Shown here piece by piece: positions 1 to 64,000 of a stretch of DNA of 64,000 nucleotides. The notes below the pieces were generated by a model. It was given only the letters and a program-made list of their open reading frames with translations. It was not told where the DNA came from and made no database searches. Both the position numbers and the translations under genes were made by a program. The stretch's first letter is position 1, and every line of letters starts with the position of its first letter. Source of the DNA: Stegostoma tigrinum (taxonomy: Eukaryota); assembly GCF_030684315.1 (NCBI RefSeq), contig NC_081393.1, forward strand, positions 16,301,479 through 16,365,478, in the 5' to 3' direction.

Positions 1-169
1 ACCCTGCTCAACCTTTCTCCTGGTTGAAGTCCACCCCAGCCTCCTCTTGTTGTATCCTGCAAAAAGCACAATGTCTGAATGTTTTTTATTCTCACCCAAT
101 GTTCATAGTTTCCCAAAAGGCTCATTGAGCAACTTTCACAATGGAAAATGGGGTGCTGTACTTTACTCA

Positions 170-368
170 AAAATAAAAGCAAAATCATGCAGATGCTGGA
201 GGACTGAAATGAAACCATAAATTGCTGGAGAAACTTAGCAAATCTGGCAGCATTTTGGAAACAAACAGTTAACATTTCGAGTCCAATATGACACTTTTTC
301 AAATGGTACATCTCTCCTCAGCTGCTGCCAAACCCACTGGTCTACTCCAGCAATTCTGTTTTATTTTC
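170..368. mobile_element. Degenerate short palindromic Penelope-derived element
   Basis: Imperfect inverted arms (aaattgctggag...gcagca vs gctgctgcc...ctccagcaatt); shares the gcagatgctggag head with the younger copies; decayed hammerhead-like core on - near 270-303. Confidence 0.55.
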
Positions 369-1219
369 TATGAAGTCTAGCCTTGCAGGGTCATTTGAAG
401 CAGCTCTAACTTTTGCTTTGGCTGGAATGGACCAGAGGCTGATCAAATTGGGAATTGAACTGGAGGTCTAGTAGCCCCCACTTTGGCTATTACGTTATCA
501 CATTGAGCAATTAGGCAGCTCTATGACACATCATTCAGGTTATTTTTAAGCTGTGACGGAGTATCAACAAAACTTTCTTGTTTGTTTTTTTAAGCCTTGA
601 CTGATTCCTAGCTGTGATTTGATTTTGCAACAACGTATAATTCCTGAGTGGAGGATTGAGCCTGCTGTTCCTGAACTGAGTTCTTGATGATAGTATTATT
701 TCTCTGGATCTTGCGATTCTGGACACATCAGGGCAAAATTCACAGTGATATGTTCAAGTTAAAATCCTTGGCAGCAAGAATTAATGACTTAATTTTGCTC
801 TGCTTCATGTTGCACTGGACTTCTGCACATCAGCAGTGTGACGTTGCAAATATGTAGCTGAAGCTCTTCAGAAAAATTTAACTTCTGTAATCATTCCTGT
901 TCTTTGACTTACTATCAGTCTTCTGCAAGAAGTTTTTTTTTGAATCAGAACAATCTCTGCTTGCAAGTGGTAAATTGACAGATTGAAGGCATCCTTGTAT
1001 ATGTGAACTGTTTTCTTACAGTTCTCTCATCCGTTTTAGATAAATGGATCCACTATCCCCGCACCCTTGGTGGTGTATCCAGTGGCTAACAGTACCCTTA
1101 AGAGGAAAAAGTATTATGACCTAATTAGTCTTAGTAACACTAAAGACTTGCTGGAATTGAGGGTGAAGTCTGTGTCACCAAAGTAGTTTCTCTTTTGAGT
1201 TCACACTCTGGCTTTTTAA

Positions 1220-1390
1220 GACCATAAAACCTCAGAGCAGAAGTTGGCCATTTAACCCAGTGAGTCTGCTGTGCCATTCAGTGATATCATGGCTGACCTG
1301 ATAATCCTCATCTCTAATTTCCTGCCTTTTCCCCCAACCCTTGATTCTCTTGCTTAATAAACTTATACTATCTCCACCTGAATATTAAAA
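1220..1390 (-). mobile_element. CR1 LINE 3'-end fragment
   Basis: Similar to the CR1 3' ends at 36905 (-) and 43440-43580 (+). Confidence 0.55.
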
Positions 1391-1474
1391 ATGGATCTTC
1401 ACCTTCATTCTAAATTGATTTTATCTGTAGAATTGTGTCTGTATCCTTAACAGCCTATTGTTTGTTAACTGCAG

Positions 1475-1569
1475 GAATGCCAGGAGAACCGCTGCCTGTT
1501 GAAAGTGAAAAGGACATCTTTGATTACATTGACTGGCAATACCGAGAGCCACAAGAGCGAAGTGAGTGA
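1475..1569 (+). CDS. POLB: DNA polymerase beta, last coding exon ((G)[30 protein letters not shown])
   Basis: Acceptor ...ttaactgcAG at 1473-1474. Translation closely matches the human POLB C-terminus ([31 protein letters not shown]). TGA at 1567-1569. Upstream exons lie outside the window. Confidence 0.96.
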
Positions 1570-1808
1570 GTGTCACTGAGGATTACCCTGAGAACCTCTT
1601 TACATGAAAAATACTCTGAAGTTCTGTAGGAATAAGAATACAGTGAGTCCTGATAAATGTAGAGCTAGTTAAAACATTCATAAGAATTTCTCGATTTGCT
1701 TGCTAAATAACTTTGTGTCCCCACAAATGTGATTGGTATATTATGCATGAAGTTTGAATGTATTTGTAGAGAAGACCATCTTTCGATAAAGTACTGTGCA
1801 GTAATATC

Positions 1809-1854
1809 AATAAACCATTTTGTAGATTCATTGTCGCATTTAATAATGAATAAA
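1809..1854 (+). terminator. POLB: Candidate POLB polyadenylation signals (AATAAA at 1809-1814 and 1849-1854)
   Basis: Two AATAAA hexamers 240-285 nt after the stop codon; which one is used is unknown. Confidence 0.5.
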
Positions 1855-4800
1855 AAATAGAATATTAAATACAAAAAAATGCACATGATTATTCAATACT
1901 GTTTGTAAAAGTAGTGAAACCAATGGGCTGCTCATATATGATCTTAAAGAACACAAGCCACAGCAACTTTCACTATTGGACCTTCTTGAACGCTAATCTA
2001 ATTGTAGTGATACTTTCCAAACATGATACCCTCTCGTTCCAAAGTATAGTATTCGCGAACGGCTTGGAAAGCAAACAAAAAACTGTACAAATCTGAGTGG
2101 CCTACATTTTGGCAACCTCATGTAATGTTCAATATAAATTTGGTAAAAGCTTCATAAACATTAACTTCAGTGGCTGTGTATGTAATTCACAGCTTTTACA
2201 TTTATGGCATGCTCATGAACAGAGGGTAACACTACACTCCCATTAGGTTTTCTCTAGCAATAAATTTGCACAAGTTGTGAATGCTACAAGTTCTCTGCAA
2301 CAGGTCCTGGGACACAGCTTCTAAACTGTTGGTACAAATGCTGTGCAATTCACTTGACAAGTGTGGCATCTGTTTTAGTGCACTGTGCTGTCTCTAAGAT
2401 AAATTACTTAATCTGTTCCTTAAAATACAGCAAACATTCACTGCAATGAGCAAAAGATTAAGTAGTTCAGATTTGAAGAAAAAATTGCTGTCTGATATTT
2501 TTCGAGCAGAATTGCAGACTTAATTTCAGAATATACACTAAGTTTTGATTTTTTTGTATGCATTTTGCTGTTGCAATGCAGTCAGCACACAGAATTGATA
2601 ATTAAGTTATCAGTGTCGGAGTAAGTAAAGAAAGAATAAATAGGTAAGTTACTGTTCTGTTATCAGAATGAAAAATGATCCTAACACAGCTGATCTTAGA
2701 TTTATAATATGATTAGCAATAAATAAATAAGAACAAGCACTTTGAATAAAATGAGAGCACTTTCAACGACAGTAAATTTTTTTTTGGGTTTGGAATATCA
2801 TCAGCTATGTCACTGGGATTTGAAGCTGAAGGACAGCTTGATCTTGAAACCAGCTAAAGTCAGGATTGCCAAGTCTCTATACAAACTGTGAATGTTTCTA
2901 TCTACCATAAACTGACCATAGTGATGGTAAACAGTAAAAGTCTCTATGAGCTCTGTGGCAGGAGATAGTTCTCAAATTTCATGAAGACTGACATGAATAG
3001 TTGGCAGCTTTAGAGTATGGGTGGAGAACTCAAGTAAACTACTAAACTGTTGGTTAGCTAATAGTTGTTCTGGTTTAAGTAGTTATTTGTGAATATTTCT
3101 GCAGAATTTGCCAAACTGATTCAACATCCTGCAATTTGCTCGTATCATGAGAAGCTTTTACAGAGTTTATCTCATTTCTAAGATATACGGAAGATTGTAC
3201 ATCCAAACATTCTGAAATGTTTCAGAAATGATTGTTTAATATAATACAAAGACTGCCCTTCACTGCAGGAAATTGCTCCAAGACTGCCTTGGAATTTTGG
3301 TCGAATTATATTGGTGCTCACCTGAGATGCAGAGTTTTGACTTTGGCAAGGTTAAAACTTTGGAAAAGACTTGGTGAATGATGATGGCGAGGTCCTGCCT
3401 AACATGTCATGGCTTTGGTATTTAAGATGGGAAAAGTTATTTTGTAGGCATTTGTTGGAATTTTTACTGTCTCCAGTCTCTGTGCAGAACCTAGCATCGC
3501 TTAGTGGCTGCTGATTTTCCCCAGAGTCCAGGACTCCCATCTAGTTCTGTTTGCTTGGGTGGAAGATAAAATGTCAACTTGGCCTGATGGTGCAAAATGG
3601 CTTTTCTGAACAATACACATGTCCTGTTGTATTTCAGATCCTTTCTGTGTGCCGACTATACAATATATGTTGTAAGCATTTTCAAACATACATGACATGT
3701 TAATTGCATTGTTTTACAATTAATAGAATATTGGATTATATTTGATAGTGGTGAGTCAATCCAACTAAGGAAGCAACCTACTGATTTTTCAATTTTAGAC
3801 AGCATATAGGCTGTTAACAATACAGACTCTGATCTTTGCATCTATCTCATCAAACAATCATACCAAGGTATTTTGTCTGTGGAGCTTTCGTTATTGCTGC
3901 TCAGGGTGTGGCTATATTGAAAGACACATCTAACACTGAACTTTGCATGAAAAGTAGATTACTCTAAAAAAAAATGTACATGATATGATGGAGCAAATGG
4001 GTGCAGAAATGTGTTTGCCACATGAAGATATTGGCAGTGTGGAGGGAATGGATTTCCAAATACAAGACATGGAGAGACAAAAAGCTAGCTGGCAGAACCT
4101 CTCAAGCTGGCTGCCCAGTGGGGAATATGTACGGTACAACTCGAGGAGCATGAAGCAGAAAGACTTTTCCTGACTTGAAAACCTCTTAAGCGCTACAACC
4201 TCAAAGAGGCTTAGGAGGAGGACATTTCATTAGCTCGGGGTGCAGAATGAAGCAGTACAAGGTTACAAGATTTAAAGTTTGGAATATGGACAACAGACTA
4301 GAGTGTGAAGAAGAGAAGCTTTTTTGCTGGGTTGATCCTAATTATTTTTGTTGTGATGTCAGTGAAGGATTGTTAATGGAGTTTCAACAAGTTAATCATA
4401 CAAACTTAAACAATTCGATCTTTAAGTATTTCCTTCAAACGTGTAACCTTGATATCATAACAAAACTAACGTGAAGTGAATGGTAAACAAAGAGAATGAT
4501 AGTGGAGTGCTTCAACAGAGAATGAACCAAAAAAAAGGTCAGAGTAACTTTCAGACCTCTGCGCAATGTACAATTTCACTGCTTTCCCAATTGTAAAATG
4601 TTTTCCAAAAAATCCTAAAATAAATTTATTTTCTTATCTGCAGGGTAAGCTGACAAAAATAACAGCTTACTCTCTCTTAATTGATGATATCTGGGTATGC
4701 ACAGCATTAACCATTTGTTTTCTCCATGCAAAGGAATCACTAAGCTGTCAGATTGAAGAAAAACATCCTTATAGGAGGCAGAAAATTAAGGGCAGATGAT

Positions 4801-5446
4801 GGTGCAGATATGAAATATAGGCTAGTCAAGATCTGAAAATGAAGGGTGTTGTAGACCTTCACCAGTTCTGATATAATTGCACCTGAAACATGGACTCAGC
4901 TTTTTCCAGTTCAGGTACTGACATACTTGAATATTTTCAACATTCATTGCTGTTCAAACACTTAGTGTGTCAAAGTTATTAAAAGCCATTCTCTGCTTCT
5001 GCCCTTCCCACGTTTGCTGCCCATTCACAGTTTAGCCTTATGTCATGATAGAAGGGACAAGTCAAGTTTGGAAGATCATAACGTTGGACTGTACAGTCGG
5101 ACATTTTTCTTAATTCAAATAATCGTAATATTCAGCTTTAATAGACTTGACTGAAACACTGCATCGGTTTGCTCTGCCATATTTGTTCTCTGTTACTTGT
5201 CTTTGAAAATGGGGGATCACTTTTGGCCATCAAATGTTTGCATCTAATAATACAATTGAACACATCCAACTAACATTTCTTCCATCACACTCACCACCCT
5301 ACACTTCAAGTGCTTCACCTCACAAAACTTGTTTAACACTTTTTTGCACCCATTTTGATGCTCAGGTTTCCACATTTTCTGCTTTGATGATTCAATTTTA
5401 CTTTACTGGTGCAATAGCTGATGCTGTTAATTTGTGCGAGCTGGGG

Positions 5447-5464
5447 TCTCTCTCTCTCTCTCTG
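5447..5464. repeat. (CT)n microsatellite just past the DKK4 stop codon
   Basis: tctctctctctctctctc seen directly. Confidence 0.85.
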
Positions 5465-5471
5465 TGTCTTT

Positions 5472-5725
5472 CTAGACACGTTGGCAGACTCGTAGCCGGG
5501 AGTTAGATTGAGATGTGCCTTGGTTTTGATTGCGACAAGCTAAACCTGGGCCACAGTCGCATCGTTGGAAGATCTCCGGTCCTTGTGGGCCTTCTTTGCG
5601 ACCACGCTTTGAGCAGACTTGCCCCTCTTTCAGTACAGGTCGACAAATCTTTGACCAGAAGTGACGAGCACAGCACAGTCCAGCAGAGCAGTCTGAGGTT
5701 CGCAAGCATGTCTCTCCTTCTAACC
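5472..5725 (-). CDS. DKK4: Dickkopf-4 exon 4 (C-terminal colipase-fold CRD2: (G)[37 protein letters not shown]...EIFQRCDC...RLRVCQRV*)
   Basis: Acceptor tgtgtttcAG (5727-5726 on -); 254 nt; diagnostic Dickkopf CCARHFWxKICxPVL and EIFQRCxC motifs; TAG stop. Confidence 0.96.
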
Positions 5726-8133
5726 CTGAAACACAGAGAGTAAGACTTATTTATTCTAATATCCATTATGCTCTTCTGATTGGAAGAAATCTTCATCTGT
5801 TTGCTCACTGCATTTTTTTCTCTGAATATTCTTTGAGCCACCAAAGTTGTCGCCTCATTATGACATTTGGTTTGAAACTCTGTTTAGAATAATACACAAG
5901 ACATCTTCAACCCCTCTCAAATGATAATCCAATAGTTCAGAATTCCTGTTATCTTAAAATTCCAAATTAATTCTCAATTAATTTCACCTTTATTTTTCTA
6001 CAGTAAATTTCTGATATTAAAGAAAAGATCCGCTTTGATGTTGTTCTTTCTTAACAAAAATAGGTTGTAAGTTCTGCTTCAAATATAAATCTTTGCCAAA
6101 CTTAAGCATGTATATGCTTCAAGAATGTGATACAAAGCACCCACTTGGAAGTGAGACTGACTTATTTTGTTTCTTTAAATGAATGTCGTAAGCAAGCCTT
6201 CATTAATTTAAACTGTTTTCAATTGTTGTCATTGTCATATGAAATTCATTCCAAATGTTCACCCCATATTTACACCTCTGAGTAATATTTTCAGCCTCTC
6301 TTTCTGTTTATTCTAGTGAGATTGGAAATAACTGCTTCATGAACATGCTAGCAAGTACCCAGGAGAAGAAATCTTCACAAACTCATTCACAGCATCACAG
6401 AAGAATTCTTATTGTGTGATTAGGTCATCCCAAAACTGTGAAAGAGCTGGTGTCTCAAATGTGCTTGCAACATTCTACAGCAAGGAAAATAGTTTAAATA
6501 CTGATCATAAAGTAAAAAGCAAGGCTCCACAATTAAGTATGCATTGCAAAATGGAGAAGTAAGAACAGTTTAATCATATCTGTGTTGATATTTATATTTT
6601 GCACAGCTTAAAGAGCAAAAATATGTTTAAACTTTACTGTGATCTTAGTGCTAGTTGGCAGTCATTCAGCATAGACTTTTATTGGTAGATTCAGAGAAGG
6701 AGCAATGAGGGTGGACCTCCACTAGCATTAGGTTAATTTGATTTCAGCAGTTGCATGAATATTTAATAAGGACACAAGTGATGGTATGGATGAACAAAGT
6801 TAGTAGCCATAAAACATTTGCTGGAACATGGTGCAGTTGGAGCAACACAAAAATGTCAGCTCTTGCATGTGGTTGTACGGTGTTCTAAAGCAGAAATTAT
6901 AACATTATCCTGGAGTTTCTAAGATCGTCTCCAAGACCTGATAGACCATTTCAAAAGGTAGTTAGTAGTTTTCATACGAACACCATCTTTTCTTAAATAG
7001 GTAGATTCACTGGCTGAGGTTTGCGATGAAGTTTAGTCTTTGGAAGTGTGTGCTATTGAAGACTACGTGTTCATTTCAACGTTTTATTTAAACTTGAACT
7101 GCTGTTCGTAATGTTAACCAAGATCAAGATGGTCAGGACTAGTTTGAATGCTCATGGGGATCAGAGAGGATTTTTCTAGATTCTTCTACCCAGCAGTTTG
7201 GCTGAGCACTATTGTCTTCATGTCAGATTCTCCCTTGCACCTGCTTCTTTCATCTGTCCTGTTAACTCCCACTCTGACTCAATTTTTCTGATAATTTTCT
7301 GTTAAGACCCTTGGCACATATTAGTATTGTTAAAGGTGTTGTAGAAAAACAAATTGAGAGTACACAATATTTGTATTAAGCAGGGAATATGCAGTAGAGA
7401 CTATCCTAATTTCAGATTACTATCCTGTGTTGTTTGATGCGTTTCATCACTTTATTGACAGTATTTCAAAATATGATATTTAATAGTCTCGGGGTAGTGA
7501 AATTGGTTTTAATATTATTGAAATAATTAGTTTCATAGGAATCATAGAACATTTACAGGAATAGTGCCAGACGACTGGAGGATAGCAAATGTGGTTCCTC
7601 TGTTCAAGAAGGGGAGTAGAGACAACCCTGGTAATTATAGACCAGTGAGCCTTACCTCAGTTGTTGGTAAAGTTCTGGAAAAGGTTATAAGGGACAGGAT
7701 TTATAATCATCTAGAAAAGAATAAATTGATTAGGGATAGTCAGCACGGTTTTGTGAAGGGAAGATTGTGCCTCGCGAACCTTATTGAGTTCTTTGAGAAG
7801 GTGACCAAACAGGTAGATGAGAGTAAACCGGTTGATGTGGTGTATTTGGATTTCAACAAGGTGTTCAATAAGGTTCCCCACAGTAGGCTATTGTACAAAA
7901 TGCGGAGGAATGGAATTGTGGGAGATATAGCAGTTTTGATCAGAAATTGGCTTGCTGAAAGAAGACAGAGGGTGGTAGTTTATGGGAAATGTTCATCCTG
8001 AAGACCAGTTACTAGTGTTGTACCGCAAGGGTCGGTGTTGGGTCCACTGCTGTTTGTCATTTTTATAAATGACCTGGACGAGGGCGTAGAAGGATGGGTT
8101 AGTAAATTTGCAGACAACACTAAGGTTGGTGGA

Positions 8134-9772
8134 TGATAAAATGTGAGGCTGGATGAACACAGCAGGCCAAGCAGCATCTCAGGAGCACAAAAGCTGACGT
8201 ATCGGGCCTAGACCCTTCATCAGAGAGGGGGATGGGAAGACGGAACTGGAATAAATAGGGAGAGAGGGGGAGGCGGACCGAAGATGGAGAGTAAAGAAGA
8301 TAGGTGGAGAGAGTATAGGTGGGGAGGTAGGGAGGGGATAGGTCAGTCCAGGGAAGACGGACAGGTCAAGGAGGTGGGATGAGGTTAGTAGGTAAATGGG
8401 GGTGCGGCTTGGGGTGGGAGGAAGGGATGGGTGGGAGGAAGAACCGGTCAGGGAGGCAGAGACAGGTTGGACTGGTTTTGGGATGCAGTGGGTGGGGGGG
8501 AAGAGCTGGGCTGGTTGTGTGGTGCAGTGGGGGGAGGGGACGAACTGGGCTGGTTTAGAGATGCAGTAGGGGAAGGGGAGATTTTGAAACTGGTGAAGTC
8601 CACATTGATACCATTAGGCTGCAGGGTTCCCAGGCGGAATATGAGTTGCTGTTCCTGCAACCTTCGGGTGGCATCATTGTGGCACTGCAGGAGGCCCATG
8701 ATGGACATGTCATCTAGAGAATGGGAGGGGGAGTGGAAATGGTTTGCGACTGGGAGGTGCAGTTGTTTGTTGCGAACTGAGCGGAGGTGTTCTGCAAAGC
8801 GGTCTCCAAGCCTCCGCTTGGTTTCCCCAATGTAGAGGAAGCCACACCGGGTACAGTGGATGCAGTATACCACATTGGCAGATGTGCAGGTGAACCACTG
8901 CTTAATGTGGAATGTCATCTTGGGGCCTGGGATAGGGGTGAGGGAGGAGGTGTGGGGGCAAGTGTAGCATTTCCTGCGGTTGCAGGGGAAGGTGCCGGGT
9001 GTGGTGGGGTTGGAGGGCAGTGTGGAGCGAACAAGGGAGTCACGGAGAGAGTGGTCTCTCCAGAAAGCAGACAGTGGTGGGGATGGAAAAATGTCTTGGG
9101 TGGTGGGGTCGGATTGTAAATGGCGAAAGTGTCGGAGGATGATGCGTTGTATCTGGAGGTTGGTAGGGTGGTGTGTAAGAACGAGGGGGATCCTCTTAGG
9201 GCGGTTGTGGCGGGGGCGGGGTGTGAGGGATGTGTTGCGGGAAATACGGGAGACGCGGTCAAGGGCGTTCCCGATCTCTGTGGGGGGAAGTTGCGGTCCT
9301 TGAAGAACTTGGACATCTGGGATGTGCAGGAGTGGAATGCCTCATCGTGGGAGCAGATGCGGCGGAGGTGGAGGAATTGGGAATAGGGGATGGAATTTTT
9401 GCAGGAGGATGGGTGGGAGGAGGTGTATTCTAGGTAGCTGTGGGAGTCGGTGGGCTTGAAATGGACATCAGTTACAAGCTGGTTGCCTGAGATGGAGACT
9501 GAGAGATCCAGGAAGGTGAGGGATGTGCTGGAGATGGCCCAGGTGAACTGAAGGTTGGGGTGGAAGGTGTTGGTGAAGTGGATGAACTGTTCGAGCTCCT
9601 CTGGGGAGCAAGAGGCGGCACCGATACAGTCATCAATGTACCGGAGGAAGAGGTGGGGTTTGGGGCCTGTGTAGGTGCAGAAGAGGGACTGTTCCACGTA
9701 ACCTACAAAGAGGCAGGCATAGCTGGGGCCCATGCGGGTGCCCATGGCCACCCCCTTAGTCTGTAGGAAGTG
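8134..9772 (-). mobile_element. 5'-truncated Penelope-like retroelement (Neptune-type): RT (GVAMGTRMGPSYA; RYIDD), Cys linker CNRRKCYTC, GIY-YIG endonuclease (VVYCIHCTRCGFLYIGET), 3' end with hammerhead-like motif
   Basis: ORFs 8915-9751 and 8448-8918 join into one frame after correcting a 1-nt loss in the G-run at 9282-9287; 13-bp TSD (8121-8133 / 9773-9785, 1 mismatch). Confidence 0.95.
8460..8580. repeat. Three ~39-bp G-rich tandem units in the Penelope element (encoding (S)SSPPPTAxxNQP-like repeats)
   Basis: Repeated ctggtt...atgcagt.gggg units seen directly. Confidence 0.8.
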
Positions 9773-12363
9773 TAAGGTCGGTGGAGTTGTGGATAGTGAT
9801 GAAGGATGCTGTAGGTTGCAGAGACATAGATAAGCTGCAGAGCTGGGCTGAGAGGTGGCAAATGGAGTTTAATGCAGACAAGTGTGAGGTGATGCACTTT
9901 GGTAGGTGTAACTGGAAGGCAAAGTACTGGGCTAATGGTAAGATTCTTGGTAGTGTAGATGAGCAGAGAGATCTCGGTGTCCATGTACACAGATTCTTGA
10001 AAGTTGCCACCCAGGTTGACAGGGCTGTTAAGTAGGCAAACAGTGTTTTAGCTTTTATTAATAGAGGGATCGAGTTCCGGAACCAAGAGGTTATGCTGCA
10101 GCTGTACAAAACTCTGGTGCGGCCGCACTTGGAGTATCGTGTACAGTTCTGGTCACCGCATTATAAGAAGGATGTGGAAGCTTTGGAAAGGGTGCAGAGG
10201 AGATTTACTAGGATGTTGTCTGGTCTGGAGGGAAGATCTTACGAGGAAAGGCTGAGGGACTTGAGGCTGTTTTCATTAGAGAGAAGAAGGTTGAGAGAGG
10301 TGACTTAATTGAAACATATAAAATAATCGGAAGGTTAGATAGGGTGGATAGGGAGAGCCTTTTTCCTGGGATGCTGATGGCAAGCACGAGGGGGCATAGC
10401 TTTAAATTGAGGGGTGAAAGATATAGGACAGATGTCAGAGGTAGTTTCTTTGCTAAGAGAGTAGTAAGGGAATGGAACGCTTTGCCTGCAACGGTAGTAG
10501 ATTCGCCAACTTTAGGCACATTTAAGTCGTCATTGGATAAGCATATGGACGTACATGGAATAGCGTAGGTTAGATGGGCTTCAGATTGGTATGACAGGTC
10601 GGCACAACATCGAGGGCCAAAGGGCCTGTACTGTGCTGTAATGTTCTATGTTCTGTTTCTGACAAAAATAGAGGCAGGTCAGATCATCATGTCCAAGCCA
10701 GTCCACTAAGTGTCCCAACCATTCCTATCTTCCCACATTTGGCATGTCATCCCATAGATCATGTCTCTTTAAGTAAACATTTAAAACATACGTTTTATGT
10801 TAGGATAGGAAAGCTTTGTTTTTAGGCAAAAGAATGATCAGAAACAGACAATGGGAACATTCCCATTTTTGATTAAATATGTAGCCAAGTTTCATTCAGG
10901 TTTGATATTGATTCCATACCTGTAACTTACTTTTACCAATCAATATCTGGACAACCGATCATAAGACTGAGGGATTTATCTGAGTATTCTTGAGATTTTT
11001 CACTATAAACTGGTGATTAGTATCTTGTGCCACCACATCATTATTATCTTTACCAGGAGGTGGATTACATATTTGATGTTAAATGGATCAGATTGAGTCT
11101 TGGGTCAAAAAGGAGCATACAATTTACTTAACAGAGGAGATGTAAATGGACAGTACCTAAATCAACTTTGTGTATTCACGGTAATGTACCAACATTACTG
11201 CCTATTTTGTTTTTTAATTTGGAAAGATCACTAAGTTATTATTTAACACGACTTACTCCCAAATAGTTGCTAATCAGATTTGTCCAGACGGTTTGCTGAC
11301 TGACAATCTGGTTCAAGCACCTGCACTTAAATTCTATGTCTGAGACTACTGGCTGCAAAGCTTTGAGACAACCATTGATGCTGTTCCTGCTCAATGACCT
11401 CGGACATTGCTGTCAGTTAGCTTTGTCATCCCAGGCTTGCCTTGCTTATTGAACATATTTTGAGATCTTTGGAAAACCTATTGGAAAAAAGTTGCAAACA
11501 AACTGACGTACTTTTCATTACATAGATCAGCTGCTATTTCACAGTATCAAAGCCTCACAATGTTTACTGAATCCTCATGGTTCAGAAGCTTCAAAATAAA
11601 AAGCTTGGCTATTTAAACACAAGCATGAAGCAAAAAGGGTCAGATTGTACAATTGCTTATTGCAAATTATTGTGCAGAACCTTTGTACTTCTGAGAAATA
11701 TATCTGATGAAACTAATCTGTAAAAATATTTTACATTTGGGCAAAGGCTTTGGGAGTACAATTGAGAACCAAGCAAAAGCTTATGCTGTCTGTTGTGAGA
11801 TGTTTCATAATTTCCCAATTAGTTATTTCTTTCCAAATCTGGTGAGGAGGCAAAGAAGTGAAATGGTGACATAAGTAACTGAGAAGACATCTTCCATTTT
11901 GCACTGCCCTTTGTCACGAACAGATTTTAGTATTGTGATCAGATGGAATTGGAAAATAAATGCACCAGGTTGGCTCTTCATAAATGTATGTAGGGAACCT
12001 GGCACACAGTTTGAGGATTGTTCATGCATGTTCCATCTGATTATCTTGCAGAGGGTAATGACTCCCAAGTGCAGTGATGGTTACATTAATAAAGTGCCTG
12101 ATTTTAAACCCTACAATTTAGCACGTGGGAAGACGTCAAGAGAATTCACTATACTCCAAAAGCAAACTTTCCACATGTTTAAGAAATTACAAACTTGTGG
12201 CATTAATTCACAAGATGTATTTATAACCTTGTGGCTTCAGGCTGGTTTCTCTAGCGTTTTGCAGTAAGCAATCCTTTGCTTTATGTTAAATCTATTTGAG
12301 ATGCAGTAGCTATGCCATTTAATTTTTGTCATGCAATTGTTAACCTAATTTCTAATTTTCAAA

Positions 12364-12570
12364 GATAGTAGGAACTGCCGATGCTGGAGAATCTGAGATA
12401 ACATGGTGTGAAACTGGATGAACATAGCAGGCCAAGCAGCATCAGAGGAGCAGGAAGGCTGATGTTTTGGATCAGTTTTTCTGAAGAAGGGTCTCGACCC
12501 GAAACATCAGCCTTCCTGCTCCTCTGATGCTACTTGGCCTGCTGTGTTCATCCAGCTTCACACTGTTATC
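12364..12570. mobile_element. Short palindromic Penelope-derived insertion; hammerhead core on + at 12481-12508
   Basis: Inverted arms homologous to 8134-8225; exact 13-bp TSD tctaattttcaaa (12351-12363 / 12571-12583). Confidence 0.9.
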
Positions 12571-14887
12571 TCTAATTTTCAAATTTGGTTTTTATTTTAA
12601 GTTTCCCAAATTCCTCTCTTAAAAGGTGCTAACTGTTGTGAGTGGACAGTCCCATTGTCCCAGTATCCACAAATTTTCATCCAAATAGTCTTTCTTCATC
12701 TGTGACCCTAGGAAGTTTATGTTGACAGGCTATTCAGCTGCATCACAGTTAAGCCAGTCCAGTTCACTCCTGATATTCCCATCTGAGCCATTTTGTTTTT
12801 CCTACCTCCTCATTTGGTCGCTTAAACGTCATTAATCTCCCTGCCGCACAAGAGGAATTTTCTTGCTGACAGATCTTTGTTGAGGAATGGAAGAGGAACA
12901 CGTAGTGAATTGTTATTTATTTCTGCTCCCTTACCAGAGAATCATCCCTGCTCCATTTGCAAGAGCATAAAAAACAGGATATCACTAGGCACACTAGCCT
13001 GTGTAGTTCTCCAGTACTGGGCGAGCCATTCCCGAGACAACCTGCATTACCTCCAGATCCGTACTGTTCCTTCCTCCTTGTATTAGGAAGGAAGAAATTT
13101 CCTCGGCTTAATTTAGTCTGGTAAAATTATAAAATCAACTCAAAGTATTTTTATAATTTTGCTACATCTAAAGAGTCCTCTGCCTCCTCAGACCCAGCCA
13201 CAGTTCCAAAATGCCTACTTTTCCATTCCTTGATTTGAAGAATTTACAATTCAGTTCTTCAAACCAGCCATTTCTTGCTTGAAATATCTACCCTGATCCT
13301 TCTCCATACCCTTTGAGCTTCATACTCTATTATTCATGATAAATGTTTTGTCCTGCTCTTTAAAAATCTTCTGTGGTGAGATCCACAGATACTTGACAGT
13401 GTTGTTCACTGTGGGTAGCAATGATAACTGAGACTCCAAGCATTGTACTTAAATCTGCCAGCCCTGTGAGCTATTAAACTGGGATGTGTAAAACCCAAAA
13501 AAAATTATGTTTCTTGGCACTTATAATTGCGAAAAGATTGAAACCAAATTACATCTTTAGCAATGAAAGAGCTGAAGAGGATTTGTTTTCCACAGCTATA
13601 AAAATGAATTGCTTGGGCTCTGATACAAGCCAGATTGTAAGTAATTAGAAGCCCATTGCCATTAAGTATTATAATTTCAGACAACCAGAGGGAGATCACT
13701 TAATGTAAAGCTGTGGTATAATTCAGGTGTAAGTCTTATTTTAGTGGTATTATCTTTGCCTCTGTGTCAGAAAGTTGTGGGTTCAAGCTCCACTCTTTAA
13801 AAACTTGAGCACATAATTTCAGCCCATGCTTTAATGACACAGCAAGAGTGTGCTGCACTGCTGGTGGTGATTTCTTTAGAAAGAGAAATTTCTGCACTGA
13901 TGTATTGCCTGATGTTCAGTTACAAATTTTAGAAGCTTTAAAAGGTTTTAATTTGATGTCACATTTGTTCATGAGAATATTGATGGAAAAGTGACAGTAA
14001 TCGCAGTTTGTCGACCAATCATGTAATTCTGTCATTGCCAAGCCTGAACATAAGATGATGACGAATCCTACCGAATGATATATTTTTGCTTAAATCACTT
14101 GATTAAAAAAAAACTATCTGAAACCTTAATGTAGTAAAGAAGTAAAGCAAGCTGTGAGTATTATTTTTGTGCACTCGTGGAGAAGCATTTCTGTTGGTTG
14201 GTGGTTAAATGTTGCTGAACATAGGTTGTATGGAAATCAGCCCACCCTTCTTCTGTTCATTGATCTAAGCTCAGCTTTTTGGGAAGTTTTTTGTCTCTGC
14301 AAATTCTAAAGGACTGAAACCAATCATCACTGTCATGATGAAATGTTAAGTGGGAAAGAAACCAGCCTAACCAATTTGACCTGCAAATGTGGATGTAGGA
14401 GATTGCAATGTTCAGAAATCACTAGCCATCCTGGAATGAAATTGGATCTCAGAGCAACCATGAACCATTTTCTCGTGGAAAAGGTTGAAGAGGCTAAACT
14501 GCATCCTTTTGTTTCCAAACTCCAGTTAGTGATGCAGTTAGACTCTGAACATAGAACTGTGGGTTAAAGGGGCACAGTCAACATTTTTTTGGTACAGAAC
14601 CAACATCACTTTTTAAATCCAATATTTTCCTCACGACTTGACTCCAAACAGTGAATGTTTCTATTAAATCATGCATACTTCATTGGAGATAAGCCTTGTT
14701 AGTTTGTGCAGAGTGAAAGAATTCCCTGCTGTGGTCATTGATTAAGTTCATTTACTTATTTTAAGTAGCTGCAGTTTAGTATGATTATTCGGCCACTGGG
14801 TTTCTAGTGTGAAGTACAGTAAAACCCAGACAATACAGAAATGGCTGAAATCAAAACTGGGCAGCCTTCGCTGGTCACACCACTTAC

Positions 14888-15055
14888 CTTTCCTTATTTG
14901 TGGTTTGTCGAGCTTTTCTTTTTGATTTTTCCGTCGAGTCTCCTTTATTTTTTGAGTCTTGGGTTTCTTTGCCTTTTTGCCACCTTTTGTTTTCTCAGGT
15001 TGTGTAGCCTCAGATGGCTTTTCTGCAATCTGCCCTTCTGTTCGTGTGCATACAT
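14888..15055 (-). CDS. DKK4: Dickkopf-4 exon 3 (end of CRD1 + Lys-rich linker: (D)VCTRTEGQ...KPQIRK(G))
   Basis: Acceptor ctctcttttAG, donor GTAAGT; 168 nt, phase 1-1. Begins DVCT and ends RKG like human DKK4 exon 3. Confidence 0.9.
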
Positions 15056-15896
15056 CTAAAAGAGAGAGAACAAAAGAGTTGTCTGTCAGAAATTGCCAAC
15101 AACACCCCACCCCCACCTCAACCCCACACCTTCCCTAGGGATCAATCTTCCCAAACAATTTCAGTACTTCACCATGAATTGCGTTCATAAGATGGAAAGG
15201 CTTTTAAAACAAACTTTATTGTGTGACACTTAACAGTGGTAGGTGTAGATTTACGCAGGATACAGCTGTATAAAAGCAGTGCCTCAGGCTAGTCGAGGGT
15301 GAGGGGAAGCAGTTAAGATTAAAGATACTTTTCAAAGGTGTACTTCTGAGCAGATTTCTGATGAAACATGAGTTGAGTTAAAGATTCTTAACTTCATACA
15401 GAACTCAACTTCATAAGAGGAGACAGCTAATTTCCTGTTGGATGAGGAACCACATTGCCTGCAATTCTTGCAGGCAGTTATTGCAAGTTTGTAGCCAGAT
15501 CCTTGATGGTTAAACATACTGAGGAATACTTTCCACATAGCAGCTTTCATTTCCCTTTTTTTTCCAACACACTTTCCCAGTCAGAAGGCCACCTTCATAA
15601 CGTGCCCTCTAATGTAGCAGCTAGTCGCTATGATCATTCTTTTCATTAGTTTTCTTTTTAATCCTCTTGAGCATCCTAACTCATCCGATACACTTTTTTT
15701 TCCCTCCTTTTAAATCACTGCTTCCCAAATGTTTAAACTTCTTAAATTCTTCAGAGTTTCTTTCCTCCGAGAGTCTGGATTTAAATTTGACAGTTACCAT
15801 ATTCCAAGGAAGACAGTGTTACCAAAGAGATGAGCCATGCTGAATGAAAAACCACCAGAGGCAGTAGGACCAGCAAAACTTGAAGGTAAACCAGCA

Positions 15897-16109
15897 GAGA
15901 TAATGGGAACTGCAGATGCTGGAGAATCCAAGATAACAAAGTGTGGAGCTGGATGAACACAGCAGGCCAAGCAGCATCTCAGGAGCACAAAAGCTGACGT
16001 TTCGGGCCTAGGCTCTCTGATGAAGGGTCTAGACCTGAAACGTCAGCTTTTGTGCTCCTGAGATGCTGCTTGGCCTGCTGTGTTTATCCAGCTCCACACT
16101 TTGTTATCT
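15897..16109. mobile_element. Short palindromic Penelope-derived insertion
   Basis: Near-perfect ~80-bp inverted arms; exact 14-bp TSD aaggtaaaccagca (15883-15896 / 16110-16123). Confidence 0.92.
16012..16050 (+). ncRNA. Minimal type I hammerhead ribozyme motif (CTGATGA-stem II-GAAA-CGTC; predicted cut after 16044)
   Basis: All conserved core nucleotides present; palindromic ACGT stem III as in dimer-dependent PLE hammerheads; activity untested. Confidence 0.7.
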
Positions 16110-17639
16110 AAGGTAAACCAGCATGTTGTCATAATATTTTCTCTCTCTCTCAGCCTCTGTCCATACCACTCCCACTCCCATCCCTCTCTCTCGCGCCCCC
16201 CCCCCCCACCCAAGTTACAACCCAACATCACCCTTGTCTCCCATGGGTAGTCTGCACCAGAAGAAAGTGTAAACACATTGTGAAAAGTTTGGGTAAATGT
16301 TAGGGTGAACCCAAGACTTTATAATGCATATGATGTCAAATTTATTATTTTTAAATATCTTGGGCAGAATTTTAGCAGCATCTGAGCTTTGTGGGTGAGA
16401 TTTGTGACAAAGCCAGATGAGAAATGCGGCAGCGCCTATATCACTGTCAGGAGCTTCATTTTTTATGATTTTCGAGGCAGTGTGGTGAATAAATGGGGAG
16501 AGGTGAGTTGTCAATTAAGGGGGATTGTAGCTTGTTAAACAACCGTGCAGGACGACTCTGTATTCATTGTGGTTGTCTAGGTACACAACAGGTTTTTGAC
16601 GATGGCGTGGGTGCAAGTCTGCTGATCTTTTAGTGGATAACCAGCAAATGGCAAGTTGTTCGGAGAACCGATTATGGTAAGATAGGACTAAAAGTGGATG
16701 AGAAGGATCCTGTGGGGCCAAGGTACTAAATTAATGAAGAACTCTTGGTGAGATATAGTGGAATGTCCTGCTGGGCCTTATAGTGAGAGTCCCCCCAAAA
16801 CCGTGACTCAACTCACATGAGTCCAAAAAAAAGTAAAATTCAGCCCCTCATATCATACTCATCCCTCAGTTTGCTTAGAGATTTCAAAATTATACACAAT
16901 TAATACATTGTATGATATATTTGCAAAACCTAACTTTCTGTGCCATGGCTGAAACATCCAGAATTTCATTTTTCTGTTGTGTCTAGTGTTTGAAGCTATT
17001 GCCATCTTTCACTTATATCTCCTGGAAAAAATATAGGCATAATGGTCACAAAGTATGTCCTTGTAAGTAATTGTTCCTATGAATGGAATAGTGAAAGAAG
17101 ACAGTTAATCGGAATTTAGCAAGCTAAGATTCATGTTTTAAAAGACAAGTTCGCTCCTTACTGTCTGTTCTATTTTAAAGTTTTAAATTATTACAGACTG
17201 TGTCACTCCCTACAGCACAGTACAGCTGTATCCTGCAGATGTAGATGTTGCCATCCATCAAGTTTTAGTAACATATCGATGCTGTTTTAACGAATTAATT
17301 CTGTCCCCATTGAAAGCTTTGACTCCTTGGGAACACAGTACAATAGGAGAACGGCAAATGCTTTGTTCAAATCTCACAAGGTTGATTGCTCCATTTCTTT
17401 GTCTGAAGAACCAGAGCCAACAGTAATATTATCGTTCCACCCTGGCTGAGATGAGCGAGTTTATTTGGGATCAAAGTTGGCACCTTCCCAGAATGTATAT
17501 TTATCTCTGGTTGCATGACTCCTGGAATGTTCAGTCTTGCCAGCACTATGTTGAGAAAAGACTGACTGCTACGCACTCGATTTTTTTAAAAAAATTCCAC
17601 TTATGCATTCTTCTTGACAAAAACCTATTTCTGACTCTG

Positions 17640-18225
17640 AAAGATGTGTCTTGGTTGGCGATGAATAGCTTAGAGAAGAGTGTTCTGAGGATTAACATCG
17701 ACCACTTAATTGTTCCAGCCAGATGTGTGCTATGGCTGCAATAGCAGGTCAAATGCTGGGAATTATATGTGTAACTCAGCTACTGACTTCCCAAAGCCTG
17801 TCTACCACCTACAAGACACATGTTAGGAATATGATTGATTACTCCATTATTGTTTGAATGAATGCATCTCCAAATACGCTGAAGAAGCTTGACACCATCC
17901 AGAGCACAGTAGCTCACTTGATTGGCACCCACCTTAAACGTTCACTGTCTCCACCACCAATACATGGTGGTTTACAGAGACACACATGTGCTCGCTCACT
18001 CAGTCACTCTCACCCACAGTCTCATGCACACGCTGTCCTGCTCTCTCGTTTGTTCACTCACTGTTTGGAACAACATCTCTTTTCCTTCATTATTGTTTAT
18101 TCCAAAATCTCGAACTCAGTTCCCAACAGCATTGTGGGTGTAGCACATTGCAAAGACCACAGTGGTTCAAGAAAACAGCTCATCACCGCCTACTCATGGG
18201 CAATTTAGGAAACAGAATAAATTTT
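17640..18225 (+). mobile_element. Old non-LTR LINE 3' fragment (CR1/L2 group)
   Basis: Decayed 'ttyktHVR..i.ys' / KKLDTIQ coding remnant; tail gggcaatttagg...aataaa resembles the SINE tail at ~63700. Confidence 0.6.
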
Positions 18226-18374
18226 GGAGTTTCCCATGAGCAATGTTTTAAAAAGAAAACACACAGTGAAATTTCTAAGAATGGGAGCTGGATTTGCAAA
18301 TTGCTTTTTTGTTAAATCAACCAAACTGGGGACATAAATCCCACAACTAGACAAAGAAACACAATAGAAACACA

Positions 18375-18536
18375 GAGATAACAAAGCGTGGAGCTGGATG
18401 AACACAGCAGGCCAAGCAGGATCATAGGAGCAGGAAAGCTGACGTTTCGGGCCTAGACCCTTCTTCAGACTTTAGCTTTCCTGCTCCTATGATCCTGCTT
18501 GGCCTGCTGTGTTCATTCAGCTCTACATCTTGTTAT
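18375..18536. mobile_element. Short palindromic Penelope-derived insertion
   Basis: ~63-bp inverted arms; 15-bp TSD caca(a/g)tagaaacaca (18360-18374 / 18537-18551). Confidence 0.9.
18435..18473 (-). ncRNA. Minimal hammerhead ribozyme motif (CTGAAGA-agggtctaggccc-GAAA-CGTC), sense to the DKK4 pre-mRNA
   Basis: Reverse complement of 18441-18468 has an intact core, sitting in the loop between the inverted arms. Confidence 0.7.
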
Positions 18537-20229
18537 CACAGTAGAAACACATACATCTTCCCCTTTGCTGAGCCGGTGTAGCTCCAGCATCATTGGAAGG
18601 ACAGTTCTGTGTGACTGGAGGTGGGTTAATAGTACAGTGTTCCTTCACTAACAGAAAGGCTGTACTAAGGCAATATAACACTAATACAAGTGGGGACAGT
18701 ATTAAGTATCAGCTCAGCAATACAAAGAGAACTCTGCAATGTCTGGGGACAATACTGAGGGAATACTGCAAAGTTTGAAAGCTGGACTCACAGAGTAAGC
18801 TTGAGACACTTATTGGACTGTACATAACATACTGTATTCAGCAGTTGTCATGGACCTAACTGCACACTTAGATTGACTTTGATTTCAGCTTCTACCTCTT
18901 TGAGCTCGATGAAGAACTCTTGAAAATCATTCTTAGTTTGCCTACTTCAAAGGTACACATCACAGCAAAGACCTCATGAGGTATCAATTCTTGAATCCTT
19001 TGAAAACAGTCAATTCATGTAAATAGCTACTTACTTCAAAGATACTTCTCTCAATCAAGATTTCCTTACTTGTCTGCTTTGGAATAAGTTTGTTCACCAT
19101 TTATCTTCCTATCCTGTAATTAATTGCTCTCCTCTGCTTCTGAAGGAAGTTATCCTTCAACCAGTCATGGCCAACATTGTCACAGTCACTTATTTTCTTG
19201 CATAATAGTTTCTTATTCGTAATAAACTAAGATTTGAAGCAGAAGATTAGACAAGCGTCCTTCTTTGCACTTCATTGCTGGCATTGAATAACCATTGCTT
19301 TAGGGCACAGTGAAAATCTGTTATTAATCCATGACTCTGCAAGATGCTTAACAATGGCCATTTACACATTGGCAGTCTGAAAGGCAGGTTTTCCAGAGGA
19401 TGTGCTTCAATGTCAAGGAACAGTGGGTTAAATACGTTCTGGACGCTGGGGAAAATGCTTTTCCATGTTTACAGTGAATGTTTGTATTTGCAGCCACTCC
19501 TTAGTTTTTTGGAGGGGCTGCTGCGAAATTTTTGGTTGCATTTCAGCTGAATGCTCCTGATCTGTGGGCACCCCATGCAGATGGTTTGGCAGGGCAGGTC
19601 AGAGGGTGTCTTGTAGGTTTGTCCCTGGGCTTGACCAACGTGGCCTTTAACAGGATCAAACAGCAGGCTGTGGAGGAGTCATTCTAACTAACTGCCCGCC
19701 CCTTTTTTTTGCATTTACATCCGCATTCGGATCCACAGAGAATGAGCGGTGTCCACTGGCACCATAGAGGCCTTTTAGAGACTGGTGAGCACTGCAGGGG
19801 CTGGAGTGCATTATTACTGCGGACAATGATATTTTGTTAACCACTAGTTTGTATTTTGGTTGCAGTGGCAAACATGGCCGTTTAACCAGGTTTTAAGCCT
19901 GATTTTTAAAAAGCCAGAAGCAGTGCTGAGTGAGTGTTAAACCAAAGAGCTTCATTTATTGTTGTGATATCATTGTACAATTTTTCAGGGATGTTTCTGG
20001 TCTGTCTCTCCTTCACCTGTGTAAGGAGTAGATTTTGCATCTCTACGTACCTTTTCATTCCATTCTCCTTTTGCCTGCTACCCACTGTTGTTTGAGTCAC
20101 TATGTTTTATTTGCTCCTAAAGAATTCTGTTAAAAGCCAGGGTTATTCCATTGTCCATAGAGCAAGGGAAAGGAACTCCATTAGATGGAAATAGTTATGT
20201 CATGTACCACTCCTATGCTGAGCAGGAAT

Positions 20230-20970
20230 TGGAGTAGACTCATAGATGTTTCCAGTGCAGAAGGAGGCCATTTGGCCCATCATGTCTGCAATAGTCAGCA
20301 AGGATCTGACTACGCTATTCTCATTTTCCAGTTGTTGGAGGTGATGGGAATACAATCAAATATCTAAATACTGATTAAATCTTTTGAGAGTTTCTGTCTC
20401 AACCACCCTATCAGACAGTGAGTTCCAGAGACCCCACCCTCTGAGTGGAAAAAAAATTCTCTTCATTTTTCACTTCGCCTTGTGTTCTATTTAAACGTTT
20501 CAATTTTAAACACCTTCTTATAACAGTGCCCTCTCAACCTTTGCTGCTTCAAGGAAAACAACCCCAGCCCCTCCAGTCTTTCTTCATAGTCCACACTGTA
20601 GCCCATACAGCATCCAGGTAAATCTCCTTTGTACTCTCTCTTGTGTAATCACATCCTTCTGGTCATCTGGTGCAGTTGTGGCCTAATCAGTATTTTATAT
20701 AGTCTTCGTATAACGTCCTTTGTTCTTGTATTGTGTGCCTCGATTAATGAATTAATGTACACCAAGATCCTCTTGATCTTCTGTACTTCCCAGAGTCCTC
20801 CAGTTTACAGTGTATCATTTGCCTTGTTAGTCCTCCCTCAGTGCATTTTTTGACACTGTTTTTGGGTTGAATTCCATTTGCCATTGCTGTGCTCACCTGA
20901 CTGGTCCATCTTCTCTCAGTTTACAGCTATCCTCCTCAATATTCGCCACCTGATCAATATTTGTGTCATT
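20230..20970 (-). mobile_element. Degenerate CR1 LINE 3' fragment
   Basis: Similar to the reverse complement of the CR1 RT C-terminal region and tail. Confidence 0.65.
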
Positions 20971-21479
20971 AATGTGGGATCAGTGAATATACCCTAACCA
21001 TTTCATTGACTGCTGGTGAATTTACCTCCATTCACTTTGCTGCAATGACACTGACTTCTACCCATCAGTCTGTGCTGTGTCATTTCAAAAGTAAATCTTG
21101 AGCACAATATTGTTAAAGCCATAAAGCCAACCAAAGAGAAGGTGACACTGGATAAAATAGACTGAGCTTTCTGATTTGGGATATGTTAATGCAAATGTGC
21201 AAATGCTAAATGGCTATGGTTTCCTCTAGTGTCAAAGTAATGTCTATCAGAAACAGTAGCCATTCAGTTACCCAGTGTGATCCGAAGAGTAAGATTTGTA
21301 TTTGCACCATGTCGTTTGGAATAATCCAGCTTCACCACTGACTGACTGACTCCTGGGATATGTGCAGTCATTTTGCTTTGGATTCCTTTCAGGCTATAAT
21401 GTGAAGTGAGCTTACTTCACATCAACTCTGTGAGAAAGCTGTTTGGTAGAATCTCATGTTGCTGCAGTTCAGTCCTTAC

Positions 21480-21630
21480 CATTTAAACAGTGGCTCCCAG
21501 AGCAGCACATTTCATCACGTTGGCACTGTCTCCTTAGCCCCCTGCAAGCAGAGCAGATGGGTTGGTCATGATGGGAAGTGAGGCAAAAGCTCCCAGGGCC
21601 ACAGTCAGGATCTGCCAAGCACCGAGACAC
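21480..21630 (-). CDS. DKK4: Dickkopf-4 exon 2 (CRD1: VSRCLADPDCGPGSFCLTSHHDQPICSACRGLRRQCQRDEMCCSGSHCLN)
   Basis: Not in the ORF track; read by hand. Acceptor gattcttcAG, donor GTAAGG; 151 nt, phase 0-1. Cys spacing and CRGLRR.CQRD.MCC match human DKK4. Confidence 0.95.
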
Positions 21631-21868
21631 CTGAAGAATCAATGAAAAACATCATTGTAGTGAAAAATTAAGACTAGATCAGTGATTAATGCTTGTGGGA
21701 CATTAACAGTACAAGAAAGGGAGTTGGGGATCCAGCAGTGTAACATTATGAGAGAGTTGGTGTTCACACATTTCCATGCACCCATTCTGTATTTGAAATT
21801 TGTAATTTGTAATTACCTGCAGTGAGTCCTCACTGTACATTGTTGTAACCCAACATGATCTGCTTGGT

Positions 21869-22025
21869 GATAATGGGAACTGCAGATGCTGGAGAATCCA
21901 AGATAACAAAGTGTGGAGCTGGATGAACACAGCAGGCCAAGCAGCATCTCAGGAGCACAAAAGCTGATGTTTCGGGCCTAGACCCCTGATGAAGGGTCTA
22001 GGCCCGAAACGTCAGCTTTTGTGGC
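21869..22025. mobile_element. Short palindromic Penelope-derived insertion; intact hammerhead core on + at 21986-22013
   Basis: Exact 15-bp TSD catgatctgcttggt (21854-21868 / 22026-22040); CTGATGA-agggtctaggccc-GAAA-CGTC. Confidence 0.92.
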
Positions 22026-22089
22026 CATGATCTGCTTGGTAACATCTCTTTGCAGTTTGTCATTAATTTTAAGCCAGATGATTGAGCAA

Positions 22090-22365
22090 TCCCTACTCTG
22101 TATCAATATGTTCCAGTTCTGGAAATTTTGATGCGGGCACAGGGAGCTTTACTCTGTCCCCATCAAACACTCTAGGACAACAACAGTGCAAGGTTAGACA
22201 CCATGTCAAGAAGTTTTTCTTTCAATTTAAAAAGAGTGGAAAGTACTTATAGTTTAAAAGAATAGAGGGAGCTTTACTCTGTATCTAACCACATGCTATA
22301 CCTAAACTGTGAATATCTGATGGGACAATGTCGAGGGAGCTTCGTTGCTACCCTATGCTGTGCCA
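22090..22365. repeat. Degenerate tandem/dispersed repeat with unit core 'agggagctttactctgt'
   Basis: Core recurs at ~22141, ~22266 and ~22334. Confidence 0.55.
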
Positions 22366-22764
22366 TTCTGGCTCTGAGAGGGCCAAATCACTGGACTGAA
22401 AGAAAATTAGCAAGCAGTCAAAATGTTTGCTTCAAGAGTTGATGGTTTTGCTATGAAGTCAAGTTATTGAAATGGGCAGGGGATAATACTGGGCTCATCA
22501 CATTTTCTGCTCAAGAGTGGAAAAAAGTGTGTATTTCATTCTAGGCTGGGGCTGCTTTCCCTGGACTGTTGGAGGCTGAGGGTTGACCTTCTTGAGGTTT
22601 TTAAAATCATGAAATCATTCTTGGCAAAAATAAAATAGATAACTGAGAACAGGAAAATATGAGAATTGCAAAGGATGTCACAACAGTTTCAAAATCAGAC
22701 TATCAACAGTAGAAAAGACCAATCACTGAGTAATCAGCCCAAAATTCCTGTTGATGTAACAGTT

Positions 22765-23578
22765 TTTTCTCATTTATATAAATGATTGTATGTGAACATA
22801 GGAGGTATGGTTAGTAAGTTTGTAGATAATACCAAAATTCCTGGTGTAGAGGATAGCGAAGAAGGTTACCTCGGAGTACAAGTTGGCCAGTGGGCCAAGG
22901 TATGTCAGATGGAGTTTAATTGAGGTAAATATGAGGTGTTACATTTTTGTTAAGGCAAACCAGTCAGGACTTATGGTAGGGTCCTGGCGAGTGTGCCAAT
23001 CCAAGAGACCTAGGGATACAGATGAATAGTTCTTTGAAGGTGGAATTGCAGGTAGACAGGGTGGTGAAGAACATATTTAGCATGCTTGTCCTCATTGGTC
23101 AGTGCGTTTAGTGTTGGAGCTGGGAAGTCATGTTGCGGCTCTACAGGACACGGGTGAGGCCACTTTTAGAATACAGTGTTCAATTGTTGTCTCCCTGCTA
23201 TGGGAAAGATATTGTTAAACTTGAAAAGGTTCAGAAACTATTTACTGGGATGTTGCAGGGATTGGAGGGTTTGAGCGATAGGGAGAGGCTGAATAGGCTG
23301 GGGCTGCTTTCCCTGGAGTGTTGGAGTCTGAGGGTTGACCTTCTTGAGGTTTTTAAAATCATGAGCGGCATGGGTACGGTGAATAGCCAAGGTCTTTTTC
23401 TAGGGGAGGGTAGCCTAAAAGTAGAGGGCATAGGTCTTAGCTGGGAGGGGAAAGATTTAAAATAGCTTGCAGGGCAACTTTAAGGAGAGGTTGGTGCGCG
23501 TATGGAATGAGCTACTAGAGGAAGTGGTGCAAGCAGATACAATTACACCATTTTAAAGGCATCTGGATGGGTACACGC
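22765..23578 (+). mobile_element. CR1 LINE fragment (RT C-terminus)
   Basis: ORF 23130-23465 LYRTRVRPLLEY...; decayed SKFVDNTK motif. Confidence 0.85.
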
Positions 23579-23786
23579 TGTGCCTGTTTAAAAGACAGTC
23601 CACCCAGTGAATCTCGACTTTGTAAGTAATGTTCAACTCAGGACGTACTCAGTTCAACTCAGCTGCTGGTAAAGATCCCACAGCGATACATTGTAAATAG
23701 TGCGGCGGCGTTTTTGTTGATAGTTTAACTGTAGCCACTAGGCGGTGCTATTTACCCTTGTGCAACCTAGCCAACTGGAGCCAGTG

Positions 23787-23948
23787 ATATCAGGAACTGC
23801 AGATGCTGAAGAATCCGAGATAGCAAGGTGTGGAGCTGGATGAACACAGCAGAAAATTCTGACGAAGGGCCTAGACCCAAAACGTCAGCCTTCCTGCTCC
23901 TCTGATGCTGGTTGGCCTGCTGTGTCCATCCAGCTCTACACCTTGTTA
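23787..23948. mobile_element. Short palindromic Penelope-derived insertion; core on + with GAAA mutated to AAAA
   Basis: 15-bp TSD caactgga(g/t)ccagtg (23772-23786 / 23949-23963). Confidence 0.88.
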
Positions 23949-25949
23949 CAACTGGATCCAGTGCCAGGTTCTAACCACAGCAACTAAATTCATTCAGCTG
24001 TTTAACCCTGTTCAGTCAATGTTTCTGGTATTACAAGGACTGGTCAACTTTCGCACGGATTGTGCTCCGAGGAGTTTAACTGCAATGCGTGTGATAAAAA
24101 GTGACAACACATGGTACGTTTTGTTAATAGCACATTTGACATGGAGAATCTCATGCTGGGATCAGTCCCGTGTCAGCGAGATCAAAAAGTACCTTTTACT
24201 TCTAGCTACGCGATCCCCCTCACAACAAGGGTTTTGACCGGAAGGGATTAAAATAAATGGGGAGTGCATATTATTCTTTAAATCCCGTTAGCCTGTATAT
24301 TTCTTTTTACCCCAGCTGCGTTGCAATACTAGTTGACCCCTGAGTCGTCGACTTGAAACACAATTTCGTTGAGGTCTGCTCTATGCGAAATGATGCTCTC
24401 TGACAATGGAGTGAAGTGAAGAATGTAGAGAACAAACACCAGCATGGACCTTTTTGTGCCAAATTGCTTCTGTCAACGATGCCCGGCGCGATACGCAAAC
24501 CGTGAAACCAAGTCCGTGTCAACCTGGAGGTGACTCAGGGTTGCACATTGTTGATCGTTCTTGATTTTTAATGGCCATTTCAGCTATTCGATAGGGATAG
24601 GACCCAAAGGAGAGATTGGCTTGTGGCTGCTGCTCACTTGCTGCAGAAGATGCTTTTGCTATTCCCCTAGAAATGAGGACTGTGCGATGTCCTGTAGCGG
24701 GATTCATGTTGTGCAAGACCGATGTAAAGGCTAAGGGTGAATCTTCACGTAACGTTTATGGAGAGAAACAGAATTGAATAAGGAAGGGATGAGCTGGTGG
24801 CATTTCCATACCTATGTTTCTGTACGTTACACAAATGTGAAAAAAAATCAGCTAACTGGAATTTGTCCAAATTGTATTATCCTTACCAATTCTCTTTTCT
24901 GGACTGTGTAGCGTCACTTGTGTCATTTGTTCCTCACCTTGCCTCTCTTTCTTGATCCCTTTATTTTTTGTTTCAGCTGTCCCGCACACACAGACACATT
25001 GCTCCTTTCTGTTTGGAACACTTTGCCCCCTGCTGTTGGTGTTCTTCATCTCCGCCTCTGTGTGTCTGCCTTTCGCTCGGGCACAAGTACAGAGGATGCT
25101 CCCGAGGAGAGGCTGGACAAGTTTTGACCGTTCTCCTTGGAAGAAGAGAGAGCTTCCAGGAGCCTGAATAAAGGTTTTCAAAATTTTCTGCAGCTTTGAT
25201 TGAGAAGGCACAGAGACCCTCTTGTACCTCTGACAAATGGGCCTAACAACAAGAGGTTATAGATTTGAAACTTATTGACAAAGGATCTAGACTACAAATG
25301 TTTTCAGTCAGTTGAAAGGATCTGGAATGTTTTACCGGAGAGATTGGTAGTTTAACTGTAGCCTGTTTGAATGAATAATGTTACGATTGGGCAAGTTTCA
25401 AGTTGACGGATAAAAATCAGGAGCAAGGATTTGAGACTAATAATGTTATTTTTGAACCAACATAACCACTGTAGGCTATCCGGCTTTCTGCATGTGCTGG
25501 AATTATGGCTATTCGAGCCAATGTGCTACCTGGCGTCAATGACCATAATGGCCACAAGTTCGCTTGGGAATGAGTTACTGGCATCAAAATTGGGAGAGAG
25601 CTGAGCCGCTCAACACACCATCTATCCGCTTCACTCAATTTGCTACACTGGCATTTGGGGCTAGTTGCTTCAGTAATTTTAGGAGAAACTTTATCAGCTG
25701 GTCAATATCCCATCTACTTCCTTGACGGGGTTGTAGGAATCTCCCCCACAGTGTACCTCGCCTGCTAAGCAACAGTGGAGGATGACCAAGGATGGAGTGG
25801 AATACTTAAAAGTTCAACCCATGACTTGTCAAAGTCCAGCCATATACGGTCGGCACCAATAGAATTCTGCCATTCCCAAACTTACCGAAGGTTGTGCAGT
25901 ATCTCTGTTCCAGTCGGCACTGGACTGAGTTCTTTAGGAACAAGCATAA

Positions 25950-26110
25950 TGTGAAGGTGCTGGTGTTGAACTGGGGCGGACAAGGCCAGAAGTCACTCGA
26001 CACCAGGTTACAGTCAAGTGAAGTCACCTGACGAATGAGCAGCGCTCGGAAAATTTCAAAAAAACCTGTTGGACTATAACCTGATGTCGTGTGACTTCTG
26101 ACTTTGAACA
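25950..26110. mobile_element. Second family of short palindromic element with hammerhead-like core (CTGACGA 26028; stem GAGC/GCTC; GAAA 26049)
   Basis: Inverted arms 25982-26015 / 26072-26105 unrelated to the first family. Confidence 0.7.
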
Positions 26111-27320
26111 ATCATCCAGCCACACACATGTACCTCGATCAGACAGCGGCGTATTTGCACAGAAAGGAAATAACTGGAGAGACTTCGTCAGAGTCTCTCA
26201 TTTATTCCCCCGTTCCTGTTGCATTTCCATTTGGCAGAAATCTTTATCACCATCGCCGCTGTTTTCAGGCCGCAATGTAAGTTTCTTTCCTCATTCCACC
26301 ACCCTTCTCCCTTTCCGTGCAGTGGCCTGACAAAGAAGCGTTCGGGGAAACAGCACAGTGAGTTTCAAATTGAAATGGAACTCATCCCAAATGCTAAGAA
26401 TATCTCAACCATCTACTTCAAGCAGAAGACCCATCATCACGATTATGATGAGCAAGCAATGTATATTCTGACACAATTCTCTTTTCATTTTCTCTCCCAA
26501 TTTTCCAGGCTGATAAGAGAGCAAATATTTTTCTCTCTTTCTGCAAGTGAACTTGAAATTAGTGGGGATTTCCCATTATTACGAGCATGAGAATTCGTCA
26601 AAAAGCACAGGAGCATAGGGCTATCAGAATAGTCATTTCACTGAGGGCGAGGCTACACAATGCATTCGGGGTCCCATTGCAGTTAGTATTATCACCGAAC
26701 AGTCAATATCTCACTGATGCTTCGAGTTCACAACAATTCGAATAGTGCTGTTAGATTAACACAGAATTCAAATTTATGGCCAGTACAAGTGTTGCAGCTC
26801 CAGCGAGTGAGTTCCACGCCTGATACCAACTCGGAAACCGAGCAAAACCTCATGCCCATCTCTCAATCGTTTGTTACGTGTCTACCTCAAACTCTACTTC
26901 AAGACATCAATTTGAAAAGTCTACATCCTCTATGGTTTCCTCACACACTTGATGTCCTGTCCACCTTGACAGTGGAGATGGGAAGGTTCATCTTGCTGAA
27001 CTTTCAGTGGAATTAAGTAGGACCTGTTATACCCCACCCACCGCCCAGCCACCTAAATATCCTCCGAATGGCTGCTTCAGATCAGGGCACTCAGCCTTTG
27101 TCATTGGTAGGTGGAAAAGTGATGGGGATATCAATTTTTGTCGGCTGAGTTGAGCCACCGCAGAATTGGTCAACTTTAAACCAACTTTAGATCAGTTTTT
27201 TTTTCAAAAAATACCTCTTTTGACGCTAAGGTTCGCTGAGTGTCCCACCCATCCTTCCGCTTCCCCTGCACTTGCCCCAGACATCCCGCTGTGTTCCCTC
27301 TGGACCGCTGAGAAACTCAC

Positions 27321-27440
27321 CTGCTTTGTCGGACCCTGACCAACCTCGGTGGAGCTCCTGATGTTGTTTGAGTCCAGCACCAATGCACTGAGGTTACAAT
27401 AGAGGCAAGACAGGAGCAAGAGGACCACTGCACAGCCCAT
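27321..27440 (-). CDS. DKK4: Dickkopf-4 exon 1 (signal peptide; MGCAVVLLLLSCLYCNLSALVLDSNNIRSSTEVGQGPTKQ)
   Basis: Kozak accATGg; hydrophobic signal peptide; ALVLDxNNIRSS matches human DKK4; donor GTGAGT. The four exons sum to 693 nt in frame. Confidence 0.95.
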
Positions 27441-27569
27441 GGTGTCCAAAGTGGTTGCAGAGAAACCAGTAACAATTGTAGCAGGTCGCAAGAAGGCACT
27501 TTAACGCAGTTGGAGACCAGTCCCCCTCGAAGTGCCTGTCTCTTTTATTCTGTCTCTTAGGGAGATAAC

Positions 27570-27680
27570 CGTTTCTTATAACCCTGCAGCTCACTCCCTC
27601 TCTGACGTGTGAAGGTGCTTCTCCCCGTCACCGGACGTGAGGAGGGACTAGAAACTGAGTTTCTCCTTGAAACAAAGCGT
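27570..27680 (-). promoter_or_regulatory. DKK4: Putative DKK4 proximal promoter (TATA-like TATAAGA 27580-27574; TCF/LEF-type AACAAAG 27671-27677)
   Basis: Motif matches ~135 and ~230 nt upstream of the ATG; no TSS data. Confidence 0.45.
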
Positions 27681-28294
27681 TTCCGAATGGAGGACGCTCC
27701 AGGCACTTCTCCTTTTGCGATGCCTGTGGGTGAGAATTATTCTAAATCCACCCACTCCTTCTGCTCATTTCCCCTTGTTACTGTCTGAATCAACAGTGGG
27801 CTAGACGCAAGTCAAAACTCAACTTCAAACAGATGCAGCAGTCACAACACCCTGTAATTAATTAGCAGGAAGGTGAGGGGTGTCCTTCCAATATACATTG
27901 ATGCCGATCGGTGTTTCTTTTTTAAAAAGGAAACATTGCGGATGCACTGAGGTGATTAAAGGCAGTGCTGGGTGAAGAAAATGTTAAAGGACACGTTTCA
28001 CTGCCTGGTTTCCTGTCTTCAAGACACCTCAAAGCGCTTTGTGGCTGATGAGTGTTTTTTTGAACTTGCTTTTTGTGGTCATTGTAGGAACGGCAGCACC
28101 AAATTTGCACACATCAAGCTTCCCACGTATGCGATCAGGGCAGGGGCTTCTCTTTGCGATGGTGGCTGAGACATTGTGTCTTGGTTGGATCGCTCAATTT
28201 TCTGCCCTTCAAATATCACCTCTCATATTCATCCCAATAACATCCTCAAAAGAGGGCACCAAGTTGTTTTAAAAGCAAAATGTTCTTTTCATGT

Positions 28295-28575
28295 TGGCAC
28301 AGCTGGCAAGGCATGGCCCACCCCAAATTTCATTGGGGTAAGTGCCCTAAAGTACTTCCAAACCAATTGCAAACGTATAGTGCAGCTTCACCCCTGCCTT
28401 TCTTTGGTGGCTTGACGAGACTGAATGGCCTGATAGACCATTTCAGAGGACAGTTAAGTGTCATCCATGTTGCTATGGGTCTGGAGTCACATGTCGGCCA
28501 GACCAAGTGAGGATGGCACATTTCCTACCCAAATGAGCATGAGTGAACCAGATAAGCTTTTAACAGAAATCTGAT
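28295..28575 (-). mobile_element. SINE fragment (same family as 63430-63770)
   Basis: Reverse complement matches gtgactccagaccca.agcaa..tgg.tgac seen at ~63652. Confidence 0.7.
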
Positions 28576-28579
28576 ACTT

Positions 28580-29260
28580 TCATAGAGTTGTACAGCATGC
28601 AAACACATCCTCTGACCCAACTAGCCTATGCTGACCATGTTCCCAAGCTAAATTAGCCCCACTTGCCTGCATTTGACCCATATCCTTCCAAACCTTTCGG
28701 ATCCATGTACTTACCGAAATGCCTTTTAAGTATTATAACAGGACCTGCAGCCACCATTTCCCCTGAGTAATTCATACCACACACAAACCATTCCCTGGGT
28801 GATAAAAGTTGCCCCTTTGTAAAAGTTGCATTCTTTTTAAAACTTTCTCCACTCATCGAGTATGGCCTCTGGTTTTGACTCTCCCACCCTAGGGAATAGA
28901 CCCTTGCTTTTGACCTTACCAATGCTCCTCATGATTTTATAAACCTCCATAAGGTCATGCCTTAACCTCCCACACTCCAGTGAAAAATGTCCCAGCCTTT
29001 TTTTGTCACTCAAACCCTGTATTCCTAGCAACGTCCTGGTAAATCTTTGAGCCCTCTCTGGCTAGTAATATCCTTCCTACAGCAGGGTGACCAGAATTGG
29101 ACAGAGTACTCCAGAACAGGCCTCACCAGTGTCATGTACAACCTCAAGATAACATCCTAAATTCCTGTACGAGAAAGGTCTGAGCAATGAAGGCAAATGT
29201 GCCAAACGCCTTCTTAACCATTCTGTCCACCTGTGATGCAAATTTCAAAGAATTTCATGA
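28580..29260 (-). mobile_element. CR1 LINE 3' fragment
   Basis: ORFs 28653-28922 and 28837-29031 are decayed CR1 C-terminus. Confidence 0.8.
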
Positions 29261-29432
29261 TCACTAAGGAGAGGGACTTTTTCCCCCCAGATATATCAAT
29301 CAAATTTGAATTCCCCTGGATTGTCTACACTAACATAATGCAGTTGTTTACTTCTCTTATTTCGCAGAAGCACAGAACCTTTGCATTTGGTCTGCAGTCA
29401 GAATCAGTGTGTACCAGAAGTCCCCAGCACAG

Positions 29433-32400
29433 ATAGAACATAGAACAATACAGCGCAGAACAGGCCCTTCGGCCCTCGAAGTTGCGCCGACCTGTGAACT
29501 AATCTAGGCCACTCCCCCTATACTATCCCATTATCATCCATCTGCTTATCCAAGAACTGTTTAAATGCCCCTGATGTGGCTGAGTTAACTACATTGGCAG
29601 GCAGGGTGTTCCACACCCTTACCACTCTCTGAATAAAGAACCGGCCTCTCTGACATCTGTCTTAAATCTATCACCCCTCAATTCGTAGCTGTGCCCCCTC
29701 ATACAAGCTGATGTCATCATCCTTGGAAAAAGACTCTCACTATCCACCCTATATAATCTTCTGATCATCTTGTATGTCTCTATTAAATCCCCTCTTAGCA
29801 TCCTTCTCTCCAATGAGAACAGACCCAAGTCCTTCTGCCTTTCTTCATAGGGCCTGTGCTCCAGACCATGCAACATTCTGGTAAATCTCCTCTGCACCTT
29901 TTTCAATGCTTCCACATCCTTCCTGTAATGGGGTGACCAGAACTGCACGCAATATTCCAAGTGAGGCCGCACTAGCGTCTTGTACAGTTGCAACATGACA
30001 TCACAGCTCCGGAACTCAATCCCTCTACCAATAAAACCTAAAACACCGTAAGCCTTCTTAACAGCACTATCAACCTGGTTGGCAACTTTCAGGGATCTAT
30101 GTACATGGACACCAAGATCCCTCTGCACATCCAGACTACCAAGAATCTTTCCATTGACCCAGTATTCTGCCTTCCTATTATTCTTTCCAAAGTGAATCAC
30201 CTCGCATTTATCTGCATTGAACTCCATTTGCCACCTTTCAGCCCAATTCTGCAATTTATCCAAGTGTCTTGGAACATTCCTCCACACCGTCCACCACTCC
30301 ACCGACTTTAGTGTCGTCTGCAAACTTACTAACCCATCCACCTATGCCTGCGTCCAAGTCATTTATAAAAATGACAAACAGCAGTGGTCCCAAAATAGAT
30401 CCTTGAGGCACACCACTAGTAACCGGACTCCAGGTTGAATATTTTCCATCAACCACCATTTGCCTTCTTACAGAAAGCCAGTTTCTAATCCAAACTGCTA
30501 AATCTCCCTCAATCCCATGCCTCTGCATTTTCTCCAATAGCCTACCATATGGAACCGTATCAAAGGCTTTACTGAAGTCCATGTACAACCACATCAACTG
30601 TCCTACCCTCATCCACATGCTTGGTCACCTTCTCAAAAAACTCAATGAGGTTTGTGAGACACAACCTGCCCTTGATGAATCCATGCTGACTATCTCCAAT
30701 CAAATTGTTTTTTGCTAAACAATTATAAATCTTATCTCTTATAACCCTTTCCAAAACTTTTCCTACAAGGCTCACACGTCTATAATTACCTGGGTCATCT
30801 CTACTGCCCTTCTTGAACAAGGGCTCAACATTTGCAATCCTCCAGTCCTCTGGTACTAAACCTGTAGAAAATGAGGACTCAAAGACCAAGGCCAAAGGCT
30901 CTGCCACCTCCTCCCTAGCTTCCAGAGAATCCTGGGAAAAATCCCATCCAGCCCAGGGGATTTATCTACCTTCACACATTCTCGACTTGATAACACCTCC
31001 TCCTTACTAACCTCAATCCTTTTAATACTAGAAGCCCGTAACTCAGTCTTCTCCTCTGCAATATTCTCCTTTTCCTGAATGAAAACAGATGAGTAATATT
31101 CGTTTAGGTCCCCTCCGATCTCCACAGGGTCCACACACAACTTCCCACTTCTGTCTTTGACTGGCCCTATTGCTCCCCTAGTCATCCTCTTATTCCTCAC
31201 ATACCTATAGAAAGCTTTAGGGTTCTCCTTTATTCCACCTGCTAATGTCTGCTCATGTGTCCTCCTTGCTCTTCTTAACTCGCTCTTTAAATCCTTCCTA
31301 GCTAATCTGTAACTCTCCATCGCCTCATCTGAATCATCTCGTCTCATCGTCACATAAGCTTCCCTCTTCCGTTTAACAAGAGGTACAATTTCTTTAGTAA
31401 ACCACGGTTCCCTTACCTTATCACTTCCTCCCTGCCTGACGGGCATACCTATCGAGGACATGCAATATTTATTCGTTAAACCAGCTCCACATTTCGATTG
31501 TCGCCATCCCCTGCATTTTGCTACCCATTCTATGCCTCCTAAGTCTTGCCTAATCACATTATAATTCCCCTTTCCCCATCTATAACTCTTGCCTGTGGCA
31601 TGTTCCTATCCCTTTCCATCGCTAAATTAAACGTAACCAAATTATGGTCACTCACTCCAAAGGGCTCACCTACCACTAAATCAAACACCTGGCCTGGTTC
31701 ATTACCAAGTACCAGATCCAGTGTGGCCTCCCTTCTTGTCAGCCCTTTGATACACTGTGTTAGAAAACCGTCCTGCACACATTGGACAAAAACTGATCCA
31801 TCCGACATACTAGAGTTATAGCAATTCCAGTCAATGTTAGGGAACTTAAAGTCTCCCATAATGACCACCTTGTTCCTTTCGCTCCTCCCCAGAATCGTTT
31901 TGTCAATCCTCTCCTCCACATCCCTGGAACTTTGCGGAGGCCGATAAAAAACTCCCAGCAGTGTGGCCTCTCCTCTCCTGTTTCTGACCTCAGCCCATAC
32001 CACCTCAGTAGATGAGTCCTCATCAAAAGTTCTTTCAGCCACCGTTATACTGTCCTTGACTAACAAAGCCACACCTCCCCCTCTTTTACCACCTTCCTTG
32101 ATCTTAATGAAAGAGCTAAACCGTGGAACCTGCAACATCCATTCCTGACCCTGCTCTATCCACGTCTCCGAAATGGCCACAACATCGAAGTCCCAGGTAC
32201 CTATTCATGCTGCAAGCTCACGTACCTTATTCCGGATACTCCTGGCGTTGAAGTAGACACACTTCAAACCAGCTTGCTGTCTGCCAGCACATTCCTGTGA
32301 CAGTGAGATCCTGTCCATGTCCTCCCTACTGTCTTCCTCCTGTGTACTGGAACTACACCTCAGTTTCCCATATCCCTGCTGAGCTAATTTAAATCCACCG

Positions 32401-32442
32401 GAATAGCACTAGCAAATTTCCCACCTGGGATATTAGTGCCCC
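29433..32442 (-). mobile_element. Long CR1 LINE (APE endonuclease + RT + 3' tail), frameshifted
   Basis: ISETW, GGGVALLV, FYRPP, MGDF, LDLVL, SDH (EN); [30 protein letters not shown] (RT); tail (tagaaca)n. Confidence 0.95.
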
Positions 32443-34854
32443 TAGATATCAACAACTGGAGGAGGAAGAGAGGTTAAGGTTAAGGTTGTGGCAGAGCAAC
32501 TTTATGAGACTCCTATTGTCAAACTACTCTCAATTCCTATCTATGAAAGGCACTGAATGACCTACTGTTATTACAGCATTTACTGCATTTATTTCAGGTT
32601 CTCAGAATTTGCTTTTTATCTTTGATGGTTACTACATCATGATGGAACTTATGACAGGAGGGCATGTATTTTAAAATCAGCACAGCCTGAGTCATTTTGG
32701 AAGGAATAGTGAATTCAATCAGTGGGGGCACCATTTCATGCTTCAAACATGACTGGTAACACACTCCTTATTTCTAGCCGTCACAAGTTCTTGTTTCTGA
32801 TTCCATGAAGATGGAAGGATGCATCGAGTAAGCCACACACATTAGTAGTATCATGCCAGAGAGGAGAAAGCAAAACTCCACTCAGGCAGTCTGAAACATA
32901 TTAATGTTTCAATGCGCCATCTCCCTCCACATCCTGGTCTTAGAATCATGTCTGACAGAATTGTTCACGGAAGACAGTGGGAAAATACAGATTTTACAAT
33001 GGGAACCCTGTTCAAAGGGACAAGAGGAAAATCGTTTGCTGTATAAGCGTGTTGGAATTCAAGAGCGATGGAAGTGTTGACAAACCTTTATAAGTCATGT
33101 AAGACTTCAGCCTTTATGTCCAGTTCCATAGACTACACATTAAGATGGGATGTGGAGGGCTTGGTGAGGATGGAGTTAGGGTCAGGTGCATAGTTTACTG
33201 AAATGATATCAGGGATGAGGGAGTTCAGTTATCAGACATTGAAGAGAAGAGAAGGAGGAGTTTCACAATGTGGGAGGCAGTTGAGATGCATGATAGAAAC
33301 CCTACAGTGTGGAAATAGGTAATTTGGCCCATCAAGTCCACCACTACCCTCTGAAGAGCATCCCATTCAGACCCACCCCATACGTATCACCCTGAATTTC
33401 CTGTGGCTAACCATGGAACAAGCATATGGATTGAATGGCCTCCTCCCGTGGTTTATCACTCTCTAATTTCAATTTAGTTACTATTTTTTTTTAAAAAATA
33501 ACTCAAATTTCACCAGGAGCCAGAAAAAAAACGGAAAGGGAAGATTTAAACTTGATGTTGTCTGAAACCAGCCTTTGTGAGTCACACAAAGGAAGAACAT
33601 GCCTGAGCAACAAAGTCCTCCAGTCACAGGTGGGAATGCACTGATGATGGTCTTATCCGACAATGTCACATTGTTATCGTGGGACATGAAAGTCAGGAAG
33701 CAAAGAAAAGATACAATTAAATATTTTTGTGGCATTTTCAGTGTGGAGCAAAAATTTAATTAATTATCCGCTTGCCAAAAGAATCAGGGGAGCTTTGATC
33801 TTTGATTTATGATGGCAGTTACTTCTGGAGATGAAAGTGAAATGTATGGTGAAGATGTTCCTTTTTTATGAGATGAACCTTCCATTCATCTGTGTCAAAT
33901 CAGCTTCTATGATACAGATCTTCACTCTGACAATCTTTGCTTACAATCTCAATTTAATGAATTGTTCTTTCATGCCAGAGGATTTTACTTTGCTTTCAAG
34001 CCCCTGCTGTTGATTCTAGGCTGCAATCCACTGTCAGACTCCTGCTTGTTTTTCGTCCTTGATTCCAGACTCTGGTTAGTAGCAGTTTATTGTAAGTGTC
34101 TTGACTTCCTGGAAGTAACCTTTAATTGGAAAACTGAACTGGACCCATCATATAAATACCATGATGACAAGGACACGTCACAGGTTTGGAATTCTTCCTT
34201 GAATAATTCATCTCCTGATAATTTAAAGCCTGCCTACTTCTGCAGGACACATGTCTAGAACCTGTTTGAATAGTCTCTATTCACCTGAACGATGGCAGTT
34301 GCAACCACACACAAGGAGCTCAACACAATCCAGCTTTCTTGATCAACACACCTCTCACCACCTTAAACATTTCCTGCCTTCACCACCAGCACTCAGTAAT
34401 ATATTACCATATATAAGAGTTACTGCACCAACTTGCCATCGTTCTTTGATATGGCAAAATTAGTGACTCCCAAGAAAGACAAGAACAGCAGTCACTTGGG
34501 CTCACCACCACCTGTACGTTCCCTCTAAGCCATATTCCATTCTGAATCGGAACTTACCATACTTTCATTCGTCACTTGGTCATAATCCTCAAATGTCCAT
34601 CCTAACAGCACCGCAGTAGAATCTGCACCACACAGTTTACAGCAGTTCAAACAGGCAGCTCACCACCACTTTCTTCAGCACAACTGGGGATGAGCAACGA
34701 ATCCTGGTGCAGCTACAACTTCTTAATCTGGGGTGAGAAAGGAAAGTAAAAAAAAACAGAAAAATATGGAAACTGAAATCTTTTTATGCTCCAGGGACCC
34801 GATATTTAGGGCTAAATGGAGAGTTTCAAAAAGAAGAATCAGGCAGAAACTATT

Positions 34855-36530
34855 GGCTTGCTAATGTCCATCAGGGAAGGAAATCTGCCAATCTCACCTG
34901 GTACATGTTACTCCAGACCGACTGCAGTGTGGTTGACTCTCAACTGCCCTCTGAAATGGCATATCAAGCCACTCCATTGTATCACTCACAAAAAATCTCC
35001 ACAAAGAAATGAAACCGGACAGACCACTCGGCATCGACCTAGACACCGGAAAAGACAACAGCAGAAACAGCCCTGTCAAGCCTGCAAAGTTCTCCTTACT
35101 CAAATCTTGCGGTTAGTGCCTAAATTAGGAGAGCGGTCTCACAAACTAGTTAAGCAACTGCCTGACACAGTCACACCCACAAAATCGTACCTGACAGACA
35201 ATGTCCCAGACACCACCATCACCATCCCTTGGATATGTCCTCTCCCATCCTCATGACAGACCCAGCAAAGGTGGCAACACAGTCCAGAGGAAGTTGCCCT
35301 GGGCATCCTCAACACTGACCTCAGACCCTGTGAAGTCTCATGGCTTCAGGTTAGATATGGGCAAGGAAAGCTCCCACTGATTACCACATACCGTCCTCCC
35401 TCAGCTGATGAATCAGTATTCCCCCAGGTTGAACAATACGTGGAAAAAGCGTTGCAGGTGGCAAAGGCACAAAAAGAACTCCAGGTGTGGGATTTCGATG
35501 TCCACCACTAAGAGTGGCTCAGCAAAAACACTACTGATCAAGCTGGTCGCATTCTAAAGGACATAGCTGCTAAAATGAGTCTGCAGTAAGTGTTGAAGGA
35601 ACCGACACGAGGGAAAATCATTCTTCATCTCATCTTCACCAGTCTGCCTGCTGCAGATGTATCAGTCCATGTCAGTGTCAGAAAGAGTCACCACCACACA
35701 GTTTTTATGGACACAAAGTTCTGCCTTCAAACTGAGGATACCATCCATCGTATTGTGTGGCACTATTGTGCTAAATCAAACAGATTTTGAACAGGTCTAG
35801 CAACTCAAGACTGAGTATCCATGAGGCACAGTAGGCCATCAATAGCAGGAGAATGGTATTCTAACACAATCTGCAACCTCAAGGCACGGCACACCCCCAT
35901 TTAACCATTACCTTCATGCTAGGGGATCAACCCTGGTTCAACGGTCAGCGCAGGAGGGTATGCCAGAGAAGCACAAGACGTCTTTGAAAATAAGCTATCA
36001 ACTAGTGAAGTTGCCAACGGGACTGCTTGTGTGCCAAACAGCATAAGTATCGAGTGACAGACAGAGCTAACCAATCCCACAATCAATGAATCAGATCTAA
36101 GCTGTGCAGTCCTGCCACATCCTGTTGTGAATGGTGGTGGACAGTTAAACAACTCATTGGAGGTGGAGGCTTCACAGATATCCTCATCCTCAATGATGGA
36201 AGAGCCCAACTCATCAGTGCAAAAGATAAGGCTGAAGGGTTCACAACAATCTCGGACTCCTGCAGTGGTTCCCAGCATCGCAGATTCCAGTCTTCAGCTA
36301 ATTTGGGTCATTCCGCATGATATCAAGAAATATTTGTAGACACAGGATATTTCAAAGGCTATGGTCCCTGACAAAATTCCAGTAATAATTTTGAAGACCT
36401 GTGCTGCAGAACAGGCCAAAATCTTATAGTAGTTTACAACACTGGGAATTATCAGGGTTACCATTGTCCAGAAACTTAAATGGACTTGCCACATAAAAAC
36501 ATTGGCTACAAGGGCAGGTTAGATGCCAAG
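34855..36530 (+). mobile_element. Old non-LTR LINE fragment with endonuclease remnant (CR1/L2 group)
   Basis: Decayed SYLTDNVPDTTITIP, TTYRPPS, EPTRGK.ILHLIFT, SHH motifs; its 5' part resembles the SINE body at ~63610-63700. Confidence 0.7.
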
Positions 36531-36904
36531 AATACTGTTGAGATGGTCAAAACCTGAAGACTTGATGGTTTCAATTTCAGTATAATGAATGATAGACCAT
36601 AGGTGAGGAGCTTGGGGATGCATCGGTTATAACTTTTCTCTTAATTCAGGAGTATTGTCTCTGGATAGGAAAAGGGCAAGTGTCCAACCATTATTTAAGG
36701 AAGGAGAAAACTAACTATCTGAGGAGCTGCCAGATTACCACAACTTCCTTACAACAGAGAAACTATTACCAAGTACTGTGTGACTGAACACGAAGAAGTA
36801 TGATTTGTGATTTACTCATCTTACTAATCTAGTTGACTTGTATTTAAAAACATCATTCATATGATGAAAGGGAGATTGTCATTGAATGTCGTGGAAAACC
36901 AGAA

Positions 36905-39040
36905 CACCATAAGATGGGAGCAGAAAGCAAGCCGTTGAACCCATCAAGTCTACTCCACCGTGGGATCGTGGCTAATCTGGCAATGCGTAACTCCTTTTTC
37001 CTGCCTTTTCTCCAGAGGTCTTGATTTCCTTACTGATTAAAATGTGTCTCTCTCATCCTTGAGTATACTCAATGATCGAGCCTTGACGTGCATTCACTGC
37101 CAGGAGAAATTCCTCTTCAACCTTTGTTTTAAGAGGCAACCCTTTAGTCTAAGGTTAGACCCTCTGATCCTATATTGCTCCACCAGGCAAGACAACCTGG
37201 CCACATCTAACCTGTCAAGTCCTCTAAGAATCTTATAAGTTTCAATAAGGTCATCTGTCACTCTTCTAAACTCCAACAAGTACAGACACAACCTATTCAA
37301 CCTCTTCTCATAAGGAGCCTTCCATACCCAGAATCATGCCTAATGAATGCTCTTTGAACTGCCTGCAATGCAACTACATCTTTCCTTTGATAAAAGGTCC
37401 AAAATTGTTCACACTATTTTAGTTTTGGACCTTCTTTAGTTTTAGCAAGATTTCCTTATTTTCATACTCCATTACTTTATACTAAAAGCTAACGTTCCAT
37501 TTGCTTTCCTTTGCTAGCTAAACATATATGCTAGTTTTTTTGAGATTTATGCACAAGGACCTCCCTCTGCGTTATAGCTATCCACTTTTTCTTATAGCTC
37601 TACTTCTTCTAGTTATATAGTCTTTCTCTACTTAAATATTATTTGGATCTTGCATTCTTCTCGCCAAAGTCCATAGCTTCACATTTTCCCACATATTCCA
37701 TCTGCTTAGTTTTTGCCCAATGTCGTAACCTGTCTATATCCCTCTGTGGACTCTTTGAGCCATCCTCAACACTTGCCTTCCCACATTTTTGGGTTATCTG
37801 CAAACTTGGCGAAAGTATGCTCATTTGCCTCATCCTGATCATTAAAATATATTCTAAGTAATTTTGGCCCTAAAACTGATTCCTGTGACACTGCACTCCA
37901 CTAGTTACAGATTCCCAATTGTCTGTCTTCTATGAGTTAGCCATTCCTGTATCCATGCCAATAGACTGCTTCTAACACCACAGGCTCTTATTAAGTATGC
38001 AAACATGTGGTACTTTCTCAAACACCTTCTGAAAACTCAATATACCACATCCACAGCTTCCCCTTTATCCATCCTACTTGTTACCTCATTAAAGAGCTGT
38101 AGTAAATTTGTCAAGCTTGACTTTCCTTTCATGAGGCCACACTGAATCAGCTTGACCATATTATGTATTTCTCAATGCTGTGCTATTACATTTTCTTTAA
38201 TAGACTCAAACATTTTACCAATATCAGATCCTAAGCTAACTGGCCCATTGCTACCTGACTTTTATCTCCTCTACCCTTTTTAAATAAATGTATTGCATTG
38301 GCAGGTTTCCAATGATCTGGGACTTTTCCAGACACTAATATTTCCTGAAAGATTACAGGTGTATCCACTGTCTCTGTAGCTCCATACTTTAATATTGTAG
38401 GGTGCATTCCATCAGGCCCAGAGAGGGGGTGGAGGGCATAGATCTCAAGCCCCATTAGTTTCCATCACATTTTTTCTCTCGTGACGGACATTGTATTTAT
38501 TTCCTGGCCTCTTTTTGCCCCTTGAGTATTTAGTAGTTGTGGAAAGTTATTAGTATCTTCCACTGTGAAGACTTATGCTAAGTATTTATTCAACTCCTCT
38601 GCCCTATCCTGCTTCCCCATTATTATTTCCACAGCCTCATACTCTAAGGCACGATGTTAACTTTGGCCTCTCTGTTCCAGTTTAGATATTTAAAGAAGCT
38701 CTTTCTGTCCATCTTGATCTTACTTGAAAGGTCACCCTCAAAGTTTCTCTTTTTCCCTCTTTCTTTTGTTTTTGGTTTCCTTTTTTAAACATTTTCCCAA
38801 TCCTCTGGCTACCACTAATCTTTACCACATGTTATGTGTTCTGTCTTTCAGTTTGAAGCTAGCCTTCACATTCCTGGTTAACCACGGTGAGCTTATTCTT
38901 TTGCTAGAACTCCTCTTTCTCACCGGAATATATCTTTGCTGTGAGTGTTAATTACTTTCGTAAATACCTACCATTTTGCCTCAACTATCTTTGCTGCTGA
39001 ACTCCTTTCCCAGTCAATTCCAACTAGCTCTGCTCTCATT
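36905..39040 (-). mobile_element. Degenerate CR1 LINE
   Basis: ORF remnants DLIETYKILRGLDR, LQRDIDRL-like, GPDGMHP. Confidence 0.85.
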
Positions 39041-39289
39041 CAAACAAGTCTGACGAGGCTCTATTTAAGAGATTTTTAACATAATTGAAAATGGAGGTAA
39101 GTAAGTGATAGGAGGTGGTAATTACTTGAGAGTGGGAGACATACTGCAAGAATAAAAAGATGTCATTAGAGATCTGTACTGGGGCCTTGCCTTTTCATGG
39201 TTCTGCATATAACAACGACCTAATGAAGTTGCATAAGTTTGCAAATGATACAAAGCTGGTAATGTTAACTTTTCAAACAGAGCAGTGAG

Positions 39290-39412
39290 TTACAAAGGGT
39301 TTTGGCCTGAAACATGGACTTTTCTGCTCCTTGGATGCTGTCTGACCTGCCGTGCTCGTCCAGCCTCACACCTATAGACTCTGGCTTCTAGCATCTGCAG
39401 TCCTTATTGTCT
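39290..39412 (+). mobile_element. Decayed Penelope 3'-end/pLTR fragment
   Basis: aagggttttggcctgaaacat...gatgctg..tgacctgc...gcatctgcagt resembles the first family. Confidence 0.65.
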
Positions 39413-39674
39413 GTAAAACAAGTTGAAATGGAAGAAATAGTGTATTATGAGCAAGTGAGGTAATTCACCTTGAAAGAAACAAATTGCATTTTTTGCTTAA
39501 AAAATGAGATGCTAAGATTTATGTATGTGTGAAGGGATTTATTGGGTCTCATGTATACATCACTAAACACCAATCGACAGGTCTTACAAAAAAGGACATC
39601 TAAGTGACTAATTATATGTCGGTCGTTATTTCAGGAGGTTTGAATTGGACCGATGCTGGTGTAGGAGGGAGGAC

Positions 39675-40152
39675 TTTAGATATATGGATAGTTGGGATGT
39701 CTTCTGGGGAAGGTAGGACCTCTACAAGAAGGACGGCTTGCGCCTGAACTGGAGGGGCATCGATATCCTGGGCAGGAGGGTTGCTAGAGTTCTTCCGGAG
39801 GGTTTAAGCTAGTGTGTTGGGGGTCTGGGGGCGGGAACTGAAACAACAGGCCAGTCAGTGCAGGGACTGGGGTCAAAAGAGAGACTGAGGTATGTATGGT
39901 GCAGAGTAAAAACAGGGGGAGAGAAGTTGCAGGGCTCAGTGGAACTGGAGGTCTGGAGTGCATTATTTCAATGCAAGTATAAAATTAAGACAGATGTGCT
40001 AAAATCATAGATTACTGCATGCGATTATGATGTTATTGCCCTTACGGAGACATGGTTAAAGGAGCGGCAGGACTGGCAGCTTAACATTCCAGGATATCGC
40101 TGTTTCAGATGGGACTGAAAGGGTAACCAGAAGGTTGAGGTAGTTGCATTGC
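39675..40152 (+). mobile_element. CR1 fragment spanning ORF1 esterase end / ORF2 start
   Basis: DLYKKDGLRLN (GDSL/SGNH DGLHL-like), then YDVIALTETWL..QDWQLNIPGY. Confidence 0.7.
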
Positions 40153-41368
40153 TAGAGCGCCCTCTTGTGCTCATGTTAATTTTTCTAAAGTACTCATTTG
40201 CCGTCAGCATGGGAAATGGTCGCGAGAATATTGGAATAATTGGGCTGTGAGGTTAGAAACGGACAGATGAGGATTTCAGTTGTGGATGATTGAAAGCAGA
40301 GTTGGATGCGGGCAGGTTATGGAGTCAGCCAAAGTTGCTGTGCAGCAAATACTATAATGGTTTTGCGATAAATGGAGGCAGCTTGGACTGATGCTGATGA
40401 CACAAGCAGCAGATGGGTTATGAATGAATGAGGTGGAAATGTCATCAGTATATTTTTGGAACTTGACATTTTTCTCATGTTGTCACGGATAGAACGGTAT
40501 GAGTTGAAAAGTTCAAGTTCCTGCTGTGTGTGCTAACTGTACAATAATAATTGTTTGTGTCATTATAGAATAACTTCTTCCCTCTTGTACTCCATGTCCT
40601 TATTTACGCAACCCTCAAGGCATTTGACCTTTTTCTGAATTTGACAATCTGGATTTGCAATTTCAGTTGAACAGTTGCTGTCTTGGAACTTATGATGAAG
40701 AGGCGACTGTTTATCCCCTGTTTGTCCAATCATCGGAATACTGATCTGTATGCTAACAGCACATTGCTGTAATTGTACTTCTGGCAACAATAAAATTAAA
40801 ACGTCAAACCTGAGATTAACAAATGATAGCACGTCAATTGCCCTTTACAGGTGAATTCCAAACTTATTTTCCTGAAAGGTTTGGCTCTAAATTGTACATT
40901 GAACCCACCCTCGCTTATCCTCAACCTCCTCAACTGGGTTTACACAATGTAGCCTATCTTCTCTCCTTTCATGATCTCCTTACTCTAAGTTTAAACCCAG
41001 GTGTTTTTTTAACTCTGTTTCTCTCTCCTCAGAGGTTACCTGACCTGTTAGATATTTTTACCATTTTCTCTTTCTTTATCACAAAGTAAGTAATTCTTTG
41101 CCAGCAAAGTTCAAGGGGAATGAATGTAGATTGTAACTTAACATATAAAACAATCTTCCCCACAACATTCCGTGTCAAAATACTTATTGCAGATTTGTCC
41201 TTAGTAATTTGTTGTGCAACATTATCTTGTTTTGGACTTGCCATTGAAAATAACATTTTCCGTAAGGCAGGGTTCCAATATGTCAAGCATGACTTCAGTG
41301 AGATTAACAGCTGTGTGTGGATTATGCCAGCTTGCTGATGTAGAGTCCTGTTAAATATTGTCTGCTAC

Positions 41369-41574
41369 TCTAAGGCTTTGGAGTAGATTTGTAGCTCAGG
41401 TTGTGGGTGTTCAGATTGGTTGGCTCGTTGAGCTGGTTTGTTGTTCTGTTTGTTTTCCCACCTGGGTTCACATTGATGCTTCATCAGAGGTTGCACTGAG
41501 GATGTTACCAAGCACAGTAACAAAACGTCTGTGGAACAACAAACCAGCTCGGCGAGCCAAACATCCTCAACATG
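41369..41574. mobile_element. Third family of short palindromic element with hammerhead-like core (CTGAGGA 41496; stem GTTAC/GTAAC; AAAA-CGTC)
   Basis: Inverted arms 41420-41446 / 41534-41560; 10-bp flanking direct repeat tgtctgctac (41359-41368 / 41575-41584). Confidence 0.7.
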
Positions 41575-41659
41575 TGTCTGCTACAAACGTCTGCTACATT
41601 TGGTGTTTTTTTTATTCTCTGGAATGATTTTCAGCCATTAAAAACATAATAACCATCAT

Positions 41660-43580
41660 TGGAGAAAATGTGCTCGGGCGACTGATGGGGCCAAAGACCA
41701 TATGACCTCTGGGCCTGATAGATTGTGTTCTAGGAGATTAAAGTAAGCAGCTACAGGGTCAGTGGATACATTGGTAGTAATCTTCCCAGAACTTGTAGAA
41801 TCTGGTCAAGCCCCAGACAATTGGAAAACTGCCACTGTAACACCTTATGTTACTTAAAAAGGGAAGGAAATAAAAAAAATAACGTCAGAATAGTTAGCTT
41901 GGGATCTGTTATAGGGAAAAGAGACTCATAGAGATGTACAACAAGGAAACAGACCCTTCAATCTGATTTGTCCATGCCAACCAATCATCCTCAATTAATC
42001 TAGTCCCATTTGCCAGCATTTGGACCATATCCCTCTTAAACAGTTGCTATCCATATATCCATCCAGGTGCCTTTAAAATGTTGTAATTGTACCAGCCTCC
42101 ACCACTTCCTCTGGCAGCTCAATCCATACAGGCACTACGCTCTGTGTGAAAAAGGTGCTCCTTAGGTCCCTTTTACTTCTTTGCACTCTCACCCCTCAGC
42201 CTCTGATGCTCTAGGGAAAATAGTCCCAGTCTATTCAGCATCTCCAACCCTCAACCCTGGTAGCATCCTATTGTAGAAGATGTAATAGCAGACCATTTAG
42301 AAATGCATAATCTAATTAAACAGTGTCAGCATGACTTTATGGAGGTGACATCATGTCTGTTGATGTTATTAGGATTATTTGAGGAAATTACAAGCAGGAT
42401 AGATAAAGGGGAAGTAGAGGATGTTACATACTTGGAGTTTCAGAAGGTGTTTAATAAGGTGCCACACATAGGTTACTTAAAAAAATGAGAGCTTATGGCA
42501 TTGGAAGTCATATATTGGCATAGATGGAAGTTCGGCTAACTATAATAGAAGTCAAAGATTTGGGATGAGGACATTTTCAGACTGGTAACATGGAACTATT
42601 GGTGTGCCACAGGAGTTTGTGCTGATGCCACTGTTATTTATGATGTATGTCAATGACCTGGGTCAGTAAAGTGAATGCACTTTTGCCAGGTTTGCAGATG
42701 ACACAGAAATATGTGGGTGAGCAAGTGGTGAGGGTAGCACAAAGCAACTGCAGAGGGATATAGACAGGTTACGTAAGTGGCCAAAACTGGAAATGTGATA
42801 TTATGCATTTTGGCAGGAAGAACAAGGGAACTGAATGTTATTCAAATGGAGAAAGAGTGCAGAAAGCTACAGCACAGAGGGATTCGTGATCATTGTCAAT
42901 GAATCATGAAAAGCTAGCATCCAAGTTTAGCGGGTAATTGGGAAGGCTGATCGAATGTTGCCCTTTATCTCAAAGGAAATGAAATATAAAAATAGGGAGG
43001 GTTAGCTAAAACTCTACAAGGCACGGGTCAGACCACAGCTAGAATAACATGAACAGTTTTGGACCCCTTATCTCAGGAAAAATATATTGGCGTCAAAGGC
43101 AGTCCAGGGAATGTTCACAAGGCCGATACTTGAGGGACTGTCTTGAGGATATGTTGATAAGCCTTGGCCTGTAGTCATTGGAATATAAAAGAATCAGAGT
43201 TAAAATCAGTGCAACTGGACAAGATTATAAGAAGAATTGACAGGGTTTATGTGGAAAGGTTATTTCCCACAGTGGGACAGTCTAGATCCAGAGGCCCAAA
43301 TCACAGCATAAGAGGCCACATATTTAAGATGAGATGGAATTTCTTTTCACAGAGGATTCTGAATCTGTGCAATTCTTTACTGCAGAGGGCTGCCAAGGCT
43401 GTTTTTTGAAGTTTATGCAAGGCTAAAATAGACAGATTTTAATCTGCAAGGGAATCAAGGGTTATGGAAAAAAGGCGGGAAAGTGGAGTTGGCGATTATC
43501 AGATCAGCCATGATTATATTGAACTGCAGAGCAGACTTGATTGGCTGAATGGCCTACTTCTGCTCGTAAGCATTATGGTG
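41660..43580 (+). mobile_element. Degenerate CR1 LINE with an inverted CR1 3' fragment nested at ~41925-42270
   Basis: QHDF, YLEFQKVFNKVPH, FADDT remnants and 3' tail; internal opposite-strand CR1 tail. Confidence 0.85.
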
Positions 43581-44317
43581 TTAGCGGTCACCATTCTAAT
43601 TGACACTGAACAGCGAAGGTTCTTTTACCACAATGGGAAATGATGTCCACAATTGAGAAAATGCATTTTGTCACTTTAATAGTTTCACAGATTTTTAAAT
43701 TTAAGTGTCAGTTCCTGCATCTTTGCCAAAGTCACCGTTCGCACCTATTCTTGAGTGTTGGTGACAACCTTGAAGTGTCAATCATTATGGCACAGGACAG
43801 GAACTGTTGGTTCCTCAGCAGCCCCACTGCCCCTGTCTATCCTTGTTTGTGTCAATAGGATTCATCATCCTGGTTTAGACCACGTTCATAAGTAGAAACA
43901 CACACTGCATAAAAAAACGCTTCTCCTGGCCAAACTCTATGTCTCCTTATTCTTGTCCTATCAGCTAACAGGAGCAACTTTTCTTGTTTACGTTCTTGAA
44001 TCACTGCCATCCATGTAGTGCAGGTACATCCCCAGTGCTGTTAGGGAGGGAATTCAAAATTTGAGCTGGTGAGTGCGAGGGAGCAGCTGTGATGCGGCGG
44101 AGTTGTAGGTGGTGGTCACTGCAGAGATACTGTGTTGACGTGGGGCAGGCTGGAAGGTAGGAGGCGGTAAAATCAGGTTAACAAGGGGGTGGAGGGAGTG
44201 CCGGTGTGTTTATGACAACTCAAGTTGTCACCTAATCTAATCGATCCATTAATGTGTAGAGCAGAGAATAAATCATTTAAGGCCCTCTCCTTCAATATCA
44301 GAAGAGATTAACATCCA

Positions 44318-44484
44318 GAGATGTGCCAGTAAGGTGGATTGGCCAGGCGAAATTGCCCTTATTGGTCCAGGAATGTGTAGTTTTGGGTGGATAAGCCCTG
44401 GGAAACGCAGGGATGGGGTAGATCTGGGTGGGATGCTTTTTCTGTGGTGTTGCCTCCACACTGTGCAGGTTTGGATGATTCTAT
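44318..44484 (+). mobile_element. HE1/V-SINE 3' fragment
   Basis: Matches the 3' half of 52783-53120 and 53752-53970. Confidence 0.7.
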
Positions 44485-44489
44485 CAGTT

Positions 44490-44960
44490 GCGCCAGGTTA
44501 AGGAAGTCGGGGTTGGAGGGACGTGGGACGAGGTGGACGCGGCGTGAGCCGGAATGATGAGCCAGCGCTTTGCAAAGGCTTGCGGAGCGTGTCCTGGATC
44601 ATAGCCTCCGGCCGGAGGGGGGCAGTACAGGCGGGCGGGCTGTCTGCCTGGGACGCTTGCGCGGCGCCCAGCCTCAGCAGGCAGCCGCAGTGAGGCCCGT
44701 TCTCTCCTTCACGTTGCCCTCTCGCAGGCAGCGGTTCGCTCGGGTTTGATCGGCAGGAGGTATCGAGGCTGCAGGTAACGGGAGAACAGGGCCGCCCGTG
44801 GAGGCGCTGCTGCTGCTGGTGATGAGGAGAGAGATAGAGCAAGAGGGTGTACTTGGCCTTGGGGTCCGGCAGCCTGCGTGCGAGCCAAGGCCTTGCCCAA
44901 GGCCCCCACCCCGGGGCTGGGTGTGTCCCGCCGCCCGCTCCACACAGAGTATTGAGGGAG
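44490..44960 (+). promoter_or_regulatory. VDAC3: CpG island / VDAC3 promoter and probable non-coding exon 1 (donor GCAG|GTAACG at 44774/44775)
   Basis: Most GC/CpG-rich unique segment of the window; GC box GCGGGCGGGC 44631-44640; ETS-like GGAAGT 44502 and CCGGAA 44549; splice donor ~2.2 kb upstream of the ATG exon. Confidence 0.75.
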
Positions 44961-46969
44961 GGAGGGATTGACCTCCAAATTCGTGGGGTGGAGGAGTTCT
45001 CCACCTGCATCCTGCCCCCTTCAAATACCTTCCGCGCAATTGAAACCCCACCGCACCCCACATCACCTCTGCTTGCAATTTCCAAGAGAAGTTGGATGGA
45101 CAAAAAGGTGACCTTGTCAAAGTAGACGATTATAATGTGAATGCCTTTTTCTCTGTGCGGGGGCTAGGCTGAGCCGTCTGTACTCGCTGCTGAAGGACGC
45201 GCTTCGGCTTGTCCTTTGGACATTGACCCAAAGCTGCCCCCATGACGCCTTCTCTGGCTCAAAGTTAATCATGGGTGCCTGCCATGATTTATGAGAGCAC
45301 ACTGGGTACTTTCTAGGTACTGTCTAAGTAGACTGTTCAGAGATGTTGTTACTGTATGCTCCTGTGGAACGGGTGGGACTTGAACCCAGGCCCCCTGGCT
45401 CAGAGGTGTGGACAGTTTCTATGTAAAATGGCCAATACCTGCACCTAATCATGCTACTTGAGAACAGTTTTCCCTGCGTCACACATCTTGCAGTCCGTGA
45501 ACATCCTGAGTTAGGTGCAGAAAAATGCCACTTACACACCATCCAGTCAGAGTCCCAGGGCAAATACAGCCCAGGGAAACGGTCTCTCTTCACTGACAGC
45601 CATCAAACACTCCTAATACAATGAAGTAATGTCACACACTTGGCTACAGGTTGTTTCAGAGGCAAGTTCATCGGGATTCCATCCTTTGGCATTTCAGGGC
45701 AATATTTGCTAGTGTTGTGGAATATTTATGTTGTCGTACCATTACCAAACTGCTGCCCAATCTCATCTAACCTTGAACTCAGAGGTAGCAGACAGTGAAG
45801 TATCACTGTCTGTCCTCACTGGAATTGAACTGGTGGATACAGCCTATTGTCTCCCTCACTCTGCCACCAGATTACCTCCTTGACCTGCTCACCCTGGCTG
45901 TGCGACTACAGTGTGTCCTATAGACCTAGATGCATAAGAAACATTGCGGTGTCTGTGCGGCTTTAGGTTTTGTTCAAATGAACTTTTTAGAGACTGTAGC
46001 ACCAATCTTCTTGTTAAATCCTACTGCTAGAATACAGTACTTGGCTGAGTACTCATACAGACTTTGCAGTAAAAGCAATGCGTGCTGTCTGTAGTCTAGT
46101 TGAAGCTCAATCTAACAAAACCCTTAACAAATATAATCATCTCTTGCCAATTCATCAATATTGTATTTGGTGAGAGTTGTAAAGAAACATTGGGCAGACC
46201 AGGACACTGCTTAGAGATGGCGGAGAACTAGATCAGCGAGTTATTAGGAGCAAATTGTTTCGCCTGAATTTGAGAGTTTACTTGAACTTGTGAGAATCTG
46301 AACATTTTTCAGTGTGTATTGCTCTGGTTGGTCTCCTTTGAAATGTTAGAATTTGGCTCTTTACTGAGATGCCTTAAGATTTAATTGGGTCTTTGAATTT
46401 GTAGGTGCATTGCTGTGATATTTGCCCAGCACTGTTGGGGGGGTGGTGCGGTTGTATGTGTGTCAGATTACTCTACTGCAAGGTGGTGATCTGTCAATGA
46501 TACATTGTCACCCTTGAGGCTAATAGTGTTGTGCAACATTGGCACAGATCAGTGAGTGGTGTTGGAGTCGAGGAGGCAGCTTAACTGACCCAAAGAAGTG
46601 TATTACACAACAGTATTCTATTTGGTTAAGGTCTTTTAGCGCTGCAAGGGGAGGAATTTCATTTTTTGCTGCAAATTGTGCCATAAAGTTACAATGTCAC
46701 AGTGTGTTGGATCTTATTAAGATGCATTGGTGTCAGTGTACCAGACTTTCCGAGTCTGGCAGTTGAGAAAGATGTGTGACATATGTCACTTGAAGCACTG
46801 GTGTTTGCAAGTCATCGGGCAGCTGTCTGTTGATCTTTGTATTCTGAAATTTCACCATGACAAAAGATGAACAAAATGCTGGTTTTGTGTTGTGCTTCCT
46901 GCAGTAAGAATTGAAGTTGCAGTAATTTTGTGTTGGTGCCTAATCATTTGTCTCCTTTCCATAGGCAGA

Positions 46970-47036
46970 ATGTCTGTGCCACCGTCATATGCAGACTTGG
47001 GGAAGTCCAGTCGGGACCTCTTCACGAAAGGATATG
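46970..47036 (+). CDS. VDAC3: VDAC first coding exon ([22 protein letters not shown](G))
   Basis: Typical VDAC N-terminal helix; 67 coding nt; donor GTGAGC. VDAC3 paralog assigned from POLB-DKK4 synteny and the micro-exon. Confidence 0.92.
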
Positions 47037-50000
47037 GTGAGCAGCCTTTCTTCCTCTCTGAATTCTATAGCAACTCCTCTCGGAATCATGCGTTAGTTAG
47101 ATAAATTTGATGTTGTGAAATGATGGGTGTAGTCATGATATGAGAATCTGCCGGCTGATTTCATCTGAAAAAAAAATGTAATTTGCATTCTTGCAATATA
47201 TGAACTTGTCTCTGAAATCTCTTATAATAAAGGATGCTGACTCCTTGATAAGAATACCAAGCACCTAAACACAAATGAAGAATGGGGTAAAATACCCCTG
47301 TTGTATCCCAGGAATCGTTTCGGGTATACCTCAACTAAATGCTGAAGTAAATAAATTGGTACGTTTGTTGCCTGGAAACCTTTCTACGTCTGATCACCAG
47401 TGACAGTTACCCACTCAGCAATAGAAGCAGAGACCAATTGCGATCTGATATGGTCTGGAAAGGAATGCAGTGGGAATATCACTTGAGTGCCAGTGACTCC
47501 CGAAAGTGGCTGTGTATGTGTTCTGTACTGTTCACAGTGTTTGTTGGCTCTTGCACTTCAAATTGTTACTGATACTCAGATTTCTGAGTTTAGTGATCAG
47601 CTGCTCATGTTCCTTGGTTCTGAGACAGTGCAAGTGAAACCATGCAAAATAACATGTTGCTCTGCTCCCTCCATCGTAACCCAGAAAAAGGGTTCACAAA
47701 CTGCAGCCAGATTCATTCATAAGCTTGCTTTGTGATGAAACAGGAGTTGGCTGTTCAATCTCGTCGAGTTTGGTATGTTGATCAGTCCCTTGTTCCTTGC
47801 TCCAATGGCGATAATGCTGTTGCTTTCTGGGTAAATTTCTTGCTCCCTTTCAACACCTAAGGAGAACACACTCTCTGATTTGGTCTCAGCCTAGATCAAA
47901 TATTAAGATTTTTACCCCCCGCTTTGGATTCCCATTTGAGAGGGAAGAATTGTCTTCATGTCTCATGCTGATTTCTATTGTTATATTGTATTTCAACTGG
48001 ATAATCCACTAAATTTGTCTAACATCTATTGTGAATCCACCTTGAACTCATGACTTCGCCTCACTGTGGAGGCTGAAATGATTCATTGAGACATACATCG
48101 CAGAAACAGACCTCAGTCCAACTTGTCCATGCTGACCTGATATCCAAAATAAATCTAGTCCCGTTTGCCAGCATTTGGCCCGCATCCCTCTAAACCCTCC
48201 TAATCCATGTACCTATTCAGGTGCCTTTCAAATGTTGTAATTGTACCAGCCTCCACCATTTCCTCTCACAGCTCTTTCAGAAGGCCGAAGGGCTTGTTCC
48301 TGTGCTTTGTGCTTTGTTCTTTGTATTCCATACGTGCGCCACCCTCTGTGTGAAAAAATTGCCCCTTAAGTTCCTTTTACTTCTTTGCCCTCTCTCACCT
48401 TAAACCTATGCCCTCTAGTTTTGGACTCCCACAGCCAGGAGAAAGAGCTTGGCCATTCACCCTATCCCTGCCCTCTGTGAATTTATAACGTCTACAAGAA
48501 GACCCTTCAGCCTCTGATGCTCCTGGAAAATAGCCCCAGTATATTCAGCCTCTCCCTTTAGCTCAAACCCTCCAATCCTGACTATAGCCAGGAGATTACA
48601 AAAGTGGCCTAATCAATGTCCTGTCCAGCTGCAATATGACCTCCCTACTCTATACTCAAAGCGTTGGCCAATAAGGGCAAGTGTACCAAATGCCATCTTC
48701 ATTATCCTATCTACTTGCAACCCCACTTCAAGGAACTGTGAACCTGCACTACAAAGTTTCATTGTTCAGCAGTAGTTCCCAGGACCACAAGTCCAGCCCT
48801 GATTTGCCCTTCCAAATTGCAGCACCTCACGTTTATCTAAATTAAACTTTATCTGCCACCCCTCGGTTCATTGGCCCATCTGATCACGATCCTGTCGTAC
48901 TGTGAGGTAACCTTCTTTGCTGCCCACCACTCCTCCAATTTTAGTGTCATCTTCAAAGTTACTAACCATACCTCGTACATTCACATCCAGATCATTTATA
49001 TAAATGGCGAAAAACAGCGGACCCAGAACTGATTCTTGTGGCACACTGCTGGTCACAGGTCTTCAGTCTGAAAAGCAATCCTCCACCACCACCCCGCTGC
49101 CTTCCATGTTTGAGCCTGTGCTGTATCTAAATACCTAGTTCTCCCCTTGTTCTGTGTGATCTAACCTTGCTAATCAGCCTACCATGAGGAACCTTGTCAA
49201 ACGCCTTACTGAAGTGCGTGTAGATTACAGCCACCGTTCTGCCCTCGTCAATCCTCTTTGTTAATTCTTCAGAAAACTCAATTTAGTGAGACACATTTTC
49301 CCACACAGAGCCACATTGAATGTCTCTAATCAGTCCTTGCCTTTCCAAATGCATGTAAACCTTATTAGAACATAGAACAGTACAGCACGGCACAGTACAG
49401 GCCCTTCGGCAGTATGATGTTGTGTCGAACATTTACCGTAATCCTAAAGTCTATCTAACCTCCACCCCTACCTTATACTATCATCCATATGCCTATCTAA
49501 TAGCCGCTTCAATGCCCGTAATGAGGCCGACTCCATTACCCTCTCCGGCAATGCATTCCACATCCCGACCAATCTCTGAGTAAAGAAACTACCTCTGACG
49601 TCTCCCCTGTATCTACCCCCACTCACTTTACAACAATGCCCCCTTGTAATAGCTACTTCCATCCTAGCAAAAAGTCTCTGGCTGTCCACTGTATCTATAC
49701 CTCTGATCGTTTTGTACATCTCTGTTAAGTCACCTCTCATCCGTCGTCATTCTAACGAGAAAAGCCCGAGCTGTCTCAACCTTTCCTCAGAAGACCTTCC
49801 CTCCATTCCAGGCAACATCCCGGTAAATCTCCTCTGCACCTTTTCCAACGCTTCCGCATCTTCCCTGTAGTGAGGCGACCAGAACTGGACACAACACTCC
49901 GGATGTGGCTGAACCAGGCTTTTGTATAGCTAGAGCATAACTTCACGGCTCTTGAATCAGTCCCTCTATTAACGAAAGCTAACAGACCATACGCCTTAAC

Positions 50001-50495
50001 AACTCTATTCACATGAGTGGCAGCTTTCAGGGAACTGTGGACCCCAAGATCCCTCTGCTCCTCCACACTGTCAAGAATGTTTCTGTTAACCTTGTATTCT
50101 GCTTTCAAGTCTGTTCTTCCAAAATGAATCACCTCACACTTTTCAGGGTGAAACTCCATCTGCCACTTCTCAGCCCAGGTCTGCATCCTGTCAATGTCCC
50201 TTTGTAACCTAGAACAGCCCTCTGCACTGTCCACAACTTGACCTACCTTCGTATTGCCCGCAAACTTATTAATCCACCCTTCCGCTCCTTCCTCCAAATC
50301 ATTTACCAAAATCACAAGTAGAAGAGGACCCAGGACACATCCTTGTGGTACATGACTTGTAAACGAGCACCATGTTGAATATTTTCCATCAACTACCACC
50401 CTTTGTCCTCTAAGGGTCAGCCAATTCTGAATCCAATCTGCCACATTTCCCCCATCCCATGCCTCCTTACCTTCTGCATGACCCTACCATGGGGA

Positions 50496-50899
50496 GCATA
50501 GAACACTACAGCGCAGTACAGGCCCTTCGGCCCTCGATGTTACGCCAACCTGTGAAACCAATCTGAAGCCCATCTAACCTACACTATTCCATTATCATCC
50601 ATATGCTTATCCAGTGATCATTTAAATGCCCTTAAAGTTGACAAGTCTACTACTGTTGTAGGCAGGGCATTCCACACCCTTAGAGTAAAGAAACTACCTC
50701 TGACTTCTGTCCTATACCTATCACCCCTCAATTTAAAGCTATTTCCCCTCGTGATAGCCTTCACCATCCGAGGAAAGAGGCTCTCGCTGTCCATACTATC
50801 TAATCCTCTGATCATCTTGTATGTCGCTATTAAGTCACCTCTTAACCTTCTTCTCTCTAATGAAAACAGCCTCAAGTCCCTCAGCCTTTCCTCATAAGA
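50496..50899 (-). mobile_element. CR1 3'-end fragment nested inside the younger CR1
   Basis: New tail catagaacac at 50497; host ccatgggga|accttatcaaacgcc rejoins across it. Confidence 0.85.
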
Positions 50900-51934
50900 G
50901 AACCTTATCAAACGCCTTACTTAAATCCATGTATACTGCTCTATCTTCATCCACATGTTTGGTCACCTCTTCAAAGAATTCAGTACGGTTTGTGAGATGT
51001 GATCTACCGCTCACAAATCCATGCTGACGATCACAAATCAAACTGTGCCTTTCCAACTGTCTTTCAGAGCCTTTTCCAATAATTTGTCCATCACTGACGT
51101 TAGACTAACTGGCTTGTAATTTCCAGGGTTATCCCTAATCCCTTTTTTGAACAAGGGAATGACGTTTGCCTATCTTCAGTCTTCCAGCACTGTACCCGTG
51201 CACAGTGAGGATGAAAAGACCACCGCCAAAGGCCCTGCGATCTCTTCCCTCACTTCCCGTAGAATCCTTGCATAAATCCCATCAGGCCGGGGGGACTTAT
51301 CTATCTTAAAGTTCCTCAAAATTCCTAGCACATCTTCCTTAACAATATTGACCTCCTCTAGCTGATCAGCTTGTTTCGCACAGTCCTCTTCTACAACTTG
51401 GTCCCTCTCAGTTGTGAATACCAAAGAAAAGTACTCATTCAGGACCTCTCCTATCTCTTCATGCTCCGTGCACAAATTCCCTTTACAATCCTTGAGCTAC
51501 CCTTTCTCCGGTCATTCTCTTATTCCTCACGTATGTGTAAAAAGGCTTGGAGTTTACCTTGATCCTATCTGCCAAGGTTTTCTCATGCCCCCTTACAGCT
51601 CTGCTAAGCTGTTTCTTCAGTCCTTCCTGGATAACTTGTATCCCTCTAGAGCTTTTTCCGTTCCTTGTTTCTTAAACCTTACATAAGCATCCTTCTTCCT
51701 CTTAACCAGACGTTGGACCTCCCTTGAGAACCAAAGCTCCCTCACTCGACTGCATCTTCCCTGCCTGCTTTGGACAAACATGTTGAGCACACGGACTATG
51801 TATTCCTTCAACAATCTCCACGTTTCAGTGGTGCCGTTCCCGGACAGCGTCTGTTCCCAATTTATGTTACCCAGTTCTTGCCTAACAGAATTGTAATTAC
51901 CCTTGCCCCAATTATAAACCTTACCTTGCTCTTT

Positions 51935-52040
51935 GTAGCTCCTTTTCTGAAGAAGGGTTTAGGCCCGAAACGTCAGCTTTCCTACTCCTCTGATGCTGCT
52001 TGACCTGCTGTGTTCATCCAGCTCTACACCTTGTTATCTC
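51935..52040 (+). mobile_element. Penelope 3'-end fragment with intact hammerhead core (51947-51974), sense to VDAC3
   Basis: CTGAAGA-agggtttaggccc-GAAA-CGTC followed by one family arm; inserted in a CR1. Confidence 0.85.
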
Positions 52041-52782
52041 TTATTGTATGTACCTATTCTTTTCCATGACTATTGTAAAAGTAACGGAGTTATGATCGCT
52101 ACTGCCAAAATGCTCTCCTACCAACCGGTCTGACACTTGGTCCAACACAATTAATTTGTTCATTGCCAAGCACCAAATCCAAAGAGGCCCCTCCTGTGTC
52201 GGTCTATCTACAGGGACATACCATGTCCCTCAGAATTCCCTCCAACAACTTGCTGACTACTGATGTCAGGCTCACTGGTGTTTTGGTCCCTGGCTTTTCC
52301 TAAACCACCTATTTTAAATAGTGGCAGCACGGTAGCCAAACTCCAGTCTTCTGGCAGCTCGCCTGTGGCTATTGATGATATAAATATATCAGCAAGGGAC
52401 CCAGCAATCTCTTCCCTAGCTTCTCACAGAGGTTTAGGGTACACCTCATCAGGTCGTGGGGATTTATCTGCCTTTGTGTTTGAGGATGATCAGCACCAAT
52501 GTAAACTCTACAGTATAGACATTTTTTTAAGGTGTTGCTATTTATTTCTCCATGTTTTGTACCTTTCATATCGTTGTCAACAGAAAACACTGATGCAAAA
52601 TACTCAGTAACTCCCCCATCGCCTGCGGTTCCTGATGTAGCGGCCTTGCTGATCTCTCAGGGGCCTTTTTCTCTCCCTAGTTACCTTTTTGCCCTTGTTT
52701 GTAGAACGTCTTTGGGTTCTCCTTTACCCTGATTGCCAAAGCTGTCTCGTGCCCTTTTTGCCCTCCTGATTTTCCTTTTAAG

Positions 52783-53119
52783 AGGGCTGGCACGGTGGCT
52801 CAGTGGCTAGCATTGCTGCCACACAGCACCAGGGACCTGGGTTCGATTCCGCCCTCGGGCAGCTGTCTGCATGGAGTTTGCAGATTCTCCCCGTGTCTGC
52901 GAGGCTTTCCTCTGGGTGCTCCGGTTTCCTCCTATAGTCCAAAAATGTGCAGTCTGGGTGGATTGGCCTTGCTGTAAACCAAAAATTACCCATGTGATTC
53001 AGGGATACGTAGATTAGTTGGGTTGTAGGGAGATGGGTCTGGGTGGGATTCTCTGAGGGTCATTGTAGACTTGTTGAGCCGAAGGGCTTGTTTTGACACT
53101 GTGGAGATTCTGTGGATTG
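52783..53119 (+). mobile_element. Full-length tRNA-derived V-SINE (HE1-like)
   Basis: A box tggctcagtgg, B box ggttcgattcc, V-domain ggagtttgca..ttctccccgtgtctgc...ctccggtttcctcc. Confidence 0.88.
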
Positions 53120-53751
53120 TACTCCTACTGCCCATATACTTGTCAAGGGATTCACTCGATCTCTGCAGTCTATACCAGACACGTGCTTCCTTCTGATTCT
53201 TAACCCAAAACCTAAATTTCTCTCGTCATCCAGCATTCCCAATACCTACCAGCCTTGCCTTTCATCCTAACAGGAGAATCTCCTATCACAATCGATCACT
53301 TAGAAATTGGCGTACCCCTCGTTACATCAGAGCCAATATTGGTACCAGAAAGCTGACTGTCAGCGCTACATTCCACTGAGAGTTCATTAACCCCTACATT
53401 TTCCATAACAGCATTTGACTTTAAGATGTAGATAGCTGCAGACTTCTGCACTACCTGCCTCCCTGTCCAACCTTTGCTGGAACTCACCCATCTACTTGAC
53501 TGCCTTTGGTTTATCACCCTCCGTTCAAGTTCCATCCGGCACACCCCCTATCTCCTGTAAACTCCTCGTTGCCTCTAATTGCTGCTTCACCCGATCCATG
53601 CGATCTGATAGGATTCACAACCAAATACATTTCCTTCAGACATAATTGTCAGCAACATGGAAACTTCCTTAACTCCCACATCCAACAGGAAGTACACATC
53701 ACCATACTGAAGACCATCTTTGCAACTTGACTGTCTCTCGATCCAGAAAGT

Positions 53752-53970
53752 AGGGGCAGCACGCTGGCTCAGTTGTTAGCATTGTTGCCTCACAGTCCAA
53801 AGATATTCAGGCTAGGTGGATTGGCCGTGCTAAATTGCCCCTGGTGTTCAGGGATTTGGAGATTAGGTGGGTTATCGGGAGATGGCTCTGTGTGGGATGC
53901 TGTCATGGTTGGTGTGGACGTGTTGGACCGAAGGCCAGTTTGCACACTGTCAGGATTCTATGATTCTATG
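53752..53970 (+). mobile_element. Internally deleted HE1-like SINE
   Basis: Same head and 3' part as the 52783 copy; tail gattctatgattctatg. Confidence 0.8.
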
Positions 53971-55159
53971 AAAATAGCAGTCTTACTGCTCCAGGCTAAC
54001 TTAGTCCCTACGTTTTTGTATTTCTAAAGTTTAATCGAGAGAGACTGAATAAAAACATGTAATCAGAAAAGAACCCACTTTATTCACGATTGTAGATTTA
54101 CAAACAAAAAACAGTCAAGTTACACTTTAAAACTAGCCACTTAAGTGCTCCCCTGCTGTGAGCTCCCCCACATAGGTTTCTCTGAGGTCAGCTGTAAATT
54201 TCGCTGTTTGTTCATTTTTTTCTTAGAACAAAGTCTGATGTCCAGGGATACTTGAAACCAAACCCCAAAGCAGCTGTACATGTTACTGCTGGGTCAAACA
54301 GCAGTGTAGGTTTCTTTCTCTATTTGAATCACTTCCCGTATCGTCACTGCCTTTGTCTCCCGTCCTTTTTAAAGTGCTGTTGTTTCCATCTTTGTTTAGG
54401 AGGTTTGGGTAAAAAAAATGCAACACTTATAATACAGTAATTACTGCTCCTAGAATTCGAGGAAATCAGCTCCAACACTAAAATACCTCAAGTAATGAGC
54501 AGTTCTTACTGCCACAATTTTTCCCGCCTGCCATCTTGGATTACCCAGAATCCATCCATTTGTTAAATTTCAGCAAGTCTAATGTATTGAAAAGAGTGCC
54601 ATCATGGACTGTAGTATAACAAATGAGAACCAAACAGCACTTAGTAATCCCCTGACCTTGATGAATCATTCACCTTGTTGACTTTTTAAATAACTGGCTT
54701 GTGAGGACCTAGTGACCCTTTTGTTGAGGGCTGTGGGTGGGGATCAACAAGAACTGTCCTCCATATGAATTTTCTCCCATCTGGCATGTCTTATGTTGAG
54801 ACGTTTACAGTATTGTGCATCTAGCATTAGACTACATTGGCCATACCTTTAACCGCATTGTAACCTGCCTATTTGCAGGCTTCTGCAGTCGGGTTGGGTA
54901 AGAAAAGAGCGTGAGTGAATGGAAAAGGTGGGACCCTGCGGCAGTCTAGGGGGTTTGGTGTATGTTCCGGTTGCCAGAATATGAGATCCCCTTTTTCTCC
55001 GTGTTATTGAAAACCTCTCGTCAGCCACGTTTGACAATAGCTCCTCTCAAAAACAAAGCATGTATTTTCTATCCAGGTCTCTCAATTTTGGAAATTTTAG
55101 CTGCATTGTGTTGTTTGTGCCTTTACCTCAGTAATGCTCAACAATCCATCAGCTGGGAC

Positions 55160-55577
55160 TGGAGGATCTCAGTTCTAGGGAGAGGCTGGATAGGCCGGGA
55201 CTCTTTTCACTGGGCCGTATGAGGTAGAGGGGTGACCTCTTTACCATAGATATAAAAGCATAGATAAGGTGAATGGCAGGTGTCTTTACCCTAGGATGGG
55301 GTTGCTCAAAACCATCGGCATATTTTCACGGTGAGAAGAGACAGATTTAAAATGGACCTGAGGAACCTCTCTCACGGTGGGGTTTGTTTTGGAACAGGCA
55401 GGTGCAGTCACAACATTTTAAAGGCATTTGGACGGGTACGTGAATAGGAAATGTTTGGAGGGATACGGCCCAATTGTAGGCAAATGGGAGTGTTTTAGTT
55501 TGGGAAACCTGGTTGGCACAGGCGAGTTGGATTGAAGGATCTGTTCCGTGCTGTGTGACTGTGACTGTGACTATGAC
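55160..55577 (+). mobile_element. CR1 3' fragment ending in (gtgact)n
   Basis: Homologous to other CR1 3' ends; tandem tail visible. Confidence 0.75.
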
Positions 55578-56819
55578 AGATTCTGTCTCGGTATTGGCTT
55601 TAGCAGAGGCCGACTCCCTTATATCAGCCTAAACCCTTGCAAGTTCTTGCTGAAATTACTCGGTCCCTGTTGCTGGCGCCTTTTCCGAAGAGCTGCTGCA
55701 GACACAGTGGGCTGAATGGCGACTTGTCACCGATTGACAATGGCACAACATTGCATCCAATTTACGATATTTAAACTCACCTTTTGTCAGAGGCAGCATT
55801 TTAACAAATAGTTCCATTTAATTTCACAAATGGCAATACCTATTCTGTCTGCTTTGCTTCAGCAGCGCCAACAAAGAAGAGAAACCGTTTGTGACTTGGG
55901 ACCCCGAGTCCATTTTGTTGGATCAATCAGGAAGACAGTCACTAGCTCTCGGTATCTGGGGAAATACATTGATCTTGCTCTTCTTTATTTGAAGCCCCTA
56001 ACTGGCATCCTCAGTTCAGTTATTGCCAGCCAGTCTTCACGATGTCACCTGTGCTCACGATATGAGCAGGGAGATCAAACACCATGCTCCTGTCTGTTTT
56101 GCATTCGAAAGCCCTTTCAGCTAATGACGTAACTCCATTTCCTTCCTGACTTTGGAAGAAAGTGGGGCGATGACTGCTTCTGCATGGTTTGTTGTTCTCT
56201 GTCCTCCTCTGTTTCTGTGCCGGTGCAACTGTTGTGTAAGCCGACATGTGACTTTTGACCTGATTGTTCATATTGAATACAGGCAAAATGATTAATTTGC
56301 ATAAAATTACCGTGCCTTTATATACAACAGGAGTGGTCACTGAGTGCTTTGCACTTGCAATGAACATGCAGGACAGTTGAAGTTCATAACTCCTTCCTGC
56401 TAGTGCCAGTAGTGCTGATGCAATCATACCTGATATAGTAACTTGGCTACTTGCAAAGCGATCCCAAGAGTGACATTTGAATTTCCAGTCCTTCTGAGTT
56501 ACTGTGCAGTTCATTCAGACAAGGAATTCTGTCTCCTCCAGCTTCAGTGTACTCTGCAGTGATTCAAAACTGCCATGGATTTAGAATCGAGTGGAACCCT
56601 ACAAGTGCTTTCGCCCGGAGTTGACTGAGAGCAGAACTTCGAGGAATCCTTGTTTGGCTTTGAACAGTAGCTGTCTGCATAGTCGTTTTAGCATAAGCTG
56701 TATGCACTGTGTCTTAGTGCCTGGGTTCGAATTGAATGTAACATATGGATTCTTCAAACTGTGAAATGTACTGGGCAGTAATGTTTCAGGCCGAGAAAGA
56801 GAAAAAAAGAAGCTCGGTA

Positions 56820-57612
56820 GGTTCAACCTGGATAAATGCAAAGTGATGCATTTTGGAAGGTCGAACTTAAATGCTGAATATAGGATAAAGGCAGGATTCT
56901 CAGCAGTGTGGAGGAACAGCGGGATCTTGGTGTTCAAATGCATAGCTCCCTCAAAGTTGCCACCCAGGTGGATAAGGTTGTTAAGAAAGCATATGGTGTT
57001 TTGGCTTTCAGTAACAGGGGGATCGAGTTTAAGAGCCACGAGATTATGCTGCAGCTCTACAAAACCCTGGTGAGACCACACTTGGAATATTGTGTCCAGT
57101 TCTGGTGGCCCTATTATAGGAAAGATGTGGAGGCTTTGGAGAGGGTGCAAAGGAGGTTTACCAGGATGCTGCCTGGACTGGAGGGCTTGTCTTACGAGGA
57201 GAGGTTGACTGAGCTCGGACTTTTCTCTCTGGAGAGAAGGAGGAAGAGAGGTGACCTGATCGAGGTGTACAAGGTAATGAGAGGCATGGATAGGGTTGAT
57301 AGCCAGAGACTTTTCCCCACGGCAGGATTGAGTGCCACGAGGGGTCATAGTTTTAAGGTGTTAGGAGGAAGGTATAGAGGAGACGTCAGAGGGAGGTTCT
57401 TCACCCAGAGAGTTGTGAGCGCATGGAATACTTTACCAGTGGTAGTCGTGGAAGCGGAGCCATTAGTGACATTTAAGCGACTGCTGGACATGCACATGGA
57501 CAGCAGTGAATTGAGGGGAATGCAGGTTAGGTTATTTTATTTTTGGATTAGGATTATTCCACGGCACAACATCGTGGGCCGAAGGGCCTGTACTCTGCTG
57601 TACTTTTCTGTG
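56820..57612 (+). mobile_element. Young 5'-truncated CR1 LINE (ORF2 C-terminus)
   Basis: ORF 56908-57615 with LYKTLVRPHLEYCVQFW.PYYRKD, RGDLIEVYK, FFTQRVV..WN. Confidence 0.93.
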
Positions 57613-58026
57613 TAACACTGGGTTAACTACTGTTCGGGATGGGGTTCTCATTTGAGACGGCAACAGGTTGAGGGGATGCCATGAGAATGTCAGAACATTC
57701 AACATTATTCAAGGATTAAGTGAACTTTTTGGTCATATACTGCATTGGCACAAACACAATGAATCACCTGAGACTCAACACCTTCCTATTCACTACAAAT
57801 CCTAGCCACTTGTGACCACCTCTCGACTGTCTGTGTGGGTCAGTAAAGGATTGGTTTTGTATTTCAAGCATTGTTGGACTTTCTTGGAAAGTGCGAGACT
57901 ATAGGTGAGTTTTAATCCCCAGAGTTTCCTGCGTTTTGCATTTTGTATTACTTGTGGTCTATTAGTAGTGACGTATCGATCTCATGCTGATTTGCTCCGT
58001 CACACACTCTTATTTTCGTTTCTTAG

Positions 58027-58076
58027 GGTTTGGTTTGGTGAAGCTGGAACTCAAGACCAAATCATCGAGTGGAGTG
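58027..58076 (+). CDS. VDAC3: VDAC second coding exon ((G)FGLVKLELKTKSSSGV)
   Basis: Acceptor tttcttAG, 50 nt, donor GTGAGT; size and sequence typical of vertebrate VDAC genes. Confidence 0.93.
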
Positions 58077-59128
58077 GTGAGTTTTCAAAATTACAGGGAG
58101 GCAGATATGGTGAGAGCGGCAGAAACACACCAGATTGGAATGGACAACAATGTTTTTATCAGATCGTGAGAAACAAGACAAAACATGCCCGCACCCTATT
58201 AATGTTTCATGTTTTGCAGACAGGGCCCTTCTACAGGCTGGTAGTGTTGCTGAAGGTCGTAATTTCTTTTGATGATCAGAGAAGAGTATTGCAAAAGATC
58301 AGTGTGGGTGGCTAAGATCAAAAGAAATAGGCACAGGTATAAGCCAGCTTTGGCCTTTTTGAGTCAGCTCTGATATTGAGTTAGATGCTGGCTGACTAGA
58401 CTGTGGCCTTAACCACACTTTCCCAACTGTCCCATGTATATTCAAAGTCCAAGTCTCCACTGTCTTCTGTTGTACCACTGCTATTGTATTCCATTGTTTT
58501 TGCAATAAATGCCCGACTTCCATTTGCCGTGCTCCGAGGACACTACATGTGCTGTAGGTGAGGCTGAGACAGAATAATGTTAAGTTGCATGTAGGTACGG
58601 AGATGTCAGAGACGGTTCAGTTCTGTTGACTGCTTTAATATTTGTGCGTTACTTGTATTGGCACAATCTGGATTAATTTGCTTTAATCATTGAAACAACA
58701 ACAGTATGTTCAGACTGGAACATTCAGTCATTCTGTGGATACCTTTCCAAAAAATAATGCTTATTCCTGCTTTGGTTATCCTTTAAATTATCCAAACATT
58801 CTGAGTTCTGTGTCGTGTTAAAATCTCCTTCAGACATGAGAAGCATGCTTTGACAAATGGGATGGCTGTACTCTGATGAATAAACAGACCGGTCGAATGA
58901 AAGCCACTGACCATTAGTGTGTTGATACTTGCAAAGCCCTTACTTTGTTTAAAAGTTGAATACTGTACTGACAGCCCTCAGTTCTGGTTTCATGTCTGTT
59001 GTACTGCATCTTGTCTGTCGCTACATGTGTAGAGACCTGACCTTGCCAGCTGGAATCTAACCTACTTACTTCCTGTTTGCTTTCTCTGTCCTGCTGCTTG
59101 ACCCCCTTGTGCTGGATCGCTCCGTCAG

Positions 59129-59131
59129 ATG
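59129..59131 (+). CDS. VDAC3: Alternative 3-nt micro-exon ATG (single Met between V39 and E40)
   Basis: ...pyrimidine tract...tccgtcAG|ATG|GTAAGA in the same phase-0 intron where mammalian VDAC3 has a known single-codon ATG exon. Confidence 0.85.
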
Positions 59132-60803
59132 GTAAGATAACTTGACTAAATCCAACTGCTGACTCTGATGATTCCGCTTCTCTGTCCTCCTGATTGAACA
59201 AGCACAATGTCTACGCCACTTGTGTTTGCAGTGCTTTTCTTTCCAGTTTTTTTGCCACTGGGAATTGGTAGGATAGTTCTGGGTTGATGGGTAACAGGAC
59301 CAAATCTTCACATTGTTAGTAGAGATTTGATCGTCTTCTATTCATTATGAGTTTAAAACTCCCATTGAAAACTCGCACTTGCCTTTCGGAGTAGTGTATG
59401 AAAACTGAATGGGATCTGTCTAGTTGAACTGCAGTTTGCCTCATTCGAGACTGAATGCTCTATACCAGAGTACAAATTAGTTGGTTTCCCCTCATTTACC
59501 TCTGGATAATTTCCTGCTGGGCTGTTCCCTTTCATTGTAGCTGCGAGAAATCTGTCATTGTGGTTCTTGTATTTGAGGCCACCATGTGAGCTGTTTGTTT
59601 AATCTTGCTGCTCTGTATTGTACTCATTTACTAGAACATCGCTGGCGGTATTGCGACTGTATACACCCTGCTGCTGTTGCCTTGTTCTGCATTCTGGCTT
59701 TTTGCTGTTACTGCTGACTTTGAGTAACTTGGGTAACCAATCAAAACTCTCGGCTTAATTCAGGACTTTGGCATCAGTGTTAGAGTATCAATTAATGTGT
59801 ACTGTATAGAAGTAAAGACCTGTCTCCCTCTGCAGCGTACAATTCCTGTTATAATCCCAAAGATTTAAACTTAATTTTCTACAGTGTTTGGTAGTTTGTG
59901 CAGAATCTGTCACCTTCTTTTGAGAGTTGCAAGGTATCGTACTTAGAGATGAGTGTCTCTGCTGCATGTTATCAAAACTGCGATCTTAGTGTGGAAGATC
60001 AGTAAAGAATAGGGTCTCTCTGAGCAGTGTTTTCTGGATAAGCTTCCTTTAGACCAAACATGGGAAACTGAAAGAAAAGGTAATCGTAGTCTCTCAAATC
60101 TCTTCATTGTGTTGAGCACCTCAATTACAACAGAATTATTCGTGAAGAACAGCACTCGGGTGTATCACTGAAGGATGTTGTCGAGCATCAAGCTATATCT
60201 GCAGCCAGTGTAGGATGCTGTCGTGGAGATCATCCAATGGTTTTGTACTGTGGTTACTTAGTACAATTTTTCATTTGTTGCTCTGTTTCCTTTAGCATTA
60301 GTAAGTGGAGAGAACTTTGCAGGCAGCCCAGGCTTGATTCCTGGTACATTGATCTGTTAAGCAATCGATTGGGGAAGGAGATGCCTCCACGTCTTGTGCT
60401 TTGATCTCCTGAGGGATCCCTCAGAATGGGTGAAGGGAGCTAGAAAGTCCAGTAACAGTAAAATCTTTCATAAGTGTTGTTGGCGGCAGAGAGAGAGAGC
60501 AGAAGGAGCCTTTGATTGGAAACAACCCACACCATTGTCTGACTTGCAAATCTGTATTACATCACCTCTGAAGAATATTGACTTCATATGATTTTTGCTG
60601 ACTCCTGTCATATCGTTGAAATCGGGTTGAGGTATAGAATAATGTATAGTTCAATAATTTGTGATGTAACGACCGAAATATGGACGAGTATAGACAGGCT
60701 GTTTCGATATTCGGTATGTTTTATCTTTGTATTGATGCCACCAGCAAAGGGAAGAGAAGTTTTGAAAGATTGATTGTGCTTCTTCACACGCTTACTTTCG
60801 CAG

Positions 60804-60956
60804 GAGTTTACCACCTCCGGCTCTTCAAATACTGACACGGGCAAAGCTACGGGCAGCCTGGAAACCAAGTACAAGCTGAAAGAGTATGGACTCACCTTCA
60901 CTGAAAAATGGAATACTGATAATGTTTTGGCCAGCGAGATCACCATCGAAGATCAG
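60804..60956 (+). CDS. VDAC3: VDAC third coding exon ([51 protein letters not shown])
   Basis: Acceptor tttcgcAG, 153 nt, donor GTAGGT; conserved KWNTDN motif. Confidence 0.95.
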
Positions 60957-62876
60957 GTAGGTGTTGCATGTATATTGCAGCCTGGTACTGGGGAGGGACC
61001 ACGAGAGTATCTTCATAGAGTTGTCATAATGTCAACGCAGCCTGTTGGGTGGAAATGATTTTCTTACAGTGCCTGTAGGTTCAAGCTGAGGTTCAAGAGA
61101 ATAATGGACAGTCTTTTTAAATCTTGGTGATATGGAACAGAGCAGTTCTGCATAGGATATGTTCCGTTATATATGCTAACTTGAAAATTGCCTGTTGACA
61201 TTTTTACGACATAGATGAATCTGTCTACTCTTTGTTTTGTCGTTCAGTTCCGATACTGTTGTGGGGGTCCACTTCGCTCACTGTCTAATTCCAGTTTAAA
61301 AGAACAGACTCAGTTGCAGCAATGGCGTTGATTGAAAACTCCCTCCGCTGTGTGAAGGCATTTGTTCGCGCTAGAGAACACTCTAACAACAATTGTTGAC
61401 ACTTTAAATAACAATCATTTTTTGGCCCAGTAACTGCTGACTGGATTTTAGTAATTATCCACTCTCGCTGCTCATAATAACCTGCTTTTATTGTTGTGTT
61501 GCTGTTTTACTTTGGAACTTACAGGCAGTGTCTGATATTAATATTGATATTAAGTTTCAAGATCCTTCACAGGAATGTTAGCTTGCTTTGATGAATGGCT
61601 ATTTTGTACTGTACTGTAATGTGTTCTGACTCGCGAACAAATTGACTCATCCATTGGTAACCCAGGGCCTGCCTGCAGTTTGAGATGCTACTCTCATTTA
61701 TGGGACTGTCATCTGCATGCCAAGACAGGAAATAAGTTTCCTTTTCTAAAGTGAATTAGGTGCTGTCCCTTGGTGGCTACGACTGTTCCAATCAAAACCT
61801 ACTTGACTCTTTGAGGCTTAAAATCTGGGTAGAAATCCCAAGCCCTACAGAGATTTTGAGTGGAGAAATCAACACTGTTACAATTCTCTTCTACGTATGA
61901 CTGAGACAGAAAAAGTAGGATGGATGTCTAATGTATCTCACCCAAGGCAATGCTTAATTGTAACATGGTTTAGGGTAAGAGAGAGTGTTACTGTTATCTG
62001 TCTCATGGGCAGAAGTTGGATTCTGTACCTAAGCTGTGCATCACTCCTGGAGAGCTGGATGACATTCACTGTTGCTGCAGAACAATGCTGTTGCTTTTGC
62101 AGTGTGACTTCTACTGCTCAATGATCAGAACTCTTTGCCTGGCACCACAACAACTTCAGTGTTAAGACAGCCTGGAACCAAACTTGTGTTCATTGTCTGA
62201 TGCTTACTGATGGACGATGCTGTAAAACTACAGAAGAGCTGGGTGTACAAGCTGTGCCGTGTTGCTTTTTTATGAGGTCTGGCGGGAACCTGGATCTGGT
62301 ATTGCTGTAATGTTAATGTTGGGAAGGTATGAGAAAGTTTTAATATTCAGTTGGGCCTGGGATTTTAAGCAGTGAAGAACGGACTTCCAAGAATTGTTTA
62401 CGACCTCATTACAGCCAGTGAATAACTTTGAAGTTTACTTGATGTTGTATTTAAAAGTATAGGTTGAAGGGTAACACCCTAAGAAATGTTCTGCTCCCTT
62501 TGAAGTGCCATGTGATCAAGTGTGACCATCTGGGCAGACACAGTGGTCCTTGGTTTAATATCCCATCTGAAAGACAGCACCACCAGTGGTGTTGCATTCT
62601 CTCAGTATTGCACTTGAATAACAGTCTAGGTAAGTTGCCTAGGCCTTTGAATTGAGGCTTGTCCCCACAAGTTCAGATTGTGCTGAGTGTGCGATTTATT
62701 GAATGAGCACTGATCAATAAATTGGGGAATCTACCTAAATCAATGGCTTAGATGTTTTGAAAAGTTATCACAACACAAACGTTTCACCTCACCAAATCCG
62801 TGTAACAATTGTTCGGTAGTGTTAAACCAAACATATAAAACAAAATTAACTTCCCTTTTGTTTCTTTTTCTTGCAG

Positions 62877-62929
62877 CTTGCTAAAGGACTGAAGCTGACT
62901 TTTGACACGACATTCGTACCAAATACAGG
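62877..62929 (+). CDS. VDAC3: VDAC fourth coding exon (LAKGLKLTFDTTFVPNT(G)); gene continues beyond the window
   Basis: Long polypyrimidine acceptor ttgcAG, 53 nt, donor GTAAGG; GLKLT.D..F.PNTG motif. Confidence 0.94.
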
Positions 62930-63429
62930 GTAAGGTTTTCATTGTTACTTTTGGTTCATCCTTGGCGGGGATGGGTTTGAACAGACTGCTTAATGAATTC
63001 CACCTGTAATGTGTGCAAGCTGGCTAATCTCATTGAGTAATATTGTATCGTCTGCAAGGGGCACCAAGCTTGTGTATGTTTTCTTAAAGTGGCACACATG
63101 AGACATGGAGTGGAGCTTATAACAGGGTGAGAATGACAATAATGATATTGCATGTGAGAGCCTGACAAAGTGTGGCCAGTGACAAGTTGTGGATGACGCT
63201 TTTAGTACTTAGTGCCTTTTAATATAATGAGACACTCAAGGCAATAGACACGAGCGTTTTTAGGCAAAGTTTGACACTGAGCCAAATGACAGGTTATTAG
63301 GCCCAGTGACCATAGCTGGGTTAAGTGGGTAGGGTTTAAGGAGTGTCTTCAGTGAGGAAAGTGACCCACCAAGAGGGATTTCCATAACTTGAGGCTCAGG
63401 CAATTGAAGGCACATCTGATGCTGACGGA

Positions 63430-63770
63430 AAGGCAATAGCCTAGTGGTATTGCTGCTGAACTGTTAATCCAGAGACCCAGGTGTTATTCAGGGGACCCAG
63501 GTTCGAATCCCGTCATTGCAGATGGCGGAATTTGAATTCGATAAATATTTGGAATTAAGAGTCTAACAATGACCATGAATCCATTGCCGATTGTTGGAAA
63601 AACCCATCTGTTCACTAATGTCCTTTTGGGACACCAGGTCTGGGCCTAATTGTGACTCCAGACCCACAGCAATGTGGTTGACTCATAACTGCTCTCTGGG
63701 AAATTAGGGATGGGAAATAAATGCTAGCCTAGCCAACAATCCCCTCATCCTGTGAATGACTTAAAAAAAA
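63430..63770 (+). mobile_element. tRNA-derived SINE (full length)
   Basis: A-box-like tagcctagtgg, perfect B box ggttcgaatcc (63500-63510), LINE-like tail and A-run at the 3' end. Confidence 0.8.
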
Positions 63771-64000
63771 ATTGCACGCCCAAAAGACTAGATTTTGATT
63801 ATGTGGAGATTTTGGAGGAAGTTGTCGAGACGTGGAAGGGCGAGGCCACGTACGGATTTGTAAAGGAGCATTAACGTTTCCGGTTGAAGGTATTGCTTGA
63901 CCGTGAGTCATTGTAGGTCGTCGAGCCTGGAGGGTCATCGGATGTTGGAGCTTGAGAGTTACGATGAGCTGCAGAAATTTGGATGATCTCATGTTTATGG

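Follow-up and report, generated by a model that had tools for sequence, protein, structure and literature searches.

The short palindromes in the 64,000-nucleotide stretch of Stegostoma tigrinum DNA analysed here (the window) are probably insertions of an autonomous Penelope-like element (PLE), namely the shortest of those in which two arms stand head to head. Each is likely formed afresh when it inserts and is likely incapable of further self-copying. With somewhat less assurance, we favour reading these stubs as a genome-wide map of the 5' ends of PLE germline RNAs (capped where transcription starts, at -3, and uncapped at the cleavage site of a hammerhead ribozyme), and integration as fixed twin priming from two sites 34 nt apart. 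Such priming would account at once for the inverted arm and for the tail being on one side only. The two-arm head-to-head anatomy of PLEs is already published; what appears to be new is that the arm 5' ends concentrate at two defined points, a predicted start and a predicted cleavage site. Arm ends are taken as predicted RNA 5' ends and are read from DNA copies alone, in a coordinate x with +1 at C3 of CUGANGA.

The window contains a 5'-truncated PLE (8134..9772, minus strand) with part of the reverse transcriptase (RT), a CX4CX2C linker, a GIY-YIG endonuclease (EN), the 3' region and a pLTR with a short end at +92. Its target site duplication (TSD) is 13 bp with one mismatch (8121-8133 / 9773-9785), and copies 97% identical to it are found in the genome. 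The GIY-YIG profile match (E=7e-4) is under Pfam's cut-off. There is a one-base frame break at the RT/EN boundary; a subfamily-wide frameshift was ruled out, as the frame is intact in partner arms and in other copies. The minimal hammerhead motif of this element (8196..8223, minus strand) has GATA for GAAA. A TATA-like TATTTA (first T at about -33) and a pyrimidine-rich predicted start at -3 occupy 8226..8256 (minus strand).

The first-pass annotation had derived five palindromes and two single arms from the end of this PLE, and all seven are present. The mini at 12363..12571 consists of a tail arm from +126 to +16 (minus strand) and a short arm from -2 to +93 (plus strand), with a core at 12481 and the TSD CTAATTTTCAA of 11 bp (13 allowing boundary ambiguity). 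The mini at 15897..16109 has a tail arm (+127 to +13), one extra G, a short arm (-3 to +93), a core at 16017 and an exact 14-bp TSD. In the mini at 18375..18537 both ends are short; its left arm (+94 to 0) has a core at 18468 on the minus strand, its right arm starts exactly at +29, the predicted cleavage site, and its TSD is 14 bp with one mismatch. The mini at 21869..22025 combines a tail arm (+125 to +9) with a right arm from +1 to about +38, a non-standard 3' end (core at 21986; TSD 15 bp, exact). At 23787..23949, the tail arm ends at +59 and the short arm runs from -1 to +91 (TSD 13 bp, one mismatch); the mutated GAAA ascribed to this copy is confirmed as AAAA, and that of the long PLE is also mutated. 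The arm 5' ends of the five minis are thus, in order, 16/-2, 13/-3, 0/29, 9/1 and 59/-1. All five carry TSDs as proposed, but of 11-15 bp and not 13-15 bp. The single arms are at 51941..52040 (plus strand; -5 to +94; intact core at 51947) and at 39295..39412 (plus strand; +7 to +126), the latter old and diverged (78% to the best reference); no TSD was seen in the flanks of either.

Genome-wide, the parent element is a partial tandem: the 3' region is followed by the hammerhead (+1..+28), the ends +93 and +127, and then the ORF (Met near +168). In 11 of the 25 loci that have 5' sequence, the ORF immediately follows the pLTR. One locus (L095) has an open frame of 1003 aa with weak RVT_1 and GIY-YIG hits under Pfam's cut-offs; 1,937 homologues reach E<=1e-20 among 8,000 scored, and the top named hits are from carpet sharks. 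A single ORF with RT and C-terminal GIY-YIG endonuclease, together with partial tandem pLTRs, a 34-nt tail and an inverted 5' arm, identifies an EN+ PLE. Its RT-EN linker (CNRRKCYTC) is of the CX4CX2C type. A CX2-5CxxC linker between RT and EN is found in both Neptune and Nematis (Craig 2021 PMC8557442). The proposal of Neptune-type machinery is upheld as to the linker, while the two clades are not separated by it. The family may already have a name in Dfam or Repbase.

An unselected sample of 113 x 10 kb (1.13 Mb of genome) contained 258 pLTR arms (253 callable, 5 not), 68 pairs and 46 minis. This is about one two-arm mini per 25 kb, not one per 8 kb as first estimated. Two-arm head-to-head insertions span a continuum from 125 bp to >3 kb, of which the window palindromes are the short extreme, and long copies of the window's PLE have the same inverted two-arm structure and the same two 3' ends. 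One +127 tail end combined with one +93 short end in 55 of 62 classed pairs (p=2e-10), 6 of the 68 pairs having been excluded for a non-standard end. The TSD finder was positive at 44 of 68 two-arm insertions, compared with 10 of 400 random sites; TSDs are 9-20 bp, mostly 12-17 bp, in long and short insertions alike. The minis are short, have an inverted-repeat shape and carry TSDs, as would MITEs of a DNA transposon. The chance that they are such MITEs is practically negligible: the 34-nt tail makes their ends asymmetric, centres and TSD lengths vary, and the arms consist of 3'-end sequence from an RT-EN element. Symmetric, fixed terminal inverted repeats with short TSDs of one length were not encountered, and the view that the palindromes are PLE products is borne out.

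Partner arms share rare variants (21 of 106, with 5.1 expected; 5 of the 68 pairs were excluded from this concordance test) and are 0.921 identical, compared with 0.876 for age-matched arms; gene conversion or the structure of the subfamilies could also account for the shared variants. In one insertion, both arms contain a junction that is unique in the genome. The RT-EN homopolymer differs between partner arms in 4 of the 5 two-arm loci readable on both. A second hit at L034 is an older, unrelated copy.

In 131 arms, the hammerhead core is nearly invariant barring CpG decay, with N7 and the loop variable. The helix I pair is C-G in 68, U-G in 42 and U-A in 14 arms, and the helix II pair is U-G in 102 and U-A in 24. 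Conserved core, helix II and palindromic helix III confirm the motif as a minimal type I hammerhead of the PLE type. The motif was recognised from sequence; the Rfam scan returned no hammerhead family at E<=5, its hits being confined to miRNA hairpins below threshold. In an RNA that starts at -3, helix I has only 2 bp. By folding prediction, the 12363-12571 mini RNA would be a hairpin of -139.5 kcal/mol with a stem II probability of 0, and that of 15897-16109 a hairpin of -175 kcal/mol; the core is predicted to be buried in three of the five window copies. When two short pLTR RNAs were cofolded, they formed a helix II duplex in place of a hammerhead dimer, a result that carries no information because energy minimisation does not model the core. 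Among 96 cores, three have a neighbour on the same strand within 400 nt, at L084 and L115; the tandem unit at L115 was considered as a family and rejected, its junction being confined to that insertion.

The minis had been proposed to form a separately replicating, retrozyme-like non-autonomous family whose own hammerheads process its own transcripts. Their number (about 130,000 by extrapolation from the 46 in 1.13 Mb) and a motif that is conserved with compatible changes would suit such a family, as would recurrent junctions: the junction of the 15897 copy is found in 15 of the 30 best matches to its sequence, and two perfect palindromic centres recur in 952 and 595 copies. Yet the former figure results from query selection, with only 18 exact copies of that junction genome-wide, and a master-copy reading was rejected for this reason. 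All 46 unselected minis have different junctions, arm variants of minis recur in long ORF-bearing copies, and the recurrent junctions match predicted RNA 5' ends and span subfamilies, which is not replication of a defined unit. Of the 46 unselected minis, 20 have an intact core and 26 do not, the TATA-like box kept by long arms (TATTTA at -33/-34 in 50 of 57) is missing from minis, and the cores lie on opposite strands of a long hairpin. We consider a separate family quite improbable, and the claim of a new retrozyme-like family is not upheld.

This leaves the question of where arms end. In the window, each junction lies in or beside the hammerhead of at least one arm, as first described; genome-wide this is not the rule, as C3 is reached by 26 of the 46 unselected minis, and the majority of junctions follow the predicted start of transcription. 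Of 196 arms in the unselected sample, 43 end at -6..0 (6.1 per nt), compared with 0.24 per nt upstream and 1.66 per nt downstream. The pile-up at -3 lies about 3 nt 5' of the hammerhead core and 30 nt behind the TATA-like box. In two sets of likely-DNA contigs, which as contigs give no view of transcription starts, the loose end with the most contigs listed is x=0. A G precedes -3 in 61 of 87 rows without read-through; row classes, here and for the +27 to +31 counts, were sorted visually in the first 100 rows. Of 20 loci with a -3 end chosen by hand, L226 alone has a clearly untemplated G beside the TSD; the G is common to the target at L234 and L236, and there is none at L240 and L241. The -3 end is likely a capped start. 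Among datasets listed as containing the sequence, none is on record as RNA.

The second point is +29, where pattern matches in the genome number 2,966, compared with 605, 842, 450 and 437 at +27, +28, +30 and +31. This class is small (about 2% of 182,755 arms), and the peak is visible only in whole-genome pattern counts, with 2 of 196 arms and no peak in the unselected sample; in an older subfamily the count is only 20 versus 7. Perfect 28-mer palindromes are centred on AGCT in 595 cases, on ACGT in 39 and on GGCC in 21, so that AGCT is favoured 15- to 28-fold over neighbouring 4-mer palindromes; six AGCT-centred copies represent several subfamily variants and both orientations. Among 20 loci retrieved for +29, only two are single arms of the simple kind between TSDs, each ambiguous by 1-2 nt. 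The suggested link between junction and ribozyme is retained for a minor class that starts exactly at the predicted cleavage site, to which the right arm of the 18375 copy belongs. The +29 pile-up would be a fossil record of predicted ribozyme cutting in the living animal.

Long palindromes are prone to deletion, and long inverted two-arm copies are common, so that minis might arise by loss of the centre after insertion. This has very little chance of being correct: it predicts neither the sharp -3 wall with its preceding G nor the AGCT preference, and single arms and template jumps too start at -3/-1 and +29. A more serious, but still unlikely, alternative is fold-back self-priming, in which the cDNA end snaps back and copies itself, and the endonuclease resolves the hairpin and leaves the tail on one side. 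Arkhipova 2013 (PMC3846280) and Craig 2021 (PMC8557442) come close to this reading. It would account for perfect palindromic centres as hot spots, for the high identity of partner arms, for the 18 of 55 tail-plus-short pairs whose arms stop no more than 5 nt apart, and for short snap-back inserts at some junctions. Against it, the short arm extends >5 nt further 5' in 16 of these 55 pairs (by hundreds of bases at L141, L155, L032, L045, L051 and L053), with the tail only on the other arm, so that neither arm contains, or is a plain copy of, the other. Both outer ends lie at the two standard start sites, and centres with a loop of 0-2 nt should be hard to form as hairpins.

We propose the following course for two-arm insertion by the PLE. 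Transcription would start at about -3, behind the TATA-like box of the upstream tandem unit, and yield a capped RNA; the hammerhead may cut a small share of it after C17, giving an RNA that begins at +29. The RT-EN protein, probably a dimer, would make a staggered cut of about 14 nt, and cDNA synthesis would be primed by both 3'-OH ends, from +127 in one case and from +93 in the other, probably with one RNA as template. Where the pLTR involved is the one nearest the RNA 5' end, the two cDNAs would run off after 65-130 nt. Their ends would be trimmed and joined via 0-12 nt of microhomology, for example a GC at the terminus (its C derived from the cap) or, in the cleavage product, the AGCT at its end, to give a palindrome between TSDs. 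The minis are without a TATA box, and their read-through RNA is predicted to fold as a hairpin that buries the motif. In L1 twin priming, both target nicks prime cDNA, which produces an inverted 5' part, and the second primer is placed at variable internal sites; here, both primings would use two fixed sites 34 nt apart.

EN+ PLE insertion units are known to have an inverted pLTR, a one-sided tail of 30-40 bp and a TSD (Arkhipova 2013 PMC3846280; Craig 2021 PMC8557442; Schostak 2008 PMC2377424). The present element agrees in its partial tandems, head-to-head arm, 34-nt tail on one end, TSD, palindromic junctions and RT with C-terminal GIY-YIG, but differs in its very numerous ORF-free two-pLTR stubs and in arm 5' ends at two defined points. 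The promoter looks TATA-like, whereas Penelope of D. virilis is reported as TATA-less and A. vaga pLTRs as having a putative TATA and Inr. For PAc (Poseidon, Anolis), Frangieh 2024 (PMC11167929) describes a protein that nicks and extends both target strands in vitro, two internal start sites that define the tail, a hammerhead in the pLTR and a predicted dimer, features that resemble our scheme. According to the same study, the start of the PAc ORF lies within the hammerhead (in the present element, about 140 nt downstream of it), the element is of the Penelope/Poseidon clade (here the linker is of the Neptune/Nematis type), and no Anolis RNA reads end at the cleavage site in vivo, while genomic copies accumulate there in our case. 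The minimal type I hammerheads of PLEs (Cervera and De la Pena 2014 PMC4209133) share CUGANGA, one unpaired base, a G-C closed helix II, GAAA, a palindromic ACGU helix III and a short helix I, and occur in Schistosoma as pairs on opposite strands, 100-700 bp apart; by comparison, helix II has here 4 bp and a near-palindromic loop, helix I is limited to 2 bp, and cleavage is predicted. Non-LTR retrozymes (Cervera 2020 PMC7229834; Li 2026 bioRxiv 10.64898/2026.07.22.740005) are likewise short and non-coding, with a type I hammerhead, a relation to PLE pLTRs and TSDs >4 bp, but are same-strand tandem repeats expressed as circles, while the stubs are inverted, heterogeneous and often coreless; the one true tandem case is that at L115.

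The stubs resemble MITEs or miRNA hairpins, given their weak Rfam miRNA hits, and we advise annotating them as PLE fragments. With >180,000 arms carrying an exact 24-mer in the genome, RNA ends become readable at single-base resolution from DNA. The predictions are sharp: a capped end at -3, a 5'-OH end at +29, and one tail and one short end per event. PMC4209133, PMC8557442 and PMC11167929 treat as open questions whether PLE hammerheads cut in vivo and how the inverted arm and one-sided tail originate. If our reading is true, the pile-up at +29 would be the first in vivo evidence that the minimal hammerhead of an animal PLE cuts and that its 3' product is reverse-transcribed.

The five palindromes at 12364, 15897, 18375, 21869 and 23787 and the two single arms at 51935 and 39290 are present in the window sequence as described in the first-pass annotation. 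In each palindrome, the terminal sequence of the 5'-truncated Penelope-like element (PLE) at 8134-9772 (minus strand; the long PLE) is present twice, first as an antisense and then as a sense arm, which confirms the PLE origin of the palindromes. All five have target site duplications (TSDs), with lengths of 11-15 bp rather than the 13-15 bp originally assigned. The long PLE, whose 13-bp TSD contains one mismatch, has inserted into a LINE-like reverse transcriptase (RT) frame, presumably of CR1/L2 type. Its host (7531-8133 / 9773-10650) is one of the decayed LINE-like RT/endonuclease (EN) copies of the window, which we take to be CR1/L2-like; others are found at about 29000-32200, 48100-52000 and 56800-57600.

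Element coordinates (x) run in PLE sense direction, with +1 at C3 of CUGANGA and the predicted hammerhead cut between +28 and +29. In the 3.2-Gb genome, 30 look-alikes of the long PLE end only at +93 (short end) or +127 (tail end), both on ATTATCT, and many have a second, inverted arm (94 bp to over 1.4 kb). Loci with a 5' part show a partial tandem: 3' region, hammerhead, +93, +127 and then the ORF, with the first Met near +168. The nearest named ORF homologues are from carpet sharks (75-93% identity). One natural arm carries an open RT-EN frame of 1003 aa with a CX4CX2C linker. This agrees with the earlier Neptune-type assignment but is not specific to it, the linker being described as a Neptune/Nematis feature (Craig 2021, PMC8557442). 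A low-complexity repeat (ADGTPPT units) precedes the RT, its number differing between copies (L095:7560-7730 and L178; L-numbers denote loci fetched from the same genome). Between RT and EN, a one-base frame break occurs at a T/C homopolymer (window about 9320-9345, minus strand; L045, L046, L048, L049). It affects 28 of 43 readable sites, mostly in look-alikes chosen with the window's copy, and four frame-broken copies have in-frame partner arms. It may be a slippage hot spot or an assembly error.

An unselected sample was taken as 113 segments of 10 kb each from round coordinates, leaving out L095 as a targeted stretch. It contained 258 arms of the pseudo-LTR (pLTR); comparison with 57 natural long arms allowed 253 of them to be called. 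Head-to-head pairs number 68 and span 125 bp to 3.2 kb; 46 of them are minis, i.e. short two-arm insertions of 125-238 bp. Their density is about 1 per 25 kb, well short of the 1 per 8 kb given for the window in the first-pass annotation. Junctions are distinct in all 46. A tail end is combined with a short end in 55 of the 62 pairs with standard ends (p=2e-10). TSDs were detected in 44 of the 68 two-arm insertions vs 10 of 400 random sites and are mostly 12-17 bp long, in minis as in long pairs. Several TSDs beside the short end start with (T)AAGGT (flanks of L001-L030; window 8121 and 15883), which may hint at a target preference. Minis follow successive subfamilies of the autonomous element, as judged from sequence variants of the window minis that recur in long ORF-bearing arms. 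By definition, non-LTR retrozymes are tandem repeats on one strand (PMC7229834; bioRxiv 2026.07.22.740005), whereas the shark minis have inverted arms, so that the proposed retrozyme-like family is not upheld.

The motif itself was correctly identified, matching the minimal type I hammerhead described for PLEs (Cervera and De la Pena, PMC4209133); an Rfam scan did not detect it. Across 131 arms, the core is near-invariant except for CpG decay, N7 and the loop are variable, and two helix pairs have compatible changes. Only 20 of the 46 unselected minis have an intact core, three of them on both strands. As RNA, the window minis fold into long hairpins with energies from -79 to -175 kcal/mol. 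Helix II has probability 0 in three of them (12364, 15897, 21869); the probability approaches 1 in copy 18375 (minus strand), as it does for three pairs of copy 23787.

Arm 5' ends form a wall near -3. Among 196 arms with at least 85% identity, 43 end at -6..0, a density of 6.1 per nt; the stretch -56..-7 has 0.24 per nt and the stretch +1..+50 has 1.66. In 50 of 57 long arms, TATTTA stands at -33/-34, some 30 nt upstream of -3. Across the genome, 8,078 matches have a base other than C in front of -3, vs 71,802 read-through arms; by eye, the first 100 matches comprise 13 read-through point variants and 87 others (61 G, 19 T, 7 A). A G preceding a retrotransposed 5' end is a known mark of a copied cap. 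Perfect palindromes centred on the -3 G-C number 952, and in two contig sets of likely DNA origin the loose end with the largest number of listed contigs is at x=0. Twenty hand-picked -3 loci gave a mixed picture: a clear untemplated G beside a TSD in one (L226), a G common to the target in two, no G in two, and no detected TSD in the rest. L184 likewise has a clear untemplated G beside a TSD, here at -1. Position -3 is thus likely a capped transcription start. The first-pass annotation tied the inversion point to the hammerhead; junctions do cluster nearby, but mostly because the core begins three bases after this predicted start. Template-jump or nested structures (L184:2780-2900, L185:2540-2690, L211, L212, L220) join a pLTR arm beginning at -3/-1 or +29 to internal ORF sequence of the same element.

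A second class of arms begins at +29, the predicted cleavage site. With patterns in which the two bases ahead of the arm start had to be mismatches, 605, 842, 2,966, 450 and 437 genome matches were obtained for +27 to +31; by eye, about 26, 49, 91, 76 and 85 of the first 100 each are true joins. For +29, these are 58 AGCT-centred palindromes and 33 other joins. Leaving palindromes aside, there are about 980 joins at +29 vs about 160, 410, 340 and 370 at +27, +28, +30 and +31. Perfect 28-mer palindromes number 595 at AGCT (+29..+32). Two controls have far fewer: 39 at ACGT, which is equally self-complementary and lies five bases upstream (CpG-decayed forms included), and 21 at GGCC, which lies downstream. 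Six AGCT-centred copies have TSD-like flanks and differ in subfamily variants and tail side, and therefore are not the offspring of a single master. An uncapped end should show no excess of a preceding G, and none is seen at +29 (4 of 18, by eye, among rows with no apparent relation to the partner arm). The class is small, with about 2% of 182,755 arms, 2 of 196 arms in the unselected sample, and only 20 vs 7 in an older subfamily (26- and 28-nt probes). Among 20 fetched +29 loci, joins to a partner arm and template jumps predominate; two are simple TSD-flanked cases, each with 1-2 nt ambiguity. A similar peak could come from RT pausing at RNA structure, although pausing would not have to occur at precisely this base. 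For PAc, the Poseidon PLE of Anolis, the hammerhead is described as protein-assisted and dispensable for insertion in vitro, and none of the RNA reads were seen to end where it cleaves (Frangieh 2024, PMC11167929), in contrast to the genomic arm-end peak at the predicted cut in the shark PLE. L159:9485-10000 has seven tandem copies of pLTR +37..+91, belonging to an older subfamily. In L210, L223 and L224, comparable short repeats on one strand start at +29.

For PAc, two internal RT start sites define the tail, both strands are cut and extended, and a dimer is predicted (PMC11167929). We suggest that cDNA synthesis is primed by both nicks of a staggered cut, at +127 from one nick and at +93 from the other. 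With priming at the RNA's 5'-most pLTR, both cDNAs would run off at -3 or +29, to be trimmed and joined into a mini. The genomic data agree with such twin priming. In 16 of 55 pairs, the short arm extends further 5' while the tail is on the other arm only, an arrangement for which fold-back, as the sole source of inverted arms, cannot account. A shared template for partner arms is suggested by the tail/short asymmetry, by near-equal arms in several long pairs, by a genome-unique junction in both arms of L115, and by rare variants common to partners (21 of 106 vs 5.1 expected), which might also reflect subfamily structure or gene conversion. In four loci, partners differ by one base at a homopolymer, which could be due to slippage, assembly error or different templates.

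L115:4900-6250 (G000:C22:10004900-10006250) is a single two-arm insertion, flanked by a TSD and containing 301-nt units in tandem. Each unit has the TATA-like box, hammerhead, tail and the first 106 nt beyond, skipping the ORF. All four genome occurrences of the skip junction lie within L115, spread over both arms, and the units have a private A-to-G change at +29. The locus resembles a nascent retrozyme-type array, for which a circular template may have served.

The anatomy of the shark insertions (inverted pLTR, one-sided tail, TSD, palindromic junction) is already published as typical for PLEs (Arkhipova 2013, PMC3846280; Schostak 2008, PMC2377424). A literature search, mostly of titles and abstract openings and with thin coverage of subscription papers, found no paper on these shark stubs, on a cap mark or on PLE copies beginning at the hammerhead cut. 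The interest of the family rests on its two defined arm ends and on a testable model of twin priming.

Follow-up and report, generated by a model that had tools for sequence, protein, structure and literature searches.

We propose that the triplet ATG at positions 59129-59131 of the stretch of Stegostoma tigrinum DNA analysed here (64,000 nucleotides in all; ‘the window’) is very probably an alternatively spliced 3-nt exon of VDAC3, orthologous to the exon described in mammals and zebrafish, which would add a single methionine (Met40) to the channel protein, mainly in neurons. That the ATG exon is included in this species we infer with high confidence; given such inclusion, a neural bias and control of the shark exon by SRRM3/4 would be probable. 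The exon is an orthologue of one already known, and its presence in cartilaginous fishes is already on display in public protein records.

The gene and its two upstream neighbours are arranged in the window as follows:

1444..1560, plus strand: frame that includes POLB's final coding exon (synteny)
21475..21624, minus strand: exon encoding the Dickkopf_N domain of the upstream neighbour, DKK4 (6 of 6 matches named dickkopf-related protein 4 or 4-like)
46970..47036, plus strand: first coding exon of VDAC3, residues 1-22
58027..58076, plus strand: upstream constitutive exon of VDAC3 (exon 3), residues 23-39, with donor GTGAGT
60804..60956, plus strand: downstream constitutive exon of VDAC3 (exon 4), residues 40-90 of the form that skips the ATG (‘skip form’)
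62877..62929, plus strand: next coding exon of VDAC3, residues 91-108

Outside the window, L004 holds four further VDAC3 coding exons, and together with those listed they match, exon by exon, the protein record P0122, a skip form of 283 amino acids that is named VDAC3 of Stegostoma tigrinum by its source. A protein tree of 34 rows, none of them a mammalian VDAC3, places P0122 within the VDAC3 clade (support 100/99). The gene order in the window, POLB(+), DKK4(-), VDAC3(+), is presumably also that of the human VDAC3 neighbourhood. Three VDAC loci are found in the genome, the other two of which, C15 and C49, match a VDAC1 and a VDAC2 record, respectively. Judged by its tree clade and by its POLB and DKK4 neighbours, the gene at this locus is VDAC3, as the initial annotation had assigned it; a VDAC1 identity, hinted at by the N-terminal residues, is ruled out by both tree and synteny. 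We note that SLC20A2, which we take to be a direct neighbour of human VDAC3, does not find its like here: SLC20 is not adjacent to shark VDAC3, and the nearest PHO4/SLC20 match on the contig is ~6 Mb off. The sole SLC20/PHO4 gene found on the contig is at G000:C52:10255291-10266447, with the other copy on C3.

The intron that holds the ATG runs from 58077 to 60803 (2,727 nt) and is in phase 0; exon 3 ends on the codon for V39 and exon 4 opens on that for E40, such that the placement of the candidate between these two residues, as first claimed, is right. Its putative signals are:

59057..59061, plus strand: predicted branch point CTAAC (motif match only)
59062..59109, plus strand: pyrimidine tract (C/T content 79%), at some distance from the AG
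59110..59112, plus strand: TGC nearest the AG, 19 nt 5' of the exon, candidate SRRM3/4 enhancer (motif definition from bioRxiv 10.1101/2024.09.17.613571)
59127..59128, plus strand: 3' splice site AG (CAG), with a 79-nt AG-free zone upstream (sequence)
59129..59131, plus strand: proposed 3-nt micro-exon ATG, which would encode Met40 (sequence, and GV-M-EF isoform records of other cartilaginous fishes)
59132..59137, plus strand: 5' splice site GTAAGA (ATG/GTAAGA), near the U1 consensus (sequence)

Direct reading of the locus gives CAG/ATG/GTAAGA, and the original description of the AG/ATG/GTAAGA string, the CTAAC, the pyrimidine tract and the TGC motifs proved accurate, with coordinates that are exact on re-reading the sequence. 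The predicted branch-point A, at 59060, lies 68 nt ahead of the 3' splice site; TCTCT sits inside the pyrimidine tract at 59083-59087; TGC motifs are found upstream of the ATG at 59078, 59092, 59095 and 59110; and a scan of the upstream sequence found no AG between 59048 and 59127. This is the sole AG-ATG-GT in the intron. As judged by motif inspection against the published definition, rather than by splice-strength scores, the layout is of the SRRM3/4 type: a strong donor, a distant branch point and pyrimidine tract, with UCUC and UGC between. An alternative donor or acceptor is ruled out as the source of a methionine, since a shifted donor at this locus would add Val (the next codon being GTG) and a shifted acceptor Gln (the previous codon being CAG); insertion of Met therefore needs a separate ATG exon.

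A second YAG-NNN-GTRAG string, CAG/ATC/GTGAGA, is present in the same intron at 58160-58171 (ATC at 58163-58165), 86 nt past the exon 3 donor. We regard this candidate as likely to be a chance occurrence, with 48% pyrimidine in 25 nt and an Ile insert in 0 of 191 VDAC records with a readable junction.

Further evidence comes from other species. Records of five cartilaginous fishes have Met between V39 and E40:

Carcharodon carcharias, XP_041066116.1: GV-M-EF, Met at the V39/E40 junction
Scyliorhinus canicula, XP_038641128.1: GV-M-EF, Met at the V39/E40 junction
Chiloscyllium plagiosum, XP_043537521.1: GV-M-EF, Met at the V39/E40 junction
Amblyraja radiata, XP_032869573.1: GV-M-EF, Met at the V39/E40 junction
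Callorhinchus milii (a chimaera), UniRef record V9L211: GV-M-EF, Met at the V39/E40 junction

These Met forms are database gene models, known here as protein records, and in each of the three shark/skate pairs tested a 283-aa twin differs solely by Met40. Teleost proteins of the VDAC3 clade also carry Met at this junction. The insertion is alike and the protein orthologous; however, these chondrichthyan isoforms belong to species other than Stegostoma tigrinum, whose own matching record, P0122, lacks the Met, and, of the 28 members of its cluster, the 15 listed include no +Met twin for the locus. The Met-inserted records at the exact junction in other cartilaginous fishes support reading the ATG as a micro-exon, and its proposed origin before the split between cartilaginous and bony fishes holds, since teleosts as well as sharks, a skate and a chimaera have Met records, and since the zebrafish and human exons are published as orthologues. 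The further expectation, that gene predictors would miss such an exon, seems borne out only at this locus, where P0122 is the skip form; four elasmobranch RefSeq models and the UniRef record of a chimaera already include the Met.

Across the 242 VDAC records, a redundant set picked by similarity, the junction was readable in 191 and unreadable in 51. An insertion was present in 38 of 122 readable VDAC3-type junctions (Met in 14, Leu in 22, Gln in one and an insert of 14 residues in one, with none in the remaining 84) versus 0 of 58 in records of VDAC1/2 type; partial or other VDAC records gave 0 of 11. At the level of DNA, YAG-NNN-GTRAG is absent from the C15 (VDAC1) and C49 (VDAC2) introns, and the 7.1-kb C15 intron holds two bare AG-ATG-GT strings. 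Taken together, the intron scan and the protein records confine the micro-exon to VDAC3 among the paralogues.

Two sets of records call for separate comment. P0123, a 260-aa carpet-shark VDAC3 model, has an N-terminus consistent with exon 2 in another frame joined straight to exon 4, with exon 3 skipped; on our reading, the M-E-F that it contains fits this skipping and is ruled out as evidence for the micro-exon. The teleost records P0070, P0111 and P0174-P0176 are named VDAC2 or VDAC2-like, have VDAC3 features and look misnamed; several carry the Met, and P0111 and P0174 fall in the VDAC3 clade of the protein tree.

How readily might such a site arise by chance? The VDAC3 intron holds 14 bare AG-NNN-GT strings, which are thus common, and the stricter YAG-NNN-GTRAG, of which the intron holds 2, was present in 382 of 2000 dinucleotide shuffles of that intron. 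YAG-ATG-GTRAG appeared in 7 of 2000 such shuffles, and the full architecture (an AG-free zone of >=40 nt, 65% pyrimidine and a branch motif) in 6 of 2000; over 528 kb of strand length taken from the three VDAC loci there are 33 YAG-NNN-GTRAG sites, 4 with ATG, and the full architecture was found once, at 59129. The cut-offs were picked after the site was seen, so that all of these chance figures err in its favour; as a test of the micro-exon, the protein records from other species are stronger. The 161 nt from 59040 to 59200 matched one place in the genome, its own, in a search that skips common words.

Contigs of sequencing runs X1, X2, X3 and X6 were compared with 46800-63100. In X1 and X2, which derive from a relative (guessed to be RNA, of unspecified tissue), the V39-E40 skip junction 58076-60804 and the junction 60956-62877 are both visible among the rows listed; these rows hold the skip form only, with no inclusion row, and most are filled by the repeat-rich intron 2, such that the lack of an inclusion row among them says nothing either way. 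Of 6 runs in 2 studies, none is on record as RNA. The DNA runs X3 and X6, whose sequence is almost the same as that of the window, may be its source and were hence excluded from support. A contig of the relative over 58977-59205 has 6 differences in 229 nt (2.6%; their positions not itemised), versus 267 in 4015 (6.7%) for ten pieces from elsewhere in the introns (p=0.012 by a post hoc Fisher test), a count that omits X1 records 1 and 2 (intron 2), the first piece of record 7, record 3 (which overlaps the exon 3 flank and is equally low, at 6/245) and record 5 (which spans the exon and differs at 71 letters, with 17 more in gaps, across ~1 kb). A literature search whose coverage of subscription journals is thin found no paper on a shark VDAC micro-exon; the shark exon may be listed in VastDB, or in the supplements of the bioRxiv, 2014 or 2019 micro-exon papers. 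It is, at its 3 nt, the minimum of the SRRM3/4 (eMIC) micro-exon class, sharing with it the strong donor, the set-back branch point and pyrimidine tract, UCUC plus UGC, and a frame-preserving length; for the shark exon, dependence on SRRM3/4 is a prediction only.

Mammalian VDAC3 is reported (Sampson et al. 1998, PMID 9804816) to contain a single-ATG exon. Its existence at this junction, which the initial annotation had noted, agrees with several reviews and papers (PMC7831034 and PMC3424414, along with PMC3106191 and PMC8374620; PMC5179545 yielded nothing further on it), and the mammalian and shark exons have in common the gene, the intron (between exons 3 and 4), the length, the codon and a one-Met insertion near residues 39-40. 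The zebrafish vdac3 exon DreEX0084235 is likewise 3 nt long; according to Lopez-Blanch et al. (eLife 2025, PMC12626424), its PSI reaches 88.9 in neural tissue, against 9.5 for muscle, 0 for liver and 26 for one heart sample, with a dPSI of -41 on loss of srrm3/4, and vdac3 is among 18 zebrafish microexon deletions, a set that is viable with mild or no phenotype. The zebrafish exon thus has inclusion data, srrm3/4-dependence data and a deletion line, whereas that of the shark is known from sequence. The same source lists HsaEX0070291 as the human orthologue and scores it NO_REG, with a neural dPSI of 1.6 and a dPSI of 5.6 on overexpression of the SRRM domain. The human exon, unlike what we expect for the shark, is therefore not neural-enriched, and neural control by SRRM3/4 is not universal. 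UGC is present in just 74-79% of exons with the SRRM3/4 architecture and is not strictly required (bioRxiv 10.1101/2024.09.17.613571); being neither universal nor strictly needed, the TGC motif is weak evidence for SRRM3/4.

Synthesising these findings, we suggest a model for how the exon might be used. The default of the spliceosome would be to join V39 to E40, as seen in a relative. A distance of ~20-70 nt separates the AG of the ATG exon from its branch point and pyrimidine tract, a spacing that would leave the exon weak on its own; SRRM3/4 acting on the UGC motifs, along with the strong donor, would then promote its inclusion, as the architecture and the zebrafish data lead us to infer. 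The frame would be preserved, and the 283-aa channel would become one of 284 aa. AlphaFold2 models of a catshark pair, P0126 and P0124 (mean pLDDT 88.4 and 87.6), both have 19 strands, with beta1 at residues 26-34 in each and beta2 at 39-48 without the Met and 40-49 with it; Met40 is thus predicted to open strand beta2 and to lengthen the beta1-beta2 turn from 4 to 5 residues, with the 19-strand barrel kept. In human VDAC3 models this turn is on the intermembrane-space side, and Cys36 is in a loop predicted to face that space (PMC8784847). This shark's VDAC3 has Ser, not the Cys of mammals, at position 36, and the redox-cysteine coupling of mammalian VDAC3 is unlikely here because of it. Among 11 PDB sequences matched at E < 1e-40, none is a solved structure named VDAC3. 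The effect of the extra residue, as far as the models can indicate, is likely to be a slight tuning of partner binding or gating rather than a new protein; its function is unestablished even in mammals, according to PMC7831034.

This model has three rivals. The exon might be real and yet be controlled in the shark mainly by other factors, such as muscle or heart programmes, rather than by neural SRRM3/4; we see this as possible, if on the unlikely side. The human orthologue, which lacks neural enrichment and shows little response to the SRRM domain, would be in keeping with it, as would the zebrafish heart value and the YGCY clusters on both sides of the shark ATG exon, which we take to be of MBNL type. 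However, the layout of the shark exon fits the published SRRM3/4 architecture, inclusion in zebrafish is sharply neural and srrm3/4-dependent, and both TGCATG and ACTAAY are absent within 270 nt downstream of the exon. We think it very improbable that these signals are vestigial, or resemble those of an exon by chance, with the ATG exon unspliced in this species: all of its splice signals are intact, the triplet agrees with isoform records of a close relative of 98% protein identity, the exon flank has diverged less than the rest of the intronic pieces compared in the relative's contigs, and the full architecture occurs that single time in 528 kb. What can be said for this rival is that the skip junction stands alone among the rows listed for X1/X2, that a +Met record is missing among the cluster members listed, and that the ATC string at 58163 shows that YAG-NNN-GTRAG does arise in this intron.

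We give still less credence to the idea that the ATG is an internal start codon, giving an N-terminally truncated VDAC3. Once spliced, its context would be good for initiation (G at -3, G at +4), and one review, PMC8374620, has the truncated protein being produced. Decker and Craigen 2000 (PMID 10833333), in contrast, states in its title that cells in vivo make no such truncated isoform, and a full-length +Met isoform is described in PMC3106191 and PMC3424414. Truncation would, in addition, lose the N-terminal helix and beta1 of the AlphaFold2 models, and the occurrence of Leu at the same junction in 22 bird and lizard records also speaks against a start codon.

That a spliced, one-codon exon is the preferred reading leaves these Leu forms to be considered. 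Leu in place of Met at the micro-exon junction is carried by VDAC3 records of birds and lizards, and three records of Pelecanus crispus (P0078, P0198 and P0196) comprise a Leu, a Met and a skip form with no other difference among them. On the protein sequences, the Leu may come from a second 3-nt exon in that intron, a codon change or annotation noise; no literature on a Leu form at this junction was found by title or abstract start. We speculate, very tentatively, that the shark exon is the ancestral state of a one-codon switch that dates back to the origin of jawed vertebrates or further, driven by neural SRRM3/4 in fishes and re-wired in mammals, which in birds and lizards is joined or replaced by a second, Leu-encoding 3-nt exon, and that selection keeps an extra hydrophobic residue in the beta1-beta2 turn to tune a neuron-specific interaction of VDAC3; as a whole, we would call this scenario doubtful.

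What is at stake is a single codon, the smallest exon able to keep the frame, retained in VDAC3 from chimaeras, sharks and skates to bony fishes and mammals, together with one isoform that is probably missing from the annotation of Stegostoma tigrinum. Its deep age was previously implied by the zebrafish-human orthology and by database isoforms from further shark species. As an outgroup, sharks are well placed to show which was ancestral, the neural SRRM3/4 control seen in zebrafish or the non-neural-enriched pattern seen in human; for tests of the function of the extra residue, the existing zebrafish line already serves, and the shark exon eases none further.

Finally, we note some features of the upstream part of the gene. 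The stretch 44560-44780 is GC-rich and ends in a donor-like GCAG/GTAACG at ~44775, and is probably a non-coding first exon of VDAC3 together with its promoter. Intron 2 (47037-58026) is mostly repeats; within it, 56820-57600 is, by its very high depth in the DNA runs, a high-copy repeat, and resembles the reverse transcriptase end of a LINE of CR1/L2 type.
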